Below are positions 1 to 64,000 of a stretch of 64,000 bases of DNA, in pieces. Position 1 is the first letter of the stretch; the number at the start of each line of letters is the position of its first letter. Below the pieces are notes generated by a model. The model searched no databases. It saw only the letters and a program-made list of their open reading frames with translations, and was not told where the DNA came from. The position numbers and the translations under genes were made by a program. The DNA is taken from positions 8,505 to 72,504 of the forward strand of contig CAYRNW010000011.1 of assembly GCA_964425745.1 (NCBI GenBank), written 5' to 3'. Source of the stretch: an uncultured Eubacteriales bacterium (lineage in GTDB: Bacteria > Bacillota > JAAYKD01).

Positions 1-347
1 CGTATATCCATGCGAAACCAAAGCAACTTAGTGGCGGGCAAAAACAGCGCGTTGCCATTGCGCGAGCGCTGGCCATGGAACCGGAAATTTTGCTCTTTGA
101 CGAACCCACCTCGGCCTTGGACCCGCAAATGGTGGGGGAAGTCTTGACAGTCATGCGCAACTTAGCCTCTGAAGGATTGACCATGTTAGTGGTGACCCAC
201 GAAATGGCCTTTGCACGAGACGTTTCCAGTCATGTGGTTTTTATGAAAGACGGCATTCTCTGGGAAGAGGGAACACCAGATCAAATATTTGAACATCCAA
301 CAAAAATTGAAACCCAAGAATTCTTAGCGCGGTTCAGAGAACACTAA
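1..347 (+). CDS. Amino acid ABC transporter ATP-binding protein (5' partial)
   Basis: Frame from nt 3 reads [33 protein letters not shown]...VVTHEM (ABC signature, Walker B, H-loop; GlnQ-like). Confidence 0.92.
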
Positions 348-372
348 GAGAACAATAGAAAATAGCAAATCG

Positions 373-406
373 AAACAGCAGAGCAAAACGCCCTGCTGTT
401 TTTTTT
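373..406 (+). terminator. Intrinsic terminator
   Basis: AAACAGCAGAGC/GCCCTGCTGTTT hairpin followed by a T-run. Confidence 0.75.
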
Positions 407-520
407 GCAAAAGATTCGTAAAATTCTTCTTATGCGAAAGGTTATTTTCAGACTTTCAAGAATTCTTACATCAAGATCTGAACTGATGATTGCATTGGAC
501 CAATGAAAGGAAGGGCAGAC

Positions 521-1774
521 ATGAAACTAACCAAAGAAGAACGTTCATGGGTGTTATACGATTGTGGAAATTCTGCGTACTCCATGGCAGTGACCACGGC
601 ATTGTTGCCTATTATTTTTGGTATGTTCGAAAATGTGGGCAGTAGCATGGATTTAGGCTACTTCAACTCACTAGCCAGTATTCTTATTGCGATTCTGAGC
701 CCGGTGTTAGGAACCATTGCCGATTACAAAGACTTTAAGAAGCGATTCTTTACGTTCTTTGCTTCGCTCGGTATCCTAGCAACTGCTGCCTTGGCTTTTA
801 TTGCCCCTTCCAGTGGTCAATGGCAACTTCTGGTCCTGTTCTATGTATTATCGGCTCTTGGTTTTGCCGGTGCCAATATCTTTTATGATTCCTTCTTGGT
901 GGACGTCACCGACGATGAACGCATGGACAAAGTTTCCACAAGCGGCTTTGCCTTTGGCTACATCTCCAGTGTAATTCCCTTTGGCCTAAGTCTTGCATTG
1001 ATCTTTGTGCTCGGCATGGATAAAGCCATTGGCTACCAAATCGGGTTTATCGTAACTGCTCTCTGGTGGGGGCTGCTGACCATTCCAATCATCAAAGATG
1101 TAAAGCAACGTCATTATATTGAACCGGAACCACAACCCATACAAAACAGTTTCAAACGCTTGGCAGAAACCTTTCGCAACATCCGCCAACACAGAAACGT
1201 TTTTGTCTTCTTATTAGCCTACTTTTTCTACATCGATGGCGTGGATACGATTATCAAAATGGTGGTTCCTTATGCCACCTCGGTCTTGGGTGCGGATTCC
1301 CTAGACACCTTTACGTTGCTGGGGATTCTTCTGGTGATTCAAATCATCGCTTTCCCATGTGCGATTATATACGGCAACTTAGCCAAGAAGTACTCAGCAC
1401 GACTAATGATCATTGTGGGCATCTTCACCTATATTGTTTCTTGTATTGCAGCTTACTTCATCTCCTCGGTGTGGCATATTTTCATCTTGGGAGCTATGAT
1501 TGGTTCCGCACAGGGTGGTATTCAAGCGCTCAGTCGTTCTTATTATGCAAAGTTAGTGCCGAAGGAACAATCCAATGAGTTCTTTGGTTTTTACAATATC
1601 TTTGGTAAATTTGCTGCCATTATCGGACCCGGAGTCATGGCTTTGACCTCCACCTTAACCGGCAATCCAAAATTGAGTATCTTAGCCATCATCCCACTCT
1701 TTATTATTGGTTTCGCAATTTTCTTGACCTTACCCAAAGTAGAAACCAGAGCTACGGAAGTTGCAGGATCTTAA
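521..1774 (+). CDS. MFS transporter (UMF1/Atg22-like family)
   Basis: About 12 hydrophobic segments; SWVLYDCGNSAY, GTIADY, SRSYYAKLVP and EFFGFY motifs; ATG at 521 after a GGAAGG RBS. Confidence 0.85.
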   Translation: MKLTKEERSWVLYDCGNSAYSMAVTTALLPIIFGMFENVGSSMDLGYFNSLASILIAILSPVLGTIADYKDFKKRFFTFFASLGILATAALAFIAPSSGQWQLLVLFYVLSALGFAGANIFYDSFLVDVTDDERMDKVSTSGFAFGYISSVIPFGLSLALIFVLGMDKAIGYQIGFIVTALWWGLLTIPIIKDVKQRHYIEPEPQPIQNSFKRLAETFRNIRQHRNVFVFLLAYFFYIDGVDTIIKMVVPYATSVLGADSLDTFTLLGILLVIQIIAFPCAIIYGNLAKKYSARLMIIVGIFTYIVSCIAAYFISSVWHIFILGAMIGSAQGGIQALSRSYYAKLVPKEQSNEFFGFYNIFGKFAAIIGPGVMALTSTLTGNPKLSILAIIPLFIIGFAIFLTLPKVETRATEVAGS

Positions 1775-1777
1775 GAG

Positions 1778-3043
1778 ATGAGTGCGAAGCATGTGATTGT
1801 GGTATCCTACGATGCCTTTGCCGCCGAAGACTGGTCTTTGGCGGCTTCTCTTCCCAATATGGCTCGTTTATTGGAAAAAGGAGCCTATTCGGACCAACTG
1901 CAAAGTGTGGATCCGAGTTTGACCTATGTTGCTCATACTACCATGGTTACCGGAGTTTCACCCCACCGGCATGGTATACTGCACAACAATCCCTTCCAGC
2001 CGTTTGTCGCTGAATCCGAGCAAGCTTGGCATTGGTTTCACAATCAAATTCAAGTACCGACGCTTTATGATCTTGTACAAGAACAGGGTGGGACGACGGC
2101 AGCGATCCTATGGCCGGTCACTGCAGGGGCTAAAATCAAGTATCATTTACCGGAAGTTCGTGCCATTGGCAAAGAGAATCAAATTTTAAAAGTTCTTCGA
2201 TATGGCAGTCCTTTCTACTGCCTCGATATGGAACGCCGCTTTGGTTCTTTGCGAAAGGGGATTGAGCAACCCAATCTAGATAACTTTATAGCCGCTGTTG
2301 CCGCTCACACACTTCGGACCAAGCAACCAAACTTGATGTTGATTCATTTTATTGAATTGGATGAGATGAAACACCACCATGGTACCCAGTCTGTGCAAGC
2401 AAAACGGGCCATTGTTAATATGGATGAACATTTGGGACAGCTCATCAAAGCTGCGGAAGAAGCGGGAATCTTGGATGAAACGGTTTTTGTAGTAATCGGA
2501 GATCATAGCCAGCTGGATTACCATACCAAAATCTATTTGAATCGTCATTTGCGTGAAATGGGAATCATTCTCGAGACAGCAACAGAAAAGACCTGGAAAG
2601 CTTGGTTTCAGAGCACTGGAGGTGGGGCTTATTTGCACTTTGCTCCCGGAGCAGAGGAGACCAAATCTATCCTATTGAAATGGTTGGAGGAGGTTTCTTT
2701 GGAATCGGATTTCGGTATTGAGCGCTTCTTTGAACTCTCAGGGTTGATTTTTGTTGAAGCTAAATCCGGATACTGTTTTGATGATGATTGGCAGGAGCCA
2801 AACGATCTTGTTCCCACTCGCGAAAGCACCACCGGTGCGACCCACGGTTATTCGAAGGAACGAGAGAACTACAGCTCGAATCTACTAGTATCGGGTCCGG
2901 GTATTCGAAATCATTCTAATCTTGGTCCGGTTCGCATGGTCGACATCGCCCCCACCTTGGCTGCTCTCTTTGAGCTACCCTTCTCATCGGAGGGGACGGT
3001 TCTCCGCCACGCTTTTTTGCCAAGTTATTACCAAAATCACTAA
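1778..3043 (+). CDS. Alkaline phosphatase superfamily nucleotide pyrophosphatase/phosphodiesterase
   Basis: VVSYDA, PSLTYVAHTTMVTG (Thr nucleophile), D..KH, GDHSQ, ATHGY and VDIAPT motifs. Confidence 0.85.
   Translation: MSAKHVIVVSYDAFAAEDWSLAASLPNMARLLEKGAYSDQLQSVDPSLTYVAHTTMVTGVSPHRHGILHNNPFQPFVAESEQAWHWFHNQIQVPTLYDLVQEQGGTTAAILWPVTAGAKIKYHLPEVRAIGKENQILKVLRYGSPFYCLDMERRFGSLRKGIEQPNLDNFIAAVAAHTLRTKQPNLMLIHFIELDEMKHHHGTQSVQAKRAIVNMDEHLGQLIKAAEEAGILDETVFVVIGDHSQLDYHTKIYLNRHLREMGIILETATEKTWKAWFQSTGGGAYLHFAPGAEETKSILLKWLEEVSLESDFGIERFFELSGLIFVEAKSGYCFDDDWQEPNDLVPTRESTTGATHGYSKERENYSSNLLVSGPGIRNHSNLGPVRMVDIAPTLAALFELPFSSEGTVLRHAFLPSYYQNH
2992..3033 (+). repeat. Family-A REP arm inside the 3' end of the phosphodiesterase gene
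   Basis: GGGGACGGTTCTCCGCCACGCTTTTTTGCCA closely matches the intergenic arm at 54467 (GGGGACGGTTCTCTGCCACGCATTTCTGCCA). Confidence 0.8.
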
Positions 3044-3059
3044 TTTAGGAGGAACTCAG

Positions 3060-3554
3060 ATGAACTTCATCTCTCAAGTCACCCAAGCCATGATGCAACA
3101 CGAACATGGCAACGCGCACCGCATCAATCATTTCTTGCGCGTGAATGCATATGGAAAAATCATCGCTAACCTCGAACAAGTGGATGAAAAAACCATGCTG
3201 ATTCTTGATACGGTTACGTTAATGCATGACATTGGCATTAAGATTAGCCTACAAAAATACAACAGTGGGGCATGGAATTATCAGCAACTGGAAGGTCCTA
3301 CGGAAGCACGAGCGATTTTACAGAAGCTGGAATGTCCGGATGAATTGCGTGAACGAGTGGAATGGCTGATTGCTCATCATCACGAAACAGAGAATGTTCA
3401 AGAGATTGATTATCAAATTTTGTTGGAAGCCGATTATTTGGTCAATGCGATTGATCGCAAAACTCCAGCAGAAGAAGTTCTTAAAGGGGCTGAAAAGTTC
3501 TTCAAAACTGCGGCGGGTTGGAGTATTTTGAAACATCTTTTGGGTGTGGATTAA
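3060..3554 (+). CDS. HD-domain phosphohydrolase
   Basis: H..RV, LMHDIG, HH and EAD motifs; GGAGG RBS before ATG 3060. Confidence 0.85.
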   Translation: MNFISQVTQAMMQHEHGNAHRINHFLRVNAYGKIIANLEQVDEKTMLILDTVTLMHDIGIKISLQKYNSGAWNYQQLEGPTEARAILQKLECPDELRERVEWLIAHHHETENVQEIDYQILLEADYLVNAIDRKTPAEEVLKGAEKFFKTAAGWSILKHLLGVD

Positions 3555-3670
3555 CTTCTTTCATACGATCGCTAAGATTCTTAATTTTCTCTGAAAATCG
3601 AAAGCAGAGGTGCCTAAAAATCACCTCTCTTTTTTTATGAAAAAAAGTAGTTTTTTGGTATAAACTTCTA

Positions 3671-3720
3671 TTGACAACATCTTGTGGGCGGAATATAATA
3701 GTAAACACAATATGTAGTGG
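3671..3720 (+). promoter_or_regulatory. Consensus sigma-A promoter overlapped by tandem NrdR boxes
   Basis: TTGACA 3671-3676, 17 bp, TATAAT 3694-3699; ACAACATCTTGTGG (3674) and ACACAATATGTAGTGG (3705) resemble the NrdR box and lie upstream of nrdGD. Confidence 0.85.
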
Positions 3721-3736
3721 TTAGGAGGGGTGAGCA

Positions 3737-4450
3737 TTGCAAGTCGCTGGTATGATCAAGTTAAGTTTGCAAGATTACCCCGGCAAACTGGCCTGTGTTC
3801 TCTTTACTCCGGGTTGTCAATTTCGCTGCCCCTTTTGTCACAATTCCGAGTTAGCATTAGCAGACGCAAGGCAAGGAAATGTTAGTAACGAAGAGATATT
3901 CCAATTTTTACAAAAACGAGAAGGCCTCTTAGAAGCAGTTGTAATCAGTGGAGGAGAGCCAACCCTACAGCCAGAGCTTGAGTCGTTTCTGACCCAACTA
4001 CGTTCCTTCAAGTATAAAATTAAACTAGATACCAATGGCTATAATCCAGACGAATTAGAGAAACTACTGAAGCTGAATCTTTTAGACTATGTTGCTATGG
4101 ACCTTAAAAATTCGCCTGAGAACTATGCTGAAACCTGTGGGGTACTCAAAATCAACCCCGAGAGGATTCGAGCAAGCATTCGAATTATAAAAAGCAGCGG
4201 CGTGGAACACGAATTTCGCACAACCGTCGTTCGTGAATTCCACCAGCACAAAGATTTAATAGATCTCAACCAATGGGAGATTGGCGATTCACCTCTAATT
4301 CTCCAAACGTTTCGTGACGGCCCCACGGTCATGAAGCCCGGCCTTCATCCCTACAGCGATGAAGAGATGCTGAACCTCGCAGCGGAGGCAAAAAAGACGA
4401 TTCCCGGTCTCCGCCTCAGACAAGAAACTTCCGAAAAACAAGAAAACTAA
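3737..4450 (+). CDS. nrdG: Anaerobic ribonucleoside-triphosphate reductase activating protein (radical SAM)
   Basis: CQFRCPFCHN (CxxxCxxC), SGGEPT, KLDTNG and EFRTT; TTG start after AGGAGG; adjacent to nrdD. Confidence 0.92.
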   Translation: MQVAGMIKLSLQDYPGKLACVLFTPGCQFRCPFCHNSELALADARQGNVSNEEIFQFLQKREGLLEAVVISGGEPTLQPELESFLTQLRSFKYKIKLDTNGYNPDELEKLLKLNLLDYVAMDLKNSPENYAETCGVLKINPERIRASIRIIKSSGVEHEFRTTVVREFHQHKDLIDLNQWEIGDSPLILQTFRDGPTVMKPGLHPYSDEEMLNLAAEAKKTIPGLRLRQETSEKQEN

Positions 4451-4497
4451 AGTCTTCACAGACTTCAAATACAATCAAGAAAAAGGACGGATGAACC

Positions 4498-6903
4498 ATG
4501 TATCGCGTTATGAAACGAGACGGCCAGATCGTCGATTTTAACCTCGAGAAAATTTCAAATGCAATGATTAAAGCCTTTGAGGCCAAAGAAACACCGTTCG
4601 ACCGCAATGTTGTTGACTTTATGGCCTTGAAAGTCACAGCAGACTTTGCACCCAAAATCAAAGATGGGTTTATTAGTGTTGAAGACATTCAAGACAGTGT
4701 TGAACGCGTCTTGATTCAAGCAGGCTATGCCGATGTTGCCAGAGCCTATATCTTGTACCGCAGGCAACACGAAAGCTTACGTCAAGTCAAAACTACCTTA
4801 CTGGACTACAAAAAAATAGTGGACAGCTACGTAAAAGTAAGCGATTGGCGCGTCAAAGAAAACTCCACCGTCACTTACTCTGTAGGCGGACTAATTTTAA
4901 GCAACTCCGGAGCCATTACAGCAAACTACTGGCTCAGCGAAATTTATGATCCCGAGATCGCCGAAGCACATCGCAATTGCGACCTACACCTCCATGATTT
5001 ATCCATGTTGACCGGCTATTGCGCCGGCTGGTCGTTGCGTCAACTCATCCAAGAGGGGTTAGGCGGTATTTCCGGTAAGATCACCTCTTCGCCGGCCAAA
5101 CATTTGGCTACCCTATGTAACCAAATGGTCAACTTCCTCGGCATCATGCAAAACGAATGGGCGGGGGCGCAAGCCTTTTCCTCATTTGACACCTATTTAG
5201 CACCCTTTGTCAAAGCCGACAATCTGACCTACGATCAAGTAGAGAAAAGCTTGGAATCGTTTATCTTTGGCGTTAATACCCCCAGCCGTTGGGGCACCCA
5301 AGCACCCTTCTCGAACATTACCTTAGACTGGGTCGTTCCCCCGGATTTGGCAATCCAACCGGCTATCGTCGGTGGCAAAGAGATGAACTTCACCTACGGC
5401 GACTGCCAACCGGAAATGGACATCATCAACAAAGCCTTTATTAAAATCATGTTGGGTGGCGATGCCGACGGCCGCGGATTCCAGTATCCCATTCCCACCT
5501 ACTCCATCACCAAGGATTTTGATTGGAGCGACACTGAAAACAATCGTCTGCTCTTTGAAATGACCGCCAAATATGGCACACCCTATTTTTCCAACTATAT
5601 CAATAGCGATATGGAACCCAACGATGTGCGCTCCATGTGCTGCCGTTTGCGACTCGATCTGCGTGAACTGCGCAAAAAAGCCGGTGGATTCTTCGGTAGT
5701 GGTGAGAGTACCGGATCCATTGGGGTCGTTACCATCAACATGCCCCGTATCGCTTACCTGGCTTCCAATCGCCAAGATTTCTACAACCGCTTGAACAGAC
5801 AGATGGACATTTCCGCCCGCTCCTTAGACACCAAGCGTAAAGTCATCACCCAGCTGCTCGATGCCGGGTTGTATCCATATACCAGACATTACCTTGGCAC
5901 TCTTGATAACCATTTTTCTACCATTGGTATTATTGGTATGAACGAAGTCGGCTTGAATGCGAATTGGCTGGGGAATAACCTTACCGACCCCAAGACTCAA
6001 GAGTTTGCAAAAGAGGTTTTGAATCACATGCGTGACCGCTTAAGCATGTATCAAGAACAATATGGCTGTTTGTTCAACTTAGAAGCAACACCGGCTGAAT
6101 CTACAACCTATCGTTTGGCTAAACATGACGTGGAAAAATTCCCCCGCATCAAGACCGCGAACGATAAAGGCACACCGTATTACACCAACAGCTCTCATTT
6201 GCCGGTAAGTTTTAGTGATGACATCTTCTCGGCTCTCGATATCCAAGATGGACTTCAAACACTCTACACATCGGGCACCGTTTTCCATGCATTCTTAGGT
6301 GAAAAACTCCCCGATTGGAAGAGTACGGCAACTTTGGTGCGCAAAATCGCCGAGAATTACAGCTTACCGTATTACACCATGTCACCTACCTATTCCATCT
6401 GTCCGGAGCATGGCTACATTGACGGCGAGCACTTCCAATGTCCGCAATGTGGCAGCAATGCAGAAGTCTACAGCCGCATTACGGGGTATTACCGTCCGGT
6501 TCAAAACTGGAACGAGGGCAAAGCCCAAGAATTCAAAGACCGTATTGAGTATGATCAAGAAAAAGCTCAACGTGAAATTGAACATGTGATGCATCGCAAC
6601 AATTCTGTGCAAGTAGCAGAGATCAAAGCGACAACGGTGCAAATTCATGAAATGGAACCCATGGAAGGAATCTTCCTCTTTGTCACGCCTACCTGCCCCA
6701 ACTGCAAAACTGCAAAACGCATGCTAGACGAAGCAGGAATTGTATATCAAGTCATCGATGCATATGAGAAACCGGAAATGGCCGAGAACTTCCATGTTCA
6801 AACGGCACCCTCATTGGTCATCAAAGACAAAGAACACAGCACTGGGCAAACCTTTGCCAATGTTCATGAAATCCGCAATTTCTGTCAGAAGCAAAATAGC
6901 TAG
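4498..6903 (+). CDS. nrdD: Class III ribonucleoside-triphosphate reductase with N-terminal ATP cone and C-terminal glutaredoxin-like domain
   Basis: VMKRDG ATP cone, SMCCRL, NLEATPAE, Zn ribbon CPEHG...CPQC, glycyl-radical YSRITGYYRPV and C-terminal CPNC...APSL. Confidence 0.95.
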   Translation: MYRVMKRDGQIVDFNLEKISNAMIKAFEAKETPFDRNVVDFMALKVTADFAPKIKDGFISVEDIQDSVERVLIQAGYADVARAYILYRRQHESLRQVKTTLLDYKKIVDSYVKVSDWRVKENSTVTYSVGGLILSNSGAITANYWLSEIYDPEIAEAHRNCDLHLHDLSMLTGYCAGWSLRQLIQEGLGGISGKITSSPAKHLATLCNQMVNFLGIMQNEWAGAQAFSSFDTYLAPFVKADNLTYDQVEKSLESFIFGVNTPSRWGTQAPFSNITLDWVVPPDLAIQPAIVGGKEMNFTYGDCQPEMDIINKAFIKIMLGGDADGRGFQYPIPTYSITKDFDWSDTENNRLLFEMTAKYGTPYFSNYINSDMEPNDVRSMCCRLRLDLRELRKKAGGFFGSGESTGSIGVVTINMPRIAYLASNRQDFYNRLNRQMDISARSLDTKRKVITQLLDAGLYPYTRHYLGTLDNHFSTIGIIGMNEVGLNANWLGNNLTDPKTQEFAKEVLNHMRDRLSMYQEQYGCLFNLEATPAESTTYRLAKHDVEKFPRIKTANDKGTPYYTNSSHLPVSFSDDIFSALDIQDGLQTLYTSGTVFHAFLGEKLPDWKSTATLVRKIAENYSLPYYTMSPTYSICPEHGYIDGEHFQCPQCGSNAEVYSRITGYYRPVQNWNEGKAQEFKDRIEYDQEKAQREIEHVMHRNNSVQVAEIKATTVQIHEMEPMEGIFLFVTPTCPNCKTAKRMLDEAGIVYQVIDAYEKPEMAENFHVQTAPSLVIKDKEHSTGQTFANVHEIRNFCQKQNS

Positions 6904-6976
6904 TCACATCCACCGCCGGTTCGAAAGGTTTTTTAGCCTACTCGGATCGGCGGATTCTCTATAGGGGGCAGATACC

Positions 6977-7627
6977 ATGGCAAAAGATAAGCCAGGAGTG
7001 TTATTCAACCGCATCTCGTTTTTCTATGGTCTTTTCTACGAGCGACAGAAAAGGCATTTTTTACGTGTCCTTCAACGCGTAGGCCCTCAAACAGCACTTC
7101 ATCACTATACAACCGTATTGGATGTTGGCTGTGGCACCGGAGCACTTTGTGCGGCCTTAGATCAAAGAGGATTTATGGTGACCGGTATCGATCCGGCAGA
7201 AAAAATGCTGGCAGTGGGTCGCAGCAAAAAAGAAAATGCGAAAGTTCGCTTTATGGTTGGAGATGCCACACAAAAACTACCATTTTCTGATCAGGCTTTC
7301 GACTTCTCAATCGCTTCCTATGTGGCGCATGGCATGCCTTCGGAACAGCGCAAACGTATGTACAGAGAAATGAGCCGTATTACCCAGCATAAGGTGATCA
7401 TCTATGATTACAATCGCAATCGCTCCTTCTGGACCAATGTTATTGAATGGATTGAAGGGGGAGACTATTTTCACTTTATTAAACATGCTCAAAACGAATT
7501 GGAGGATTGCAAGACTCAGTTAGAGCATTGTTTTGCACACGTCGAGGTAATTGAGGTTGATACCCGCGCTGCTTGGTATGTTTGTACGCCGTCACAAAAA
7601 GGAAAAACCGATTCTGCGTTGAAATAA
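6977..7627 (+). CDS. Class I SAM-dependent methyltransferase
   Basis: VLDVGCGTG, GID, GDA..LPF...FD motifs. Confidence 0.88.
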   Translation: MAKDKPGVLFNRISFFYGLFYERQKRHFLRVLQRVGPQTALHHYTTVLDVGCGTGALCAALDQRGFMVTGIDPAEKMLAVGRSKKENAKVRFMVGDATQKLPFSDQAFDFSIASYVAHGMPSEQRKRMYREMSRITQHKVIIYDYNRNRSFWTNVIEWIEGGDYFHFIKHAQNELEDCKTQLEHCFAHVEVIEVDTRAAWYVCTPSQKGKTDSALK

Positions 7628-7661
7628 GCTTTATATCAATTAAAGGGCGGCGTATCAATTC

Positions 7662-8348
7662 ATGAAGAAAATGCAAATCAAAATACTCAAACGAGGACCC
7701 TACTTGGTCACCGGAGGTGTACCACTAACCGAAGAAATCATCGTTCCCCATGGCAACAGCTATGAGTATAAACCGGGCAGAACCTTTCCACAAACCGAAA
7801 CCTATACCTTATGCAGGTGCGGAAAATCCAAGAATTTCCCCTTTTGCGACGGCAGCCATGTTCACGAGGAATTCAATCACGAAGAAGTCGCTTCCAAAGA
7901 AAGCTTTTCTACACGGGCTGAACTGATCATCGGTAAAAAAATCGACCTTCTCGACGACCATCGCTGTTCCTTGGCACGTTTTTGCCACCGTCAGCAAGGA
8001 GAGGTTTGGGATCTGGTCGAGTGCTCAGAAAACGAAGACGATGTTCGGGAAGCCATCCTCGGTTCAGACTTGTGTCCATCGGGACGTTTGGTTGCCAGAG
8101 AAAAAGATGGCACCGAGCACGAGCCGGTCTTAGAACCGGGAATTGTTATTCTCCAGGACCCCGAGAAAGGTGTCAGCGGCCCCCTCTATGTTCGCGGAGA
8201 GATTCCTTTAGTATCAGCAGACGGAACCCCTTATGAGATCCGTAATCGTATCACCCTATGTCGTTGTGGTCAATCTTCAGATATGCCGTTCTGTGACGCA
8301 AGTCATATCAAATCAAACTTCAAGGATGGACACGAAAAAGGAGAATAA
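7662..8348 (+). CDS. CDGSH iron-sulfur domain protein (two CDGSH motifs around a divergent ferredoxin-like domain)
   Basis: LCRCGKSKNFPFCDGSH and LCRCGQSSDMPFCDASH; central C..ARFC...CPSGRL. Confidence 0.88.
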   Translation: MKKMQIKILKRGPYLVTGGVPLTEEIIVPHGNSYEYKPGRTFPQTETYTLCRCGKSKNFPFCDGSHVHEEFNHEEVASKESFSTRAELIIGKKIDLLDDHRCSLARFCHRQQGEVWDLVECSENEDDVREAILGSDLCPSGRLVAREKDGTEHEPVLEPGIVILQDPEKGVSGPLYVRGEIPLVSADGTPYEIRNRITLCRCGQSSDMPFCDASHIKSNFKDGHEKGE

Positions 8349-8366
8349 ACGGAAGGAGCAATTCTA

Positions 8367-9053
8367 ATGAAACTGTTCATTTCATCTTATTCAACCAAAA
8401 CCGCAGTTGAAATTTTATTGCATAACAATGGTTATAAAGAGTATTCTTTGAGTGAAACACCCCTTGGGTTGCAGCTACAATTACCGGATCACGCTTACAG
8501 CCCAGCCGAACTCCAGGCTGCCAAACGTCATTTTTCCTTTTACGACCTCTTCCTTTGGAGTGAGAAAGGCATCGAGAATGTGGTTCTTTGGGAGAAACCT
8601 GAGTGTGTAGGATCTATGATCGAAGAGTTTGCAACATTTTTTGAATCACTCACCTTCGACCTCCTGACGACGATTGAAGCCAGGGGTTTTATTATGGGTG
8701 GGATGTTTGTCGGTCCCTTGCAAAAACCCTTGATTACAATACGCAAGCATAAGAAAATTTTCGAAGCGTTACCCGGGTATAAGCAAACCTATACCAACTG
8801 GCAAGGGGAGAAAGAGAACCTTTATTTATTCGAGAGCAACTTTGGACCCGCGAAAGCAATCTTCATGGATGATATTCTCGAAACCGGAGCTTCTCTTCAG
8901 GGGGCAGTCGATTTATTGGCACAAGAACAAATCTCGGTAATTGGTGCTTTTTATTTAGTGGATGCCTCCAAGAGTGAAGTCCGGGACCAGTTTGATTTTC
9001 CCATCCATTCCTTATTACGATTTGATGGACTTAAAGAGAACCAACCAGTATAG
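8367..9053 (+). CDS. Type I phosphoribosyltransferase (APRT-like) with N-terminal extension
   Basis: IEARGF and PRPP-binding IFMDDILETGAS motifs. Confidence 0.8.
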   Translation: MKLFISSYSTKTAVEILLHNNGYKEYSLSETPLGLQLQLPDHAYSPAELQAAKRHFSFYDLFLWSEKGIENVVLWEKPECVGSMIEEFATFFESLTFDLLTTIEARGFIMGGMFVGPLQKPLITIRKHKKIFEALPGYKQTYTNWQGEKENLYLFESNFGPAKAIFMDDILETGASLQGAVDLLAQEQISVIGAFYLVDASKSEVRDQFDFPIHSLLRFDGLKENQPV

Positions 9054-9173
9054 AAGAAAATGGGATGGTTACAACGCACCATGATTAAAACCATAGCCAA
9101 GGTTGAAGAGGAGCAAGAAGCCATTCAGTGGCAGGTGCTCGATCAACTCGCCGATCTCTTAAAGACAGAATAA
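9054..9173 (+). pseudogene. Possible C-terminal gene remnant (flavodoxin/HemG-like tail)
   Basis: Reads KKMGWLQRTMIKTIAKVEEEQEAIQWQVLDQLADLLKTE-stop just before a terminator; no clear RBS. Confidence 0.35.
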
Positions 9174-9183
9174 AAATTGAGGT

Positions 9184-9228
9184 AGCCCGATGACTTTTAC
9201 TTAGAAAGTTAATCGGGCTCTCTTTTTT
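9184..9228 (+). terminator. Intrinsic terminator
   Basis: AGCCCGAT...ATCGGGCT stem with a downstream T-run. Confidence 0.7.
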
Positions 9229-9307
9229 GTTAAATGCTTGTAAATCAACAGGAAAGCGCTAACGACGCGCGAAATATAGAAACAACGAACAAAAAGGAGG
9301 AATTTGC

Positions 9308-10501
9308 TTGACAGAAGATCATCCAAGAACCTCTTGGTCAACGTTTCTGAAAGATGTCTTCATCGTTTCTTTAGGAGCGTATGGAGGGCCTGAAGCGCAT
9401 TATGGTGTGATTACAGACCAAATGATCATCAAGAAGAAATACATTAGTGAAGAGGATTTGGTGGAACTAATCGCTCTTTGTACTTTTTTGCCGGGTCCCA
9501 GCAGTACGCAAACGATTGTTTCAATTGGTTATAAAATTGGAGGTCCCACGCTTGCTTTTTTGACCCTCCTGGTGTGGGCATTACCAGTATTGACTGTGAT
9601 GACGTTACTCTCGTTCTTAGGCCAATTTCTGCAAGAACATCACCTTTCGACAAACGCATTACGTTATATTGGACCCATGGCGGTCGGATTCATCGTGGTC
9701 GCTGCAATTAATATCGGTCGCAAAGTTCTGAGCGACTCCATGACCTGGATTTTGTTTGCATTGGCGGTGGTTTTAGCGTATTTCCTCAAGTCCCCATGGG
9801 TTTTCCCAAGCCTGTTGATTCTTGGTGGCCTAATCAGCGTTTTAAGAAGCCGAGAAACGAACCTTTGGAATAAAGTGCGTCTAACGCCACCCTGGGGCTA
9901 TTTTGTTGCTTTTCTGGGGTTTGCTTTCGGTGCTTTGTTGCTGCGAGCGCTTTCGGATAACCGCATTGTGCAACTCTTTGAGAGCTTTTATCGGTATGGC
10001 TACTTGGTCATCGGTGGAGGTCAAGTCGTGGTACCGCTCATGCATACGGAGTTGGTGGAAATCAACCAATACATGACCAATCAAGAGTTCCTTACAGGAT
10101 ACGGGTTAGTGCAAGGCTTACCCGGGCCAATGTTCAGTTTCAGTGCATATGCTGGAGGGATGGCCGCACGGAATGGTAGCATGCTTTTCCAATTGGCTGG
10201 GGCGATTGCCGGTGGAATCGGCATCTTCTTACCAGGTGTGTTATTAATTTTCTTTGTTTATCCTGTTTGGGAAAATTTAAAACAGATGCGAGGGATCAAG
10301 GTTTCGCTAAAAGGAGTCAATGCGGTTGCCGCTGGTTTTATTGCTGCCGCTGCGATAACCCTAATGCAAAAGAGCGGTTTTGCTTGGGATAACATATTCG
10401 TGACAGCAATTTCGATTTTAATTCTTTGGACCAAGAAAGTTCCGGCACCGTTTTTGGTCTTGTTAACTTTAGTTGCAGGGTTTTTCATCCCTGTGTTATA
10501 A
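9308..10501 (+). CDS. chrA: Chromate efflux transporter (long-chain CHR)
   Basis: Duplicated GG...LPGP motifs (AYGGP...FLPGPSS; IGGGQ...GLPGPMF); TTG start after GGAGG. Confidence 0.9.
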   Translation: MTEDHPRTSWSTFLKDVFIVSLGAYGGPEAHYGVITDQMIIKKKYISEEDLVELIALCTFLPGPSSTQTIVSIGYKIGGPTLAFLTLLVWALPVLTVMTLLSFLGQFLQEHHLSTNALRYIGPMAVGFIVVAAINIGRKVLSDSMTWILFALAVVLAYFLKSPWVFPSLLILGGLISVLRSRETNLWNKVRLTPPWGYFVAFLGFAFGALLLRALSDNRIVQLFESFYRYGYLVIGGGQVVVPLMHTELVEINQYMTNQEFLTGYGLVQGLPGPMFSFSAYAGGMAARNGSMLFQLAGAIAGGIGIFLPGVLLIFFVYPVWENLKQMRGIKVSLKGVNAVAAGFIAAAAITLMQKSGFAWDNIFVTAISILILWTKKVPAPFLVLLTLVAGFFIPVL

Positions 10502-10538
10502 TAAAAAAACAGGAATCTACAACTAAAGGAGCAACGTC

Positions 10539-11357
10539 ATGATGAAAGCCCTCTTCTTTGATTTAGACGGAACATTACTTGATCATAAAAAGCAAATCAC
10601 TCTGGAAAGCCAGGAAGCCCTCAAACAATGCAAAGCCAATGGCATCCGTCTCTTTATTGCCACCGCTCGTCCCCCTACACTCCACAAAACTCTTGGTTTT
10701 ACACAAGAGATGCTCGATCTTTTCGATGGGGGAGTTTTCTGTAATGGTGCTTGTGTGCGATTAGAGAACAAAGATCTTTATCACTTTGTCAAACCTCATG
10801 TAGTTCGAGAGTGTTTGGAAGCCATTGAACCTTATTCGGATCTTAATATCTCCTTGCAAAGCGAAAACAACATCCACGCTTTTCGTCATCCCATTGCTGA
10901 AGATCATTTTGATAAATGGGGAATCCATCATGATGAAATGGTACCCTTGACCCAAGAAGTAATCAACCAAACCGTGAAAATGCTGGTTTTCTATGATAAC
11001 TTTGTCGATACCCAGCGAAAAGTCCCTGAAGAATTGGTGCAATGCTTGCGAACCAATTGCTTGAGTGGGGCACAATTGTATTGGACCGACGAAGGGAAAT
11101 TGGTGCAGATCATCGATGATGCGGTCAATAAAATGCAAGGCATTGAATATATCCGCCAGCAATTGCATTTGAGCAAGAAGGAAATCGCGGTCTTTGGGGA
11201 CGATGTCAACGACGTTGAAATGTTGAGGGGATTTCCTAACAGTATTGCTATGGGAAATGCTTTTGATCATGTAAAATCGGTGGCTGCTCATGTCACGTTA
11301 GCGAATGATGCCGATGGCATCGCTTATGCTCTTAAAAACATTCTCAAGTTAATTTAG
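10539..11357 (+). CDS. Cof-type HAD-IIB hydrolase
   Basis: FFDLDGTLL, ATAR, CNGA, FGDDVNDVEML and AMGNA motifs. Confidence 0.9.
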   Translation: MMKALFFDLDGTLLDHKKQITLESQEALKQCKANGIRLFIATARPPTLHKTLGFTQEMLDLFDGGVFCNGACVRLENKDLYHFVKPHVVRECLEAIEPYSDLNISLQSENNIHAFRHPIAEDHFDKWGIHHDEMVPLTQEVINQTVKMLVFYDNFVDTQRKVPEELVQCLRTNCLSGAQLYWTDEGKLVQIIDDAVNKMQGIEYIRQQLHLSKKEIAVFGDDVNDVEMLRGFPNSIAMGNAFDHVKSVAAHVTLANDADGIAYALKNILKLI

Positions 11358-11371
11358 CAAAGAAGGTACTT

Positions 11372-12598
11372 ATGCATATCATTTTTGATTTATACGGCAC
11401 ACTTTATCAGCCTGGGCTTTCGGTTATGTCTGTACTAAAGCAGATTAGTGATCGGTTGGGCTTACCATATCCGGACGAAGCAGAAGTGTATCAGTTGGTA
11501 CATCAGGATGTGGACACTTACTTAGGAGCGTTATATCCGCAAGTGGAAGATCGTGGAGCTTTAAAGGCTTTATTTCTGGCATATGAAAAGCAACATGCCG
11601 AAGGAGGAGACCTCTTTCCCGGAACCCAAGAGCTCTTGCAAACTTTACATCGCGCAGGTCATGTCTTATCGGTATGTTCCACCGGCAATGACACTTTCAT
11701 GCAAACAGTGTTACAACAAAATGGGATTGGAGAATATTTTACCCATATCAAGAGTGCAAGGCCGTACCGCTCCAAAGGAGCAGCTGTCGCAACGTTGCTT
11801 CAAGAAGGGGAGACTGCCGTCTTAGTGGGAGATACGCTCATCGATTTCCGTGCAGCTTGGGAAAATCACATCCCCAGTATCGGCGTTTCCTATGGATTTG
11901 GTGCTTCCGATGATTTCTCTGCTGCAACTTTCCGTGCCAGCAACATCGAAGAAATTTTGACTTGGCTGAATCATGTAGAAATATTCGCTAAAATCACACG
12001 GCATTGGTTGGCTAAACCGAAGGCACGAATCCTCGGGATCAATGGAGTTGATACCTCGGGCAAAACTACGTTTGCACGACACTTCCAACGTTATTTACGA
12101 TCCGTTGGTTTAACGGCCGAGGTGATCTCGCTGGATGATTTTCACAACCCCAAAGCAGTGCGATCTAAGGGTGCGAATGAGATTGAGGCCTATGAACAAA
12201 ATGCCTTTGATACAAAGAAATTGATTCAGGAAGTGTTACAGCCAATCAAGGAGCAGGGTACCTGTATCAAGGAAATCGATTGCCTTGACCTAAAAAACGA
12301 TAAATATGACAAGAAGCTGAAACTAGAGATTCATGCAGATACTCTGGTTATTTTGGAAGGGGTGCTTCTATTTAAACCGCCTCTGGAAGCTTGGTTGGAT
12401 GAACGGGTTTTTTTAGACATCTCTTTTGACGAAGTAGTGCGACGAGCCGAAAAACGTGATGTTCCCCTCTACGGACCGGAATTTTTGCAAACCTACCATC
12501 GCAAATACATTCCCATACAACAACGGTATCTTCAGAGTCATTCGCCCAAACAAAAAGCAGATTTTGTCATCGACTATAGCAACTTTTTAAGGGGATAA
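11372..12598 (+). CDS. HAD-like hydrolase fused to a uridine-kinase-like P-loop domain
   Basis: N-terminal FDLYGTL...VGDTLID; C-terminal GINGVDTSGKTT, LDDFH and ILEGV. Confidence 0.8.
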   Translation: MHIIFDLYGTLYQPGLSVMSVLKQISDRLGLPYPDEAEVYQLVHQDVDTYLGALYPQVEDRGALKALFLAYEKQHAEGGDLFPGTQELLQTLHRAGHVLSVCSTGNDTFMQTVLQQNGIGEYFTHIKSARPYRSKGAAVATLLQEGETAVLVGDTLIDFRAAWENHIPSIGVSYGFGASDDFSAATFRASNIEEILTWLNHVEIFAKITRHWLAKPKARILGINGVDTSGKTTFARHFQRYLRSVGLTAEVISLDDFHNPKAVRSKGANEIEAYEQNAFDTKKLIQEVLQPIKEQGTCIKEIDCLDLKNDKYDKKLKLEIHADTLVILEGVLLFKPPLEAWLDERVFLDISFDEVVRRAEKRDVPLYGPEFLQTYHRKYIPIQQRYLQSHSPKQKADFVIDYSNFLRG

Positions 12599-12629
12599 CC
12601 GCATAAAATAGAATGAAAGGGGCTTCTTA

Positions 12630-13058
12630 ATGGAAAACTTCAAGCCTAAAGTCGCCTTCATCTGTGTTCATAACTCTTGCCGCAGTCAAATGGCTGAAGC
12701 GCTCGGTAAACTCTTTGCTGCCGATGCTTTTGACAGTTACTCAGGCGGTACCGAGACCAAACCGCAAATCAATCAGGATGCAGTGCACCTAATCAAAGAG
12801 ATTTATAATGTGGATATGGAAGCCACGCAAACCTCTAAACTAGTGACCGATCTACCCGAGTGTGATATTGTTATCAAAATGGGCTGTGCGGTTTATTGTC
12901 CTTTTTTTCCGGGTCGTTATGAAGAAAACTGGGGCCTTGAAGACCCGACCGGAAAAAGCGACGACGAATTCAAGATCATTATTGACGTAATCGAGCGTAA
13001 TATCAAACACCTCGCCCAACGAATCCTCAACAACGAAATCACCTACGAAGACTGGTGA
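12630..13058 (+). CDS. arsC: Arsenate reductase, LMW-PTP fold
   Basis: CVHNSCRSQMAE P-loop, MGC...CP and WGLEDP. Confidence 0.88.
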   Translation: MENFKPKVAFICVHNSCRSQMAEALGKLFAADAFDSYSGGTETKPQINQDAVHLIKEIYNVDMEATQTSKLVTDLPECDIVIKMGCAVYCPFFPGRYEENWGLEDPTGKSDDEFKIIIDVIERNIKHLAQRILNNEITYEDW

Positions 13059-13071
13059 GACTTGGGGATTC

Positions 13072-13094
13072 TTGGGGACGGTTCTCTCCCCCTC
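13072..13094 (+). repeat. Family-A REP arm left of the RAYT gene
   Basis: TTGGGGACGGTTCTCTCCCCCTC, inverted relative to 14019-14037. Confidence 0.9.
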
Positions 13095-13234
13095 ATTTTA
13101 CCAAAGCGTTGCCAATTACACGGCGGCGCTTTTTTTGATCTTGATGTAAAAATAAAATGAAATAAATACAATCTTATGATATGATGTCCGAGATAGAGAT
13201 ATAGGGTTCAAGATAGAGAGAGGGAGGGAATACT

Positions 13235-14020
13235 ATGCCAAGAGATCAACGGCAGAGAAGTGAAAGTGGGATTTATCATATTGTGATGCGCGGAATTAAC
13301 CGTGCTGTTATTTTCAAAGATGAAGAAGATTGCAGTGTGTTTCTGCGTTATGTAGAAAAAGCAAAAGCAGAGGCGAAGTTTCAACTTTATGCGTATTGTT
13401 TGATGTCAAATCATATTCACTTATTATTGAAAGAGGGAGAAGAGGAGCTTGGAATCGCCTTTAGACGAATCGGTTCGGGGTTTGTAGGGTGGTACAATCG
13501 CAAATATGAGCGCTGTGGCCATCTTTTTCAAGATCGATTTCGCAGCGAGCCTGTGGAGAGTGAGCAGTACCTATTTACAGTTCTTCGATATATTCACCAA
13601 AATCCGGTAAAGGCAGGGGTTGCAAAGACCGTTCTTGAGTATCCCTGGAGTAGTATTCACGAGTATTGCTCAGCTGCCAAGCTATGCAACACGAATGATG
13701 CACTAAAATGGTATGAAAATTTAGAACCTTGCAAAAGTATAGAGGATTTTTTACGAAGCCAGGAATACGAAAGCTCGATAAAGGATTGGAACAATACAAA
13801 TTGGACGTATCAGAAAACCCTCGAATCGTATGAGTTCCTTCGAACGGCGACACCCTGGGAACAACGAGAACAGCTTTCCGAACAAGATCGATTTGAGTGG
13901 ATGAAAATTTTGATCAAGATGGAAGCACCGATTGCGAAGATCGTGCAATTAACAGAAATCAACCGTTGTTTTGTAGAAAAATCTGTTGCTGGAATTGGAA
14001 AAAGAGAGGAAAAATATTGA
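13235..14020 (+). mobile_element. REP-associated tyrosine transposase (RAYT / TnpA-Y1, HUH endonuclease)
   Basis: YHIVMRG, YCLMSNHIHLL (HUH), GHLFQDRF, YIHQNPVKAG (catalytic Tyr), YPWSS and a C-terminal HTH-like tail; flanked by inverted REP arms; no tnpB. Confidence 0.92.
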
Positions 14021-14037
14021 GGGAGAGAACCGTCCCC
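14019..14037 (-). repeat. Family-A REP arm right of the RAYT gene
   Basis: GAGGGAGAGAACCGTCCCC overlapping the TGA stop. Confidence 0.9.
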
Positions 14038-14181
14038 TAGGTAACTGACTTATGTCAGAAATACAATAAAAGTTTATGACAAATGACATAAACTAATGTT
14101 ATTTTGTAAAGGAATATTGTATTTATACCAAGAATTGACTAAAAAGCAAAAATTAACTTTACGAAAAATTTTACAAACACC

Positions 14182-14210
14182 TTGCATACTTTTTACCAGC
14201 ATGGTATAAT
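14182..14210 (+). promoter_or_regulatory. Sigma-A promoter with extended -10
   Basis: TTGCAT, 17 bp, TATAAT preceded by TG. Confidence 0.7.
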
Positions 14211-14251
14211 GACAACGTTGTTTGAGTCACAAAATTATTGGAGGGACAAAA

Positions 14252-15298
14252 ATGAAAAAGACATTATCAATCGTATTGGTGTTAGTCATGGCTTTAAGTT
14301 TATTAGCCGGCTGCAACCAAACCCCAGCACCTACCCCAACCCCAGATCCGGTTCCGGAAACCCCGACCATTGTAAAAGTTGGTTTGGGAAGTGTTCTTTC
14401 TATTGCTAAATCCAAAGATGCTGCTACCGATGTTACCCCGGTTGGACAAGCCGATGTAACCGTTGCTGCTGTTGGATTTGACAAAGATGGCAAGATTCTC
14501 AGTGTTGATATCGACACCGCTCAAACCAAAATTGCTTTTGATGCTGCTTTCGCTGTTACTTCTGACCTTACCGCCGAAGTTCCCAGCAAAACCGATCTTG
14601 GCGATGATTATGGCATGAAAAAAGCTTCCGGCATTGAAAAAGAATGGTTTGAACAAATGGCTGCTTTGGAAGAATGGATGATTGGGAAAACCATTGAAGA
14701 AGTCAAAGCGATGCCTATGGACGAAGATGGATATCCTACCGATGCAGACATGGTTGCTTCTGTAACCATGAATGTTGCTGGTTATATTGATGCTGTTGAA
14801 CAAGCTTGGACTGACGCCATTGAAGTTGAAGGTGGCGCTACCGTTGGTTTAGGCGTAAAAACCTTAATCAACAAATCCAAAGGCTATTCCATGGTGGATG
14901 GCAAAGAAACCCTTCCTTTAGCTCAAGCAGATACCTATTTAGCTGCTGTTGCTTTTGATGCCGATGATAAAGTTGTTGGCGCTGTGATCGATACCGCTCA
15001 AGTCAAAATCAAATTTGACGCTGCCGGTGTTGTTACCAACAGAGAAGATGAACTGATGACCAAACAAGAACTCAAGGAAGGCTACAACATGAAGGGCGCT
15101 TCTGGCATTGAAAAAGAATGGTATGAACAAGCCAATGCTTTAGCTGCTTGGATGGTTGGACAAACTGCTGAAGAAATCAGCGCTATGCCTTTAGATGAAG
15201 ACGGATATCCCACCGATGCGGATGTCTTGGCTTCCGTTACAGTTCATGTGACCGAATATTTAGCCGTTGTTGCAGAAGCATTTACCGTTGCTAAATAA
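14252..15298 (+). CDS. Lipoprotein with two tandem FMN-binding-like domains (candidate flavinylated electron carrier)
   Basis: Lipobox LLAGC, Pro/Thr linker, internal duplication (YGMKKASGIEKEW / YNMKGASGIEKEW; ASVT twice); adjacent to apbE. Confidence 0.7.
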   Translation: MKKTLSIVLVLVMALSLLAGCNQTPAPTPTPDPVPETPTIVKVGLGSVLSIAKSKDAATDVTPVGQADVTVAAVGFDKDGKILSVDIDTAQTKIAFDAAFAVTSDLTAEVPSKTDLGDDYGMKKASGIEKEWFEQMAALEEWMIGKTIEEVKAMPMDEDGYPTDADMVASVTMNVAGYIDAVEQAWTDAIEVEGGATVGLGVKTLINKSKGYSMVDGKETLPLAQADTYLAAVAFDADDKVVGAVIDTAQVKIKFDAAGVVTNREDELMTKQELKEGYNMKGASGIEKEWYEQANALAAWMVGQTAEEISAMPLDEDGYPTDADVLASVTVHVTEYLAVVAEAFTVAK

Positions 15299-15310
15299 GT
15301 AAAACAACAA

Positions 15311-15344
15311 AAAACTCCCTCCCTCAAACGAGGGAGGGTTTTTT
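15311..15344 (+). terminator. Intrinsic terminator
   Basis: CCCTCCCTC-AAAC-GAGGGAGGG followed by TTTTTT. Confidence 0.8.
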
Positions 15345-15374
15345 ACTTTCAACAAGAAATGTAGGATTGGTGTT

Positions 15375-16457
15375 ATGAAACGTCTTTATACAACTTTTTC
15401 AATCGTTTTTATCAGTGTTCTTCTCATCAGCCTGAGTGGGTGTAATTCCACACCTTCACTAAAACGGTATTCTTATAACTTTACAGGTGCGTTTGATACC
15501 GCCTTTCAAGTGATTGCTTATACCGAGAAAGAAGAGCACTTTAACGACTTAACTGCCTATTTGGAGAGTCGAATGCAGGAATTACATCGACTCTATGATA
15601 AATATAATACTTATGAAGGTATTACCAACCTTAAAAGTCTAAATGAACAAGCTGCCTTGGAGCCAGTACGAGTGGAGCAGCCTTTATTTGATCTTTTATT
15701 GTTTGCAAAAGAGATGAATGCGCAAACCAGTGGTAAAACCAATATTGCGTTTGGTGCGGTATTGAAAATTTGGTCTGATTATCGGGAAGACGGAATCAAT
15801 GAACCCGAGTCAGCTGCAATTCCTCCCATGGAACTTTTAGAAAAAGCAGCCGAACATACAAACATTAATGACCTAATTCTCGATGCAGAAGAACGGACGG
15901 TTTTCTACCAAGATAGCAAGCTTTCTCTTGATGTTGGTGCCGTTGGCAAGGGGTATGCTACTGAACTTGTCGTACAAGAACTGATTGAAAAAGGATACTC
16001 GTCTTTCATCCTCAGCTCAGGAGGCAATGTGCGCACGGTCGGACAGCCTTTTGAGAAAGATCGCAGCAAATGGGGAGTTGGCTTACAAGACCCAAACCGA
16101 TATGTGTTTGGTGACAATCGTACCCTCGACACAGTCTATGTAAACGATATGTCCGTCGTCAGCTCCGGTGATTATCAGCGGTATTATTATGTTGGGGATG
16201 AGAGGATTCATCACCTAATCGACCCGGCAACCCTACAACCAGCGAACTATTTCCGCGCAGTCAATATCCTGTTTGTCGATTCAGGCAAAGCAGATTTTTA
16301 CTCTACTGAGCTATTTTTACTGCCCTATGAAGAGGGACGAGCCTTTGCCGAAGCCACTCCTGGATTAGAAGCCCAATGGATCTTCCCGGATGGCAGCATT
16401 GAAATGACCGAGGGATTTGCTGCTGTAGCAAAGAGCCAAGGTGCAGTTCCCCAATAA
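15375..16457 (+). CDS. apbE: FAD:protein FMN transferase lipoprotein
   Basis: Lipobox LSGC; LDVGAVGKGY, GGNV, SSGDYQRY, HHLIDP and AD..ST motifs. Confidence 0.92.
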   Translation: MKRLYTTFSIVFISVLLISLSGCNSTPSLKRYSYNFTGAFDTAFQVIAYTEKEEHFNDLTAYLESRMQELHRLYDKYNTYEGITNLKSLNEQAALEPVRVEQPLFDLLLFAKEMNAQTSGKTNIAFGAVLKIWSDYREDGINEPESAAIPPMELLEKAAEHTNINDLILDAEERTVFYQDSKLSLDVGAVGKGYATELVVQELIEKGYSSFILSSGGNVRTVGQPFEKDRSKWGVGLQDPNRYVFGDNRTLDTVYVNDMSVVSSGDYQRYYYVGDERIHHLIDPATLQPANYFRAVNILFVDSGKADFYSTELFLLPYEEGRAFAEATPGLEAQWIFPDGSIEMTEGFAAVAKSQGAVPQ

Positions 16458-16477
16458 GTTTTGAAAGGAGTCTAGTC

Positions 16478-17014
16478 ATGACAAAAATTCATCTGGTTGC
16501 TCTGAATGGCAGTCTGCGAAAACAATCGTTTAACCTCGCAGCCTTGCGTTACCTGCAAACCATCCTTCCTGAACACGTGACCCTTGAGATCCTTGACTTA
16601 TCGCAGATCCCTTTCTTCAATGAAGATGTAGAAGCGGAAGGGATTCCCGCGGTGGTTCAAGCATTTCGCGAAAAAATCACGGCGGCACAAGGTATCCTTT
16701 TGGCAACACCGGAATATAATTATTCAATTCCACCGGTTCTGAAAAATGCCTTAGATTGGGCATCGCGCGGGAAGAATATTATGGCCAAAAAACCGACCGC
16801 CATTTTAAGTGCCTCGATTGGCATGTTTGGTGGCGCTAGGGTGCAGTATCATTTAAGACAAGTCACCACTGCACTCGATATGCGTACACTTAACAAACCG
16901 GAAGTTTTCATTACCAGTGCCGGAAGCAAGGTGAACGATCGGGGTGAATTGACCGATGAGCGCAGCCAAAGTAATCTCAAAAAGCTTTTGGACGCTCTTT
17001 TAGAAAGTATCTAA
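16478..17014 (+). CDS. NADPH-dependent FMN reductase (ChrR/SsuE-like)
   Basis: GSLRKQSFN, TPEYNYSIPPVLKNALDWASR and GGARVQ. Confidence 0.9.
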   Translation: MTKIHLVALNGSLRKQSFNLAALRYLQTILPEHVTLEILDLSQIPFFNEDVEAEGIPAVVQAFREKITAAQGILLATPEYNYSIPPVLKNALDWASRGKNIMAKKPTAILSASIGMFGGARVQYHLRQVTTALDMRTLNKPEVFITSAGSKVNDRGELTDERSQSNLKKLLDALLESI

Positions 17015-17037
17015 CCAAAGTGGAAAGGTGGGGTTCT

Positions 17038-17973
17038 ATGTCATACAACCTTCCCTCTAAAATCGGCTATGCCTGCATCACGCTCGACATGCCGATACGA
17101 GGATACAGGACTTGTAAGCAAAAAAATGCGACCCCTGAGTTGCTATATGAGTTGATCGAACATAATTTGGAAGTTCTTGATGCTCAACTGCTGTACAATC
17201 AACGGGAAGAAATCAAGCTGTTTCGCATCAGTTCAGACATTATTCCTTTTGGTTCGAGCCCTGTCAACACCTTACCATGGTGGGAAATCTTTGCACCGCA
17301 ATTTGAGGAATTAGCAAAATTAATCACACAAAGCCAAGCCAGAGTTTCCATGCACCCCGGGCAATATACAGTAATCAACTCGCCAAATCCGGATGTGGTA
17401 GAGCGAGCTGTGGCAGATTTGGAATATCATGCACGGTTCCTAGACGCTTTACAAACCAATGGGGAACATAAGCTGATCCTGCATGTGGGGGGCGTATACG
17501 GGAACCGCCAGGAAGCAATGGCTCGTTTTGCCGACAGCTATGAGCGCTTGCCTCAACAGGTTTTAAAGAGGTTGGTCATTGAAAATGATGATAAATCGTA
17601 TCCCATTGGTGATGTTTTAGATCTTGGGCACATGCTTCACATACCGGTTGTCTATGATAATCTGCATAACGCAGTACTTCCAACAGATCTTGCCACAGAT
17701 GACAAGACTTGGATCAAAGAAGCAAAAGCCACCTGGAGTGAAAAGGATGGAAATCAGAAGATCCATTACTCGCAACAAGACCCTGAAAAAAGAGTTGGCT
17801 CTCATTCGGAATCGATTGAGGTTAGAGAATTTCTTTCTTTTTATGAAAAACTTGAGACGCCAGCTCCCGATATTATGCTAGAAGTGAAAGACAAGAATCG
17901 CTCTGCCGTTGCATGTATCCACGCATTAAAACAAATTTCTATAGATTCCATTGAAAAAGCAGGAAAATTCTAA
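17038..17973 (+). CDS. uvsE: UV DNA damage endonuclease
   Basis: IGYAC, FRISSD, SMHPGQY, HVGG, IENDD, HYS and MLEVKDK motifs. Confidence 0.92.
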   Translation: MSYNLPSKIGYACITLDMPIRGYRTCKQKNATPELLYELIEHNLEVLDAQLLYNQREEIKLFRISSDIIPFGSSPVNTLPWWEIFAPQFEELAKLITQSQARVSMHPGQYTVINSPNPDVVERAVADLEYHARFLDALQTNGEHKLILHVGGVYGNRQEAMARFADSYERLPQQVLKRLVIENDDKSYPIGDVLDLGHMLHIPVVYDNLHNAVLPTDLATDDKTWIKEAKATWSEKDGNQKIHYSQQDPEKRVGSHSESIEVREFLSFYEKLETPAPDIMLEVKDKNRSAVACIHALKQISIDSIEKAGKF

Positions 17974-18024
17974 AGGAAGTGGAACTAAAGCGGAGGAATC
18001 ATTCTAGAACACGGAGGCAAAAGT

Positions 18025-18819
18025 ATGGAAAGAAAAACCAGCGGCTTAAAAATTTTCACCACGGTTACCTTCTTAGTCATGATCGTCGCAAACGCTTTAG
18101 CCAATATCTTACCCCTCAATGGCATCAATACGGGGGAGGTATCGGATTCGTATCCGAATTTGTTTGCACCTGCAGGAATTACCTTTAGTATTTGGGGTGT
18201 CATCTACCTCTTACTGGCGGGCTATATCTTGTATCAGCATGGCCTTTTTCAGAAGAATCCTCAGCACCAAAAACTGATCAGCCGTATCAGTTGGCTCTTT
18301 TCGGTTTCCTCGGTCGCAAATGCGGTTTGGATTTTTGCATGGCATTACCGCTTGATTCCCATCTCCATGATTTTAATGCTGGTCATTTTATTGTGCCTGA
18401 TTGTCATCAATCAGATGATTTATAAAATCAAATTCACGCTACAAGAGAAGATTTTTATAAAAATACCGTTTGGTGTTTACTTTGGCTGGATTACAATCGC
18501 AACGATTGCAAATTTAACAACAATGCTGGTTGACATGGATTGGAACGGATTTGGGATTTCTGAACCAATTTGGATGTTGATTGTCTTAGCTGTTGGGGTT
18601 CTCATTGGGGGAGCAACTATGTTGAAGCAACGAAATATGCCCTACGGATTCGTTCTCATCTGGGCTTATGCTGGAATTTGGATCAAACACACTTCTGAAA
18701 CCGGGTTTAACAACCAATATTTCAGTATTGTTGCTGCCACTCTGATCGGCATATGTTTATTCATCATCGCCGAAATTTACCTGCTGATCCCTCAAAGAGA
18801 AAAGCCATTGATTAAATAA
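18025..18819 (+). CDS. TspO/MBR-like membrane protein
   Basis: FAPAGITFSIWGVIY and YFGWITIAT; multi-TM. Confidence 0.7.
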   Translation: MERKTSGLKIFTTVTFLVMIVANALANILPLNGINTGEVSDSYPNLFAPAGITFSIWGVIYLLLAGYILYQHGLFQKNPQHQKLISRISWLFSVSSVANAVWIFAWHYRLIPISMILMLVILLCLIVINQMIYKIKFTLQEKIFIKIPFGVYFGWITIATIANLTTMLVDMDWNGFGISEPIWMLIVLAVGVLIGGATMLKQRNMPYGFVLIWAYAGIWIKHTSETGFNNQYFSIVAATLIGICLFIIAEIYLLIPQREKPLIK

Positions 18820-18833
18820 AGAGCGCCTACATG

Positions 18834-18861
18834 AAATCCCTCCTGATTCAGGGGGGATTTT
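18834..18861 (+). terminator. Intrinsic terminator
   Basis: AAATCCCTCCTG/CAGGGGGGATTT hairpin. Confidence 0.65.
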
Positions 18862-18976
18862 CTCTCTTCATGGACTTTTTGGTCGGTTACTCTTTCTTTC
18901 GCTTGCATGGCAGGAAATCAGACTTGAAAAGCGAAAGAAGGGGGCATCACATAGTACAGAGAGGAATGGACAAACC

Positions 18977-20536
18977 TTGAATATGCCCTTCACAATAGGA
19001 AACTGGCTCTTAGCCATTACGCCGGTTTTGGTCTTGATCGCAGGAATTCTACTCTTCAAATGGGAGGCTTCAAAAGTTGGAGCGGTCTCTTGGATCGTTG
19101 CTTTAGGTATTGCATATTTCTTTTTCGGTACCGATTTACAAATGATAGCGCTTGCCAACAGCAAAGGCTTGAGCTTGAGTCTGTATGTCTTCCTGATTAT
19201 TTGGGGAGCCATCTTCCTTTACAACGTTGCCGATGGTGCCGGTGGAATCAAAGTCATCGGTAAAACCATATCTGGGGTTTCCGATGACCGTCGAATTATG
19301 ATTCTATTATTAGCTTGGTGTTTTACCTCCATGCTGCAAGGATTAGCCGGTTTTGGTATCCCGGTAGCGGTTGTGGCTCCCATTTTAGTGGTGATCGGCT
19401 TTGAACCCTTGGTGGCTGTCTCCGCGAGCCTAATCGGGCACTCCTGGGCTATCTCCTTTGGCTCCATGGGATCTTCTTATAATTCGATTCAGTTGGTGAC
19501 CGGAATCCCCGGAGAGGTGATTGGACCGTGGATGGCCATCATCTTCAGCGTGGGTATTTTCGCCACCGGTTTTGGCGTTGCCCATATCTACGGGGGCTGG
19601 GCGGCTGTTAAGAAGAGCGTTCCGCAGATCCTAACTGCAGGAACAGCAATGTCTTTTGTTATGTGGTTGATGACCATTATTGGAACCGCGCAGTTGGCTT
19701 CCCTAATGGCAGCAAGTGCGGGTTGTTTGGTTATGATTCTTTGGGCGATTACCGGAAAGCGCAAGCAAAAAGCGGAGGTGCGAGAGGTTGCGGAGAAGTC
19801 GGCTATGAGTTTTAACACGGCCTTCTCGCCATACTATACGTTGATCGTGGTTTCAATTTTGACTCAAATCAAACCAATCAAGACAGCGCTGAGCGGATAC
19901 AATTGGGGTCTGGCTTATCCGGAACTGCAAACCAGCTTTGGCTATGTGGTAACGGCGGTCAGCAAATATTCTAAAATCCAATTCTTTTCTCATCCGGCGC
20001 CGATTTTACTGCTTTCTTCCTTGGTAGGGTATGCAATCTATGTGACACGCATTGGAGCAAAGAAGAATCTCTTGAAGACAGCTGCACTTAAAACCGTGGA
20101 TAAGGCGATTCCGACCAGCGTAGGCATTGGCACCATGGTCATGATGGCTTTGATAATGAGTGATTCGGGAATGACTAATGTCATAGCCCAAGGAATCGCT
20201 AACGTGTTCGGTTCATTCTTCCCCTTGGTTTCACCGTATATTGGAGTCTTGGGCTCCTTTATTACCGGTAGCAACACCAATTCAAACGTGATGTTTGGGG
20301 TGTTACAGCAAAATACAGCGATTGTTTTAGGTGTATCACCGGTTCTCATGGCTGCAGCCCAGTCGGTTGGCGGCTCTTTAGGCGTAGCAATTTCACCTTC
20401 AACAATTATGACCGGAGCAGCGAATGTGGGCTTGAATGGACGAGAAAACGAAATCATGAAAATCACCATGAAGTATTGCTTGATCAACGTTATGTTGGTA
20501 GGCATCTTCGTCTTTATTCTATCGAAATTTTTCTAA
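18977..20536 (+). CDS. L-lactate permease family transporter
   Basis: GLAGFGIP, FITGSNTNSNVMFG and AAQSVGGSLG motifs; TTG start. Confidence 0.85.
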   Translation: MNMPFTIGNWLLAITPVLVLIAGILLFKWEASKVGAVSWIVALGIAYFFFGTDLQMIALANSKGLSLSLYVFLIIWGAIFLYNVADGAGGIKVIGKTISGVSDDRRIMILLLAWCFTSMLQGLAGFGIPVAVVAPILVVIGFEPLVAVSASLIGHSWAISFGSMGSSYNSIQLVTGIPGEVIGPWMAIIFSVGIFATGFGVAHIYGGWAAVKKSVPQILTAGTAMSFVMWLMTIIGTAQLASLMAASAGCLVMILWAITGKRKQKAEVREVAEKSAMSFNTAFSPYYTLIVVSILTQIKPIKTALSGYNWGLAYPELQTSFGYVVTAVSKYSKIQFFSHPAPILLLSSLVGYAIYVTRIGAKKNLLKTAALKTVDKAIPTSVGIGTMVMMALIMSDSGMTNVIAQGIANVFGSFFPLVSPYIGVLGSFITGSNTNSNVMFGVLQQNTAIVLGVSPVLMAAAQSVGGSLGVAISPSTIMTGAANVGLNGRENEIMKITMKYCLINVMLVGIFVFILSKFF

Positions 20537-20591
20537 GGAATCGCACAAATTTCCGCTCAAAAATACTTCCGGGCTCAAATACTTTGGAACT

Positions 20592-20622
20592 TTTCAAGGA
20601 GGGGACTGTCCCTACCTTGAAA
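20592..20622. repeat. Family-C palindrome
   Basis: TTTCAAGGAGGGGACTGTCCCTACCTTGAAA; same family as 46963, 46999 and 57906. Confidence 0.85.
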
Positions 20623-20709
20623 TTCGCAGAGAGATTATTTTGCGAGGATAACAGACGCGTGTATCGTATATTTTGTATAACTTAACTAGAAATTGGAGGA
20701 TTGATCAAT

Positions 20710-20901
20710 ATGACTCAGACACCTGTAAAACCGTGGCGTAAAAAATATCGAATGTTGATGTTAAAAACTGCCTTTTTATGCTTTTGGCCGGGTTTTTATT
20801 TTGCTTATCAGGGTGGTATTCAAAACAATCCGCTACTGATCGCTATTTCATTCGCGTTTCTAGGAGCAGCCGCGCTGTTGGCTATCCTTATTCAAAAGTA
20901 A
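20710..20901 (+). CDS. Small two-TM membrane protein
   Basis: GGAGG RBS and two hydrophobic segments; closely followed by the next gene; start could be 20701. Confidence 0.6.
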   Translation: MTQTPVKPWRKKYRMLMLKTAFLCFWPGFYFAYQGGIQNNPLLIAISFAFLGAAALLAILIQK

Positions 20902-20911
20902 GGGGAGACCT

Positions 20912-22246
20912 ATGAGAAAAATTACGATTCTACTTGTCTTGCTTGCTGTTTTATTGACGGCAACTGCTTGTAATCAAGAACCAAAGGAGGTGTTTGTTTA
21001 CGACGAAGAACAAGTTAAAACGTTGAGCACGACGTATGCCGACGAAATGGCCAAAGGCAACTTTGACAACGCTTTGAAAGCTTTTTCCTCTACGATGAGT
21101 AAGGCGCTTACGAAAGATGCCTTGATTGGTGCTTGGAAATCGGTTGTGGACTCGGTGGGCGAGTATCAGTTGGTCTACCAGACAACGGTGGAGTATAACA
21201 ACGATTTAGCAATCTCAACCGTTGTGCTTCAATACGAACTCAATGGGGTTCAAGTCAAGTTTACCTTAGACCATGACTATAAAGTCCATGGGCTATGGCT
21301 CAATTATTACGCTATTGAAGAGCCATTGCAAGTGAATGACACGTTTGAAGAGCGAGAAATCCAAGTGGGCAGCGGAGAAGAGAAATTGGATGGCATTCTC
21401 ACTACACCAACCGGCGTGGATAATCCACCTGTCGTGATTTTGGTGCAAGGTTCGGGACCCCAAGATATGCACGAAACTGTCGGTGCGGGCAATCAGCCTT
21501 TCAAGGATTTAGCACAAGGGTTAGCTGCCGAGGGCATTGCATCTATTCGCTATAACAAACGTTACTATCAGTATCCGCCTTCTGCCGAAGATGCGGAGGC
21601 AATCAATGCGATTACTGTGCAGCAAGAAGTGACCGATGATGTCGATGATGCAATCCAGTTGGCCAAGGAAACCTTTCCTAATTCCGAAATTAGTGTGATT
21701 GGGCATAGTCTCGGGGGGATGTTAGCGCCCTACATCGCGACGCAAAATCCGGAAGTCGCTTCGATTGTGATCATGGCTGGAACGCCTCGTAAATTGGAAG
21801 ACGTTATGGTGGAACAAACCGAAGATGCCTTGGCTCAAAATACGACCATGACCGTAGCCGATAAAGCTGCCTATTTGGCACAGATGAAGCAAGAGGCAGC
21901 CCGAATCAAACAATTGAGCGAGGCCGATTTAGGGTCGTTAGTTCTGCAACAACCGGTGTCGTATTGGCTCAGTCTCAATGCGATTGATACGGGAACATTG
22001 GCTGCCGAACTCGAAATTCCGATTCTAATCATGCAGGGTGATGCGGACTTCCAAGTCAAGGCAGACCTGGACTTTTTAGCGTGGGAAGAGTATTTAGGAA
22101 CACATATGAATGTAACGTATAAGTTGTATGAAGATTTAAACCATCTCTTTATGCCCACCACGGGTGCAAAAGATGTTAGCGACTACAACACACCGGCGAA
22201 TATTCCCTTACAAGTGATTCGTGACATTGCCGCATTCTTGAAGTAG
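20912..22246 (+). CDS. Alpha/beta hydrolase lipoprotein with N-terminal DUF3887-like domain
   Basis: Lipobox ATAC; GSGPQD, GHSLGG nucleophile elbow, QGDADFQV and LNHLF. Confidence 0.85.
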   Translation: MRKITILLVLLAVLLTATACNQEPKEVFVYDEEQVKTLSTTYADEMAKGNFDNALKAFSSTMSKALTKDALIGAWKSVVDSVGEYQLVYQTTVEYNNDLAISTVVLQYELNGVQVKFTLDHDYKVHGLWLNYYAIEEPLQVNDTFEEREIQVGSGEEKLDGILTTPTGVDNPPVVILVQGSGPQDMHETVGAGNQPFKDLAQGLAAEGIASIRYNKRYYQYPPSAEDAEAINAITVQQEVTDDVDDAIQLAKETFPNSEISVIGHSLGGMLAPYIATQNPEVASIVIMAGTPRKLEDVMVEQTEDALAQNTTMTVADKAAYLAQMKQEAARIKQLSEADLGSLVLQQPVSYWLSLNAIDTGTLAAELEIPILIMQGDADFQVKADLDFLAWEEYLGTHMNVTYKLYEDLNHLFMPTTGAKDVSDYNTPANIPLQVIRDIAAFLK

Positions 22247-22258
22247 ATGACGAGGATA

Positions 22259-22429
22259 GGGGACGGTTCTCTCCCCTCCAAATTTACCGTTTAATTACCA
22301 TATAATTATAATGCTAATGTATAATTAAAAAGCCCAGTTGATACATCGTTGTGATGTTTCAACCGGGCTTTTTCTATTGCTTGTATTTCCCATTTAATTG
22401 GTAAAAAACCAGGGGAGAGAACCGTCCCC
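22259..22429. repeat. Family-A inverted arm pair (171 bp) enclosing a terminator
   Basis: GGGGACGGTTCTCTCCCCT ... AGGGGAGAGAACCGTCCCC. Confidence 0.9.
22327..22373. terminator. Bidirectional intrinsic terminator
   Basis: AAAAAGCCC...GGGCTTTTT long hairpin between convergent genes. Confidence 0.8.
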
Positions 22430-22454
22430 AAGATTTAGATCCCCAAGATTCCTT

Positions 22455-23624
22455 TTAATGAACATCTTCGTGATCGATGCGAAGTATGGCATGGTAGGTG
22501 GGATTCATCTCTTGCAGACGTTCTTCTACCAAGGCTAGCAAATCTTCATCGGCTAAGGTGTAATCATACGGAACTTCAATATCGAAGATTACCTTGGTCA
22601 AATTGCGCCCCCAGACCACTCTAAAATCATGCATTTTTAAAAGGGGAGAGATATTTTTCAACATTGCACAAACTTTTTCTTGCAAGGCTTTGGCTTTCGA
22701 ATCGTTGGCGATGACCGGATCCATATGGATGACCATGCGAATCCCCATATCATTGAAAAAGTCGCGCTCGATCTGGTCGATCAGCTCATGACTTTCCATA
22801 ATATCAGCGGCAGCATCCACTTCACAATGCAACGAGGCGTAGCAACGATTTCCGCCATAACTATGTAAGGTTAGATCATGCAACCCCAATACATGCTCAT
22901 AGCTTAAAACCTTAGCCTTAATTGCATTTATTAACTCCGGCTTGGGTGCCATTCCTAAAAGCGGAGTCATAGTGTCACTGACCAACTTAAAGCCGCTATA
23001 AACGATGAATAGTGCTACGAGCAGGCCCATCAAGCCATCGATCTGAACACCGGCGTACGCTCCAAGCAATGCCGAGACTAAAACCGCAGAAGTCGCTAAA
23101 ATATCATTCCGGCTGTCTTCGGAAGCGGCCTTCAGTGCAACGGAGTCGATACGGGTGCCCACCAGCTGATAAAACCGACTCTGCCAGAACTTTCCCAGTA
23201 TGGCAGCAAACAGGGAGGCGGCTAGAAGGCCACTAAATAAGATCGGTTCCGGAGCAAGCATTTTCTTCCACGAAGAAATCCCCAATTGGAAACCCAACAA
23301 GACAATGGAAAAGGAAACGACCAGGCCTGCAATATATTCCATGCGGGCATGACCATAAGGGTGTTCTGTATCGGCGGGACGCCCCGATAAATAAAAGCCG
23401 ATCAGCAGAATCAAGGAGGAAGCAGAGTCTGAAAGATTATTGACGGCATCTGCCAAAATGGCGACGCTATTGGCGAACATGCCTAATAAAACCTTGACCG
23501 TGAACAGCACTAAGTTCGTGGCGATGCCTACCACGGCAGCCATTTTTCCATAGCACTCCCGAACCAAGGGGGTGTCGGTTTTTTTATAATCTTTCACCAA
23601 TAATTGAATCAAAAACTCGCTCAT
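22455..23624 (-). CDS. Cation diffusion facilitator (CzcD/FieF family)
   Basis: ADAVNNLSD, HPYGHARMEY and DSRND; duplicated C-terminal dimerisation domain. Confidence 0.9.
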   Translation of the reverse strand: MSEFLIQLLVKDYKKTDTPLVRECYGKMAAVVGIATNLVLFTVKVLLGMFANSVAILADAVNNLSDSASSLILLIGFYLSGRPADTEHPYGHARMEYIAGLVVSFSIVLLGFQLGISSWKKMLAPEPILFSGLLAASLFAAILGKFWQSRFYQLVGTRIDSVALKAASEDSRNDILATSAVLVSALLGAYAGVQIDGLMGLLVALFIVYSGFKLVSDTMTPLLGMAPKPELINAIKAKVLSYEHVLGLHDLTLHSYGGNRCYASLHCEVDAAADIMESHELIDQIERDFFNDMGIRMVIHMDPVIANDSKAKALQEKVCAMLKNISPLLKMHDFRVVWGRNLTKVIFDIEVPYDYTLADEDLLALVEERLQEMNPTYHAILRIDHEDVH

Positions 23625-23643
23625 TTAAAGCCTCCTACCCAAT

Positions 23644-23681
23644 AAAAAAAAACCTATGGAACATTTTACTGTCCCACAGGT
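23644..23681 (-). terminator. Riboswitch expression-platform terminator
   Basis: Minus strand ACCTGTGGGACA-GTAAAA-TGTTCCATAGGT plus T-run, overlapping the aptamer 3' end. Confidence 0.8.
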
Positions 23682-23760
23682 GTATGTAATACTTTTATAC
23701 CCTGCTGCCCGACTTAAGGGCCCGGCATTTCCCCTTGTGAGAGAGTAGCCTGCTCAGTAC
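23667..23760 (-). ncRNA. NiCo (czcD) riboswitch aptamer
   Basis: Minus strand ACTGAGCAGGC...GCCGGGCC...GGCAGCAG...CTGTGGGACAGT matches the NiCo four-way-junction consensus; upstream of a CDF gene. Confidence 0.9.
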
Positions 23761-23793
23761 TGTAGCAAAATGCAGTGCTAAGTCAACGACTAC

Positions 23794-23822
23794 AGTATAC
23801 TAAACGGTATATCATCTGTCAA
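23794..23822 (-). promoter_or_regulatory. Sigma-A promoter for the riboswitch/CDF transcript
   Basis: Minus strand TTGACA, 17 bp, TATACT. Confidence 0.8.
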
Positions 23823-23823
23823 G

Positions 23824-24426
23824 CTACGGAGCTGCCTGCTCAAACCCGATTTGGGTGATTGCCGTTTCAAGGACAAGCCGCGGGTCCACAATCGGATTTA
23901 ACCACTCATTCCACATCTCTCTCGGCAGTATGACCGGCATACGCGGATGGATATGGCGAATCCCTTCCGATGCATCTCGTGTTAAAATCACAAAGCTGGG
24001 TACGCCGGTAGGCCCCTCCGGACGATAAATACCGGCCATGAAAAAGAAGGCATGATCTTCTGGGAAAAGCGAATACTTTTGTTTGCGCCCCTCTAAAGTC
24101 TGCCATTCGAAATAGCGATTGGCAGGAATCATGCAGCGACGAGTATGGACGCTTTCTTTGAACATGGGTTTTTCGGTTACAGTTTCGCTACGGGCATTGA
24201 TAATCAATCCGCCGCGATTCTGACTATAGCCCCACTTCATGAGAAACGGCGCTTGTTTCATACTTTTACTATTGGCAAGAATCACCGATATTTGAGACGG
24301 TGCGACTTCTCCTAACTTCAACAAAGGAAGAGCAGGGGAGTCCTGATAACGACGCCGGATCTCTGCCAGGATCCCCATCATTTCCACGGCGGTTGCTTCA
24401 GGTTCTACATAATATCTACCACACAA
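23824..24426 (-). CDS. SRAP/HMCES (YedK-like) abasic-site protecting protein
   Basis: N-terminal MCGRY (catalytic Cys2), INARSET, FEW and IHPRMPVIL. Confidence 0.92.
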   Translation of the reverse strand: MCGRYYVEPEATAVEMMGILAEIRRRYQDSPALPLLKLGEVAPSQISVILANSKSMKQAPFLMKWGYSQNRGGLIINARSETVTEKPMFKESVHTRRCMIPANRYFEWQTLEGRKQKYSLFPEDHAFFFMAGIYRPEGPTGVPSFVILTRDASEGIRHIHPRMPVILPREMWNEWLNPIVDPRLVLETAITQIGFEQAAP

Positions 24427-24438
24427 AGTACTTCCCCC

Positions 24439-24714
24439 TTAGGCCAATTGTCGTTCGACAAACCAACGCCCTAACAGGTTTCCTTGTGCGACAGCATTGC
24501 GTTCGAAAAATAAATAGCTGTAATGATTGCCTAAGCGAACCATATAACGGTCGCCTTGACTGCCGGCTTTGGCGGAAAAAGACGGACGGATGTCTAGAAC
24601 CCGATCAATAGGGTAAGCAGTGCCGTCTTCCCAGGTGATCACTTCCGGCAATAACGTGCCTTCTGGGTCGAAACTGGCTGTGACCCTCACATAAACCTTA
24701 GATTTGTTTTCCAC
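24439..24714 (-). CDS. Conserved hypothetical small beta-rich protein in the DinB cassette
   Basis: 91 aa GTG-start ORF packed between ImmA and SRAP; W.DG..Y.IDRV..., GDRY, LFFE and WFVE. Confidence 0.75.
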   Translation of the reverse strand: MENKSKVYVRVTASFDPEGTLLPEVITWEDGTAYPIDRVLDIRPSFSAKAGSQGDRYMVRLGNHYSYLFFERNAVAQGNLLGRWFVERQLA

Positions 24715-24719
24715 GTTTC

Positions 24720-25250
24720 TTACCTCACTTTCTTTAAGAAGTCACCATTGGCTACAATCGGCGGATCAATCACTTTGTAGCCTTTGCGCTTTAACACTCG
24801 AAACTTAAAATCCAATAATTCCGGAGGCACTTGCAAGGCCGAAGCGGCTGCAAAGAAAGAAATATCGTCATTAAGCAAGGATAAGACTTCTTCATCGGGC
24901 ATCAGCAGGTCTGCTGCGAAAATATTGGCTTCAAACTCATATTGAGAGGTTTCATCAAACATGACGAAATCATGGAAGGTGCGAATTCCGGAGGCTCGTC
25001 GGTGCAAGACTGCATGCCCCAACTCATGAGCCATAATAATTTGTTGTAAATCTTCCGACAAATGGCTGTTCACCATAATGACCTGTTTGCGCGATTGGCT
25101 CAAATAAAACCCCTTGCAAGCGCCGTCAAAGCTCCCCATGGGAGAGAAGAGCACCGTTACCCCCATGGCCCGGCAAAGGCGCGCCACATTGGTTTCATCG
25201 TATTGCCGAATCAGCTGTTCTACTTCGCGGCTGATGGTGGTAATGGACAT
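24720..25250 (-). CDS. ImmA/IrrE family metallo-endopeptidase
   Basis: AHELGHAVLH (HExxH) and EFEANIFAADLL; ATG 1 nt after the XRE stop. Confidence 0.9.
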   Translation of the reverse strand: MSITTISREVEQLIRQYDETNVARLCRAMGVTVLFSPMGSFDGACKGFYLSQSRKQVIMVNSHLSEDLQQIIMAHELGHAVLHRRASGIRTFHDFVMFDETSQYEFEANIFAADLLMPDEEVLSLLNDDISFFAAASALQVPPELLDFKFRVLKRKGYKVIDPPIVANGDFLKKVR

Positions 25251-25251
25251 G

Positions 25252-25689
25252 TTATTCTCCGTCCTTCGTACGGCCGAAGGTCTGCCGCGCTTCTTCTTTA
25301 CAATTGACATAGGCCGTCATAACCGCCTGGAAAAAGGCATCTTTGGCCTCTTGGCTTAAAGCACCGCCGGCGAAGAGCGCTCGGTTTTGCTGGAGAAGAG
25401 CTTCCGCTTCGGCAACTCCGCGACTCCCATACATGGAACGAATATTCTCTATGGACTGCTCTCGGATCAAGCCGGCTTGGGGGTCTGCGCTTTCATCGTT
25501 GGTTAAATACTCTACCGAAACATGCAACGCCTTGGCCAATCTCCGCAAAGTGGAGGCTCTGGGGATGGCAGTTCCGGTTTCATAGGCAGAAATGGAGCGG
25601 ATGGAGAGCTCGGTTTCTTCTGCCAAGCTGGACTGACTCAAACCAATCTCGGCGCGTGCATCTCGTAATTTTTCAGCAAATCTTTGCAT
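25252..25689 (-). CDS. XRE-family HTH repressor (ImmR-like)
   Basis: LRDARAEIGLSQSSLAE...SISAYETG...LAKALHVSVEYL; GGAGG RBS. Confidence 0.9.
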   Translation of the reverse strand: MQRFAEKLRDARAEIGLSQSSLAEETELSIRSISAYETGTAIPRASTLRRLAKALHVSVEYLTNDESADPQAGLIREQSIENIRSMYGSRGVAEAEALLQQNRALFAGGALSQEAKDAFFQAVMTAYVNCKEEARQTFGRTKDGE

Positions 25690-25736
25690 AGGGATCTCCT
25701 CCTTTGAAAAAATCAAACAAAATCTTCGAAACTTCC

Positions 25737-25822
25737 TTGACAGAACCTCTTTCTTCTGCTACGATTATGACGAAGTTTGTAGAAGTTGCCTTCATTATAC
25801 TTCACACCAAGCTTCTTGTCAA
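25737..25822. promoter_or_regulatory. Face-to-face sigma-A promoters for dinB (+) and the xre operon (-)
   Basis: + strand: TTGACA 25737, 17 bp, TACGAT 25760; - strand: TTGACA 25822-25817, 17 bp, TATAAT 25799-25794. Confidence 0.75.
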
Positions 25823-25881
25823 GCACAAAAACAAGCAGAATATAGAAGTTTGAAAATATTTTTTAGAAAGGGAAGAGAACG

Positions 25882-27138
25882 ATGAAAAAAGGCCGCATGA
25901 TTCTGCATAGTGATCTGAATTCCTTTTATGCATCGGTAGAGATCATGCAACAGCCCCAGCTCAAGGGGCAAGCCGTTGCCGTATGTGGTTCGGCCGATGA
26001 TCGCCATGGCATTGTTTTAGCCAAGTCGGAAAAGGCAAAAAAGGCCGGCATCAAGACCGGTATGGCCAATTGGCAAGCGAAACGCCTCTGTCCCGATCTA
26101 ATCATGGTAGCCCCTCGCTTTCATGAATATGTCAAGTATTCACGAGCTGTTCGGGAAATTTACAGCAGGTTCAGTAAAAAGATTGAACCCTACGGCATGG
26201 ATGAGTGTTGGATCGATATCAGCCCCATCTGCAGCAATTTTCACCAGGGAGAAGAAATCGCCAATCAAATTCGCGAACTCACCAAAAGTGAATTGGGCCT
26301 AAGCGTTAGCATAGGGGTATCCTTTAATAAAGTCTTTGCCAAACTGGGCAGCGACCTCAAAAAACCCGATGCGGTCACCGTCATCACAGAAGATAATTTC
26401 CGCAAAAAAATCTGGCCTCTTCCGGCCAGCGAATTGCTTTTCGTCGGGCGTTCCACTACGCAAAAACTTCAAGCCGTCAATGTGCATACCATCGGCCAGT
26501 TAGCCAATACCGATCCGGGGCAACTGCGCAAACTCCTCGGCATCAATGGAGTGCAACTTTGGACCTTTGCCAATGGCAAAGATACCGGAGAAGTTATGGA
26601 ATTGGACTTCAAAAGCCAAATCAAATCGGTGGGACACGGAATTACCTGCCGGGGAGATTTAGAGAGCAGCCGCGAGGTCTGGCGAGTGATGTTACAATTG
26701 AGCCAAGATATCGGTGAAAAACTGCGTAGCCAAGGTCTCATGGCCACCGGCGTGCAAATCACGGTGAGAGATAACGAACTCAACGTTAAGCAATACCAAA
26801 CCGGACTGGGCTTTCCCAGTCAAAGTGCCATGGAAATTGCCTATTTAGCAAAAAAGCTCTTTGAGAGCAACTACGACTGGCATTTACCAATCCGCTCGGT
26901 CACGGTGCGCGCCATCAATCTTTTCCCCGCCGAATCACCCTTACAACTGGATTTACTCGATGATTTTCAAAAACGCCAACGTCAGCATACCCTGGAAACC
27001 ACCATCGACACCCTACGTGGGCGTTTCGGGGACCGATCCATCACTTTCGCCTCCCTCATGGGAGACCTAAAAATGCCTCTACACTCCAGCAGTATTATTT
27101 TAATGCCCGGCATGCAAGATGAAATTCCGCTTTTTTGA
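25882..27138 (+). CDS. dinB: Y-family DNA polymerase (Pol IV/DinB-like)
   Basis: ILHSDLNSFYASVE, GMDECWID catalytic motif, AKLGSDLKKPD and a C-terminal clamp-binding-like QLDLL. Confidence 0.92.
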   Translation: MKKGRMILHSDLNSFYASVEIMQQPQLKGQAVAVCGSADDRHGIVLAKSEKAKKAGIKTGMANWQAKRLCPDLIMVAPRFHEYVKYSRAVREIYSRFSKKIEPYGMDECWIDISPICSNFHQGEEIANQIRELTKSELGLSVSIGVSFNKVFAKLGSDLKKPDAVTVITEDNFRKKIWPLPASELLFVGRSTTQKLQAVNVHTIGQLANTDPGQLRKLLGINGVQLWTFANGKDTGEVMELDFKSQIKSVGHGITCRGDLESSREVWRVMLQLSQDIGEKLRSQGLMATGVQITVRDNELNVKQYQTGLGFPSQSAMEIAYLAKKLFESNYDWHLPIRSVTVRAINLFPAESPLQLDLLDDFQKRQRQHTLETTIDTLRGRFGDRSITFASLMGDLKMPLHSSSIILMPGMQDEIPLF

Positions 27139-27209
27139 TTGACTTTTATAAAAAAATCACTATACTAAGTGTTGGATTCCATCAAAAAAGGGCAAAGGAG
27201 GCGGGTAAC

Positions 27210-28394
27210 ATGGCCATTTTAAGTGAAAAAGATAAACAATATCTTAAAAAAGAAGATATTTGCACGCATCTGGGCGATGATTATGCAAAATTTATGGGGG
27301 CAATCGTGCCGCCCATCTTTCAAAACTCACTCTTTGTCAAGCCAACACCTACCAATGGCGTACCCGATTCCGGATATGTCTATACCCGTGTTTGCAACCC
27401 CACCACCGAAATCGCTGAAAAAAAGATTGCTGCTTTAGAAGGTGCCGACGGAGCGCTCTGCTTTAGTTCGGGCATGGCGGCGATTTCTTCGGCTATTTTG
27501 CATTTTGTGCGTGATAACTGTCATGTTGTCTATGTGGCCTCCAGCTATGGTCCCACCCGCACCTTCCTCACCCAATACTGCGCCAATCGTTTTGGTGTCA
27601 CCACCACTCCGGTCAAAGGCGTGACCACAGAGGAAGTAGAAGCTGCAATTCGACCGAACACCAAGCTCATCTATTTAGAAAGCCCTTCCAGCGGTGTTTT
27701 TCGCCTGCAAGATATTGAAGCGATTGCCCAAATTACGAAGTCTAAGGGGATAGGTACCATCATCGACAACACCTATGCGACACCCTTACACCAAAACCCT
27801 TTACGATATGGCATCGATATCGCCGTTCATACCGCGTCCAAATACATGGGAGGGCATAGCGATATTGTCGCCGGTGCCTTAGCAGCCAATGCTGAGATCA
27901 TCGAAAGTATTCAGCATCAAGAGCGAGAATTGTTGGGTTCGATCATGGATCCACATCAGTCCTGGCTATTGACCCGTGGATTGCGAACTTTGCCTTTACG
28001 CCTAAAACAACACGGTGCGAACGGCTGGCAAGTCGCTCAATACTTGGAACAACACCCCAAAGTAGAACAAGTCTTCTACCCGGGTTCGGAAACCTTTCAA
28101 CAAAAAGAACTCTTCCAACGCTACCTCAGTGGCACCAATGGCTTAATCAGTTTTGTGCCCAAAGGAACGGTAGAGCAGGTGCGCCAATTCATGTATGACT
28201 TAAAAGTCTTTCAATTTGGCGTGGGTTGGGGAGGATTCGAGAGTTTAGTTATTAATATCACCGTAGGCTATACGCCCGAACAGGCAGAGGCGGTGGATTG
28301 CCCAGTCAACCTGGTGCGGATCCATTGCGGCTTAGAAGATGCCGAAAGCCTTATTGCCGATTTGGAGCAAGCCTTTGAAAAATTGAAAGTGTAG
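27210..28394 (+). CDS. PLP-dependent trans-sulfuration enzyme (cystathionine/methionine gamma-lyase family)
   Basis: YTR..NPT, SSGMAAI, DNT, HTASKYMGGHSD (PLP Lys) and RIHCGLED. Confidence 0.9.
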   Translation: MAILSEKDKQYLKKEDICTHLGDDYAKFMGAIVPPIFQNSLFVKPTPTNGVPDSGYVYTRVCNPTTEIAEKKIAALEGADGALCFSSGMAAISSAILHFVRDNCHVVYVASSYGPTRTFLTQYCANRFGVTTTPVKGVTTEEVEAAIRPNTKLIYLESPSSGVFRLQDIEAIAQITKSKGIGTIIDNTYATPLHQNPLRYGIDIAVHTASKYMGGHSDIVAGALAANAEIIESIQHQERELLGSIMDPHQSWLLTRGLRTLPLRLKQHGANGWQVAQYLEQHPKVEQVFYPGSETFQQKELFQRYLSGTNGLISFVPKGTVEQVRQFMYDLKVFQFGVGWGGFESLVINITVGYTPEQAEAVDCPVNLVRIHCGLEDAESLIADLEQAFEKLKV

Positions 28395-28400
28395 GGATGT

Positions 28401-29789
28401 ATGCATAAAATAAAAGGTCTGATTGGAGATAAGCCCTTCTACAGGCGTCTTCTATTCCTGATTCTACCCATGATCTTACAACAGGGGATCAGCAGTACTG
28501 TGAATTTACTCGATAACGTTATGGTGGGAACTCTGGGGACCACCGCTATTTCTGCGGTTGCGATCTGCAGCCAATTCTTCTTCGTTTTCCATATTACCAT
28601 CTTCGGTGGAACCTCCGGAGCATCGATTTTCACCTCGCAGTATCACGGACGAAACGATGTAGAAGGTGTTCGCGCCACCTTTCGTTATAAAATATGGTTT
28701 GGTATCATCATAAGTATCGTATCGATTTTTCTCTTCACGTTCTATGGAGAGAACATTATTGGCTTGTACCTCAATAAAAACAACACCAGTGCCGCAGAAA
28801 TTGCAGCAACCATGGCGTTGGCCAAAGAATACCTGAAGTATATGATTTGGGGCATCGTGCCATTTGTCTTATCGCAATGCTTCACCACCACACTGCGGGA
28901 GACCGGTAATACCTTCATGGCCATGATCGCCGGAATTTTATCGATGTCCGTTAACTTGGTGATGAACTATGTTCTGATCTTTGGCCATTTTGGTTTTCCA
29001 AAAATGGGGGTAGCCGGAGCCGCACTGGCAACTGTTCTTGCTCGTTTGGTGGAAATGATCTTTATCATTGCTATCACCTATAAGAATCGCGAATCCAACC
29101 CCTTTATCATCGGAGCATTTAAAACCTTGCGTGTGCCGGCCGTGATTTTAAAGGCAATTTTGATCAAAGGATCGCCTTTATTGGCCAATGAATTTATCTG
29201 GTCCATGGCACAAGCCGGAGTTATGCAAAGCTATGCCGTCAGGGGTGTCCAAGTTTTAGCCGCAATGAATATCTCGGGTACCATTTCTCAACTCTTTAAT
29301 GTGTTCTTTTTTGCCATGGGTAACTCTGTTGCTATATTGGTCGGTCAAGAACTGGGAGCAGGCGATATTGAAAAGGCCAAGGATACCGATAAAAAAATCA
29401 TTGCTTTCAATGTCACCGTCACCATGGGAGTGGGGCTTCTCTTAGCGCTGGCTGCACCCTATGTACCCCATATTTATAACACTGAAGAAGCAGTACGCCA
29501 CTTAGCAACCAACTTCCTCTTGGTGCAGGCCGTCTTATTCCCGGTGCATGCTTTTAATCACAGTACCTATTTTACCCTGCGAGCAGGTGGTCAGACTATG
29601 GTGACTTTCATCTTCGATAGCATTTTTGCCAGCCTAATCAGCTTCCCCTTAGCGTATTTTATATCAAGATATACCGTGATCCCTGTCATCTTCATGTATA
29701 TGATCGTTGGTTCTGCGGATTTGATTAAATCGGCCATTGGCTTCAGTTTCTTGAGGACCGGTAAATGGGCGAGAACGATTGTGGTGTAA
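28401..29789 (+). CDS. MATE family efflux transporter
   Basis: LLDNVMVGTLG, MGVAGAALATVLAR and GQELGAG motifs; 12 TM. Confidence 0.92.
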   Translation: MHKIKGLIGDKPFYRRLLFLILPMILQQGISSTVNLLDNVMVGTLGTTAISAVAICSQFFFVFHITIFGGTSGASIFTSQYHGRNDVEGVRATFRYKIWFGIIISIVSIFLFTFYGENIIGLYLNKNNTSAAEIAATMALAKEYLKYMIWGIVPFVLSQCFTTTLRETGNTFMAMIAGILSMSVNLVMNYVLIFGHFGFPKMGVAGAALATVLARLVEMIFIIAITYKNRESNPFIIGAFKTLRVPAVILKAILIKGSPLLANEFIWSMAQAGVMQSYAVRGVQVLAAMNISGTISQLFNVFFFAMGNSVAILVGQELGAGDIEKAKDTDKKIIAFNVTVTMGVGLLLALAAPYVPHIYNTEEAVRHLATNFLLVQAVLFPVHAFNHSTYFTLRAGGQTMVTFIFDSIFASLISFPLAYFISRYTVIPVIFMYMIVGSADLIKSAIGFSFLRTGKWARTIVV

Positions 29790-29829
29790 AAAACGGTGTT
29801 GAAATTCAATTTAAGATTGAATTTCCCAC

Positions 29830-29858
29830 TTGACAAAAGACCCCCTTTCCGTTATGAT
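29830..29858 (+). promoter_or_regulatory. tRNA promoter
   Basis: TTGACA, 17 bp, TATGAT. Confidence 0.75.
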
Positions 29859-29905
29859 TTGACCTGTTGTGAGTGCAAGCTCCTGCAACAGAACTTCATA
29901 AATAT

Positions 29906-29977
<72 letters not shown>

Positions 29978-29981
<4 letters not shown>

Positions 29982-30023
29982 ATAAAAACAACCTAAACTG
30001 AAGTTTAGGTTGTTTTTATTGGT
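29978..30023 (+). terminator. Long hairpin terminator after the tRNA
   Basis: ACCAATAAAAACAACCTAAACT / AGTTTAGGTTGTTTTTATTGGT perfect inverted repeat. Confidence 0.8.
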
Positions 30024-30331
30024 AGCCCCCACGCTGAAAGCGTTCCGAGCTTCGCAAATGCAAGCATTTGCTTGTGGGTATATTCGTTCTTTTAGCACTT
30101 TTCGCAGGCTATTTCAACGCGAAATTTTATAGTGGCTTCAAAAAATAGTCTGAATTTACAAAAGGGCTTAGATCCCTTTTGTAAAAAACCTACTTAGAGG
30201 TGGGGGACTGTAAATATTCCTTACACAAAACTAAAAACCAGTGTGCGGAAAGTTGTGGTTTGCGCCAACTTGTGATATACTACTATCGTACTACAATTTT
30301 TAAATACTGTGTGTGGAAAGTAGGCTTAATA

Positions 30332-30937
30332 GTGACGAATAAAGACATTGCCAAAAGAGTAGTCCTTGCATCCGGTGGAATTGCAAAAATGGCCGATTTG
30401 CTAAACTCCGGACTTGCCAAATACGAAGTAAACAGTCTCATCAAGGTGGGTTATCTCGAGCGAGTGCATCATGGTTTCTATAAAATTACGGAAGCCTCTA
30501 ATATTAGTGAAGCGCGGCTACTTGCATCACTGCTTCCAGAGGGAATTGTTTGTGTTGAGTCTGCACTTTTTTATTATGGCTATAGTGACTTCGCTCCCCG
30601 ACGATGGACAGTTGCTGTACCTCGCACAATCTCTAGGGCCAAATTGCGAATCAAAGCTGTTCCGTTAAAAGCGTATTATATTCAAAGGGATAAGTATGAG
30701 CTTGGAAAAACCACCGCGGACTTTGAGGGTGTCACGCTCTTTATTTATGACCGAGAGCGTACAATTTGTGATTGTTTCAAATATCGCACAAAGATGGATA
30801 ACGAGACCTTTAATAAAGCTATCAATGCTTATGTTGCGGATGAGAAAAAGAATCTCAACAACCTTTCGAAATACGCAAAAAAAATGCGACTTTTTGAAAT
30901 AATCAATGACCTGCTGGGGGTAATGCTCAATGGTTGA
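30332..30937 (+). CDS. abiEi: Type IV TA antitoxin, AbiEi family
   Basis: N-terminal wHTH (GYLERVHHGFY), SALFYYG and YDRERTICDCF; GTG start inferred. Confidence 0.85.
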   Translation: MTNKDIAKRVVLASGGIAKMADLLNSGLAKYEVNSLIKVGYLERVHHGFYKITEASNISEARLLASLLPEGIVCVESALFYYGYSDFAPRRWTVAVPRTISRAKLRIKAVPLKAYYIQRDKYELGKTTADFEGVTLFIYDRERTICDCFKYRTKMDNETFNKAINAYVADEKKNLNNLSKYAKKMRLFEIINDLLGVMLNG

Positions 30938-31534
30938 AATAGCTGTATCTGTGCTAGCACGGCTCAAAAATAAAGCCACCGAGAGTGGCAGAAGCTATCA
31001 GCTCTGCCTTCAACTCTTTTGTCAAGAAGAATTCCTACGTCGGCTTGAAAAATCGAAATATGCCGATAATTTCGTTCTCAAGTGGTGCGAAGTTTACCCA
31101 CCCAATTACCGGACTTTGAAGCACCGACAATCAACACCTACTCCATTGAAACAACTATTGCAGAAAAGCTGGATGCTATTTTATCGCTCATGGAGTTTTC
31201 AAGTCGTATGAAAGACTATTACGATATCTATTATCTTGCAAATAAGTTTAACTTTGATGGATCAATCCTCACTGAGGCACTACAAAAAACTTTTACAAAT
31301 CGCGAACGTGTTTATACGATTGAACAAATTGAGCAAGTAATGGCATTCGATACCGATGATGGAATGCAGAAGAAATGGAAAGCCTTTACGAGGAAAATCG
31401 ACACTCCTACAGATGATTTCAAGAAAGTGTTGGAGATGATTAAAACTTTCATTACCGAACCATTTGCTGCAGTTGTGAATCTCACAGAGTATAACAAAAA
31501 GTGGAGTGCTGTAACTAGGGAATGGGATCTATGA
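30930..31534 (+). pseudogene. abiEii: AbiEii nucleotidyltransferase toxin, internally deleted and frameshifted
   Basis: N-terminus SVLARLKNK...FVLK breaks off where the GG motif is expected; another frame resumes with PTQL...AEKLDA...SRMKDYYD. Confidence 0.8.
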
Positions 31535-31576
31535 AGTGAAGAAGCAATCTGACTTCTTAATAAGCGGGGGAACTTT

Positions 31577-32206
31577 ATGCGTTCATCTCAAGAAATCTAC
31601 GAAAAATTACTCCATCACTATGGAACACCGCCCGCGTGGTCAGAGAACCCTTATCAAGTGCTGCTCGAGGCTATCCTGGTTCAAAACACATCGTGGAGAA
31701 ATGTTTTGAAAGTACGCGAGAATATAGGTAACCGCTTCAACCCAAGGTTTATTGCGTTTTGTTCTCAAGAGGAGCTCCAAGCACTGATTCTCTCCTGTGG
31801 TTTCTGGAAGGCGAAAGCCAATGCTATAAAAGCAATTACCACTTGGTATGGAACCTATGAGTATGATTTGACTCGAATTACACAAAAAAGCCTGGTGGAA
31901 TTACGTAAAGAGCTACTCTCCCTCCGTGGTATTGGCGATGAAACGGCAGATGTCATGCTCGTTTTCGCCTTTCATAAACCCTCATTCATCATTGATACCT
32001 ACACCAGACGCTTTTTAAAAAGGATGGGTTATGGTTTCGCCAATGATGCAGAGCGGCGCACCTTTTTGGAAGAGGGTGTTAGTAAAGATGCGTTCTTCTA
32101 TGGTCACTATCACTGGTTGTTTCTTGACCACGGGAAGGCTCATTGTAAAAAGCGACCCATTTGCAGAAACTGCCCCTTCGAATCGGTTTGTATGAAGTTG
32201 TTTTAA
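31577..32206 (+). CDS. Endonuclease III-related HhH-GPD protein
   Basis: AILVQNTSW, LLSLRGIGDETAD and C-terminal CKKRPICRNCPFESVC FeS motif. Confidence 0.88.
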   Translation: MRSSQEIYEKLLHHYGTPPAWSENPYQVLLEAILVQNTSWRNVLKVRENIGNRFNPRFIAFCSQEELQALILSCGFWKAKANAIKAITTWYGTYEYDLTRITQKSLVELRKELLSLRGIGDETADVMLVFAFHKPSFIIDTYTRRFLKRMGYGFANDAERRTFLEEGVSKDAFFYGHYHWLFLDHGKAHCKKRPICRNCPFESVCMKLF

Positions 32207-32222
32207 AGGAGGATAATCCGCA

Positions 32223-32795
32223 ATGGACAGTAGAACATTCACAACCCGTAGCGAATTTCGTGCCTGGTTGAGCCAAAACGCTTTGTCCGATGAAGGAATC
32301 TGGTTGATCTTTGGTAAGGATAAATCTGTACCAACTTTGACTGCAGCGGAAGCCTTAGAAGAAGCTCTATGTTTTGGTTGGATCGATGGAAAGATGCAAA
32401 GTATTGATGACTCCAGTTATATGAAATACTTTAAGCAACGCAGCAAAACCAGCCACTGGTCTGAGAAGAACAAAGGAATCACAGAGAAACTGGAAGCAAA
32501 CGGACTCATGACCGACTTCGGACGTGCTAAAATTCTGGAGGCAAAAGAAAACGGCCAATGGGCTGCCACAAAAGCAGAACCACTGACCGATGATGCCGTA
32601 GAAACCTTTATTGAATTATTGCAGCCGAACACCATCGCTCTTGATAACTATAAGAAGATGTCGCGTTCAGTACAGAAAACCTATGCCTTATCGTATGTAG
32701 CCACCAAAACGGAGGCAGGTAGGGAAAAACGGCTGAAAACCATCGTGGAGCGTCTGCAATTAAACCTGAATCCCATGGAGCGGATGCCACAATGA
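32223..32795 (+). CDS. YdeI/OmpD-associated family protein
   Basis: FRAWL, EALCFGWIDG, SHWSEKNK and TREKRL-like motifs. Confidence 0.85.
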   Translation: MDSRTFTTRSEFRAWLSQNALSDEGIWLIFGKDKSVPTLTAAEALEEALCFGWIDGKMQSIDDSSYMKYFKQRSKTSHWSEKNKGITEKLEANGLMTDFGRAKILEAKENGQWAATKAEPLTDDAVETFIELLQPNTIALDNYKKMSRSVQKTYALSYVATKTEAGREKRLKTIVERLQLNLNPMERMPQ

Positions 32796-32796
32796 A

Positions 32797-33327
32797 TCAG
32801 CGTAGCTTCTCAAAATCCTTATACATCAAGCTCGGCTGAATACCGGTGTTGTTTTGGTATTTACCATTTTTGTAGGAGACGAAATCTCCTTCAATAGTAT
32901 GATAATAGATCTGGCAAATCTCGATCATGGGGTAAATCCGCACCGGCTGAATGCATTGAATTTCCAAAGTCCAGAATCCGGAAAAACCTATATCGCCAAA
33001 ACCGGCAGTCACATGGATGAACAAGCCTAAGCGCCCAATGGACGAGCGGCCTTCTAACATCGGTACAAAATAATCAGTGGCAGTTCTCTCATAGGTTCTG
33101 CCTAAATAAAGTCTACCCGGTTGCAAAACCAGCCCTTCCTCCGGAATAATCAACGTTTCGGTGTTGAGGGGCTTTTTCATATCCAAAATCGCATCGGTAT
33201 AGATGAGTAACTCATTATGCAGACGCAAATTGTAACTATTGGGATTTAAGCGTGTTTCATCAAAGGGCTCGATACGAATTCGCCCTTGCTCTACTTGGGT
33301 TTGGATCTCTTTACCCGATAAAATCAT
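32797..33327 (-). CDS. dcd: dCTP deaminase
   Basis: MILS, NPNSYNLRL, GRSSIGRLG, AGFGDIGF.G..TLE and GKYQ. Confidence 0.92.
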   Translation of the reverse strand: MILSGKEIQTQVEQGRIRIEPFDETRLNPNSYNLRLHNELLIYTDAILDMKKPLNTETLIIPEEGLVLQPGRLYLGRTYERTATDYFVPMLEGRSSIGRLGLFIHVTAGFGDIGFSGFWTLEIQCIQPVRIYPMIEICQIYYHTIEGDFVSYKNGKYQNNTGIQPSLMYKDFEKLR

Positions 33328-33357
33328 GATCTTTCGCCTCTTTGCTGTGAAATGCAA

Positions 33358-34176
33358 TTATTTCTTGGTTGCAACGATACATAATGTATTTAATGAATCA
33401 TCGACCTTTGTTCCTGCGACCGATGCATAAAACTGCAGCGATGCAAACCCCATCGGTTTTAACTCTTCTTCAATGGACTCTTGAGTGAAACAGGTGTTCC
33501 AAATATTCAAGCAGCGCACTTCCTGATCTTCAACAAGCACGATACGGTTCACATCGATCAAATTGTTCTCGTAATAAAAGTCGGCATCAAAGCAGATGTG
33601 AGGTTTGGCACTCCAGAAGCCACCTTTTTCACGAATCGACCAAGATTGAGTCTCCTTATTGCCCTGGTTGTAAAGGGGAGTGAAAACATCGAACAAGAAC
33701 TTGCCGCCCAGCTTCAATGCCCGGTGCACTCTGTGCAATAAATTGAGCCGATCTGCTGGAATCAAGGCCGCATAATCGCACCAAATCAGGGTAATCATGT
33801 CAAACGCGTTTTCAAAGTCCATCTCCAAGTAGCTTTGCAGGACATAGGTGCTCTTGGGGTCGTGTTCTTTGGCGTAAGCGATGGAACGGGCTGAGAAATC
33901 CAATCCTGTGACCTGTAACCCATGTTCAGCGAGGCGTTTGGTGTATAAACCCGGACCGCAGCCGATATCGAGCAGGGAAGATCCGGGCGGTAAAAGGGAC
34001 GCGATCCAAGTGGTGGCTTGGTCGATAAACTCCGGTTTTCGGCTGGCGGCGTCGGTGTTGGGGTTCAAATGTGCTTCCAACATGCCTTTAGAGATATGTT
34101 CATCGGTCCAAAATTGGGCACTGGTTTTTTCAAAAAGCTTAGGCTTCATCAAGAGTGGTAGCAGTTGTGAATACAT
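33358..34176 (-). CDS. Class I SAM-dependent methyltransferase
   Basis: FWTDEHIS and LLDIGCGPGLY; GGAGG RBS before ATG 34176. Confidence 0.88.
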   Translation of the reverse strand: MYSQLLPLLMKPKLFEKTSAQFWTDEHISKGMLEAHLNPNTDAASRKPEFIDQATTWIASLLPPGSSLLDIGCGPGLYTKRLAEHGLQVTGLDFSARSIAYAKEHDPKSTYVLQSYLEMDFENAFDMITLIWCDYAALIPADRLNLLHRVHRALKLGGKFLFDVFTPLYNQGNKETQSWSIREKGGFWSAKPHICFDADFYYENNLIDVNRIVLVEDQEVRCLNIWNTCFTQESIEEELKPMGFASLQFYASVAGTKVDDSLNTLCIVATKK

Positions 34177-34259
34177 AAGATCCCTCCATTGCGCTTTAAA
34201 ATTCATTGCTCAGAGAATACCATATTTTGCCGAAGCAATCAATAATTTTTCTTAGGGAC

Positions 34260-34352
34260 TTGGGGACTGTTCTCTCTTGTTCTTGGGGACGGTTCTCTCC
34301 TTGCTGGTTTTGCCTTAAATCTGGTAAAAAACGAGGGGAGAGAACCGTCCCC
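34260..34352. repeat. 68-bp family-A REPIN (34285-34352) plus an extra upstream arm
   Basis: GGGGACGGTTCTCTCC...GAGGGGAGAGAACCGTCCCC; variant arm GGGGACTGTTCTCTC at 34262. Confidence 0.9.
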
Positions 34353-34484
34353 AAGATGAAACCCAAGATGATAGATAAATCTTGGAGCGAAAAGTTTCCC
34401 GTTGAGCGGCTTCTGACCGAAGGTCGGCAGAGCTCAGAGGGATCTTTGAGCGATCCTGTAATCTATTTGTAAACTTACCAGATA

Positions 34485-34727
34485 TTGACACCAACCAAGG
34501 TGCTGTGCTACACTGCCTTTGAAAACGAACAGAAAAGGGGCTTAAAAAATGATTCAATAATCCATTTGACATCAAGTAAAACGTAAAAGCTCATGCATTC
34601 ATGAGCCTTGGTTTTGTTGTCAAAAATGGAGAATGAATCGCCCGTTCACACAGGGTACTTTGCTGTACTCCTCGTGTCATAACTGCGTACCCATTCCTCC
34701 TTGGCAACCACCAGGGAGGAATTTTTT
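34485..34727 (+). promoter_or_regulatory. Promoter and attenuator-like leader (3-codon uORF, long hairpin, terminator)
   Basis: TTGACA 34485 and TACACT 34509; ATG ATT CAA TAA 34549-34560; hairpin 34551-34639; terminator 34693-34727. Confidence 0.7.
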
Positions 34728-34743
34728 ATTCAGGAGGTCCCCC

Positions 34744-36420
34744 ATGCAACAACCATCAACACCTTTACAACTTTTCTTTCAATACGCCAAGCGCTATCGG
34801 GGCCGCGTGGTGCTCTTGACCCTGGTTTACCTGGTCACTACAGCTTTACTGGTGATCGCCCCTCAAATGCTCAGTTCCTTTATTGATCGTGTTTACAGCA
34901 ATGCAGCAACCACCGCCGTGCTTTTGGCTATCGTGTTCTACTTGGCTGCGGTTTTGGGTCGTTCGCTCATGAACGCATTATTGCAGATTCAGTTGGCTAC
35001 GGTCGGGCAATTGATCACGGATGAATATCGCCGCGACGTCATGCATCATTTTTTATCGTTAGACAGCCAACATTTAAGCGCATGGACCTCCGGCGAGGCT
35101 ATCACCCGCCTCGATGAAGACGTGCAAGGCCTTTTTCAATATTATTATATCCTCTTTTACAAACTCACCGGTAGCGGCATAGCTCTTGTAGGGATTTTAG
35201 TCGCCTTAGCAATGAAAAGTGGATGGCTTACAGCTGCGCTACTGATTGTTAGTCTACTGACCATCCTTGGGTTCAAGTGGATCCAAGACCGCGGTATTCC
35301 CAAATACGTGCGTAGGACCGCCGCCTCGGCTGTGTTCAACGGTAGTATGAAAGAATTACTCGATAATGCCACCACCTTACGCGCATTGCATGCAGAATCG
35401 TATGCTACCGCCACCCTGAAACGCAGCATGAAACATCGCTATTTTGAGAGCTTACCTGCCAATATGATGTATGCCAATCTTTGGAGCGCCTCGACCATTA
35501 TGCAAGCGTTGGTTGTCGCTGCCGGACTTTTCTTTGCACTCTTGCTTTGGACGAAGGGAACGATTACGATTGGCACTGCCTATTTAATCTATACCTACAG
35601 CGAACTGATTATCGCCCCCTTACAAGATTTTCGTAATTTTATGGGGAAAATGCAAGGCGCCATGGCTGGAATTCTTCGCACTCAAAACTTATTGGCTACA
35701 CCGGTATTGGAATTCAGCGGCAGCAAAGAGTTGCCCGATCAACCAATTTCTGTGACGATTGAGAACTTGAGCTTTGCTTATGCACAAGGCCCTGAGGTGC
35801 TGAAAGACATTAATCTTGAGCTGCCCGCCGGGGGAAGAGTGGGCATTATGGGTGAAACCGGTTGTGGAAAAAGCACCTTAATCAACCTGATTGCAGGCCT
35901 AAACCCCTATGAAAAGGGCTCGATTTGCCTAAACGGCATTGAACTCCGTGAAATCAAACAGGATAGCCTGCGTCAACGCGTCGCCTTCTGCACGCAACGA
36001 GTCCAGCTGATTCATGGGAGCTTGCGCGATAATATTGCCTTTTTCGATCAGAAATACACCGATGACGATCTCCTTCAGGCCATAGAAAACTTGCATTTGA
36101 GCGAATGGTTCCGGAAATTTCCGCAAGGATTAGACACGCCGCTGGAAATGGGGGAAGGCAACCTATCTTCCGGTGAGGCACAACTGATCACTCTCCTCCG
36201 TTTTGCTTTACGCGATCCACGCCTGGTGCTTTTTGATGAAATCACTTCCAATCTCGATGCCGCAGTGGAGCGTCATATGACCCGCGCCATTGAAGGGTTG
36301 AGCCAAGGTCGCACCGTCATCGCCATTGCGCATAATGCCAAATCATTGGATTGGATGGATACTATCGTCATCATGCAGGGTGGCAGATTCGTAGAAAAAG
36401 GAAAGGAGGCGGTCGTATGA
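34744..36420 (+). CDS. ABC exporter, permease-ATPase subunit 1
   Basis: TM domain plus GETGCGKST, LSSGEAQL, LFDE and IAH; GGAGG RBS. Confidence 0.9.
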   Translation: MQQPSTPLQLFFQYAKRYRGRVVLLTLVYLVTTALLVIAPQMLSSFIDRVYSNAATTAVLLAIVFYLAAVLGRSLMNALLQIQLATVGQLITDEYRRDVMHHFLSLDSQHLSAWTSGEAITRLDEDVQGLFQYYYILFYKLTGSGIALVGILVALAMKSGWLTAALLIVSLLTILGFKWIQDRGIPKYVRRTAASAVFNGSMKELLDNATTLRALHAESYATATLKRSMKHRYFESLPANMMYANLWSASTIMQALVVAAGLFFALLLWTKGTITIGTAYLIYTYSELIIAPLQDFRNFMGKMQGAMAGILRTQNLLATPVLEFSGSKELPDQPISVTIENLSFAYAQGPEVLKDINLELPAGGRVGIMGETGCGKSTLINLIAGLNPYEKGSICLNGIELREIKQDSLRQRVAFCTQRVQLIHGSLRDNIAFFDQKYTDDDLLQAIENLHLSEWFRKFPQGLDTPLEMGEGNLSSGEAQLITLLRFALRDPRLVLFDEITSNLDAAVERHMTRAIEGLSQGRTVIAIAHNAKSLDWMDTIVIMQGGRFVEKGKEAVV

Positions 36421-38291
36421 AACCAGTGAAAACGGAATCACGAACCTTTTTGGAGTTTAGTTTGAAGCTATTGGGGTATAAGAAATGGACCACTGTGGCG
36501 AACCTGTTTTGCAACAGCATCATCTTTTCTCATCAAGCAGCCGTCACCTACTTCATACGGCAGATTCTTAATAATTTTTCAGTGGACCCAGCCGATGCGC
36601 TGCGTAAAGCGTATCCGTATTTGATTGGCTTCATGGCAGTCGCCGGAGTTCGAGTGGTGGCGATCATGAGTTGTGCTGTTTTAGATGCCAAGCGAGCCTA
36701 TTTTTACCAAAACCGTATTCGTTTGAATGCGATGCAACATCTTATGCAAAAGCCCGATATTACGCAGGTGACGGGGAAGGCCAATCAAATTTTTGAAATC
36801 CTCGATGACGATATTCCGGTAGCAACCTTTCCGGTTGAATTGCTTACGGAAGCTTCTGGATATGCGGTGTATACCTTGATTGCGTTGTCCATGATGCTGA
36901 GCATCAACTGGCAGCTCACTCTATTCATTTTTGTGCCGCTTTCTGCTGCCATTTACGGGGTGCAACGTCTCTCGGAGCGGATGAAAGAACGGCGTAAGGT
37001 CAACCGCGAAGCTCATGATGCTGCTAGTGCTTTTATTGGTGATATTGCCGATGTGGCGATGTCGGTGAAATCGGCAGGAGCAAAAGAGGCAGTGTTGCAT
37101 CGTTACGACCAGGTTAACGGAGTGCGAAGGAGTGCAATTTTGCAGGAGAAAAGCTTTAATGAACGAGTTGAGCTCCTGCTTTCGGGTTCGGTGGCGCTGG
37201 GTTCCGCGGTGATGATGTTCATTGCGGCGCGCTTGTTGGCCGGTGAGAGCTTTGGCATTGGCGATTTCAGCTTTTTTATTGCTCACTTGTTTACCTTGTC
37301 GGAATGTGTGTATCGTGTTGTGGAGATTTATACTGAATCTCGCAAGGCAGAGGTATCCTACGAGCGGATATTAAGTGCCCTCGATTGCGAGCCAGAGCTT
37401 TTGACAAGGAAAAACGAGTTGGTGTTAAGGGAAGTGGTGGAAGAGGAGGGTGGATTGAAGGAGGATAAGGCGGAGGCGGTTGCCGATAAACTACGTGTAA
37501 TTACAGAGAAGGAACAAAGACCGCTCGATGCTGATGCAGGGCTGCTGAGTGGAAGTCCTACCCACACACAAGCTCTTACACAAGCGGCTGGAGAGACTCG
37601 AAACGACGAAAAAAAGGTTGCCCTCTTGCGGGTGCAAGACTTGACCTACACCTACACGGGCAACGATGGTTTTCGCGATGTTTCATTTGATTTGCATCCC
37701 GGGCAACTGACCGTGATCGCCGGTGGTATGGCATCCGGCAAATCCACCCTGCTTAGCACCCTGCTAAACCTCTTGCCTTACCAGTTGGGGACAGTTCTCT
37801 CCCCGTCAAAATTTCCAGAAAAATGGATTATAGGAGCTCCTCAACGCAGCGGTTTCTTTGCAACCGATCTTGAGACGAACCTGAAGTTGGGCCAGAAGCT
37901 GAGTGACGAGGAGATCGCGCGGGGACTGAACATTGCTGCGCTGCCGTCGTCTATCCCCTTGGCCACGGAAATTGGGGGAAGAGGAGATAAAATCTCCGGT
38001 GGGCAACGGCAAAGGCTGCTCATGGCGCGGGTTTTTGCACGGCCACAGCCGATCAAGGTGATTGATGATTGTGTCAGCGCCTTGGATGGCGAAACGCGGT
38101 TGTTGGTGTTGCAGCGAATCAGGGCACACCTAAAAAACAGCGGTGATGCGGTGGTGATTGCTACCAATGCTCAGAATTTTATGCAGCAAGCCGACCAAAT
38201 CATCTTTATGGAACGAGGATTGGTGAAGGGCAAGGGGACGTATGAGGAACTGCTCCGCGGCTATCCTGCTTTTGCTGAAATTGTGTCATAG
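36417..38291 (+). CDS. ABC exporter, permease-ATPase subunit 2 (degenerate NBD residues)
   Basis: ATGA overlap; GGMASGKST, ISGGQRQR, Walker B VIDD, and H-switch replaced (IATN). Confidence 0.88.
   Translation: MKPVKTESRTFLEFSLKLLGYKKWTTVANLFCNSIIFSHQAAVTYFIRQILNNFSVDPADALRKAYPYLIGFMAVAGVRVVAIMSCAVLDAKRAYFYQNRIRLNAMQHLMQKPDITQVTGKANQIFEILDDDIPVATFPVELLTEASGYAVYTLIALSMMLSINWQLTLFIFVPLSAAIYGVQRLSERMKERRKVNREAHDAASAFIGDIADVAMSVKSAGAKEAVLHRYDQVNGVRRSAILQEKSFNERVELLLSGSVALGSAVMMFIAARLLAGESFGIGDFSFFIAHLFTLSECVYRVVEIYTESRKAEVSYERILSALDCEPELLTRKNELVLREVVEEEGGLKEDKAEAVADKLRVITEKEQRPLDADAGLLSGSPTHTQALTQAAGETRNDEKKVALLRVQDLTYTYTGNDGFRDVSFDLHPGQLTVIAGGMASGKSTLLSTLLNLLPYQLGTVLSPSKFPEKWIIGAPQRSGFFATDLETNLKLGQKLSDEEIARGLNIAALPSSIPLATEIGGRGDKISGGQRQRLLMARVFARPQPIKVIDDCVSALDGETRLLVLQRIRAHLKNSGDAVVIATNAQNFMQQADQIIFMERGLVKGKGTYEELLRGYPAFAEIVS
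37785..37826 (+). repeat. Family-A REP arm within the ABC NBD coding sequence
   Basis: TTGGGGACAGTTCTCTCCCCGTCAAAATTTCCAGAAAAATGG, including spacer-like sequence. Confidence 0.8.
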
Positions 38292-38307
38292 GGTGAGACA
38301 ACTTCTT

Positions 38308-38375
38308 GGGGACGGTTCTGTCCGGGGTGAAATTTCCTTAAATATGGAAAAAACCGAGGGGAGAGAACCGTCCCC
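38308..38375. repeat. 68-bp family-A REPIN
   Basis: Inverted arms between convergent genes; right end overlaps the TAG of 38375-39970. Confidence 0.9.
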
Positions 38376-39970
38376 TAAACAAATTTTTCGAAGATACGGT
38401 TGGAAATGACCAGTGCGGTTTCGCGGGAGGAGTTTTTTAAAGGTGCCATGACGCCATTGCCCTCTCCTTTGATGATATTCAATTTATACATGAGTTGCAG
38501 CGGTGTCTTGGCATAGTTGCTGATCTGATCTTCATCGGCAAAGAGCACATATTCCATGGTAACCACGGGTTTAATGTCTAGCGCTGTGAACAAACGCGCA
38601 TACATCGTCGCCATCTCTTGCCGCGTAATCAGGCCGAAGGGGTCAAAAATCCCCTCGCCACGACCGGTGACAATCCCCAATTCGGCAGCTTTTTGCACAT
38701 GCAGGAGGTCAATATCGGTAAACGGATTGACTTCGGGCAGCGGTGCCTCTTGCTTTGCCATGGCTTCATAGAGTTTGACCACCAATTCGGCAAATTCTTC
38801 ACGGCGAATGTTGTTTTGGTAGAAGGAAAACAGATGGGATTCGGTCAGCCAACTGGTGCGTGCGGCCTCGATGTGGGGGAGTGCCCAATCGGCAGGTTGA
38901 CTGTGATCCACTTGATCCCCCGGTTGTCCGGGTTCACCCGGCGGTTGCTCTGCAAGTTGCGGGACACCAATGGCGGTGCCGCTGTTTTCGATGCTACCCT
39001 TGAGCAAAAGCGCGCCGGAAGCCACTTCAACGCCCCCGTTTCTGCTGATAAAGGGTCCATTGACGCTGATTTGTGCGTTGTTTTCAATCCTCAATTGCGC
39101 TTGAGATTCGAGCGTTAGCGATTTGAGGGAGAGGGAGTCATAGAGGTTGACTTGAGCTTCACTTTTTAGTAAAGCTTGACCGCCAATACTTTGCAGCCCC
39201 CCATAAAAGGTGTAGGTACCAAAGTTTTGTAGGCGATTCTGAACCACGAGACCTCCACGGCGTTCTACTTGAAGAGAGGAACCAGCTGAAATGGTGAGGT
39301 CATCTACGACCAGCACAAACTCATCGAGCACAGCCTTACCGGTAAAGATTCCGTTTTCTATGATACCATAGCTAAAACTGTGCGGCCCACCGGTGCGGTC
39401 ATCGATACTCTGTATGGTGCTGCCCTGGGAGACGATAATTCCATCTTCATAAAAAATCCCATCGAAATTCCCGGTAATCGAACCAGCGTTCAGGTATGCC
39501 AAGCCCCCGGTAATGCGCATTCCAGAGCCAATAACACCTTCTAAACTGCCACCGTTCAGGTAAAAAGTGCCCCATCGGCCGGCTTGTTCGTATCCAAAGG
39601 TGCCGCCGACCATGCTGCCGGTGCCCTCTACGGTGAAGCTGCGGTTCTGGCGACCGATAATCGGAACACCTTCTGGGTCGCCAATGCCACCCATGTGGCT
39701 GTAGGTTAGCGTGTGTCCGTTGAGATTTAAGGTATAATGCCCTTCGCCCAGCTCAATGCCACAATCCGCGTCTACTGCTTGTGCAGTCGTAATTGCAAGG
39801 TCGGCCATCAGTTTCACCTTGGCGCCGGCCGGGTTGGTCAGGGCCGCTTTGAGTTGGGTGAAGGTAAAGGCCTCAACATACTCCGCTGCCGCATTCGCCG
39901 GTTCTGAAAAGACATTGATTGCGAAAATGAGAAGTGTAGCAATGAGAATCCATTGCGCAAGTTTCTTCAT
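38375..39970 (-). CDS. Secreted S-layer homology (SLH) domain protein
   Basis: Signal peptide; beta-helix-like Gly-rich region; C-terminal SLH repeats (GIVTGRGEGIFDPFGLITRQEMA). Confidence 0.85.
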   Translation of the reverse strand: MKKLAQWILIATLLIFAINVFSEPANAAAEYVEAFTFTQLKAALTNPAGAKVKLMADLAITTAQAVDADCGIELGEGHYTLNLNGHTLTYSHMGGIGDPEGVPIIGRQNRSFTVEGTGSMVGGTFGYEQAGRWGTFYLNGGSLEGVIGSGMRITGGLAYLNAGSITGNFDGIFYEDGIIVSQGSTIQSIDDRTGGPHSFSYGIIENGIFTGKAVLDEFVLVVDDLTISAGSSLQVERRGGLVVQNRLQNFGTYTFYGGLQSIGGQALLKSEAQVNLYDSLSLKSLTLESQAQLRIENNAQISVNGPFISRNGGVEVASGALLLKGSIENSGTAIGVPQLAEQPPGEPGQPGDQVDHSQPADWALPHIEAARTSWLTESHLFSFYQNNIRREEFAELVVKLYEAMAKQEAPLPEVNPFTDIDLLHVQKAAELGIVTGRGEGIFDPFGLITRQEMATMYARLFTALDIKPVVTMEYVLFADEDQISNYAKTPLQLMYKLNIIKGEGNGVMAPLKNSSRETALVISNRIFEKFV

Positions 39971-40055
39971 GACACGAACCTCCCTTAGATGATACTAGGA
40001 TGATACTATGGGATTCTACAACATTGCGCTTATTCCCTTGTATAATTTTTTCAAA

Positions 40056-40080
40056 AGGGGTCTGACCCCAAGTGCGAAAT
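40056..40080. repeat. Family-B palindrome (partial)
   Basis: AGGGGTCTGACCCCAAGTGCGAAAT. Confidence 0.75.
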
Positions 40081-40244
40081 TTCCAATTAGAAGGAAAACG
40101 GGTTCAGTCTTGTCGAAGAATATGGCGACTACCACCGCAACCCGAGTAACGAAACGAATTACAAGGCGATCATCGTGGCGAAAAGGGGATAGCGTAGCTT
40201 ACGCGGCGGGTGGTCGGAAGTGATAAACAAGGGAGGTACCTAGT

Positions 40245-40943
40245 ATGTGCACGGGAAACCGAATCTATCTTGATTTTCAGAGGCCGAAACGCGAACTCAT
40301 TGAGCAATTTCGAGGGGTTCCTGTTTCTAATTTGGACGACTGCATGAACCGCACTGCCGCAGTCACCGCGGAAATTCGTCCCTTTGGCAAAAAGGAGCTA
40401 CTCGGCACGGCGTTCACCGTGCAGATCCCCGAAGGCGACAACTTGATGGTGCATAAAGCGCTCGATTTGGCCAAGCCGGGCGATGTTTTGGTCGTGGCGG
40501 CCGGAGGGATGTTGAACCGTAGTATTGTTGGGGAGCTGATGATCGGCTACTGCAAATTGCGCGGACTGGCAGGGGTGATTATCGATGGTAGCATCCGCGA
40601 TGCCGATGCCCTTGCCGAAATGGATTTTCCGGTGTATGCACGCGGAGTGTCGCCCAATGGACCGTATAAAAACGGGCCCGGGGAGATCAACACGCCTGTG
40701 AGTTTTGGCGGGAAAGTCGTGTATCCGGGTGATATTGTGGTGGGCGACGGCGATGGCATCCTGTTTGTGGATCCCGAGGAGGCGGAGCAGATTTTGCATG
40801 ACGCGAAGGTCTTAATGCAAAAAGAAGCCGAGACCATCGAGATGCAACAGCGAACTCACAGTTACCCGCGGCCTTGGGTCGACGCCAAACTCAACGAGAT
40901 CAACTGCGAGATCTTACCTCTTGCGCCGGGTCGTAAAATTTAA
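40245..40943 (+). CDS. RraA-like / HMG aldolase family protein
   Basis: GDNLMVH, VGELM, IDGSIRD and PGDIVVGDGDG motifs. Confidence 0.88.
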   Translation: MCTGNRIYLDFQRPKRELIEQFRGVPVSNLDDCMNRTAAVTAEIRPFGKKELLGTAFTVQIPEGDNLMVHKALDLAKPGDVLVVAAGGMLNRSIVGELMIGYCKLRGLAGVIIDGSIRDADALAEMDFPVYARGVSPNGPYKNGPGEINTPVSFGGKVVYPGDIVVGDGDGILFVDPEEAEQILHDAKVLMQKEAETIEMQQRTHSYPRPWVDAKLNEINCEILPLAPGRKI

Positions 40944-40955
40944 TACTTTTGTAAC

Positions 40956-41003
40956 AGGGGTCAGACCCCGATGCGAAATATTTCGCACCGGGGTCTGACC
41001 CCT
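40956..41003. repeat. Family-B doublet (inverted pair)
   Basis: AGGGGTCAGACCCCGATGCGAAATATTTCGCACCGGGGTCTGACCCCT. Confidence 0.88.
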
Positions 41004-41091
41004 CATTAAAAAACTTCTATTATGAGAAGGGGAAAGAGCATTCTTGTGGAAGATAAAATAGTATTATGGAATAACCACGAGGAGGGATATC

Positions 41092-42606
41092 ATGAAGACC
41101 CTAATTCGTCACGGCACAATTTACGACGGCAGCGGCACCATCCCTTTTAAGGCGGATCTTTTGCTCATCGATGACAAAATCGCCGCCCTAGGCCTGAATC
41201 TGCCCGTACCTGAGGACGCAGTTGTGATTGATGCTACTGATTTAGCCGTCTCCCCGGGCTTCATCAACACGCACAGCCATATGGAACTGGAAGTGCTGAA
41301 AAACCCCAAACTCCCCGCTGTCATCCAGCAAGGCATCACTACTGAAGTGCTCGGTCAAGACGGATCTTCGGTCGCCCCCTTACACGACGGCATCTTAGAG
41401 GAACTCACCGACAACATGGCACCGCTGTGTGGCACCTGGGACAAACCCTACCCATGGCGCAGCTTTGCCGAGTACTTGGCTGCGGTCAGAGCCGCCAGTC
41501 CCACCCCGCGCATGGAAAGCCTCGTCGGTCACGGCACTATCCGCATGTATGTGATGGGCAGTGAGCAACGTCCTCCTACAGACGCCGAGCTGGAACAAAT
41601 GCAGCAAGTACTGGCGCAATGTATGGAAGAAGGGGCGCGCGGACTATCGTTTGGGCTCATTTACCCGCCCGGCAGTTACGGCAACACCGATGAATTGATC
41701 GCCATGGCCAAAGTGGTGGCGCGATACGACGGCCTGATCATGGTGCATATGCGCAACGAAAACAATCGCCTGCTCGAATCGGTGGACGAAATGTTAAGGG
41801 TGATGACCGAAAGCGGCGCGAGGCTGCAAATATCGCATTTCAAAGCCCTCGGCACCCCCAATTGGGGAAAAGTGCAACGCGCTCACGAAAAATTACTGGC
41901 TTTACGCGAAAAGGGGTACGACATCACGTTCGACCAATATCCCTGGACGGCCGCTTGCACCGGACTCAAGGTGTGCGTGCCTGCCTGGGCCTATGCCGGA
42001 GGTGAAACCGCCTTTCAAGCGCGATTGAACGATGGGGAAGAGCTGCCGAAAATTCGCACCGAAACCCAAGAAATCGTGGACATGCGTGGAGGCGGCAAGT
42101 GTATTATGATTGCCTCAGTTGCAACCGATGAATATGCTTGGATGGCCGGTAAATACCTCGATGTAATCGCCGCACAGTTAGGTTTGAGCGAAGTCGATGC
42201 CGTTTTGCACATCTTGCAGCATGAAGGACCGGCAGTTGTGGCTATCTATTTTTCCATATCGGAAGACGACGTGCGCTTCTTGATGACCAGCCCCTTGCAT
42301 TGCGTTTGCACCGATGGCATTGTTGGCGCGCATCCGCACCCTCGCACCTACGCCAGCTTCCCGCGCTTTTTAGGGACTTATGTGCGCGACCAAAAACTGA
42401 TGGACTTGGCGACCGCGATTAAAAAAATCACTTCCGAACCGGCGCGACGCCTTCGCTTGTGGGATCGAGGCTTGTTGCGCGTGGGTATGGCCGCCGATGT
42501 TGTTGTTTTTGACCCTCGCATAATCAAGGATGTCAACAGCTACACCGAACCGACCATCCCGCCGATTGGCATCCGCCATGTTATTGTCCGCGGCGTCGTT
42601 TGCTAG
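41092..42606 (+). CDS. N-acyl-D-amino-acid deacylase family amidohydrolase
   Basis: PGFINTHSH, GLIYPPG, HMRNE, ISHFK and HPHPRTYASFPRFLG. Confidence 0.88.
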   Translation: MKTLIRHGTIYDGSGTIPFKADLLLIDDKIAALGLNLPVPEDAVVIDATDLAVSPGFINTHSHMELEVLKNPKLPAVIQQGITTEVLGQDGSSVAPLHDGILEELTDNMAPLCGTWDKPYPWRSFAEYLAAVRAASPTPRMESLVGHGTIRMYVMGSEQRPPTDAELEQMQQVLAQCMEEGARGLSFGLIYPPGSYGNTDELIAMAKVVARYDGLIMVHMRNENNRLLESVDEMLRVMTESGARLQISHFKALGTPNWGKVQRAHEKLLALREKGYDITFDQYPWTAACTGLKVCVPAWAYAGGETAFQARLNDGEELPKIRTETQEIVDMRGGGKCIMIASVATDEYAWMAGKYLDVIAAQLGLSEVDAVLHILQHEGPAVVAIYFSISEDDVRFLMTSPLHCVCTDGIVGAHPHPRTYASFPRFLGTYVRDQKLMDLATAIKKITSEPARRLRLWDRGLLRVGMAADVVVFDPRIIKDVNSYTEPTIPPIGIRHVIVRGVVC

Positions 42607-42618
42607 TGTACGTTTCTT

Positions 42619-42914
42619 GGGGACGGTTCTCTGCCCCTTAAAAATGGAAGTTATATGGGAGAAAGACAACTTTGATAAGATGATTTTCCCTAAACTTTAT
42701 TAAATTGTTGCAGTAGCTTTATTATTGCTAATTCAACGCATCTAATTTTTAATCATTTGTTCCACGACGACTATTGTGGTTGTTGTTTATTAAGTGTCCG
42801 GACGGCCAGCCTATCCCTTTTTTGCAAAGCTAGTAACGCGTTGTCTGTCAGTTTGTCAGGAAATATGGATTGTGGTAAATAACTGTCAAAAAACGAGGGG
42901 AGAGAACCGTCCCC
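42619..42914. repeat. Family-A inverted arm pair (296 bp, AT-rich interior)
   Basis: GGGGACGGTTCTCTGCCCC ... GAGGGGAGAGAACCGTCCCC. Confidence 0.85.
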
Positions 42915-42932
42915 AACTAAAGGAGGAATATT

Positions 42933-44291
42933 ATGTTTGATTTACGGGTTAAGAATGCTAATATTGTGACCAGTCAGCGGGTGTATAGTGGTGAGATTTA
43001 TGTAAAGGATGGCAAAATCGCTGCCATCACCGCACCCAACAGTGATCTTCCTGCGAAGCAAACCATCGACGCAGCTTTTCGAGCCGTTTTACCCGGTGTC
43101 ATCGACCCTCACGTCCACGCCGGACACGGCACGCCCGAGCGCGAAACCTTTCGCCATGCCTCCGCTGCTGCGGCTGCCGGGGGAGTGACCACCGTTTTAG
43201 AGCAACCCTTATCGGTACCAATAACTGTCACAGCCGAGGCGTTTTTAGAGAAAAAAGCGGCCGCTGAAGCCGATTTCCACGTCGATTTTGGCATCTGGGG
43301 CGGTTTGGTTCCGGGTGCACTCCAAGATATGCCTGCTCTCGCAAAACTCGGTGCAGGGGCCTTTAAAAGCTTTATGTGCCGCTGTTCCAACTATCCAACC
43401 ACAAACGATGGCGTGATGCTGGAAGGATTACGCATCCTTGCCACCTTCGGCGGTGTATCCTGCGCTCATGCCGAGAGTGATAGCTTGATTCAAGAGCTGG
43501 TCGACAAATTCAACGCTCAAGATTACCGCGGACCGCAAGCGTTTATCGATAGCCACCCTCCCTACAGCGAAACCGAAGCTGTCTTACGCTACATCTTCTT
43601 GCTTCGTCAAGCCCCCGGTGCCAAAGGGCACATCGCCCACTGCAGCGTGCCGGAAGCGATCCGCGCCGTTCACACCGCCCAACAAGAGGGCATCGATATC
43701 ACCGTGGAAACCTGCCCGCAATACTTAGGCCTCACCCACGCCGACCTTTTTGAACGCGGCGGAGTTGCCAAATGCGATCCCCCCGCTCGATCCGCCGAAA
43801 TGCGCGAAGATCTCTGGAAGTGCGTGCTCGATGGCCAAGTCGATATGATTGTCTCCGACCATTCGCCGCACCCGTTCGACCGCAAAGTTGTGCCCATGGA
43901 ACGCTTCACCGACGCTGCCGAAGGTGTGATGGGCTTAGAAACCATGTTACCTGTCGTTTTAGAAGAAGGCGTTTTCCAACGAGGACTTCCTCTTACAGCC
44001 GTCGCTCGCTTGATGAGTGAAAACCCGGCCAAACGCTTTGGCCTTTGGGGACGCAAAGGTGCTTTGGAAGTGGGATTTGATGCCGATTTCAACCTCGTCG
44101 ACCTCAATCGCAGCTGGACTTGTAAAGCTGAAAACATGCATTACCTCAACAAGCACACGCCTTTCGATGGCCGTGAATTCCGTGGACGCATCGACGCTAC
44201 TTATATCCGCGGTCAATTGGTCAGTAAAAACCGCGAAATCCAAGTGGAACCCGGCTTCGGCAAATTTTACCCCATGGAGATGAAAGTATGA
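42933..44291 (+). CDS. Allantoinase/dihydropyrimidinase-like cyclic amidohydrolase
   Basis: PGVIDPHVH, AAAAGGVTT, FKSF (carbamylated Lys), HAE, ETCPQYL and SDHSP. Confidence 0.88.
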   Translation: MFDLRVKNANIVTSQRVYSGEIYVKDGKIAAITAPNSDLPAKQTIDAAFRAVLPGVIDPHVHAGHGTPERETFRHASAAAAAGGVTTVLEQPLSVPITVTAEAFLEKKAAAEADFHVDFGIWGGLVPGALQDMPALAKLGAGAFKSFMCRCSNYPTTNDGVMLEGLRILATFGGVSCAHAESDSLIQELVDKFNAQDYRGPQAFIDSHPPYSETEAVLRYIFLLRQAPGAKGHIAHCSVPEAIRAVHTAQQEGIDITVETCPQYLGLTHADLFERGGVAKCDPPARSAEMREDLWKCVLDGQVDMIVSDHSPHPFDRKVVPMERFTDAAEGVMGLETMLPVVLEEGVFQRGLPLTAVARLMSENPAKRFGLWGRKGALEVGFDADFNLVDLNRSWTCKAENMHYLNKHTPFDGREFRGRIDATYIRGQLVSKNREIQVEPGFGKFYPMEMKV

Positions 44292-44962
44292 AAATTCTGA
44301 TTATCAACCCCAATTCTGATCACAAAATGACCGCCGATATTCAGCGTAGCGCGCTTGCTTTTGCCGGGAATCGCTTCGAAGTTGAGACCATGCGCACTCC
44401 CGGTGCACCGAAATTTATCGATACCTACCTCGACACGGCCCTTGCTGTACCCGGAATGTTGCGGCTGATTCGGGAATACGAAGCCCAATTCGATGCGTTT
44501 GTCATCGCTTGTCATTGCGATCCCAATCTCGACCTTTGTAAAGAAGTCACAGCTAAGCCGGTGGTTGGCATTGGCGAAGCATCGATGAAAATGGCCAGCA
44601 TGTTGGGACATCGCTTCTCGGTACTATCCACTTCACCCGACTCGGTGCCTAACAAACAAGCTTTGGTGCATCGTTACGGCCTCGACCACACGCTTGCCTC
44701 GGTGCGTGCTCCTCGTAAAGCCACACAAGACCTCAATGATTTGGACCTCTTCCTGCAATTGGGCAAGGAAGCCATACAACTCGATGGAGCCGAGCTGCTG
44801 GTGCTTGGTTGTGCTGGCCTCTGTGAAATGGGTAACACGATGCAATCCCTACTGGGAGTGCCCGTGCTCGATGGTGTGGTCTGCGGACTCATCATCGCCG
44901 AAGGCTTGGTGCGCGCCAATTACACAACCAGTAAAATCGGTCGATACAAAGGAAATCCATAA
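44288..44962 (+). CDS. Asp/Glu/hydantoin racemase family (allantoin racemase-like)
   Basis: IINPNS, IACHCDP, VGIGEAS and LGCAGL (two catalytic Cys). Confidence 0.88.
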   Translation: MKILIINPNSDHKMTADIQRSALAFAGNRFEVETMRTPGAPKFIDTYLDTALAVPGMLRLIREYEAQFDAFVIACHCDPNLDLCKEVTAKPVVGIGEASMKMASMLGHRFSVLSTSPDSVPNKQALVHRYGLDHTLASVRAPRKATQDLNDLDLFLQLGKEAIQLDGAELLVLGCAGLCEMGNTMQSLLGVPVLDGVVCGLIIAEGLVRANYTTSKIGRYKGNP

Positions 44963-44986
44963 AATATAGCAAAAAGGAGCGATTCC

Positions 44987-46150
44987 ATGCAGCGACCCAA
45001 CCAACAAACAGCCGACCCGCGCAGGGTCATGAGCGGATTACACTTTCTACTAGGGAATTATGCATTGGTGGAAGGAGCGATCAGCGCCGGCTGTGATTTC
45101 TTTGCCGGTTACCCTATTACCCCTGCCAATGAGATTTCGGAACGCATGTCACAACGTCTGCCCCAAGTGGGTGGCAGCTTCATGCAGGGCGAAGATGAGT
45201 TGGCCTCCATTTATGCCTGTGCCGGAGCAGCCTTAGCCGGTGCCAAAGCGATGACCGCAACCGCCAGCGCCGGTTTCAACTACATGCAAGAAGGATTAGG
45301 GTATTGCTACACCGTGGAAGCCCCCTTGGTAGTGGCTAATGTGATGCGTACCCGTGGTGACAACTACGCCACCCAAAGCGATATCATGCAATTGCGCCAT
45401 GGAGCTAGCGGCGATTACGAAGCCATTGTGGTGTGTCCCACTTCGGTGCAAGACCTCTTCGACTACACGATTTGGGCCTTTAATTTGGCCGAAACCTATC
45501 GGAACCCGGTCATTATTGCCTCCGAAACGACCATTGCGCTCATGCGAGAACGGCTGCACATACCGGCAGCGGAGGCTATCCTGTTGCACAATCGGCGGTA
45601 TACTGAGAAAACACCAGCAGAGTATTTGCCGTTTGCTGCCGAAGCCAACGCCGCACCCGATATGGCACCTTTGGGCAAGGGCTACAACACGATTTACTCG
45701 TTGAACCCGCATGATGAAGCGGGCCGGATCGATTGGGACCCGGAGGGGTTTGAGCGGTTGTACAAACGTATCACCGGCAAAATTCGCGAGAACGAGCCGA
45801 AAATCAGCCGCACGCAAGGGTTTTGGTTGGATGATGCAAAGTCGGTGATCATTGCCTATGGTAGTGAAGTGCGGCCGGCAAGGGAAGCAGCGCAGATGTT
45901 GCGTGAAGAAGGTAAAAAGATCGGCGTGCTGCAGTTGTGCAATGTTTGGCCGGTGCCGGAGGGAGCCATAGCGGAAGTGGCGAGTCAGGTGGGGCATATT
46001 TTCGCGTTGGAGATGAACCTGGGCAAATATGTGGGTGAGATTCGGCGAGTGGTCAAGGACCGCTGCCCGGTCACTTCGGTTACTAAGAATCGTGGGCTGG
46101 TGCATACGCCCTGGGAAGTTTGCGCAGCGGTTCGGGAGGTGCTGAAATGA
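44987..46150 (+). CDS. 2-oxoacid:ferredoxin oxidoreductase alpha subunit
   Basis: GN.A..EGA, FAGYPITPANEI, EDELAS and EMNLG motifs. Confidence 0.9.
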   Translation: MQRPNQQTADPRRVMSGLHFLLGNYALVEGAISAGCDFFAGYPITPANEISERMSQRLPQVGGSFMQGEDELASIYACAGAALAGAKAMTATASAGFNYMQEGLGYCYTVEAPLVVANVMRTRGDNYATQSDIMQLRHGASGDYEAIVVCPTSVQDLFDYTIWAFNLAETYRNPVIIASETTIALMRERLHIPAAEAILLHNRRYTEKTPAEYLPFAAEANAAPDMAPLGKGYNTIYSLNPHDEAGRIDWDPEGFERLYKRITGKIRENEPKISRTQGFWLDDAKSVIIAYGSEVRPAREAAQMLREEGKKIGVLQLCNVWPVPEGAIAEVASQVGHIFALEMNLGKYVGEIRRVVKDRCPVTSVTKNRGLVHTPWEVCAAVREVLK

Positions 46151-47670
46151 GTGAGAGTGTGAATGTGAAACCGAAAGCGAACCCGAACGCGAAAGCGAAT
46201 CCGAATGCGAAAGCAAATCCGAATCGCAAATTTTTGAGAGAAGAGAAGTTACCGCATTTCTTTTGCAGCGGTTGTGGCTGTGGGCAGGTGCTCAACTATT
46301 TCACCCAGGCGCTTGAGGCGTTGCAGATGGACGTGGAGAAGATGCTAACCATCGGTGGGGTGGGTTGCACGGCGCGAATGCCGGTTTATTTGAAGTCCGA
46401 CACCTTTCACGGGGTGCATGGGCGCACTTTGGCCTGGGCAACCGGAGTCAAGCTGCATAATCCAGAGATTCCCATTGTAATTTTCGCAGGCGATGGCGAC
46501 CTGGTTTCCATAGGTGGTAACCACTTTATTCATGCGGCAAGGCGGAATCTTGATGTGACGGTGATTATGGTCAATAACCTCAACTTTGCCATGACCGGAG
46601 GGCAAGTGGCGCCAACCACACCGGTGGGGTCCGTGACGATGACAACGCCGTATGGGAACGATGAACCGGCCTTCGATGTGGCGCAGTTGGCCATGGCGGC
46701 GGGTGCCACTCATGTGGAACGCTGGACAACTTCGCGGCCGATTCAATGTGAGCAGGCAATAAGGCGAGCACTGCAGCATAAAGGGTTTAGTCTCATTGAG
46801 ATTGTCAGCCAGTGTCCGACCCATTTTGGCCGTTATGCTTTGAAAAGTGGTGATCCGGGCAAACTTTTGCAGTGGATTCATCAAAATAGCTATTTGTTGG
46901 AACAAGCCGACCGCCTCACCGCGGAAGAAAAGCACAATAAACTCGCTTGCGGCATCTTCCGATTTCAAGGTGGGGACAGTCCCTCATTGAAAAATTTACA
47001 GGGTGGGGACAGTCCCCTCCTTGAAAAAAAGGAGGAAAGAGCTCGTAAACAGCAAGATGATGCCGCTCCCACCACCACATATAACACCGCAGTCGACCAA
47101 ATTTCAACTCTGCCGTACCCTCAACGCATTACCCTTTGCGGTATGGGCGGTCAAGGAATCATCTTAACCTCGGTCCTACTCGGCACCGCTGCGGTCACCT
47201 TAGCTGGCTTACACGCGGTCCAAACCCAATCCTACGGCAGCGAAGCTCGGGGGGGCCAGTGTCAAGCCGAGCTGATCATCGACCGCGAACCCATTCTATC
47301 GCCTGTGGCACAAAAAAAAGACCTGCTTTTGGCCATGTTTTCAGAAGCATATCACAAGTACATCCCCGATTTGAAAGAGGATGGTGTACTGGTCTACGAT
47401 ACCGATTTGGTGCAGCCCGAATCGCGCAAGGGAAAAAGTTACGGAGTGCCGGCAACACAGATGGCTGTGGGTCTCGGTAATCGAATGGCCGCCAACATGG
47501 TGATGCTGGGCTTTTTAGCTGAAATGTTCGGTGTTATCAGCGTGGAACATCTGGAACAAGTGGTGATCAGCGAAGTGGATGAACGATTCCGGGAGCTTGA
47601 CCTCAACGCAGTTCGCGCGGGAGTCGAATTTGCCGGACAAATCAAAGCGCAGGAAAGGGGAGAAGCATAA
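46147..47670 (+). CDS. 2-oxoacid:ferredoxin oxidoreductase beta-gamma fusion
   Basis: FCSGCG, HGRTL and TPP motif GDGD...NN; then gamma GMGGQG, SYGSEARGG and NMVMLG. Confidence 0.88.
   Translation: MSESVNVKPKANPNAKANPNAKANPNRKFLREEKLPHFFCSGCGCGQVLNYFTQALEALQMDVEKMLTIGGVGCTARMPVYLKSDTFHGVHGRTLAWATGVKLHNPEIPIVIFAGDGDLVSIGGNHFIHAARRNLDVTVIMVNNLNFAMTGGQVAPTTPVGSVTMTTPYGNDEPAFDVAQLAMAAGATHVERWTTSRPIQCEQAIRRALQHKGFSLIEIVSQCPTHFGRYALKSGDPGKLLQWIHQNSYLLEQADRLTAEEKHNKLACGIFRFQGGDSPSLKNLQGGDSPLLEKKEERARKQQDDAAPTTTYNTAVDQISTLPYPQRITLCGMGGQGIILTSVLLGTAAVTLAGLHAVQTQSYGSEARGGQCQAELIIDREPILSPVAQKKDLLLAMFSEAYHKYIPDLKEDGVLVYDTDLVQPESRKGKSYGVPATQMAVGLGNRMAANMVMLGFLAEMFGVISVEHLEQVVISEVDERFRELDLNAVRAGVEFAGQIKAQERGEA
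46174..46227 (+). repeat. 18-bp tandem repeat x3 encoding KANPNA
   Basis: AAAGCGAACCCGAACGCG / AAAGCGAATCCGAATGCG / AAAGCAAATCCGAATCGC. Confidence 0.85.
46963..47027. repeat. Two family-C palindromes in frame within the beta-gamma linker
   Basis: GGGGACAGTCCC cores at 46972 and 47005 (33-bp period) encoding FQGGDSPSLKN-LQGGDSPLLEK. Confidence 0.88.
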
Positions 47671-47864
47671 TGGTACATATCGATGAGCGACTCTGCAAAG
47701 GCTGTCGCTTGTGTGTGACAATTTGCCCCAAAAATGTGCTGGCGATGTCGCAACGAGTCAATAAAAAGGGGTATACTGTCGTGGAAGTGGCACACTCTGA
47801 GGCCTGCATCTCCTGCAAACTCTGTGAAAAAACCTGCCCCGACTTTGCCATCTATGTTGAATAA
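47670..47864 (+). CDS. 2x[4Fe-4S] ferredoxin (oxidoreductase delta subunit)
   Basis: CKGCRLCVTICP and CISCKLCEKTCP. Confidence 0.92.
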   Translation: MVHIDERLCKGCRLCVTICPKNVLAMSQRVNKKGYTVVEVAHSEACISCKLCEKTCPDFAIYVE

Positions 47865-47869
47865 GGGTT

Positions 47870-47989
47870 GGGGACGGTTCTGTCGATTAAGCTGGGGACG
47901 GTTCTGTCCCCCTGAACTTTGCCATAAAAAAGGAAAAAATCAGGCCGAGAGAACCGTCCCCAAGTCATTGAGGGGAGAGAACCGTCCCC
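47870..47989. repeat. Nested family-A REPIN (inner 68-bp unit 47894-47961 inside an outer arm pair)
   Basis: Two GGGGACGGTTCTGTC arms followed by two GAGAGAACCGTCCCC arms. Confidence 0.9.
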
Positions 47990-48009
47990 AAATAAAAGGA
48001 GGGTTGCTA

Positions 48010-49209
48010 ATGAAATCCAGTCTTCGATTGCAACAAATATCCGCTTCGGTCACGGTGGCGCTCAATGGAAAAGTGGTAGAAATGAAAGCTCGCGGCGAGG
48101 ATCTTGTTGCCCTCAATGCCGGTGAACCTGATTTCCCCACACCTTCACCCATTGTAGAAGCGTGCCGCATTGCCCTCGCTGAAGGCAAAACCAAATATAT
48201 CAATAATGCGGGTCTACCCGAACTGCGCAAATCCATAGCCCATCGTTTATCGACCGACCACAACGTTCGCTACACCCCACAACAAATCTGCGTTTCCACC
48301 GGTGCCAAGCAAGCCCTTAACAACGCTGTTCTAGCCGTGGTCAACCCTGGACAAGAGGTCATCATCCCTACACCCGCATGGGTCAGCTATGTGGAAATCG
48401 TTAAATTAGCAGGAGGCGTTCCGGTGTTGGTGCCGAGCAATGAAGTGGATGACTTCCGCCTCGACCTACTTGCCATCCGCCGTGCAATCACCGCCAGAAC
48501 CGTTGCTATCTTGATTAACAACCCGCATAATCCCACCGGCGCTGTATACACAAAAGAGGATTTGGTCGAGCTCGCCGACATCGCCTTGGAGCACAATCTC
48601 TGGGTGATTGCTGACGAAGTTTACGAAAAATTGGTGTATCACGATGCGAATCACACCTGTTTCAGTGGATTGTCGCCCGATGCCTACGGTCGCACCATCT
48701 TGGTCAACGGTTTTTCCAAGGCCTATTCCATGACCGGATGGCGCTTGGGCTACACTGCTGCCCCCTTATCCCTCGCCGCCGGCATCGATGCACTGCAAAG
48801 TCATATGACCAGCAACGCCACAACCTTCGGCCAATACGGTGCTTTAGAGGCGTTAGAAGTGCGCAATGACAATGGGATAGAGAAGATGCGGCTGCAATTT
48901 GAGGCTCGCCGGGATTACATGCTCCAGCGTTGGCAGCAAATCCCGAATATTTTTGTTGCTCCTACATCAGGTGCTTTCTACTTTATGCCCAATGTCTCAG
49001 CTTATTTCGGCAAGATGACAGAGGCGGGTAGTGTCATCGAAACCTCGGGGGATCTTTGCACCTATTTGTTGGAAGAAGGCAAGGTAGCGCTTGTGCCAGG
49101 CGAAGCTTTTTATGCACCATATCATTTGCGCGTATCCTACGCCAATTCCATGGAAAACTTACAGCGCGGCATGGACAGAGTCGAAGCTGCACTTGCAAAA
49201 TTGAAGTAG
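48010..49209 (+). CDS. Class I/II PLP aminotransferase (aspartate aminotransferase-like)
   Basis: GEPDF, GAKQAL, NNPHNPTG, DEVY and NGFSKAYSMTGWRLG; GGAGG RBS before ATG 48010. Confidence 0.92.
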   Translation: MKSSLRLQQISASVTVALNGKVVEMKARGEDLVALNAGEPDFPTPSPIVEACRIALAEGKTKYINNAGLPELRKSIAHRLSTDHNVRYTPQQICVSTGAKQALNNAVLAVVNPGQEVIIPTPAWVSYVEIVKLAGGVPVLVPSNEVDDFRLDLLAIRRAITARTVAILINNPHNPTGAVYTKEDLVELADIALEHNLWVIADEVYEKLVYHDANHTCFSGLSPDAYGRTILVNGFSKAYSMTGWRLGYTAAPLSLAAGIDALQSHMTSNATTFGQYGALEALEVRNDNGIEKMRLQFEARRDYMLQRWQQIPNIFVAPTSGAFYFMPNVSAYFGKMTEAGSVIETSGDLCTYLLEEGKVALVPGEAFYAPYHLRVSYANSMENLQRGMDRVEAALAKLK

Positions 49210-49231
49210 GGAACGAGGTTGGGACAAGGTT

Positions 49232-49299
49232 GGGGACGGTTCTGTCCTCTTTATTTTTTCCAATTTAGTGGCAATTTTCTAGCCGACAGAACCGTCCCC
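49232..49299. repeat. 68-bp family-A REPIN
   Basis: GGGGACGGTTCTGTC...GACAGAACCGTCCCC. Confidence 0.9.
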
Positions 49300-49365
49300 A
49301 AGAATTAGTCCCCAAGAATTTAAGAATCATATTTACCCAAACCATAATAAAAGGAGGAAATATTT

Positions 49366-49797
49366 ATGCGTACAATCGATTCTTTTTCTAAAACTGTTGG
49401 TTCCATGTCTACCTTCAACGAGATGCTTTCTTGCGGTGCCAAAAACCTGGCTCTTGGTGTTCCTGTTTTGGACAAAGCTTTGCGCGACGAGCACATGGTA
49501 TATGCAAAGCAAATCTGTGAAGAAACCGGCACCAAGTGTGTCGAGGAAGACGACCCGTTCCTGACCGATCTTTTCCGGGCATCGCTCAACAAAGATAAAT
49601 ACAACATTCTCTTTTATAAGGATGAGTTCTATCTTAATGCATACTATCACCTCAAAGCACGAAAAAAAGCGTTGGTCGAGTCGGGGAACTATTCGGGCGA
49701 AGCTCGATATATGATCGCCTACGACTTTGGTAAATTACTCAGCTATACCGATGAAGCCATCCACCGCATGATTGCGGCTTGCGTAGATCGAGAGTAA
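49366..49797 (+). CDS. Hypothetical protein
   Basis: 143 aa with a strong AAGGAGG RBS; no recognised motif. Confidence 0.75.
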   Translation: MRTIDSFSKTVGSMSTFNEMLSCGAKNLALGVPVLDKALRDEHMVYAKQICEETGTKCVEEDDPFLTDLFRASLNKDKYNILFYKDEFYLNAYYHLKARKKALVESGNYSGEARYMIAYDFGKLLSYTDEAIHRMIAACVDRE

Positions 49798-49848
49798 AAA
49801 TAGAGGTAATTTTTTTGTGAATTCTTGGATATTCTCAATCTCGTCCTT

Positions 49849-49916
49849 GGGGACGGTTCTATCGACCGTTTTTTTGCCACTAAACTGGTAAAAATCGAGG
49901 GGAGAGAACCGTCCCC
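49849..49916. repeat. 68-bp family-A REPIN
   Basis: GGGGACGGTTCTATC...GAGGGGAGAGAACCGTCCCC. Confidence 0.9.
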
Positions 49917-50058
49917 AAGAAGAAATCCAAGAAGAATTCCAAATCGAAATCCGGTGTCAAATGTGTCAAGTGGATATGTTGACAAGCGCGACGCTGCCCA
50001 AAACTATCCTGTCAATACAAATGCTTTACAGATAAAACGTCGTCAGAGGGGGATTTTA

Positions 50059-50802
50059 ATGTCCGATTCAGGCCTCCCATTTGTCGTTCCAAAAGCTGAA
50101 GATTTTAAAAACCTGATTGAACAATTCCCATTTCCTGTACAAATTTTCTCCCTCGATGGAACCGCTCGCTATATCAACAAAGCCTGTCTCGATTTGATTG
50201 GTATCCTCACTGTTGAATCGCATATCGGGCATTATAACGTTTTTCGAGACCCGATTGTCACTCAACATCACGCTGAAGAAGAGATCAAGCGCGTGCTCAG
50301 TGGGGATGTTGTGGTCTTGACCGATTTTATGGCGAGTTATCGCGAAATGATGAAACATTTCAAGGTGGCTGATCGCGATGTTTCCGGAATCAGCTCCGAT
50401 ATATTCAATTTCCCGATTTATAACGAAGATGGTAGCATGGACTATTTTGCCTCGGTTTTTGTGATTCGCACACTTTACAAAGGCAATGAGGAGGTTGCTC
50501 GGGTTCGTCAGTATTTGCAAGAGCACTGGTTAGAACCCTATGATTCAACACAAATCGCCAATCTCGCACGCTTGAGCAAATCGCACTTTTCTAAACTCTT
50601 CAAAAAGCAGGTTGGGGTGACGCCCTACCAATATTATATCGATCTCAAAATCAACAACTTGAAGTCAAAACTCCTGGAACCCAACTTGTCGGTAGCACAA
50701 GCGTTTGCGGAATGCAATTTAGATTATAATGGCCATTATGCCAAATTGTTTCGAGATAAAGTGGGGGTTTCACCCTCGGAATATCGCCACAAACCGGTAT
50801 AA
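50059..50802 (+). CDS. AraC-family regulator with N-terminal PAS-like domain
   Basis: LIEQFPFPVQIFSLDG..RYIN (PAS-like); LSKSHFSKLFKK.VG.TP and LFRDKVGVSPSEYR. Confidence 0.85.
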   Translation: MSDSGLPFVVPKAEDFKNLIEQFPFPVQIFSLDGTARYINKACLDLIGILTVESHIGHYNVFRDPIVTQHHAEEEIKRVLSGDVVVLTDFMASYREMMKHFKVADRDVSGISSDIFNFPIYNEDGSMDYFASVFVIRTLYKGNEEVARVRQYLQEHWLEPYDSTQIANLARLSKSHFSKLFKKQVGVTPYQYYIDLKINNLKSKLLEPNLSVAQAFAECNLDYNGHYAKLFRDKVGVSPSEYRHKPV

Positions 50803-50851
50803 GACGATGAAGCAGATCATTAAATTAATTTACATTAAAATTACTTTACAA

Positions 50852-50890
50852 AAAAAAGGAAGCCACCATCAAAAGTGGACTTCCTTTTTT
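50852..50890. terminator. Bidirectional terminator
   Basis: AAAAAAGGAAG-CCAC / GTGG-ACTTCCTTTTTT between convergent genes. Confidence 0.7.
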
Positions 50891-50906
50891 CGTTGTAGAG
50901 CAGCCG

Positions 50907-50940
50907 ATTTCGCACGAGGGGTCTGACCCCTCTGCGAAAT
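50907..50940. repeat. Family-B palindrome
   Basis: ATTTCGCACGAGGGGTCTGACCCCTCTGCGAAAT. Confidence 0.88.
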
Positions 50941-50945
50941 TAACG

Positions 50946-53900
50946 CTATTTTTTTGCGGTTAGTTTCATTTCCCAGACGATTTTGGCGGTTTGTTCGTTC
51001 AAGATTTGGTTTTGCGGCTTGAGGGTGCCATCGGTGTAGCCGTTGAAGAAGCCAAGCGCCACCGCCTGCGCCATCCCTTTTTCCGCATAATCGCTAATCG
51101 TGGTTTGATCGGCAAACCCTTGCAAGTTGGCTGAATCCTCCTCAGGTAACAAATCCGCATTCCGCAAGGAAAAGCCTCGCAACAACATCGTCGCCGCATC
51201 TTGTCGGGTCACCGTATCCCCGGGCGCAAAGACGACATCGCTCCTGCCGTTAATGACCCCGCAGCGGTATGCCAACTCCATCGCTTGCCGGTCTGCATCC
51301 ACCAGATCAACATCGCCAAACGGGAAGCCCTGTCGCACCGCATCGGCCTCGGTCAACCCCAACGCGCGCACCACCGCACCGGCAAATTCGGCTCGCGTGG
51401 TTGAAACCCCGGCAGAGAACCGTCCCCAAGAATCCAAGTTCATGATTCCGGCGTTTACCACCGAAGAGACGTAGTTTTTGGACCAATCAGGAACTTCGGC
51501 AAAATTGGCAATGGTCACAGGATAGCGCACCGCAACGCCCGAAACTGCAACATTTCCTCTATACATGCCCATTTCCGTCACAAAATCCAAAGGATTCACT
51601 ACAAAACGATCCACACTGCGCAATTGCTCTAACTGGAAAAGCAAATCAAAATGCCGCACATCGCTCGGCAAATAGTCGTCGTAATGGTAGATTACCGGTG
51701 CCGGTGGGATCACGGAAGGATCTTTTAAAGCCACCCCTTCAATGCTCATGCCACTCACAACGTGCCGTGTTTGGAAGAGATCTTCGGTTTGCAACGCATC
51801 GGCCGTCTCTCCCTCCACCGCATAAACATACGACACGGGCACAGCGTTGAACTCGGGATGCCCACTCAAATTTTGCACCGCCAACAACCAATTCGGTTCC
51901 GAAACGGTCACCAGCTGATTCATCGGCCGTCCGGTAGAAGGATTCTTCACCACCTGCCACTCCTCATGATCCACCGTCGCCGGCACATCCTGCAAGCGTT
52001 CCTCCCATTTCCATAAGAAATGTGCCATGCTCACTGCACCTTCGGTAAGCGGAATTTGCGTCAAGGTCTGATTATTCGCTGTCGAAACATTCAGTTGCGG
52101 CTCGTTTGGCATCTCATACAGCAAGTCGGGGAAGGGAGGTCCCACGTAGTACTCATAATGAAGGGGATAGCGAACATCGGCAGCCGGAAATTGCACCGTG
52201 CCAATGTCTTGAATCACCTGGTCCTGGGCAAAACTTTGAGTATAACCTTCCGGCACTCGCCCTAAACTGACCTCTAAGTCCGCGCTGCCACTGTAGGTGC
52301 GATTGCCGTTGTGATTGACCGCCACCACATGTAAGGCCACCTGATGTTGGATGCCAATTGTTTTCCCAGCAAGGTCCAGAATCACCACCGGATAATCTTC
52401 GATCATCCGATGCACCGTCACATGATGACTGGTCAAATGGCCACCGGCACCGGTCGGTTCATAGGTTCCATAGAGGAAACCATCGACATTGACTTGCCAG
52501 CGCATTTCATGATTGGGCTTGACGTTATAGGCTTGGTTGATCATGGTATTGACGCCATCGAAACTGCCGTGCTGAAGAGGCGTATACTCGGTATCTACAC
52601 CATTGGCATGAATCCAGGCTTCTTCGGTCTGCTGGGTTAAAACACTGGTCGCATACAGCTTCACCGGACCCTGATATTTGATCCAACTTTGTGTTTGAAA
52701 ATCCAAATCGATGTTTGGCACATCCAAAACGGTCAAATCGGGTCCGCTCAAACCCGGGAAGGTCACTTTCTCTTCAAAAAAGTCAGCCCAGACGCGACTA
52801 TTGCCATAGAAATCCGATGTTTTCCCAAGTACCTTCTCAGCACCAAAAGGAGTAGAAGCTTGAATCAAATCGGTTTGACCCTGAAAACCGGGAGCATAAA
52901 TCAGAATCTGGTCGCCTTTTTGCACATCGAGCGTGGAAAGATCAACCGAAGCAGCCCCTTGTCCATCGGTTTGCACGGGAATCAGATGGTCCGGTGTGGC
53001 GGTACCTTGTTTGGGATCCTTGCCATTGCGATAATACTTGACCTCGAGGGTGCGTAAGGCAAAGGGCTCTTTATCACTGAAGGGAGGGGCGTTCGACGTG
53101 GTTGCACCGGCCATCCGTTTGGTCATGGCTGCCAAATTGAGGCGATCTTGATACACGCAGAGGCGGCTGAAGTAGAAAATCACGTCATCGGCGGGGTTAA
53201 AGCTTTTGTTGCGTTGTAAAAGGGGCTCCTGCAGCTTGAAAAGGTCGGTGGTGTCATCGAGGATGACCACAAAGGCATGCAAGACAAAATCGACCCCATA
53301 ACTCATGGTGTGCTCCTGGGTGGTGGCATAGGTGTAAAAGCCTAAGCGAAGCTGAGCACCGAAAACATCGACATCGAGGATTTCTAAATTGACCAACGGT
53401 GTGATGTAGAGACCGGCTTCAATGTTTCCCATGGGGTCACACTCGGCATCGGAGTAATGGTCGTAGTCGGTGTTAAGATGGAAAGAAGTGGGAACACCAA
53501 AGCTGGTGCCGCCGTGTACCGAGGCCGTAGCCAGGACTCCTTCAGATGCCTTTACAGTGAGCGTGATGTCGCCGTTGACGTCAACTACCAGATAAACCCC
53601 GATTTTGATGCTGCCGAGGCCGGGAATTGGTACCGAAATGGCAAAAACCGGTAGATACACCTCTTCGTTGAGGGTGACATCGAACATGAGGTTCAGTTCA
53701 ATAAACTGGGCGGCATCGACAAAACCGAACTCGTAGCCATCGAACAGCGAATATTCGGCAACCATGCCGGGGCTGACGCCTAAAGCTCCGCGCAGTGCGA
53801 GTTTAATGGTGTCGCTACTGTCGGTGTTGCCATAGGGATGGAAGGTGTAGGTGCCGTCGTATTCGTAGATTTTGGTGCCACGCTGATTGAATTTCATGCG

Positions 53901-54401
53901 GATGTCTTGCATGAGGCCGGGACCAGTACTGCTGAATAAGGTTTGGGTGGTCGTTTCACCGGGTGCTTGGGAGGCCTGTTGAGCAAGAAAGGCGTCGATG
54001 TCTATCCCTTTCACGTCGTATTCAACGATGTTGTCTTGCCTGGGAGCGATTTCTTGCCGGGGGATGCTGAACTCACGAAACAAATCGTACATGGAGGGTT
54101 TGGCAATTAAGTAGGCACCGGAATCGAGTTTGCGGAGGATTTTAGCGCTTTGTTGCAGGGTTTCATCCACTAAAATGTCACCAGGAGAAAATTCCGCACC
54201 GGGCCAAAGTAGCGTATTGCCGAGATGGGTGGCTGGGGAGAGGCTGAGAAGCTGAACCTTATCTTGATAGGTGTAGGTCACGTCTTGCACCAGCACCGGA
54301 GAGGTTTCTGTTAGTAGAGCGGCCTCAGCGTGCTGTGGTGGAGGGAGATAGATGGAGAGCAGGGATAGAAGAAGTGCTATGGAGATAAAACGCTTTTGCA
54401 T
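50946..54401 (-). CDS. Large secreted protein with three C-terminal SLH domains
   Basis: Signal peptide, about 950 aa unassigned region, SLH motifs (W...Y...GIM...TRAEFA; GVING...TRQDAA; GFFNGYTDG). Confidence 0.85.
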   Translation of the reverse strand: MQKRFISIALLLSLLSIYLPPPQHAEAALLTETSPVLVQDVTYTYQDKVQLLSLSPATHLGNTLLWPGAEFSPGDILVDETLQQSAKILRKLDSGAYLIAKPSMYDLFREFSIPRQEIAPRQDNIVEYDVKGIDIDAFLAQQASQAPGETTTQTLFSSTGPGLMQDIRMKFNQRGTKIYEYDGTYTFHPYGNTDSSDTIKLALRGALGVSPGMVAEYSLFDGYEFGFVDAAQFIELNLMFDVTLNEEVYLPVFAISVPIPGLGSIKIGVYLVVDVNGDITLTVKASEGVLATASVHGGTSFGVPTSFHLNTDYDHYSDAECDPMGNIEAGLYITPLVNLEILDVDVFGAQLRLGFYTYATTQEHTMSYGVDFVLHAFVVILDDTTDLFKLQEPLLQRNKSFNPADDVIFYFSRLCVYQDRLNLAAMTKRMAGATTSNAPPFSDKEPFALRTLEVKYYRNGKDPKQGTATPDHLIPVQTDGQGAASVDLSTLDVQKGDQILIYAPGFQGQTDLIQASTPFGAEKVLGKTSDFYGNSRVWADFFEEKVTFPGLSGPDLTVLDVPNIDLDFQTQSWIKYQGPVKLYATSVLTQQTEEAWIHANGVDTEYTPLQHGSFDGVNTMINQAYNVKPNHEMRWQVNVDGFLYGTYEPTGAGGHLTSHHVTVHRMIEDYPVVILDLAGKTIGIQHQVALHVVAVNHNGNRTYSGSADLEVSLGRVPEGYTQSFAQDQVIQDIGTVQFPAADVRYPLHYEYYVGPPFPDLLYEMPNEPQLNVSTANNQTLTQIPLTEGAVSMAHFLWKWEERLQDVPATVDHEEWQVVKNPSTGRPMNQLVTVSEPNWLLAVQNLSGHPEFNAVPVSYVYAVEGETADALQTEDLFQTRHVVSGMSIEGVALKDPSVIPPAPVIYHYDDYLPSDVRHFDLLFQLEQLRSVDRFVVNPLDFVTEMGMYRGNVAVSGVAVRYPVTIANFAEVPDWSKNYVSSVVNAGIMNLDSWGRFSAGVSTTRAEFAGAVVRALGLTEADAVRQGFPFGDVDLVDADRQAMELAYRCGVINGRSDVVFAPGDTVTRQDAATMLLRGFSLRNADLLPEEDSANLQGFADQTTISDYAEKGMAQAVALGFFNGYTDGTLKPQNQILNEQTAKIVWEMKLTAKK
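51411..51434 (-). repeat. Family-A REP arm within an SLH motif
   Basis: GGCAGAGAACCGTCCCCAAGAATC (+ strand), matching the arm plus the usual AAGA flank. Confidence 0.85.
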
Positions 54402-54662
54402 GAACCATCATCCTTTCACCTCGAATAGTTTAATATTCGACAAAATCGGACAGACTTCCTTTTCTTGGGGACGGTTCTCTGCCACGCATTTCTGCCATTA
54501 AATTACCAGTCAAAGCAGTCTCATGAGCGTTACCGAATCGTCAACCGAATCTTTAGCCGAAGGATTTTTTTGGAGGGTGGTTAGACTTCAGCATGCTATT
54601 TTTTTAGTTTCAAGAAATACGACGTGAATTAACACGATTAGATTGACGCTATGGGATGCACA

Positions 54663-54701
54663 CCACGAACCACCTCCACGAACCACCTCCACGAGCTACC
54701 T
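54663..54701 (+). repeat. 13-bp tandem repeat x3
   Basis: CCACGAACCACCT twice, then CCACGAGCTACCT. Confidence 0.8.
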
Positions 54702-54730
54702 CCTTCAAGCTCTTCATTCTCTCTCAAATA

Positions 54731-54759
54731 TTGACAATGATCTGGAATGGTGGTATAAC
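54731..54759 (+). promoter_or_regulatory. Sigma-A promoter for the GNAT gene
   Basis: TTGACA, 17 bp, TATAAC with a TG extension. Confidence 0.65.
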
Positions 54760-54884
54760 ATCATAGATAGTTCGTTTCTTCACAAATAGAAAGCGAATTT
54801 TCACCAAAACCCCTAAGAAAAACACCACAATTTTCACCAAAACCCTCGAAAAATTCACCCCAAGAGAGAAGGAATCTACCTCAG

Positions 54885-55439
54885 ATGTTTATCTTTGAAA
54901 CCGACCACCTCATTATCCGCAAGTTTAGAGCAGAGGACGCAGCCGCACTTTACACGTACCTTTCTGACCCTGAAGTTGTGAAATATGAACCCTACCCGCC
55001 CTTTACGCTTTCTGAATGCGAAGCAGAATGCCTCGCTCGCGTCACCGATGACCGTTTTTATGCCGTCTGCTTAAAGTCCGAGGGCACCCTGATCGGCCAC
55101 CTGTATGCAGCTCAACAAAACGAAAAATTCGCCACCTGGATCGTTGGCTACGTCTTCAACCGCAGCTATCACGGACGCGGATATGCCACGGAAGCCACTC
55201 GCGGACTGCTGGGCTATCTGTTTTCACACTGCCAAGCCCACCGCGTCATGGCAAAATGTGACCCCAAAAACGCCCCCTCCTGGAAACTTTTGGAACGACT
55301 TGGCATGCGAAGAGAAGCACACCATAAAAGTGAAGTTTTTTTCAAACAGGATAGCCTTGGGCTGCCGCTCTGGAAGGATACCTTCGTGTATGCCATGCTG
55401 CGTGAAGAGTGGGAGCAGATGCGCGAACCCAAAAGCTGA
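54885..55439 (+). CDS. GNAT N-acetyltransferase (RimJ/RimL type)
   Basis: ETDHLIIR, YHGRGYATEA and N.PSWKLLERLGMRRE. Confidence 0.9.
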   Translation: MFIFETDHLIIRKFRAEDAAALYTYLSDPEVVKYEPYPPFTLSECEAECLARVTDDRFYAVCLKSEGTLIGHLYAAQQNEKFATWIVGYVFNRSYHGRGYATEATRGLLGYLFSHCQAHRVMAKCDPKNAPSWKLLERLGMRREAHHKSEVFFKQDSLGLPLWKDTFVYAMLREEWEQMREPKS

Positions 55440-55441
55440 GT

Positions 55442-55544
55442 TGACCGAAGATGTTGAAGGTGACTGACGATTTTTAAGGTGACTGACGATGTTGAACGTA
55501 ACCGAAGACGTTGAAGATGAAGACTATGAAGACTATGAAGACTA
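55442..55544 (+). repeat. Four degenerate 19-bp tandem repeats followed by TGAAGACTA x3
   Basis: TGACCGAAGATGTTGAAGG, TGACTGACGATTTTTAAGG, TGACTGACGATGTTGAACG, TAACCGAAGACGTTGAAGA. Confidence 0.8.
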
Positions 55545-55741
55545 TAATGAAGTTGAAAATTAAGCCTACAGAAACCTAAACTCGGGTGCAGTGAACTTGG
55601 ACGAAGTTTAAATCGTAGAGAATAGATTTTGAATGGGACAACAGCTTGAGGGGCGTGAAAAATTTTTCGGAAAAGAAGCTTGAATGGAAAATAACTGGAT
55701 AAAAAGCGGGGGAGAGAACCGTCCCCAACATGGAGGAACCT

Positions 55742-56632
55742 ATGCAACTCGATATTCAACAGATCAGTAAATCGTTTGGCAGCAATCTTGTGTTAGATAA
55801 GATCAGCCTGCAAGCAGAGAGTGGAAAAGCAGTAGGCTTGCTGGGGCGTAACGGTGCCGGCAAAACCACCGCCATCCGCATTATCATGGGTGTTTTTGGA
55901 CCCGACTCAGGCCAGGTTTTGCTCGATGGCAAGCCCATAAACCGCGACCGCATCACCATCGGATATCTGCCGGAAGAGCGCGGATTATACCCAAAAAAGG
56001 TGATTCTTGAGCAACTCATCTACTTTGGTATGCTAAAAGGCATGAAAAAAGCCGATGCCAAAGCCTCTGCCGAGCGCTGGGCAGCCAAAATGGAGATGTC
56101 CGACACGCTCAACCGCCGCCTCGATACACTATCGAAGGGAAATCAACAGAAAATTCAGCTGGTAGCGACGCTGATCGCCAACCCGCAAATCATCATTTTA
56201 GACGAACCCTTTTCCGGACTCGACCCGGTTAACGCCATGATGCTGAAGGATATTGTCAAAGAGCAGATTGAAGACAACAAAATCGTGCTATTTTCCTCGC
56301 ATCAGATGAACTATATTGAGGAATTCTGCGACGATATCGCCATTTTGAACGGCGGCAGCATCGTGCTTAGCGGCAATATTGGCAAAATCAAACGCAGCTA
56401 CGACCGCACCACCATCTTGATTAGCTCTACGCAGCTGAGCAAAATCCAGGACCAAATCGACTATCCTAGCCGTATCAAAGACGATCAACTCTGGGTGAAA
56501 CTCAATAATGAAGCTGAAAAGGGCGATTTGTTGATCAAACTTGCGCAACTGCAGGTGGATATTGACGAAATCAAGGTTTTTGAACCATCCCTCAACGATA
56601 TCTTTGTAGAATATACGGAGGGTCGAATCTAA
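55742..56632 (+). CDS. ABC-2 transporter ATP-binding protein (NatA/YhaQ-like)
   Basis: GRNGAGKTT, GYLPEERGLY, LSKGNQQK, LDEPFSGLDP and SSH. Confidence 0.9.
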   Translation: MQLDIQQISKSFGSNLVLDKISLQAESGKAVGLLGRNGAGKTTAIRIIMGVFGPDSGQVLLDGKPINRDRITIGYLPEERGLYPKKVILEQLIYFGMLKGMKKADAKASAERWAAKMEMSDTLNRRLDTLSKGNQQKIQLVATLIANPQIIILDEPFSGLDPVNAMMLKDIVKEQIEDNKIVLFSSHQMNYIEEFCDDIAILNGGSIVLSGNIGKIKRSYDRTTILISSTQLSKIQDQIDYPSRIKDDQLWVKLNNEAEKGDLLIKLAQLQVDIDEIKVFEPSLNDIFVEYTEGRI

Positions 56633-57897
56633 TGAAACAATTTATGCATATTCTCAATTTCGAGTTTTCCGGATACCTCAAAAACAAAGTTTTCATTGGC
56701 GTCACCTTGGTTATGGTTTTGGTGGTCACGGGTGTGCTATTCTTTCCGCGCATTTCCACCCTCTGGAGCAAAGAGGAACCGATTCCCGAACCGCCATCCA
56801 CGACAGAACCGGTAGAAGGCGAACGACCGATTGTGTTTTTGGTTGATGAAACTGCTGCCGACCCGCAAAGCACGCTTACGTATTTCCAGAGTTTTTGGGT
56901 GCATAAAGATATCCGTCTTAGTCAACTTTCGGTAGAAGAATTGACCGAACAAGTGGAACAGGATAGCATCAGCGCTGCCATTGTGCTGCATACCCCCACG
57001 CAATACACCTACATTGTCAATAATGTTGGCATGTACGAAAGCCCGCGGTCAGAGATCAGCCAGTTGCTCCTGGAAAAGCATCGTTTGGACCAGATGACAG
57101 CACTGGGGATATCGCCGGAGCAAGTGGGAAGTATCCTCTATGCACCGATCGATGGGGAAGTCATCCAGACCGGCAAAGATCAAATGGATAATTTCTTCTA
57201 CACCTACATCTTGATTTTTGGCTTGTATATGGCAATTTTGCTATACGGGCAGTTGGTTGCGACCAGCGTGGCCAGCGAAAAGAGCTCGCGTGCCATGGAA
57301 TTGTTGATTACCAGTGCTAAACCTGCCAACCTGATGTTCGGCAAGGTTTTAGGCTCTGGGCTTGCGGGATTGATGCAATTGGTGGCGATTTTGGGGACAT
57401 CCTTTTTGTGCTTTAACATCACCAAGGCCGATTGGGTGGGGAATCCGATCGTCAACTCGATCTTTAATATGCCGGTCTCGATTTTACTGTATACGATTTT
57501 GTTTTTCCTCTTGGGATATTTTATTTACGCATTTTTGTATGGCGCGGTGGGATCGCTGGCCTCAAAAGTGGAAGACATCAACACTTCGGTAATGCCGATT
57601 ACCTTCCTCTTTATAGCTGCATTTATGATCGTCATGTTCTCGATGACCAGCGGCAATGTGGAGAATCCGCTGATGATCGTCGCTTCCTTCGTGCCCTTCA
57701 CCTCACCGATGGCGATGTTTGTGCGGATTGCAATGGGTGAGCCGAAAACCATTGAAATCATCGTGTCGGTGGCGATTTTGCTGGCCTCAACGATAGGCAT
57801 CGGATACATCTCCGCGAAAATCTACCGCGTTGGTGTGCTGATGTATGGCAAACCACCCAAACTGACAACTCTATTGAAGTCGCTCAAAAACGCTTAA
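56632..57897 (+). CDS. ABC-2 permease (NatB/YhaP-like)
   Basis: SVASEKSSRAMELL, GKVLG and PFTSPM motifs. Confidence 0.88.
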   Translation: MKQFMHILNFEFSGYLKNKVFIGVTLVMVLVVTGVLFFPRISTLWSKEEPIPEPPSTTEPVEGERPIVFLVDETAADPQSTLTYFQSFWVHKDIRLSQLSVEELTEQVEQDSISAAIVLHTPTQYTYIVNNVGMYESPRSEISQLLLEKHRLDQMTALGISPEQVGSILYAPIDGEVIQTGKDQMDNFFYTYILIFGLYMAILLYGQLVATSVASEKSSRAMELLITSAKPANLMFGKVLGSGLAGLMQLVAILGTSFLCFNITKADWVGNPIVNSIFNMPVSILLYTILFFLLGYFIYAFLYGAVGSLASKVEDINTSVMPITFLFIAAFMIVMFSMTSGNVENPLMIVASFVPFTSPMAMFVRIAMGEPKTIEIIVSVAILLASTIGIGYISAKIYRVGVLMYGKPPKLTTLLKSLKNA

Positions 57898-57905
57898 TAT
57901 TAATG

Positions 57906-57940
57906 ATTTTCAAGGTGGGGACAGTCCCCACCTTGAAAAT
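57906..57940. repeat. Perfect family-C palindrome
   Basis: ATTTTCAAGGTGGGGAC-A-GTCCCCACCTTGAAAAT. Confidence 0.9.
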
Positions 57941-57947
57941 TTGAGTT

Positions 57948-58015
57948 GGGGACGGTTCTCTCCTTCGGTTTTATTCCAATAAAATGGTATAATGAAGGGG
58001 TAGAGAACCGTCCCC
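57948..58015. repeat. 68-bp family-A REPIN
   Basis: Inverted arms; spacer contains TGGTATAAT. Confidence 0.9.
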
Positions 58016-58120
58016 AAGAAAGATAAGAATGCGATGAGAACATGCTGTTCACGGTGGATTGGAGCGACTTGGATTTAGAAGTTTAAGTGTATAGAGAAGT
58101 TGTAAATAAGGGGGACTTTT

Positions 58121-58672
58121 ATGAAACTACTTTTATTGTTCGGTGATGCTGCGGTCGGGAAGATGACAGTAGGCCAGGAGCTGATGAAGATCACCGACCT
58201 CAGGCTCTTCCATAACCACATGACCATTGAACCCGTGCTCGAGGTTTTTGGTAGCTTTCAAAGCAAAACCATTGATCGATTGCGCCAGGTGATCTTTGAG
58301 GATTTTGCTCGAACCGACAATTATGGCTTGATATTTACGTTTATGTGGGCCTTTAACCAGCAAGCCGATTGGGACTACGTGCAGCGAGTGCGAGAAATCT
58401 TTGAACATCAAGGGGCCGAGATCTATTATGTGGAGCTTGTTGCCCCGCAAGAGATTCGTTTGCAGCGGAATGTGACCGAGAATCGATTGAAAAACAAGGC
58501 CTCGAAACGCGATCTAGAGCGTTCCACGCAGCGGATTTTGGCCGACGATGAACGCTACCGATGTGTCAGCCTAGACGGGGAGATCCCTTTTGATAATTAT
58601 TTGAAAATCGATAACTCTCATCTTACGGCTGCAGAGGTGGCGGAGATGATCAAAATGCATTTTGGGTTGTAG
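58121..58672 (+). CDS. P-loop NTPase (AAA / shikimate-kinase-like)
   Basis: GDAAVGKMT Walker A, LFHNH and R..RN...NRL..K.SKRD. Confidence 0.8.
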   Translation: MKLLLLFGDAAVGKMTVGQELMKITDLRLFHNHMTIEPVLEVFGSFQSKTIDRLRQVIFEDFARTDNYGLIFTFMWAFNQQADWDYVQRVREIFEHQGAEIYYVELVAPQEIRLQRNVTENRLKNKASKRDLERSTQRILADDERYRCVSLDGEIPFDNYLKIDNSHLTAAEVAEMIKMHFGL

Positions 58673-58684
58673 GGTGGTCTACTT

Positions 58685-58752
58685 GGGGACGGTTCTCTCT
58701 TTCGATTATTTACCAGTAAAATGGTATAATTTGAGAGGAGAGAACCGTCCCC
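58685..58752. repeat. 68-bp family-A REPIN
   Basis: Inverted arms; spacer contains TGGTATAAT. Confidence 0.9.
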
Positions 58753-58805
58753 AACTCATATCTTCAACCCAGATCATTATTTGCAAATAAATAAAGAAAA
58801 TAAAC

Positions 58806-58834
58806 TTGACATAAATAAAAACTTGTATTATACT
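58806..58834 (+). promoter_or_regulatory. Sigma-A promoter
   Basis: TTGACA, 17 bp, TATACT. Confidence 0.75.
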
Positions 58835-58890
58835 GTGACAAAATAAACCTAGACGATTGAGCTGGGAATGAGAGAGGAAGTCACAGTTAA

Positions 58891-60042
58891 ATGGATCAAT
58901 CAAAAAGAGACGAGCTGCTTGAACAAGGCTTTGCCATTGCTTATTGCGCCGGGTATTACGATGCAGAGAGGCGCCGCTATGCTTATGGCGTAATTATGAT
59001 CGACGAAAAACACCAGGAGCATGAAATTTGCGGCTCCGGCATGAATCAAAAGTATCTCGATGCACAGGCTGTTGCCGGTGAAATTTTTGGCGTTTTGAAT
59101 GCAATGGATTGGGCGGTTTCTAACGGATACGATAAACTCATCATTTTTAACCAATCCGAGCAAATTGGAAAATGGATAGCAGATGAGCTGAGGCCTGAAG
59201 GGCGTGCTGCCAAAATGCTACACATCATCTATGAGACAAAATATGCTGAAGTTTTGCAATGTGAAATTCAAACCGTGCAAGAGGATGATAAATATATTTT
59301 AAAAGCTATTGAGTATTCGAAGAAACCACTTACGGAAGGAAAGAGGATTCCGGTGTCAGGGGATCATTGGTTTCTGACTGAAGCAATCGGTGTCGAAACG
59401 ATTTCGAATGTCATAGAAAGCATGAAAACTGACTGTGATTCTTTGATTGTACAAAAGCAAGAAGGAAATAGCAAGGTTTGTTACAGTTTGACAATGGACA
59501 CGGACCATTTAATAGTAACGCAGTACACGACCTCGAAGCAACGTTTATTGGTTCGCGGCGCAGATTCTATCTTGTTTCAAATCTTTGTAACGTATTTAAA
59601 TGAGCATGCGGATATCGAAATTGAAAAAGTTTTAAGCGATGCATATCGTAAACGGATTGACTCCCTTGTCCTTGATCAAGAAGTGGCCGTCTTTTTCCCG
59701 ACGGTATCGCCAAAGTTTTCCAAAAAGGCAGAGCGTTTGGTGCGGCAGGGGGTCATCCATTTAAGCCATTTTACGGAAAGGGACGGATATTTCCGCTATG
59801 TTTTGCCAATTATAAAAGCTAGAGCTGCCTGGTTGAAAGAGCATGTCAGTGAGACAGAAGTTGTGGAGGATCTGGAGGAGTATTACAAGCGCATGTTGGG
59901 CTACAAGGGAGCGGTGAAAAGTTCAAAAGACCTGTTGCAAGGTCTCGCTACTTCTCCGCGCATTGCAAATAAAGAAGACGCCGATACCCTCATCCGTAAT
60001 ACCTTGTATGATCTCAATGCGAGCGTTGTGATGTTGAAATAA
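58891..60042 (+). CDS. Degenerate RNase H-like domain fused to an RnlA-like region
   Basis: AYCAGYY..YAYGV, VAGEIFG...AMDWA and IGKW resemble RNase HI; the middle and C-terminal parts resemble the RnlA architecture. Confidence 0.55.
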   Translation: MDQSKRDELLEQGFAIAYCAGYYDAERRRYAYGVIMIDEKHQEHEICGSGMNQKYLDAQAVAGEIFGVLNAMDWAVSNGYDKLIIFNQSEQIGKWIADELRPEGRAAKMLHIIYETKYAEVLQCEIQTVQEDDKYILKAIEYSKKPLTEGKRIPVSGDHWFLTEAIGVETISNVIESMKTDCDSLIVQKQEGNSKVCYSLTMDTDHLIVTQYTTSKQRLLVRGADSILFQIFVTYLNEHADIEIEKVLSDAYRKRIDSLVLDQEVAVFFPTVSPKFSKKAERLVRQGVIHLSHFTERDGYFRYVLPIIKARAAWLKEHVSETEVVEDLEEYYKRMLGYKGAVKSSKDLLQGLATSPRIANKEDADTLIRNTLYDLNASVVMLK

Positions 60043-60092
60043 AGGGAAGCCTTCTTTATAAAATAGCATAATCATTGTTATTACAGAAGGAG

Positions 60093-60164
60093 ACCGTTAC
60101 CAAGACAGTTAATAACACCGTTACCAAGACTGTTTATAACAACGTAAACATGATAGTTAACATG
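60093..60164 (+). repeat. 24-bp tandem repeat (2 good copies, 1 degenerate)
   Basis: ACCGTTACCAAGACAGTTAATAAC / ACCGTTACCAAGACTGTTTATAAC / AACGTAAACATGATAGTTAACATG. Confidence 0.75.
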
Positions 60165-60172
60165 ACCAATTG

Positions 60173-60209
60173 AAAAAGCCAACGGGTTTTAAAACCGTCG
60201 GCTTTTTTT
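60173..60209. terminator. Bidirectional terminator
   Basis: AAAAAGCCAACGG / CCGTCGGCTTTTTTT. Confidence 0.8.
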
Positions 60210-60244
60210 ATTGACTTTTTACTTACAACTAACGCTATGGATGG

Positions 60245-60880
60245 TTAAATTTCGCACGAGGGGTCAGACCCCTCGTGCGAAAATAATTGCCAAACTTGTT
60301 CGGCGAGTCGTAAGACGCAGTCGCGAGTTACTCGTATCGGAGGGCAGGGAATCCCTTCGCATTCGCAGGGCTGTTCGGCTATCCTGTGCGCAAATTTTTC
60401 AATCGTCGCCGCCGATAGCCCGGGCATCGCTTCACCCTTGGCTGCCAATAGAGCAGGCTGAACTTGATCTGTCCACCATGGTTCGTGCATTTGCTGGTAA
60501 TCGAAACGGAAGCAGTCATCCCATCCTGCTCCAAACTTGGAGATTTTGGGCAGATCCAGCTGCTTCATTTCCATCCATATCTCGTCGTGCTCCCCGGCGT
60601 CCCAAGCAATATCTGTGAGCAAGTGAATATAATATCCTAACCAAAGATCTGCATCGGCGCTATCCGGACGAGAATCATAAAATTCCCACGCCTGTTCCGC
60701 CCACACTGCTAAATTTTTATGCCGCACATGCCGTCCCCATCGCTCCTCTTTTGGAACATTCCCCGCAAAGTGGACGCTATCGGGCGCGATACACCCAGTA
60801 TAAAAAGGGGATAGCCGTTGCACCTGCAAGCGCTCCCTTAACACATGCCCGACGAATAAATGCATCATTTCGCTGGCCAT
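60245..60880 (-). CDS. Zinc-dependent phospholipase C-like family protein
   Basis: N-terminal MHL, GCIAPD and GYYIHLLTD motifs; GGAG RBS. Confidence 0.7.
   Translation of the reverse strand: MASEMMHLFVGHVLRERLQVQRLSPFYTGCIAPDSVHFAGNVPKEERWGRHVRHKNLAVWAEQAWEFYDSRPDSADADLWLGYYIHLLTDIAWDAGEHDEIWMEMKQLDLPKISKFGAGWDDCFRFDYQQMHEPWWTDQVQPALLAAKGEAMPGLSAATIEKFAHRIAEQPCECEGIPCPPIRVTRDCVLRLAEQVWQLFSHEGSDPSCEI
60250..60282. repeat. Perfect family-B palindrome forming the 3' end of a gene
   Basis: TTTCGCACGAGGGGTC-A-GACCCCTCGTGCGAAA. Confidence 0.9.
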
Positions 60881-60900
60881 TGTAATCTCCTTCGACTCAT

Positions 60901-62022
60901 CTACATGATTTTTGCTATGATTTGCGATGCTAAAACCACGCAGATCAAGGCAATGGGATAGGTTGCAGCGTACGCCGCAGCCACTTGATCGGTTCCGGCG
61001 ACCGTAATTAAGGTGCCCAGAGCCGGGGTGCTGGTCATGCCGCCGCAGATTGCCCCAAGATTATCGAGCAGGTTTAGTTTGAAAATATTTTTTGCCATGA
61101 AGTAGCCAATCACCATTGGCAGTAGGGTAATCATAGCACCGATTAAGAATAAGCCCACACCATGCTCCTGCACAACCGCCACGAATCCGCTACCAGCGCC
61201 GGTTCCCGCACCGATTAAGAAGAGCATTAGCCCTAATTCACGTAAGGTTTCCAAGGTTTTCTTGGGCACACCGAGCGAATAGGTACCGATATGTCCAAAA
61301 TGGCCGAATATAAGTCCTGCTAATAAGGGACCGCCTGAGGTTCCTAAGCTGAATTCAGCACCTCCGGGTAAGGGGACTACGATTCTGCCCAGCCATAGAC
61401 CAATAAAAAGGGCAAGCGTCAATTGGAGCATGCCGGAAGCGTCGAAAACGCGATATTTTGAGCCGTTCGTAGGAGCGCTGCTTTCTTCTTCTGAAGGTTG
61501 CATGAGTTTGCTGCGTTCGCTATCCATATTATAGCGGCCGAATTTTGGTATGAGTTGGACAAAAAGCACGACACCGATGACGCCAAAGGGATAAGCGATA
61601 CCGTAGCCAACCGAGGCAAGATCGCTGCCGGTGGCTTCGATGGCAGCGGCCAAGCCAGGTGTCGAGGTTAAAGCGCCTGACATCATACCAATTGCTAAAG
61701 GAGTGGGGAGGTCGAAAAATGAGATGACGGCCATGGTTGAGACAGCGCCAACTATGATAATACTAACGCCTAAAATGACATAAGCAATTGCTTGCTTCCT
61801 GAATCCGCGAAAAAAGACAGGTCCGGCAATGTAACCAACCGCTCCCACAAAACAGGCTAAGCCGAAATCTTTAATTAATGAAGGCACTAAGAATCCATAA
61901 TGGCCAAACACCAGGGCAACCAGCAAAACACCGGAAGTACCCAGTTGCAAGCCGTTGATTTTAATATTGCCCAAAAAATACCCTAAGGCGGCTATCAAAA
62001 AGACTAACATCACTGCAGGCAA
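60901..62022 (-). CDS. AspT/YidE/YbjL family transporter lacking TrkA-C domains
   Basis: Duplicated GALTSTPGL / GGMTSTPAL and Y.IAYP motifs; TTG start after AAGGAG. Confidence 0.85.
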   Translation of the reverse strand: MPAVMLVFLIAALGYFLGNIKINGLQLGTSGVLLVALVFGHYGFLVPSLIKDFGLACFVGAVGYIAGPVFFRGFRKQAIAYVILGVSIIIVGAVSTMAVISFFDLPTPLAIGMMSGALTSTPGLAAAIEATGSDLASVGYGIAYPFGVIGVVLFVQLIPKFGRYNMDSERSKLMQPSEEESSAPTNGSKYRVFDASGMLQLTLALFIGLWLGRIVVPLPGGAEFSLGTSGGPLLAGLIFGHFGHIGTYSLGVPKKTLETLRELGLMLFLIGAGTGAGSGFVAVVQEHGVGLFLIGAMITLLPMVIGYFMAKNIFKLNLLDNLGAICGGMTSTPALGTLITVAGTDQVAAAYAATYPIALICVVLASQIIAKIM

Positions 62023-62187
62023 ACGAATCGACTCCTTTATTGCGGGGATTGTGAATATACGTTGAAATCTAAAGGTTATGGTTCAACAACCACCTCCGTA
62101 GTCCCTTCAATTCAGCGCTTGGGACATCTTGAAGAACGAAAGGAGAAATTTGCATTTGGGGTTGGGGAAGGAGTTGATGATGGGGTT

Positions 62188-62359
62188 GGGGACGGTTCTC
62201 TGCTGCTGAAAATTACCAATAAAATGGAATAGTAGTAGAGTAGAGTAGGGTAAATGTTTAATCGTTTTAAGAGACAGATGTCATTTAATTTTATAGATAA
62301 TAAGAACCCTGAAAGCCTGGAAAATAACTGGAAAAAATCGAAGGCAGAGAACCGTCCCC
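62188..62359. repeat. Family-A inverted arm pair (172 bp)
   Basis: GGGGACGGTTCTCTGC ... GCAGAGAACCGTCCCC. Confidence 0.88.
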
Positions 62360-62463
62360 ATAAAACCCATAAACTGTCCCTTATTTATTTGAGAAAACAT
62401 GGTATAATGAGTTAAGTTACAGTTAATAATCCGCAATTATAGTGACCACTAAGAGGTGATTTC

Positions 62464-63138
62464 ATGTTTCACATACTTGTCGTCGATGATGATAAAAACA
62501 CACGCAAACTCATGCAAGCTTGGCTGGAGGCGGAGCATTACACCGTCTTTACTGCCGAAAACGGAGAAGACGCCCTGAAGATGCTCGAGCAAGAACACAT
62601 CGACCTGGTTGTTTTAGATATTATGATGCCAAAAATCGATGGCTACATGTTCACGCGCACTCTGAGATCCACCCTGAACACCCTGCCCATCCTCATGGTT
62701 TCAGCAAAACAACTCCCAGCCGACCGTAAGCAAGGTTTTCTGGTGGGCACCGATGACTACATGACCAAGCCGGTGGACCCCGAGGAAATGCTTCTGCGCA
62801 TCAAGGCACTGTTGCGCCGTGCCCAAATTGTCAGTGAGCGCCGCATTAACATCGGCGAAGTCACCCTCGATTACGATTCCTTCACCGTCACTAGAGCCGG
62901 CGAAACTCAAGTGCTCCCCCAAAAAGAATTCCTCTTACTCTACAAACTACTCTCTTACCCAAGTAAAATCTTTACTCGCATTCAACTCATGGATGAAATT
63001 TGGGGGATCGACAGCGATACCAACTGGGAAACCATCACTGTGCACATCAATCGGCTACGCAAACGCTTTGAAAACTACCCCGAATTCAGCATTGAATCTG
63101 TCCGCGGACTCGGCTACAAGGCGGTGAAAAATTCATGA
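62464..63138 (+). CDS. OmpR-family response regulator (HssR-like)
   Basis: ILVVDD, LDIMMP, DDYMTKP and wHTH TVHINRLR...VRGLGY. Confidence 0.92.
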   Translation: MFHILVVDDDKNTRKLMQAWLEAEHYTVFTAENGEDALKMLEQEHIDLVVLDIMMPKIDGYMFTRTLRSTLNTLPILMVSAKQLPADRKQGFLVGTDDYMTKPVDPEEMLLRIKALLRRAQIVSERRINIGEVTLDYDSFTVTRAGETQVLPQKEFLLLYKLLSYPSKIFTRIQLMDEIWGIDSDTNWETITVHINRLRKRFENYPEFSIESVRGLGYKAVKNS

Positions 63139-64000
63139 AAAACACCCTGCCTCGCTTCGGTCTGATCACCCTAGCTTTTTCGGCCCTCGTTTTCATCATC
63201 CAATCGGTTACCCTCATCATCACCGGCCTGCTTTTTATGGCCCTCTACCATTTTGGCTTCATCGCTGTTCACAACATCTGGACTCCGCTCATCGTCATGG
63301 CCCTCTTTTCGCTAATACTCGGCACCATCATTTCCCTCTTTTTCAGCAAACGCCCCTTGCGGCCGATCAACGCAATTATCGACGGGCTCAATAAATTAGC
63401 GAAGGGCGACTATGAGGCGCGTATTGACCTGGGTAAACTTCACGGTGCCAAGGAATTGACCAACAGCTTCAACACACTGGCCACCGAACTACAAAATACC
63501 GAAATGTTACGCTCTGACTTCGTTAACAACTTCTCGCACGAATTTAAAACCCCCATTGTTTCGATCAGCGGCTTTGCCAACCTCCTACAAAAGGTGGACC
63601 TACCCGAAGAACAACGCCGCGAATACCTGCAAATCATCGCTGAAGAAGCCAATCGTCTTGCCGACATGGCCACTAGTGTGATGAACCTCACCAAAATTGA
63701 AAATCAAAGCATCCTCACCGATGTTAAGACGTATAACCTCTCGGAACAGCTGCGCACTTGCATTTTGCTTTTAGAGAAAAGATGGAGTGCCAAGCAACTC
63801 GTTTTTGAGGCAGACTTCGCTGAACAACAAATCACCGCTAACGAAGAACTGCTTAAACAAATGTGGATCAACCTCATCGATAACGCTATAAAATTCGCGA
63901 ACCCGGGCGGTACTGTCAAAATCAGCATTGAGCAACAAGATAGCCGCTGTGCCGTCTCTATTTGTAACACTGGCCCACGCATACCGGAGGAAGAGCAAAA
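63135..64000 (+). CDS. HAMP-domain sensor histidine kinase (3' partial)
   Basis: ATGA overlap; two TMs, HAMP, FSHEFKTP H-box and WINLIDNAIKF N-box; runs off the window. Confidence 0.9.
   Translation, partial: MKNTLPRFGLITLAFSALVFIIQSVTLIITGLLFMALYHFGFIAVHNIWTPLIVMALFSLILGTIISLFFSKRPLRPINAIIDGLNKLAKGDYEARIDLGKLHGAKELTNSFNTLATELQNTEMLRSDFVNNFSHEFKTPIVSISGFANLLQKVDLPEEQRREYLQIIAEEANRLADMATSVMNLTKIENQSILTDVKTYNLSEQLRTCILLLEKRWSAKQLVFEADFAEQQITANEELLKQMWINLIDNAIKFANPGGTVKISIEQQDSRCAVSICNTGPRIPEEEQ

What the first reader, a model, noticed from the sequence alone, without database searches (positions are those of the whole stretch)
13061..14040. RAYT/HUH transposase with its own dispersed GGGGACGGTTCT repeat system
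Seen: an intact HUH/Y1 enzyme with a C-terminal HTH-like tail is bracketed by inverted GGGGACGGTTCTCTCCCC arms, and about 30 arms of this family occur between 2992 and 62359. Each arm is itself a short hairpin (GGGGAC-GGTTCT-GTCCCC) and lacks the GTAG tetranucleotide of enterobacterial/pseudomonad REPs. Established: RAYTs act on REP/REPIN sequences and are best studied in Proteobacteria; related Y1 subclasses with short flanking inverted repeats are known from genomics. Inference: a dense, recently active system in a Bacillota-like anaerobe that reshapes intergenic and coding DNA.
Basis: partly seen in the sequence, partly recalled or inferred. Interest (0 to 1): 0.85.

Follow-up and report, generated by a model that had tools for sequence, protein, structure and literature searches.

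The report
RAYT nuclease with dispersed palindromic repeats
A single-copy relative of the E. coli REP nuclease sits between two inverted copies of a short DNA motif that is this bacterium's commonest repeat, and the same motif flanks related genes across much of the Bacillota, a group in which such repeat systems had been reported as missing.

Summary
ORF 13235-14020 encodes an intact 261-aa Y1/HUH nuclease of the RAYT (TnpA-REP) kind. It is bracketed by inverted arms that begin GGGGACGGTTCT. That 12-mer occurs 30 times in the window (0.26 expected) and 124 times in the 2.74-Mb genome. Its 16-mer extension is the genome's most frequent 16-mer. Thirty-seven convergent pairs exist, 16 of them exactly 68 bp, and these fold as long hairpins like REPINs.

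Two parts of the interpretation fail.
- The repeat is not the genome's "own". The core GGGACGGTTC flanks 55 of 80 related RAYT genes from many Bacillota. There it forms the loop of a hairpin whose stems covary, and it reaches 49-270 copies in four named genomes.
- "Recently active" is not supported. Element interiors are only about 56% identical while the heads are invariant.

Some turnover does exist. A congener has an empty site in place of the RAYT unit, and a related strain lacks one doublet.

The protein matches the published description of the HTH-tailed "subclass 2.1/TIRYT" RAYTs, which were reported as lacking REP-like structures. I file it as a new variant of a known kind, of moderate interest. 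Cleavage and mobilisation are inferred, not shown.

The parts
13235..14020 (+). RAYT (TnpA-REP-like Y1/HUH nuclease), 261 aa. N-terminal catalytic domain about 10-160, C-terminal helical extension about 190-251.
   Evidence: Model pLDDT 85.2. Best PDB fold match 4er8_A, E 2.1e-8, TM 0.76 on the target.
13072..13106 (+). Left arm: TT, then the 12-nt head at 13074-13085, then the C-rich box, T-run and CCA box. A degenerate head copy lies just outside at 13061-13071.
   Evidence: Arm consensus from 124 copies.
14008..14039 (-). Right arm in inverted orientation, head at 14026-14037. It overlaps the last codons and the stop of the RAYT gene.
13057..14043 (.). Whole RAYT unit. This 987-nt stretch is replaced by 12 nt at the syntenic site of congener G001.
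   Evidence: BLAST of G001:C11 against the window. Synteny of window 75-29789.
13103..13132 (+). Terminator-like hairpin with a T-run, lying inside the unit between the left arm and the RAYT gene. A promoter-like site follows at 13157-13185.
   Evidence: consensus scan only.
34283..34354 (.). 68-bp doublet (REPIN-like) with flanking TT/AA. An extra one-mismatch head lies at 34262.
   Evidence: ssDNA fold -25.5 kcal/mol, z -8.1.
38306..38377 (.). 68-bp doublet.
   Evidence: Fold -19.5 kcal/mol, z -5.4.
47868..47991 (.). Double-headed doublet: the inner 68-bp element at 47892-47963 plus an outer head on each side. It lies in the 5' leader of an aminotransferase gene whose likely start is the ATG at about 48009.
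   Evidence: The 24 nt at 47869 are left out in contigs of runs X11 and X12.
49230..49301 (.). 68-bp doublet between two same-strand genes, with degenerate heads in both flanks.
49847..49918 (.). 68-bp doublet. It and its degenerate flanking heads (49806-49952, 147 nt) are absent from a related strain's contig.
   Evidence: X11, one contig of 3013 nt, 225 nt on the shorter side..
57946..58017 (.). 68-bp doublet.
58683..58754 (.). 68-bp doublet.
22259..22429 (.). Arm pair 171 bp apart that brackets a terminator-like hairpin between convergent genes.
   Evidence: G001 has a 61-bp spacer here with no heads.
42619..42914 (.). Arm pair 296 bp apart that fills an intergenic region. The right head ends just before a ribosome-binding site.
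54467..55726 (.). Arm pair 1260 bp apart that brackets a GNAT acetyltransferase gene (54885-55439).
62188..62359 (.). Arm pair 172 bp apart.
2992..3043 (+). Single arm that supplies the last 16 codons and the stop of a phosphodiesterase-family gene.
   Evidence: The C-terminal tail differs from that of the G001 orthologue.
37785..37826 (+). Single arm (head with one mismatch), in frame inside an ABC-transporter ATPase gene.
51416..51427 (-). Single head inside a 1151-codon S-layer-homology ORF.

Best explanation
This is a REPtron-like locus. A single-copy, intact RAYT (a Y1 HUH single-strand DNA nuclease) is flanked by inverted copies of its presumed recognition sequence. The same sequence heads a genome-wide family of short non-coding elements: about 124 heads, 37 convergent pairs, and a modal 68-bp doublet that folds as a hairpin in single-stranded DNA.

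Inferred mechanism, by analogy with E. coli TnpA-REP:
- The enzyme binds the head on single-stranded DNA, for example at the replication fork.
- It cleaves beside the head through Tyr119 and the HUH-bound metal, and rejoins strands.
- This occasionally excises, inserts or rearranges elements.
- The C-terminal helical (HTH-like) domain may add double-strand DNA binding or autoregulation.

The system is old and slow. Heads are kept intact while interiors drift, and turnover is visible only between strains and species.

Shown here: the enzyme family and its catalytic residues, the flanking arms, the over-representation, the extragenic bias, the hairpin potential, the clade-wide link between gene and motif, and the indel polymorphism.

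Inferred only: binding, cleavage, mobilisation, and any role of the tail.
For: Enzyme:
- Y1_Tnp and REP_Tyr_transpos matches.
- Invariant H60, H62, Y119, N123.
- Best fold match is the REP-bound E. coli TnpA-REP, 4er8_A.

Copy number: one gene of this type, plus one paralogue at 43% identity with a different flanking repeat.

Repeat:
- 30 hits in the window against 0.26 expected.
- 124 exact heads in the genome; the 16-mer extension is the top 16-mer, with 61 copies.
- Sharp outer edge of conservation.
- 37 convergent pairs, 16 of them 68 bp.
- Seven window doublets fold at -19.5 to -25.5 kcal/mol, z -5.4 to -8.7.
- Heads avoid ORFs: 32 of 124 lie inside crude ORFs that cover 88.5% of the genome.

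Gene-motif link across the clade:
- The 10-mer core lies upstream-forward and/or downstream-reverse of 55 of 80 related RAYT genes, on both sides in 34.
- In 155 distinct hairpins from those loci, stem pairs 3-7 are paired in 81-89%. When the 3' arms are dealt among sequences the figure is 45-64%, and each position shows several pair types.
- Head type clusters on the RAYT tree: 11 changes against a shuffled mean of 21.4, with 0 of 200 shuffles as low.
- The core is over-represented in five named genomes: 270, 160, 63, 49 and 17 copies against controls of 2-9.

Turnover:
- The RAYT unit is absent at the syntenic site of congener G001.
- One related-strain contig lacks 147 nt that hold a doublet. 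Two runs lack a 24-nt outer head.
Against: - No biochemical evidence exists for this enzyme or its clade.
- Element interiors are only 56% identical and no near-identical copies exist. No recent copying event is therefore visible, and the master-sequence pattern of Pseudomonas REPINs is missing.
- Complementarity of an element's own two inner arms (0.60) is no better than between different elements (0.62).
- This genome's heads lack the stem seen in relatives, and their local hairpin is not better than shuffles.
- The NCBIfam score is only 1.4 bits above the cut-off.
- G038 (98% complete, 14 copies) has no RAYT hit. G011 (99% complete, 20 copies) has only a weak 36-bit Y1 hit below the cut-off. 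Congener G002 (53 copies, 80% complete) has only a paralogous RAYT. The repeat can therefore persist without the gene.
- The indels seen between strains are not precise excisions of one element.
Confidence: 0.6

Rival explanations
1. A domesticated DNA-binding system with no mobilisation today. The heads are host-selected sites, for example for transcript ends, nucleoid structure or regulation. The RAYT-derived protein binds them through its catalytic domain or its HTH tail. Copy number changes only by ordinary deletion and recombination.
For: - Heads are invariant while interiors have drifted to about 56% identity. This pattern fits selection on the head itself.
- The head persists in genomes where no RAYT was found.
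- Elements sit in operon spacers, around terminators and just upstream of ribosome-binding sites.
- In relatives, 22 of 46 hairpins just upstream of the RAYT gene abut a promoter-like TTGACn-N15-19-TAnnnT, against 2 of 110 other hairpins. This suggests autoregulation.
- Quentin et al. 2018 (PMC6006769, passages and section 20 read) propose non-transposition roles for the HTH-bearing subclass.
Against: - The catalytic HUH and Tyr residues are invariant in 73 relatives, which argues for retained nuclease chemistry.
- The whole RAYT unit is a discrete indel against a congener.
- Nested and double heads look like repeated insertion.
- No host function was tested.
Confidence: 0.25
2. An autonomous IS-like transposon of the IS200/IS605 superfamily with terminal inverted repeats. 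The doublets are its MITE derivatives and it is currently active in this lineage.
For: - The gene with both arms behaves as one unit against G001.
- Some relatives hold many copies: 12 matches in G030, 5-6 in G007 and G009.
- G030 has one 913-bp pair at 99.6% identity.
- Bertels et al. 2017 (PMC5581495, passages read) report that their Group 1 RAYTs, found also in Clostridia, are the most IS-like of the RAYT groups apart from their Group 6.
Against: - There is only one copy of this gene in the genome, and the only paralogue is 43% identical and carries other repeats.
- No tnpB-like partner lies beside it.
- There are no near-identical doublets.
- Most G030 copies are 65-88% identical in DNA, so they are old paralogues.
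Confidence: 0.1
3. The head is recognised by some other factor. Its position beside RAYT genes is a by-product, for example a preferred insertion target of the RAYT unit rather than its substrate.
For: - Degenerate head-like sequence lies outside the arms.
- The empty site in G001 has some likeness to the head's 3' part.
- Heads occur without a RAYT in G011 and G038.
Against: - The motif occurs in inverted orientation on both sides of the gene in 34 of 80 loci, at stereotyped distances: about 50-65 nt before the start and 6-20 nt after the stop.
- Head type follows the RAYT tree.
- This arrangement matches that of the REPtrons whose enzymes have been characterised (Ton-Hoang 2012, PMC3333891, abstract read).
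Confidence: 0.05

Closest known systems
E. coli REPtron: TnpA-REP (RAYT) with REP/BIME sequences (PDB 4er8; Ton-Hoang 2012 PMC3333891 and Messing 2012 PMC3479197, abstracts read)
   Same: - Y1 HUH fold with one catalytic Tyr and an Asn four residues after it.
- Low-copy gene flanked by inverted copies of a repeat that is over-represented and extragenic genome-wide.
- Repeats often occur as inverted doublets.
- 4er8_A is the best sequence and fold match.
   Different: - No GTAG tag.
- The conserved element is a 10-12-nt motif which in relatives is the hairpin loop, not a foot sequence.
- The protein is about 95 residues longer, with a helical C-terminal extension.
- The host is a Bacillota.
TIRYT/TIRtron (Di Nocera et al. 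2013, PMC3733652, passages read), equated with TnpA-REP subclass 2.1 (Quentin et al. 2018, PMC6006769, passages and section 20 read)
   Same: - Long RAYT-like proteins with a C-terminal HTH-type extension.
- Flanked by inverted repeats sharing a G-rich start written as GGGG[AT][CG]A[CG].
- Moderately abundant repeat families, some in dimers or clusters.
- Class-2 motif Y---NP and a conserved Ser after the core.
- The two other repeat families of this genome fit that consensus exactly.
   Different: - The head here departs from the consensus at position 7.
- Quentin et al. state that neither automatic nor manual searches found REP-like sequences near subclass 2.1 genes. Here relatives show a covarying stem-loop around an invariant loop and up to 270 copies per genome.
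- Neither text names Firmicutes (0 occurrences of that word).
- Membership in subclass 2.1 could not be tested, because its sequence lists are in supplements that were closed.
REPIN-RAYT systems of Pseudomonas and Enterobacteria (Bertels and Rainey 2011, listing only; Bertels et al. 2017 PMC5581495 and preprint 10.1101/2021.07.10.451892, passages read)
   Same: - Single-copy RAYT.
- The flanking 16-mer is the genome's commonest.
- Inverted doublets form hairpins.
- Long persistence.
- Repeats survive loss of the RAYT.
   Different: - No master sequence with many identical copies; interiors are about 56% identical.
- The head is shared across families and classes of a phylum rather than being lineage-specific.
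- Bertels et al. report REPIN association only for their Groups 2 and 3.
IS200/IS605 family (IS608, ISDra2)
   Same: Y1 HUH transposase fold (ranks 2-20). Dependence on DNA hairpins near the ends is inferred.
   Different: That family is recalled to be multi-copy, to have no terminal inverted repeats, and often to carry tnpB. Here the gene is single-copy with inverted arms, no tnpB was seen in the flanking ORFs, and it scores as RAYT in NCBIfam.
MITE-like repeats of Gram-positive bacteria (bcr1 of Bacillus cereus, RUP of S. pneumoniae; named in the background passage of PMC3733652)
   Same: Short non-coding palindromic elements beside genes in Bacillota.
   Different: Those are tied to classical transposases or to none. 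No comparison of sequences was made here.

Membership tests
RAYT / TnpA-REP (class 2 Y1 HUH nucleases) | Y1_Tnp fold with an HUH motif and one catalytic tyrosine | tested here: met
   Pfam PF01797 at E 5.6e-12. H60-I-H62 and Y119 are invariant in 73 sequences. Foldseek top hit is 4er8_A.
RAYT / TnpA-REP (class 2 Y1 HUH nucleases) | Class-2 tyrosine motif Y---NP (Quentin 2018); Asn four residues after the Tyr (Ton-Hoang 2012 passage) | tested here: met
   Y119-I-H-Q-N123-P124 in the ORF. Y119 and N123 are invariant; P124 is conserved in at least 90%.
RAYT / TnpA-REP (class 2 Y1 HUH nucleases) | Curated family model above its cut-off | tested here: met
   NF047646 scores 81.4 bits against a cut-off of 80, a narrow margin.
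RAYT / TnpA-REP (class 2 Y1 HUH nucleases) | Low copy number, with copies in one genome divergent | tested here: met
   Two Y1 genes in 2.74 Mb, 43% identical to each other.
RAYT / TnpA-REP (class 2 Y1 HUH nucleases) | Gene flanked by inverted copies of a sequence that is over-represented genome-wide | tested here: met
RAYT / TnpA-REP (class 2 Y1 HUH nucleases) | Cleavage and strand transfer on the cognate single-stranded repeat | not testable with these tools
   Needs purified protein.
GTAG-tagged REPs (subclasses 2.2/2.5; Groups 2 and 3) | GTAG tetranucleotide at one end of the palindrome | tested here: not met
   The position table of 124 copies shows S-T-T before the head and no GTAG column set.
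GTAG-tagged REPs (subclasses 2.2/2.5; Groups 2 and 3) | Each unit is a stable 20-40-nt stem-loop | tested here: inconclusive
   Weak in this genome: -3.4 kcal/mol, z -0.84. Clear in relatives: 6-7-bp covarying stems.
REPIN populations (Bertels and Rainey) | Two units in inverted orientation at short distance that form a hairpin | tested here: met
   37 convergent pairs, 16 of them 68 bp. Folds at z -5.4 to -8.7.
REPIN populations (Bertels and Rainey) | A master sequence with many identical or near-identical copies | tested here: not met
   Interior identity has mean 0.56 and maximum 0.78 among 16 doublets. Seven of 7626 arm pairs reach 90%.
TIRYT / subclass 2.1 | Long protein with a C-terminal HTH-type extension (Bac_DnaA_C, HTH_23 or HTH_28) | tested here: inconclusive
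   261 aa, with helices at 192-251 at pLDDT about 90. Among 73 relatives, HTH_7 is touched by 10, HTH_23 by 5 and HTH_28 by 2, all weakly. There is no HTH hit for the window protein and no Bac_DnaA_C hit.
TIRYT / subclass 2.1 | Flanking inverted repeats with GGGG[AT][CG]A[CG] | tested here: inconclusive
   The head's first eight bases match 7 of 8 positions (G instead of A at position 7). The repeats of the paralogue and of G002's RAYT match 8 of 8.
TIRYT / subclass 2.1 | Placement inside the published subclass | not testable with these tools
   The member lists are in supplementary files, which were closed.
IS200/IS605 | Several near-identical copies, no terminal inverted repeats, frequent tnpB partner (features recalled, not read here) | tested here: not met
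   Single copy, inverted arms, and neighbours that are an LMW phosphatase-family gene and an ORF with no Pfam match.

The most novel reading that the evidence does not exclude
The HTH-tailed RAYT subclass was published as lacking REP-like structures. It may in fact be the nuclease of a phylum-wide Bacillota REP system. In that system the recognition element would be an almost invariant 10-nt hairpin loop (GGGACGGTTC) on freely covarying stems. The system would reach hundreds of copies in some genomes and be kept under selection on the head itself, even after the gene is lost. This window would show a derived form in which the stem is gone and the heads pair with each other in 68-nt doublets.
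Probability: 0.5. Interest if true: 0.65.

Novelty: new variant of a known kind. Interest (0 to 1): 0.55.

Why it matters
Work on REP and REPIN systems rests almost wholly on Proteobacteria. The largest HTH-bearing RAYT subclass has been treated as having no repeats, which left its function open.

A clade-wide invariant loop with covarying stems gives a precise, testable recognition determinant. It also points to cultured hosts with hundreds of copies, such as Mesobacillus subterraneus, in which to test it.

It would explain a common source of contig breaks and intergenic variation in Bacillota genomes assembled from digesters and guts.

Conserved heads alongside decayed interiors bear on an open question: are such repeats selfish elements or host-maintained sites?

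Tried and rejected
- DNA-level comparison with the two congeners found only the repeats themselves. The species are too divergent. I switched to protein synteny.
- Two literature searches were badly framed and returned noise.
- Searches for the 12-mer and 10-mer strings found only unrelated primer-type hits: 3 papers, and 20 listed of 64.
- Nunvar 2010 (PMC2817692) was only checked for six taxon words, all with 0 occurrences.
- A single-sequence fold of the C-terminal 80 residues was poor (pLDDT 64.9, pTM 0.29) and was not searched. The HTH assignment therefore rests on the full-length model and on weak Pfam hits in relatives.
- Rfam at gathering thresholds gave nothing for the repeats.
- A Di Nocera CGTC-type REP was considered, because the reverse strand of the head contains CGTC. 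I rejected it. Those elements have 8-9-bp stems and 4-5-nt loops and are not linked to transposase genes.
- Several read laying joints (57938 to 60247/60249; 50934 to 60248; 60282 back to 57908; 42643 to 47948) have short sides of 18-31 nt. They start or end at copies of the other two palindromic repeat families (50918, 57917, 60260) or at heads. I treat them as repeat-induced and draw nothing from them.
- Element-specific compensatory pairing inside the doublets was tested and not found.
Full report
**What is there.**
The window is G000:C11:8505-72504 of a 2.74-Mb, 54-contig, 43.5% G+C assembly. ORF 13235..14020 (+) encodes 261 residues.
- It matches Pfam Y1_Tnp (E 5.6e-12, residues 13-123).
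- It matches the NCBIfam equivalog REP_Tyr_transpos at 81.4 bits, 1.4 bits above the cut-off.
- Its only PDB sequence match is E. coli TnpA-REP, 4er8 (E 1e-5).
- In an alignment of 73 relatives, N59, H60, H62, R118, Y119, H121 and N123 are invariant. The HUH motif, the catalytic Tyr and the RAYT-type Asn four residues later are therefore intact.
- The alignment-based AlphaFold model (pLDDT 85.2) is closest to 4er8_A (E 2.1e-8, TM 0.76 on the target, 150 columns). IS608 and ISDra2 transposases follow.
- About 95 residues extend beyond the E. coli enzyme. They are modelled as five helices at 192-251.
- Among the 73 relatives, 10 touch Pfam HTH_7 weakly, 5 HTH_23, 3 HTH_38 and 2 HTH_28. The window protein itself touches none.

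**The arms and the repeat family.**
The gene is bracketed by inverted arms, with heads at 13074-13085 (+) and 14026-14037 (-). The right arm overlaps the stop codon.
- The 12-mer head with up to one mismatch occurs 30 times in the window. Shuffles give a mean of 0.26 and a maximum of 2.
- It occurs 124 times exactly in the genome, 63 forward and 61 reverse. The reversed control pattern occurs 3 times.
- Its 16-mer extension is the most frequent 16-mer of the genome, with 61 copies.
- A position table of the 124 copies shows a sharp outer edge (S-T-T, then the head). A C-rich box, a T-run and a CCA box follow. No GTAG is present.
- Thirty-seven adjacent convergent pairs lie within 3 kb, and 16 are exactly 68 bp.
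- Seven such doublets in the window fold as single-stranded DNA at -19.5 to -25.5 kcal/mol, z -5.4 to -8.7.
- The small hairpin within one arm is no better than shuffles: -3.4 kcal/mol, and 43 of 200 shuffles fold as well.
- Wider pairs bracket a terminator-like hairpin (22259-22429), an intergenic region (42619-42914), a GNAT gene (54467-55726) and 172 bp at 62188-62359.
- With a crude ORF map covering 88.5% of the genome, only 32 of 124 heads lie inside an ORF, and some of those are start-codon artefacts.
- In the window, 3 of 30 heads are truly in coding sequence. One arm provides the last 16 codons of a phosphodiesterase-family gene whose tail differs from the G001 orthologue. One is in frame in an ABC ATPase. 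One head lies in an S-layer-homology ORF.
- The contig holds 28 heads where 3.3 are expected.

**Age of the population.**
- The heads are invariant, but the 36-nt interiors of the 16 doublets are 56% identical on average (maximum 78%).
- An element's two inner arms are no more complementary to each other (0.60) than to those of other elements (0.62).
- Over all 124 arms, 7 of 7626 pairs reach 90% identity in the 30 nt beyond the head, and several of those are the two arms of one palindrome.
- There is thus no sign of recent copying. The pattern instead indicates constraint on the head.

**Turnover.**
*Empty site in a congener.* Congener G001 (97% complete) has no head and no RAYT. Its contig C11 is syntenic with window 75-29789. 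At the RAYT site it has 12 nt where the window has 987 nt, 13057-14043.

*Related strains in metagenomes.* I laid contigs of four metagenome runs (sludge, landfill, biogas fermenter, bioreactor) on 42000-61999.
- One 3013-nt contig of X11, about 96% identical, skips 49806-49952. These 147 nt hold a doublet and its degenerate flanking heads. The shorter side of the joint is 225 nt.
- Contigs of X11 and X12 lack the 24-nt outer head at 47869.
- These are indels at repeat sites, not clean excisions of single elements.

**The wider picture.**
*Distribution of the protein family.* The protein has more than 7000 relatives of about 252 aa, named by sources from Acetobacterium, Desulforamulus, Heliorestis, Tepidanaerobacter, Pelosinus, Alkaliphilus and others. 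The closest is 96% identical and the next 48%.

*The motif beside related genes.* Eighty related loci were fetched from species genomes. Nearly all are Bacillota, including Bacilli and Negativicutes.
- The 10-nt core of the head lies forward upstream and/or reversed downstream of the gene in 55 of the 80: 34 on both sides, 21 on one side, 25 on neither.
- The 25 without it mostly carry variant heads that begin the same way.

*A covarying hairpin.* In these relatives the core is the loop of a hairpin whose 6-7-bp stems differ between genomes.
- In 155 distinct hairpins from 56 loci, stem pairs 3-7 are formed in 81-89%.
- When the 3' arms are dealt among sequences the figure is 45-64% (maxima 55-71% in 200 shuffles). 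It is far lower when the partner is slid.
- Each position shows two or three common pair types.
- Copies within one genome are related, so these are not independent events. Even so, 64 distinct 5' stems occur.

*Copy numbers.* The core is over-represented in all five genomes reached through named loci: 270, 160, 63, 49 and 17 copies against 2-9 for the reversed control. Among 40 relatives of the window's genome, several that hold a RAYT carry 7-53 copies of the 12-mer.

*Imperfect link between gene and repeat.*
- G038 (98% complete, 14 copies) has no RAYT hit.
- G011 (99% complete, 20 copies) has only a weak 36-bit Y1 hit below the cut-off.
- Both carry canonical hairpins.
- Congener G002 (80% complete, 53 copies, with 68-bp doublets) has only a paralogous RAYT.

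*The RAYT tree.* The window's RAYT, its own paralogue on C18 and G002's RAYT form a clade (SH-aLRT 99) with three different head types. Head type as a whole clusters on the tree: 11 changes against a shuffled mean of 21.4. The tree used the quick method and a midpoint root. Ten of the 80 loci were dropped for short ORFs or missing flanks.

*This genome's form is derived.* This genome's heads have lost the canonical stem. This is a derived form in which the heads pair with each other.

**Comparison with what is known.**
- The arrangement is that of a REPtron (Ton-Hoang 2012, abstract). E. coli TnpA-REP is a monomeric, auto-inhibited, Mn-dependent nuclease that binds a REP hairpin (Messing 2012, abstract).
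- Di Nocera et al. 2013 (passages) described RAYT-like 'TIRYT' genes flanked by inverted repeats that share GGGG[AT][CG]A[CG], with moderately abundant repeat families.
- Quentin et al. 2018 (passages and section 20) equate these with subclass 2.1: long proteins with C-terminal Bac_DnaA_C, HTH_23 or HTH_28-like domains. They state that neither automatic nor manual searches found REP-like sequences near those genes.
- Bertels et al. 2017 (passages) found REPIN association only for their Groups 2 and 3. Their Group 1, which also occurs in Clostridia, had flanking 16-mers of about 12 occurrences.
- None of the RAYT/REP papers I opened contains the word Firmicutes. The motif strings gave no relevant paper. 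A search for TIRYT, TIRtron and REPtron found 7 papers, none on Bacillota.
- Supplementary lists, which may name Bacillota members, were closed.
- I therefore file the locus as a RAYT/REP system of the HTH-tailed kind. It is new in three respects: it shows a clear REP-type hairpin with an invariant loop, high copy numbers, and a Bacillota-wide spread.

**Verdict.**
The best reading is an old, slow RAYT-REP system (0.6). The main rival is a purely domesticated binding system (0.25). Novelty is a new variant of a known kind, and interest is 0.55.

Noticed in passing
G000:C18:3026-3784 (-), outside the window: A second RAYT paralogue, 43% identical. It is flanked by a different palindromic repeat (type GGGGTCWGACCCC, with a conserved neighbouring box) that has 47 genome hits. 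Five copies lie in the window at 40057, 40957, 40990, 50918 and 60260.
   Followed up: partly
window 47005 and 57917; genome-wide: A third palindromic repeat family (type GGGGACWGTCCCC, 16 hits) has no RAYT of its own in this genome. The RAYT of congener G002 is flanked by exactly this type (L004).
   Followed up: partly
window 58121-58672: An ORF with no Pfam match lies between two 68-bp doublets. Depth over 58008-58674 is about 0 in runs X10, X11 and X12 but 6.7 in X7. Contigs join 57900 to 58682 (X12, 73 nt on the shorter side; letters between not known). It may be a strain-specific gene bounded by doublets.
   Followed up: partly
window 54467-55726: A complete GNAT acetyltransferase gene with its upstream region is bracketed by an inverted arm pair. 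This resembles a passenger gene in a composite element. No second copy was sought.
   Followed up: no
window 42903-42935, 47978-48011, 55715-55745: Three heads end 5-10 nt before a ribosome-binding site and start codon of the next gene, so the element would lie in the 5' leader.
   Followed up: no
relatives, loci L058-L137: In 22 of 46 hairpins just upstream of the RAYT gene, the 3' stem abuts a promoter-like TTGACn-N15-19-TAnnnT. Only 2 of 110 other hairpins do. This suggests that the gene's own promoter is coupled to the hairpin.
   Followed up: partly
G030 (L142:212-1124 and 2242-3154): One relative holds 12 RAYT matches, mostly 65-88% identical in DNA. One 913-bp pair is 99.6% identical, 2 kb apart on one contig.
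   Followed up: partly
genome-wide: The second most frequent 16-mers (40-41 copies, overlapping one another) look like the repeat of a CRISPR array. Its place in the genome was not looked up.
   Followed up: no
window 23667-23763 (-) and 29906-29978 (+): A NiCo riboswitch (49.1 bits) and a tRNA gene.
   Followed up: no
window 54795-54829: A 33-nt unit of a short tandem repeat upstream of the GNAT gene is skipped in one X11 contig.
   Followed up: no
loci L058, L111, L116: Three RAYT loci with the same head come from assemblies labelled Candidatus Acetothermia, Deltaproteobacteria and Prevotella. This points to horizontal transfer or binning error.
   Followed up: no
window 3060 onward: A gene start conserved with G001 lies right after the arm at 2992. 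My crude ORF list missed this gene.
   Followed up: no

Follow-up and report, generated by a model that had tools for sequence, protein, structure and literature searches.

A REP arm within the gene for an SLH protein

The gene for P0001, a protein of 1151 aa that carries three SLH repeats at its C-terminus (ORF at 50946..54401, minus strand; Pfam PF00395), raises the question of how the arm of a REP element came to encode part of a protein motif with no change in the length of the protein. Coordinates are positions in the 64-kb stretch of DNA that was analyzed (hereafter, the window), G000 denotes the genome that carries it, and the core is the 12-nt sequence GGGGACGGTTCT. An exact 24-mer REP arm, TTCTTGGGGACGGTTCTCTGCCGG, was identified by pattern match at 51409-51432 on the minus strand, with the core at 51416-51427; the initial annotation had correctly recognized an arm in an SLH motif and had placed it 2 nt off, at 51411-51434. 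The codons of this solo arm (GAT TCT TGG GGA CGG TTC TCT GCC) specify DSWGRFSA in SLH repeat 1 (51381..51494, minus strand; residues 970-1007), which matches positions 8-44 of the 44-position PF00395 profile with 21.6 bits (cut-off 20.8); the scores of repeats 2 and 3 are 33.1 and 35.6 bits. The three repeats align with each other without gaps, including the arm, from GIMN... through ...TTRAEF, as previously noted. The G-x-F motif, which had been considered to be kept, is only partly so, reading GRF in repeat 1, VVF in repeat 2 and GTL in repeat 3.

The whole palindromic unit is absent at this site: there is a single arm, the closest other core is 1.5 kb off, and the 80 nt around the arm fold no better than shuffles (z -0.25). 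Near-matches to the 24-mer with 2-3 mismatches are present at seven further sites of the window (0.00 expected, 100 shuffles). Among the 123 other exact cores, the two best matches to the SLH copy, both 22/24 identical, are the arm just upstream of the start codon of the SLH gene, inverted relative to the in-gene arm (54462..54485, plus strand; pattern match), and the arm at 42614-42637, at distances of 3 and 8.8 kb; the probability of both top matches belonging to the 16 arms at distances of up to 9 kb, calculated post hoc, is 0.016. Another solo arm, found by core match 1.3 kb upstream of the SLH gene (55715..55726, minus strand), is kept in L019 and L020.

Orthologues of the SLH protein were drawn from protein and contig collections, where full-length ones are found at 93%, 69% and 45-52% identity, one of them named for Papillibacter cinnamivorans; among the 40 relatives of the species collection, no full-length orthologue was found and the SLH repeats alone were matched. 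At the arm, the 23 orthologous proteins align without any gap, and LDxxG[RNS]F is ungapped across the 24 aligned SLH proteins, with codons available for 19 loci. The closest arm-free orthologue (L013, 71% aa identity) has the codons GGA GCG GGG CGT TTT GCG GTG, which are unlike the arm; it differs at 8 or more positions within the arm, with no excess over the local background (30/60 identical). The window stretch is present in 24 public runs, and contigs from 4 runs of 4 studies were compared. Strains diverged by 1-10% span the SLH gene, with contigs breaking at the repeat and one X10 contig bridging the arm; among the 40 of 336 differences listed, none falls within 51409-51432.

The repeat family and its RAYT gene

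The repeats belong to a genuine REP/RAYT system. The core is the commonest 12-mer of the 2.74-Mb genome, with 124 exact copies, and is represented in the window by 28 exact and 2 one-mismatch copies, compared to 0.26 expected. Nineteen inverted core pairs, 54-57 nt apart, form hairpins of ~72 nt. Two complete elements yield strong hairpins when folded as single-stranded DNA, namely, the ~72-nt hairpin with arms at 49232 and 49288, spacing 56 (49226..49305, plus strand; -20.5 kcal/mol, z -6.5), and the one with arms at 57948 and 58004 (57942..58021, plus strand; -24.7 kcal/mol, z -8.5). Three more complete hairpins were identified from core matches and pair spacing, all on the plus strand: one 1 kb downstream of the SLH gene (arms 49849 and 49905; 49849..49916), one with arms at 38308 and 38364 (38308..38375), and one with arms at 58685 and 58741 (58685..58752). 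Core matches also define, on the plus strand, a nested double element upstream of an aminotransferase gene (arms 47870, 47894, 47950 and 47978; 47870..47989) and a hairpin with an extra degenerate arm (34262, 34285 and 34341; 34262..34352). An inverted arm pair 159-160 nt apart, with no strand assigned, is located at 22259..22429, and further wide inverted pairs are 42619/42903 and 62188/62348. Intergenic arms vary by whole-unit indels (L019 carries an additional ~75-nt unit); in-gene copies never do. A search for the 18-mer arm across all species genomes returned 31 stretches (~17 expected by chance, by our own arithmetic) and no further lineage: 12 apparently come from G002 and a few from other Eubacteriales, the remainder being single hits to unrelated phyla.

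The RAYT (REP-associated tyrosine transposase) gene (13235..14020, plus strand) encodes a protein of 261 aa that scores 81.4 bits with NF047646 (cut-off 80) and 47.4 bits with PF01797 (cut-off 23), and matches the structure of the E. coli TnpA-REP (4er8) with E=1e-5, HIH being aligned with HMH and YIHQNP with YIYINP. The gene is flanked by a 5' arm (13069..13092, plus strand, core at 13074; pattern match) and by an inverted 3' arm that extends over its stop codon (14019..14041, minus strand, core at 14026; core match). The same core lies on either side of the RAYT homologue in G007 (C2:100517-100942; cores at 100134+ and 101053-), and the homologue in G009 is likewise flanked. Both the RAYT homologue and the core are present in G000 and G002, and neither is present in G001.

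These features are shared with the REP/RAYT pairs known as REPtrons (the REPINs of P. fluorescens, or the E. coli REP with TnpA-REP): a short repeat that is present in high copy number and pairs into hairpin doublets, a predicted single-domain transposase of the Y1 HUH type that satisfies the RAYT equivalog model and has inverted repeat copies on either side, and a repeat family common to related RAYT genes in other genomes. The differences concern location and terminal sequence. REPs and REPINs are described as extragenic in the available part of PMC3116915, whereas here 25 of the 124 cores are solo half-sites that lie deep within ORFs and lack a hairpin, with 9 more near ORF ends and 90 outside (ORFs of at least 200 aa, defined without a gene caller, so that some 'in-ORF' cores are read-through intergenic elements). 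Taken as a whole, the family agrees with an extragenic location; the in-gene subset, to which the SLH copy belongs, does not. Furthermore, the terminal tetranucleotide GTAG is absent and CGTC is found inside the core (..AACCGTCCCCAA). RAYT genes are never flanked by CGTC units according to the accessible portion of Di Nocera et al. (PMC3733652); in contrast, the RAYT gene analyzed here is CGTC-flanked, if the core counts as CGTC-type. The sequence GGGGACGG, common to G007 and G003/G005, is found within a short hairpin, in its loop.

Length-neutral replacement in genes across the genome

The SLH gene is one of many. At 12 of the 12 deep in-gene cores that were aligned to orthologues without a core, the length change is zero; the respective genes encode the SLH protein, Dxs, FtsY, a peptidase of family S58, ETF-alpha, ClpB, PknB, an AMP-binding enzyme, a histidine kinase, GH20, a permease and a metallophosphoesterase. 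Exact cores are absent from each of the G001, G003, G004 and G005 genomes, where the orthologous codons differ. Dxs has GGT GAT GGC TCC in G001 vs GGG GAC GGT TCT in G000 and G002, peptidase S58 has GGT GAT GGA TCA in G001, and PknB has GAA GGA ACC GTA TTA in G001 vs GAG GGG ACG GTT CTA in G000. The invariant motifs of these three proteins are changed at synonymous positions only; for them and for GH20, the peptide is the same as in core-free relatives and the difference is confined to third codon positions. The FtsY copy includes a K-to-R change. Several in-gene copies fit the arm consensus past the core, over 17-20 nt.

Two other in-gene sites of the window had been reported to coincide with conserved Gly codons. 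The exact core at 2992..3003 (plus strand; core match) belongs to a gene for a type I phosphodiesterase (1778..3043), where it falls in the C-terminal tail (EGTVL), 13-17 codons ahead of the stop; it is common to G002, and the Gly is indeed also found in the G002, G001 and G003 orthologues. There is no gap relative to G001, in a weak local alignment (46%), and the G002 gene is missing one codon, two codons upstream of the core. The one-mismatch core GGGGACAGTTCT at 37787..37798 (plus strand; 20/21 to the arm consensus) is in the ABC_tran domain (LGTVL) of an ABC transporter gene (36351..38291), for which G001-G005 yielded no orthologue at E<=1e-40.

Length-neutral overwriting is supported by these observations. 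The proposal of the initial annotation that the arm replaces rather than adds sequence is borne out by the lack of gaps both in the SLH orthologues and at all compared in-gene cores; neither set shows an insertion with a compensating deletion, and none of the relatives without the core (G001, G003, G004 and G005) has identical codons. The in-gene cores resemble intragenic REPs and Rickettsia palindromic elements (RPE), as treated in the available text of PMC3733652, in that repeat-derived sequence is translated in functional, conserved proteins, and differ from them in that those elements are inserted as entire palindromic units or as dimers, by which the protein gains 20-30 or more residues. 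The cores studied here add nothing, a single arm (12-24 nt) is involved, the protein is unchanged at conserved motifs, and neither the SLH protein nor any of the other compared proteins is longer by the length of an element. Keyword searches of a limited literature collection retrieved no report of length-neutral REP copies in genes. A role of local flanks in hairpin formation was considered and dropped: inverted flanks of 5-7 bp are found in Dxs and the AMP-binding gene of G000, G002 Dxs lacks them, most sites have none, and the two cases were attributed to chance by judgment.

Origin of the in-gene cores

The explanation that we tentatively prefer, while regarding it as slightly short of probable, is that a solo REP arm replaced SLH codons in register as a templated, length-neutral patch. 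The 24 nt would be a solo copy of the arm of the main REP element of the genome, which flanks and presumably serves the RAYT gene. In the ancestor of the G000, L019 and L020 lineages, ~19-22 nt of the arm would have taken the place of as many nt of resident coding sequence, in register, by a template-directed patch that preserved length, as opposed to an insertion. The survival of the SLH copy would be due to the freedom of the affected positions to vary in this repeat (x-x in L-D-x-x-G-R-F and the next two residues following F), and in invariant protein motifs the rewriting would have hit synonymous positions only. The same process may have left at least two dozen other solo cores in genes. 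Once written, these would have been held constant in DNA, either as a bound or recognized site or because decayed copies are rewritten. The 'weakly similar target' that the initial annotation proposed is indistinguishable from survivorship, given that tolerated events must already fit the protein, a bias that the same annotation pointed out.

We infer a single templated block, with a REP copy as the template, and as the agent either RAYT or replication template-switching at REP hairpins. An identity of 12 nt is too short for ordinary RecA-mediated conversion. Template-switch (quasipalindrome) mutagenesis produces clustered, templated base changes at constant length, usually with hairpin-forming repeats as templates, and the in-gene cores resemble its products in their clustered, seemingly templated changes without a change in length. 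However, template switching is known to operate over tens of bases, from one arm of an imperfect palindrome to the other, whereas here the closest possible template is at a distance of 3 kb and most are far more remote. RAYT could be the agent, as suggested by its co-occurrence with the core; in the earlier interpretation of a RAYT-driven process, the length-neutral replacement stands, and RAYT is a candidate agent. RAYT cleavage and strand transfer on single-stranded REP DNA are the subject of an assay described in PMC8266576, the available part of which contains no biochemical precedent that we could find for patch-writing by RAYT. Other RAYT/REP sets are devoid of solo in-gene copies: there are none among 20 copies in G007, which has RAYT and the same core, and none among 28 sampled (of 122) in G003/G005, which have their own REP, and the G000 families GGGGTCWGACCCC and CAAGGTGGGGAC yield read-through or whole-hairpin cases only. 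In-gene copies of this kind are not a general property of RAYT.

The serious rival to overwriting is stepwise substitution under motif-level drive, a realistic possibility to which we nevertheless assign a lower likelihood. The core (really ~11 nt, GGGACGGTTCT) would be a DNA signal favored wherever coding allows, such as the binding site of a RAYT-type protein or a preferred uptake or recombination signal; as with DNA uptake sequences or HIP1, ordinary point substitutions would be fixed singly and kept by purifying selection, and the SLH copy would be one such site. The absence of in-gene copies from G007 and from the other REP families is accounted for by such a drive.

Conservation of the in-gene cores speaks for it. 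These cores predate the split between G000 and G002: all alignable in-gene cores of G002 (~13 sites) are at the same site in G000, so that no before/after pair with near-identical flanks is available, and no recent writing event was seen in the comparison of the two genomes. Core codons are identical in 54 of 56 cases, compared to 2269 of 3312 (68.5%) elsewhere in the same 12 genes (P=2e-7); the orthologous ORF sites are thus kept beyond the synonymous background, as in HIP1, for which synonymous-site conservation is used as an argument for selection (PMC5861425, in the part available). There has been no turnover of in-gene sites since the split, both orientations are present, and amino-acid changes are confined to variable positions whereas conserved motifs are altered only synonymously, the same placement pattern that Findlay and Redfield give for uptake sequences (PMC2817400, available part). 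By hand count, the flank at +12 to +16 fits the consensus in ~11-13 of 21 in-gene copies, even past an interior mismatch. Sites C27:8343 and C13:69412 differ between the species by single nucleotides (at the latter, each species has another single mismatch). Of 11 one-mismatch sites examined, 5 are left uncorrected in both species, and the 13 one-mismatch sites of G002 are barely above the reversed-pattern control (9 hits at 0 or 1 mismatch). Since all alignable G002 cores are shared, writing appears to be ancient, with a separate force now conserving the sites; indeed, a second force is needed, because overwriting alone leaves the intact synonymous sites of in-gene cores unexplained.

The distribution of the cores, in contrast, is difficult to reconcile with stepwise drive. 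The encoded protein permits the core at 92 ORF sites, and 35 of these are exact (22 along the gene and 13 opposite), compared to 0.34 expected from neutral arrival. The other 57 sites are at distances 1-6 in 3, 7, 17, 17, 9 and 4 cases, whereas the codon-usage background is 2.2, 9.0, 18.0, 18.2, 8.4 and 1.2; there is no excess of near-matches and no shift of the mean (3.60 observed vs 3.44 expected). A graded drive that fixed 35 sites should have moved the others as well, so that the unmoved 57 count against it. The exact 12-mer encodes 7 of the 17 GDGS tetrapeptides (0.045 expected), and for at least 5 of the 12 genes compared, G001 already has the peptide, with changes at 2-5 synonymous positions. 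Block writing fits better than gradual drift because the pattern is genome-wide and all-or-none. The solo cores show no replication-strand or gene-strand bias (9 vs 8 by GC skew in genes, which speaks for motif drive, and 13 vs 7 outside ORFs). A density of 1 core per 22 kb, strongly clustered (3.85 per 10 kb on C11 vs 0.37 on C1), is also unlike that of uptake sequences. Finally, ComEC (PF03772) is present in 6 of the 6 genomes searched; competence does not separate the genomes, because the core-free G001 has ComEC too.

It appears very improbable that an arm was inserted by ordinary transposition and that a deletion of the same length then compensated for it, survival being limited to in-frame outcomes that restored the length. 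Intragenic REP insertions are known in other bacteria (PMC3733652, available part), the intergenic copies of this clade vary by whole units, and the codon missing in G002 beside the phosphodiesterase-tail core could be taken as a trace of such an event. Against this, gaps are absent at all 12 compared cores, no partial hairpin or second arm accompanies the solo copies, and Dxs, S58, PknB and GH20 contradict the scheme, because an insertion and a deletion cannot yield the same peptide with third-position changes only. Coincidental resemblance of the codons for L-D-x-W-G-R-F-S to the arm, although G-R-F is ancestral in the 69-71% orthologues and fixes ~7 of the 12 core nt, and although core-free G003 encodes the GDGS of Dxs with 11/12 core nt by chance, has a negligible probability, being ruled out by the count of exact permitted sites (Poisson P ~1e-57) and opposed by the exact 24-nt match (0.00 expected in 100 shuffles) and the lack of exact cores in G001, G003, G004 and G005.

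Comparison with uptake sequences and HIP1

Uptake sequences also occur as inverted pairs between genes. To our knowledge, sequence-specific DNA uptake is not known in this phylum. The uptake sequences of Pasteurellaceae (USS) and Neisseriaceae (DUS), as presented in the available part of PMC2817400, are similar to the core in being motifs of 9-12 nt that are found in both orientations, arise in genes by substitution and are placed at variable residues or synonymously encoded. The core is ~6-15 times sparser (124 copies vs 765 to 1,892 per genome in the same source) and, unlike USS and DUS, clusters near the RAYT gene, is tied to a transposase and shows no excess of near-matches. HIP1 (GCGATCGC) of cyanobacteria is likewise an over-represented oligomer kept at orthologous ORF sites, with a debate between selection and biased repair (PMC5861425, available part). 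However, HIP1 is an 8-nt palindrome that in some genomes exceeds one copy per gene; it neither belongs to a family of hairpin transposons nor is accompanied by a transposase.

Implications

REP elements are defined as extragenic, and how they spread has yet to be settled. In G000, one-fifth of the REP-core copies are in genes, as solo half-sites that replace codons base for base and are kept synonymously across species. The system consists of one enzyme, one 12-mer and ~35 in-gene targets, together with a congener lacking both the core and any RAYT homologue. It is conceivable, if doubtful, that the REP/RAYT system, or replication at its hairpins, overwrites unrelated chromosomal DNA with a 12-20-nt arm in a length-neutral manner and would thus have recoded two dozen genes of this lineage, invariant cofactor-binding motifs among them, the sites later becoming conserved signals. 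Similarly, we consider it rather unlikely that overwriting of this kind represents a natural templated activity distinct from both cut-and-paste and copy-and-paste transposition. If the writing is templated, REP/RAYT systems would spread without indels, invisible to standard mobile-element detection, and silent recoding of genes would be possible. If, instead, the core is a selected signal, it would be the first motif of the uptake-sequence or HIP1 type with a link to a domesticated transposase, and would provide a direct handle on the benefit of RAYT to the host.

The REP/RAYT system and its distribution

The 12-nt core GGGGACGGTTCT is present in 28 exact copies in the window (0.26 expected, in a search at no more than one mismatch) and in 124 exact copies in the 2.74-Mb source genome (43.5% G+C), where it is the commonest 12-mer. 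The consensus of the arms is (C/G)TTGGGGACGGTTCTCTCC(C), with the highest conservation on GGGACGGTTC, and 19 inverted core pairs, spaced by 54-57 nt, form elements of about 72 nt that fold as single-stranded DNA far better than shuffles (z of -6.5 and -8.5). The gene at 13235-14020 (plus strand), which has an inverted arm on either side (13074 and 14026), encodes a 261-aa protein that matches the NCBI equivalog model of REP-associated tyrosine transposases (RAYTs; 81.4 bits vs 80) as well as the structure of E. coli TnpA-REP, in an alignment that matches the HxH and Tyr motifs. In G007 and G009, two genomes from another family, homologous RAYT genes carry the same core in their flanks. With its hairpin pairs and RAYT-flanking copies, this is a genuine REP/RAYT system, and the term "arm" used in the initial annotation is apt.

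The family is strongly clustered around its own RAYT gene: the contig that contains the window, C11, carries 28 of the 124 exact cores, or 3.85 per 10 kb vs 0.37-0.51 on the large contigs C1, C2, C4 and C9. The core that flanks the RAYT gene (13069-14041) has CGTC inside, and membership in the CGTC class of Di Nocera et al., according to whom CGTC-tagged repeats flank no RAYT gene (PMC3733652), is only possible. The ORF at 47734..49209 runs through four arms (GWGRFCRLSWGRFC...; 47734-48010); most likely, the encoded aminotransferase starts near 48011 (MKSSLRL...) and the first 90 or so codons of the ORF are non-coding.

An arm within an SLH gene

One arm, the 24-nt TTCTTGGGGACGGTTCTCTGCCGG at 51409-51432 on the minus strand, is located inside a gene (50946..54401, minus strand) for a 1151-aa protein, where it encodes D-S-W-G-R-F-S-A as part of GIMNLDSWGRFSAGVSTTR. 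This protein ends in three SLH repeats, and the arm belongs to the first, which is the weakest match (residues 970-1007; 21.6 bits for PF00395 at a cut-off of 20.8, compared with 33.1 and 35.6 bits for repeats 2 and 3). The initial annotation had placed the arm 2 nt away and had described a gap-free alignment with the other repeats, which indeed extends over the arm in all three; its claim that G-x-F is kept applies only loosely, as the three repeats have GRF, VVF and GTL, respectively, and the motif is not strictly maintained.

No full-length orthologue of the SLH protein was found in the 40 relatives in the species collection. The protein collection contains 23 orthologues (one 93%, three 69% and the others 45-52% identical), one of them under the name Papillibacter cinnamivorans; none has a gap across the SLH motif L-D-x-x-G-[RNS]-F, and L989, D990, G993 and F995 are invariant. 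Among the 19 loci for which DNA was recovered for codon comparison, L019 (96% amino acid identity) has a 24-mer identical to the arm, L020 (93%) retains the core as part of GCT TGG GGA CGG TTC TCC, L013 (71%) reads GGA GCG GGG CGT TTT GCG GTG, and the codons in the 45-52% identity group are unrelated. L019 and L020 have arms around the gene, and a check of 11 other loci revealed none. The lack of gaps, the presence of the arm in L019 and L020 and the different codons elsewhere indicate that the arm was acquired, with no change in length, in the common ancestor of these two loci and the source genome. With the arm, A/G-A/G became S/A-W at the x-x positions, and A-V became S-A directly past F; identity to the 71% outgroup across this stretch is 30/60 nt, a distance too great to tell joint from separate changes. 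Upstream of the SLH gene, L019 (2800-2930, compared with window 54462-54540) carries one unit more, about 75 nt long and including an arm; this tandem duplication of the half-element is missing from the window and L020.

In-gene cores across the genome

ORFs of at least 200 aa contain 25 of the 124 exact cores at a depth of 60 nt or more ("deep" cores); a further 9 are near ORF ends, and the other 90 are outside such ORFs. Of the 37 solo cores (no other within 400 nt), 17 are deep. Many of the in-ORF cores belong to ordinary genes identified with Pfam, namely those for DXP synthase (Dxs; TPP-binding GDGS), peptidase S58 (GDGS), PknB (PASTA domain), ETF-alpha, FtsY, an AMP-binding enzyme, a histidine kinase, a GH20 enzyme, a permease, a metallophosphoesterase, GNAT and DUF3841, and, at the C-terminal ends of the proteins, ClpB, CitG and a phosphodiesterase (window 2992).

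Twelve deep cases were compared with orthologues in G001, from the same genus, and G003-G005, from the same family, none of which contains an exact core (all genomes here are metagenome-assembled, in 54 to 220 contigs). There is no gap at the core in any of the 12, so that the net indel length, which the initial annotation had proposed to score, is zero throughout. Where the peptide at the core is invariant, the differences are synonymous only. Thus, Dxs has GGT GAT GGC TCC in G001 vs GGG GAC GGT TCT at the core; S58 reads GGT GAT GGA TCA in a core-free relative; PknB has GAA GGA ACC GTA TTA vs GAG GGG ACG GTT CTA, and GH20 AGA ACC GTA CCA vs AGA ACC GTC CCC. The FtsY codons are AAA GAA CCT TCT CCT vs AGA GAA CCG TCC CCA. 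Altered peptides (SLH protein, ETF, ClpB, AMP-binding enzyme, kinase, permease and metallophosphoesterase) are found at positions that are variable among relatives. The phosphodiesterase tail aligns without gaps, if weakly, with that of G001; its counterpart in G002, another member of the genus, is one codon shorter, two codons upstream of the core.

In a crude set of 1786 ORFs (83% of the genome, no gene caller), there are 92 sites whose protein sequence is compatible with the core in one of the six frames. The exact core occupies 35 of these, with 0.34 predicted by codon usage. Some in-ORF cores, however, are intergenic elements that an over-long ORF runs through, and the exact class includes sites where the core itself altered the protein; G001 already has a core-compatible peptide in 5 of the 12 compared genes. 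Among GDGS tetrapeptides, 7 of 17 have the exact 12-mer (0.045 expected). The remaining 57 sites show Hamming distances of 1-6 in 3, 7, 17, 17, 9 and 4 cases, with 2.2, 9.0, 18.0, 18.2, 8.4 and 1.2 expected from codon usage. Taken together, the sites follow the background apart from a spike at zero, with neither an excess of near matches nor a shift of these unconverted sites toward the motif.

Age and maintenance of in-gene cores

G002, which is 80% complete, contains 53 exact cores. All its in-gene cores that can be aligned to the source genome (about 13 compared) occupy the orthologous site with 12/12 identity, within flanks that are 79-99% identical; the shared sites are in GH20, DUF3841, FtsY, a C17 ORF (two cores), a C9 ORF, the kinase, Dxs, ClpB, PknB, the phosphodiesterase, GNAT and the AMP-binding enzyme. 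In 12 genes, 54 of the 56 core-overlapping codons are identical between the two genomes, compared with 2269 of 3312 (68.5%) other codons for the same amino acid (P = 2e-7, or 1e-6 without three near-identical genes; both values are approximate, with kinship among sites from one genome pair). No in-gene core that arose after the split was found among the alignable cores of this incomplete genome. The shared orthologous sites and the synonymous conservation show that the in-gene cores are older than the split and are held by a continuing force. Intergenic arms differ among close relatives by indels of whole units.

The 11 one-mismatch sites of G002 include four that resemble drifting chance matches, five with the same variant in both genomes (among them AGGGACGGTTCT), one that is perfect in the source genome and imperfect in G002, and one with a different single mismatch in each. 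The variant AGGGACGGTTCT recurs within genes (C17:31234, C13:69412, C1:190294 and C19:705), and its conservation at C17:31234, in a gene that is 80% identical between the two genomes, suggests that the first G of the core is dispensable; the effective core may be 11 nt.

Origin of the in-gene cores

Because a graded process and neutral wandering both mispredict the distribution of sites, the simplest origin appears to be templated replacement, whereby arm sequence would substitute for resident codons all at once, with no change in length, and would subsequently be constrained at the DNA level. We favor this scenario tentatively, with slightly less than even confidence. In its favor, several in-gene copies match the consensus over 17-20 nt, and the SLH copy has its two best matches among the arms (22/24) only 3 and 8.8 kb away (post hoc P = 0.016), one of them directly upstream of the SLH gene in inverted orientation. 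This is the "overwriting" envisaged in the initial annotation; on its own, it leaves the subsequent conservation of the cores unexplained, and no recent event was observed. No solo in-gene copies were found in three other RAYT/REP sets. We infer the RAYT as the agent from co-occurrence only, given that G001 has neither a RAYT homologue nor the core whereas the source genome and G002 have both.

The main rival, which we consider possible if somewhat less probable, is that a selected or driven DNA signal builds up by stepwise substitution, similarly to USS/DUS or HIP1. Such a drive accounts for the conservation of the cores, for their lineage specificity and for the lack of any strand bias among them but leaves the two-class distribution unexplained: a gradual process with graded advantage, as proposed for uptake sequences, predicts near matches in excess and sites shifted toward the motif, neither of which is observed. 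If sites reached an absorbing perfect state by neutral change, about 0.3 would be expected, whereas dozens are present. Insertion with compensating deletion is very improbable and, judging by the codon alignments, effectively excluded, as it cannot yield an unchanged peptide with rewritten third positions; chance resemblance has a negligible probability, and a minor share of the probability goes to none of these explanations.

Other repeats and relation to known systems

A second palindromic family, GGGGTCWGACCCC, is represented by 47 copies and flanks the second RAYT gene of the source genome (C18:2900-4100). Its copies in the window are at 40057, 40957, 40990, 50918 and 60260, one being directly past the stop codon of the SLH gene, and none in the genome is truly in-gene. 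A third family, TTTCAAGGTGGGGACAGTCCCCACCTTG, is found at 46966-47017 and 57911-57929, and the RAYT homologue of G002 (locus L104) has a related palindrome in its flanks. In G007 (loci L152-L165), the 12-nt core of the main family is in the loop of a small hairpin (GCGAATA-TTGGGGACGGTTCTAAT-TATTCGC), and in G003 and G005, TGTGCCAA...TTGGCACA holds the related GGGGACGG in its loop; what these genomes share is a single-stranded loop motif, not a stem. On contig C1 of G005, solo REPs are segregated by orientation, with 16 consecutive plus-strand copies at 2.818-2.899 Mb and almost exclusively minus-strand copies at 0.463-0.484 Mb, as expected if insertion depends on the direction of replication. 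A CRISPR-like repeat (core CACCCCCACATGCGTGGGGTAG) is present in 17 and 24 copies on contigs C32 and C35, outside the window.

REPs and REPINs are described as extragenic (PMC3116915). Where REPs and Rickettsia RPEs are reported within genes, whole units or dimers have been inserted and add 20-30 or more residues to the protein (PMC3733652), in contrast to the zero length change at the in-gene cores here. RAYT biochemistry, as reported, covers cleavage and strand transfer at hairpin REPs (PMC8266576). Uptake sequences (PMC2817400) and HIP1 (PMC5861425) are known as motifs that came to lie within genes through substitution and have been conserved at these sites; the cores resemble them in this conservation but lack the near-match excess predicted for graded drive. 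A keyword search, supplementary tables aside, found no report of REP cores replacing codons at constant length. The repeat family is an ordinary REP/RAYT system, but its solo, length-neutral, synonymously conserved in-gene copies are outside the description of such systems.
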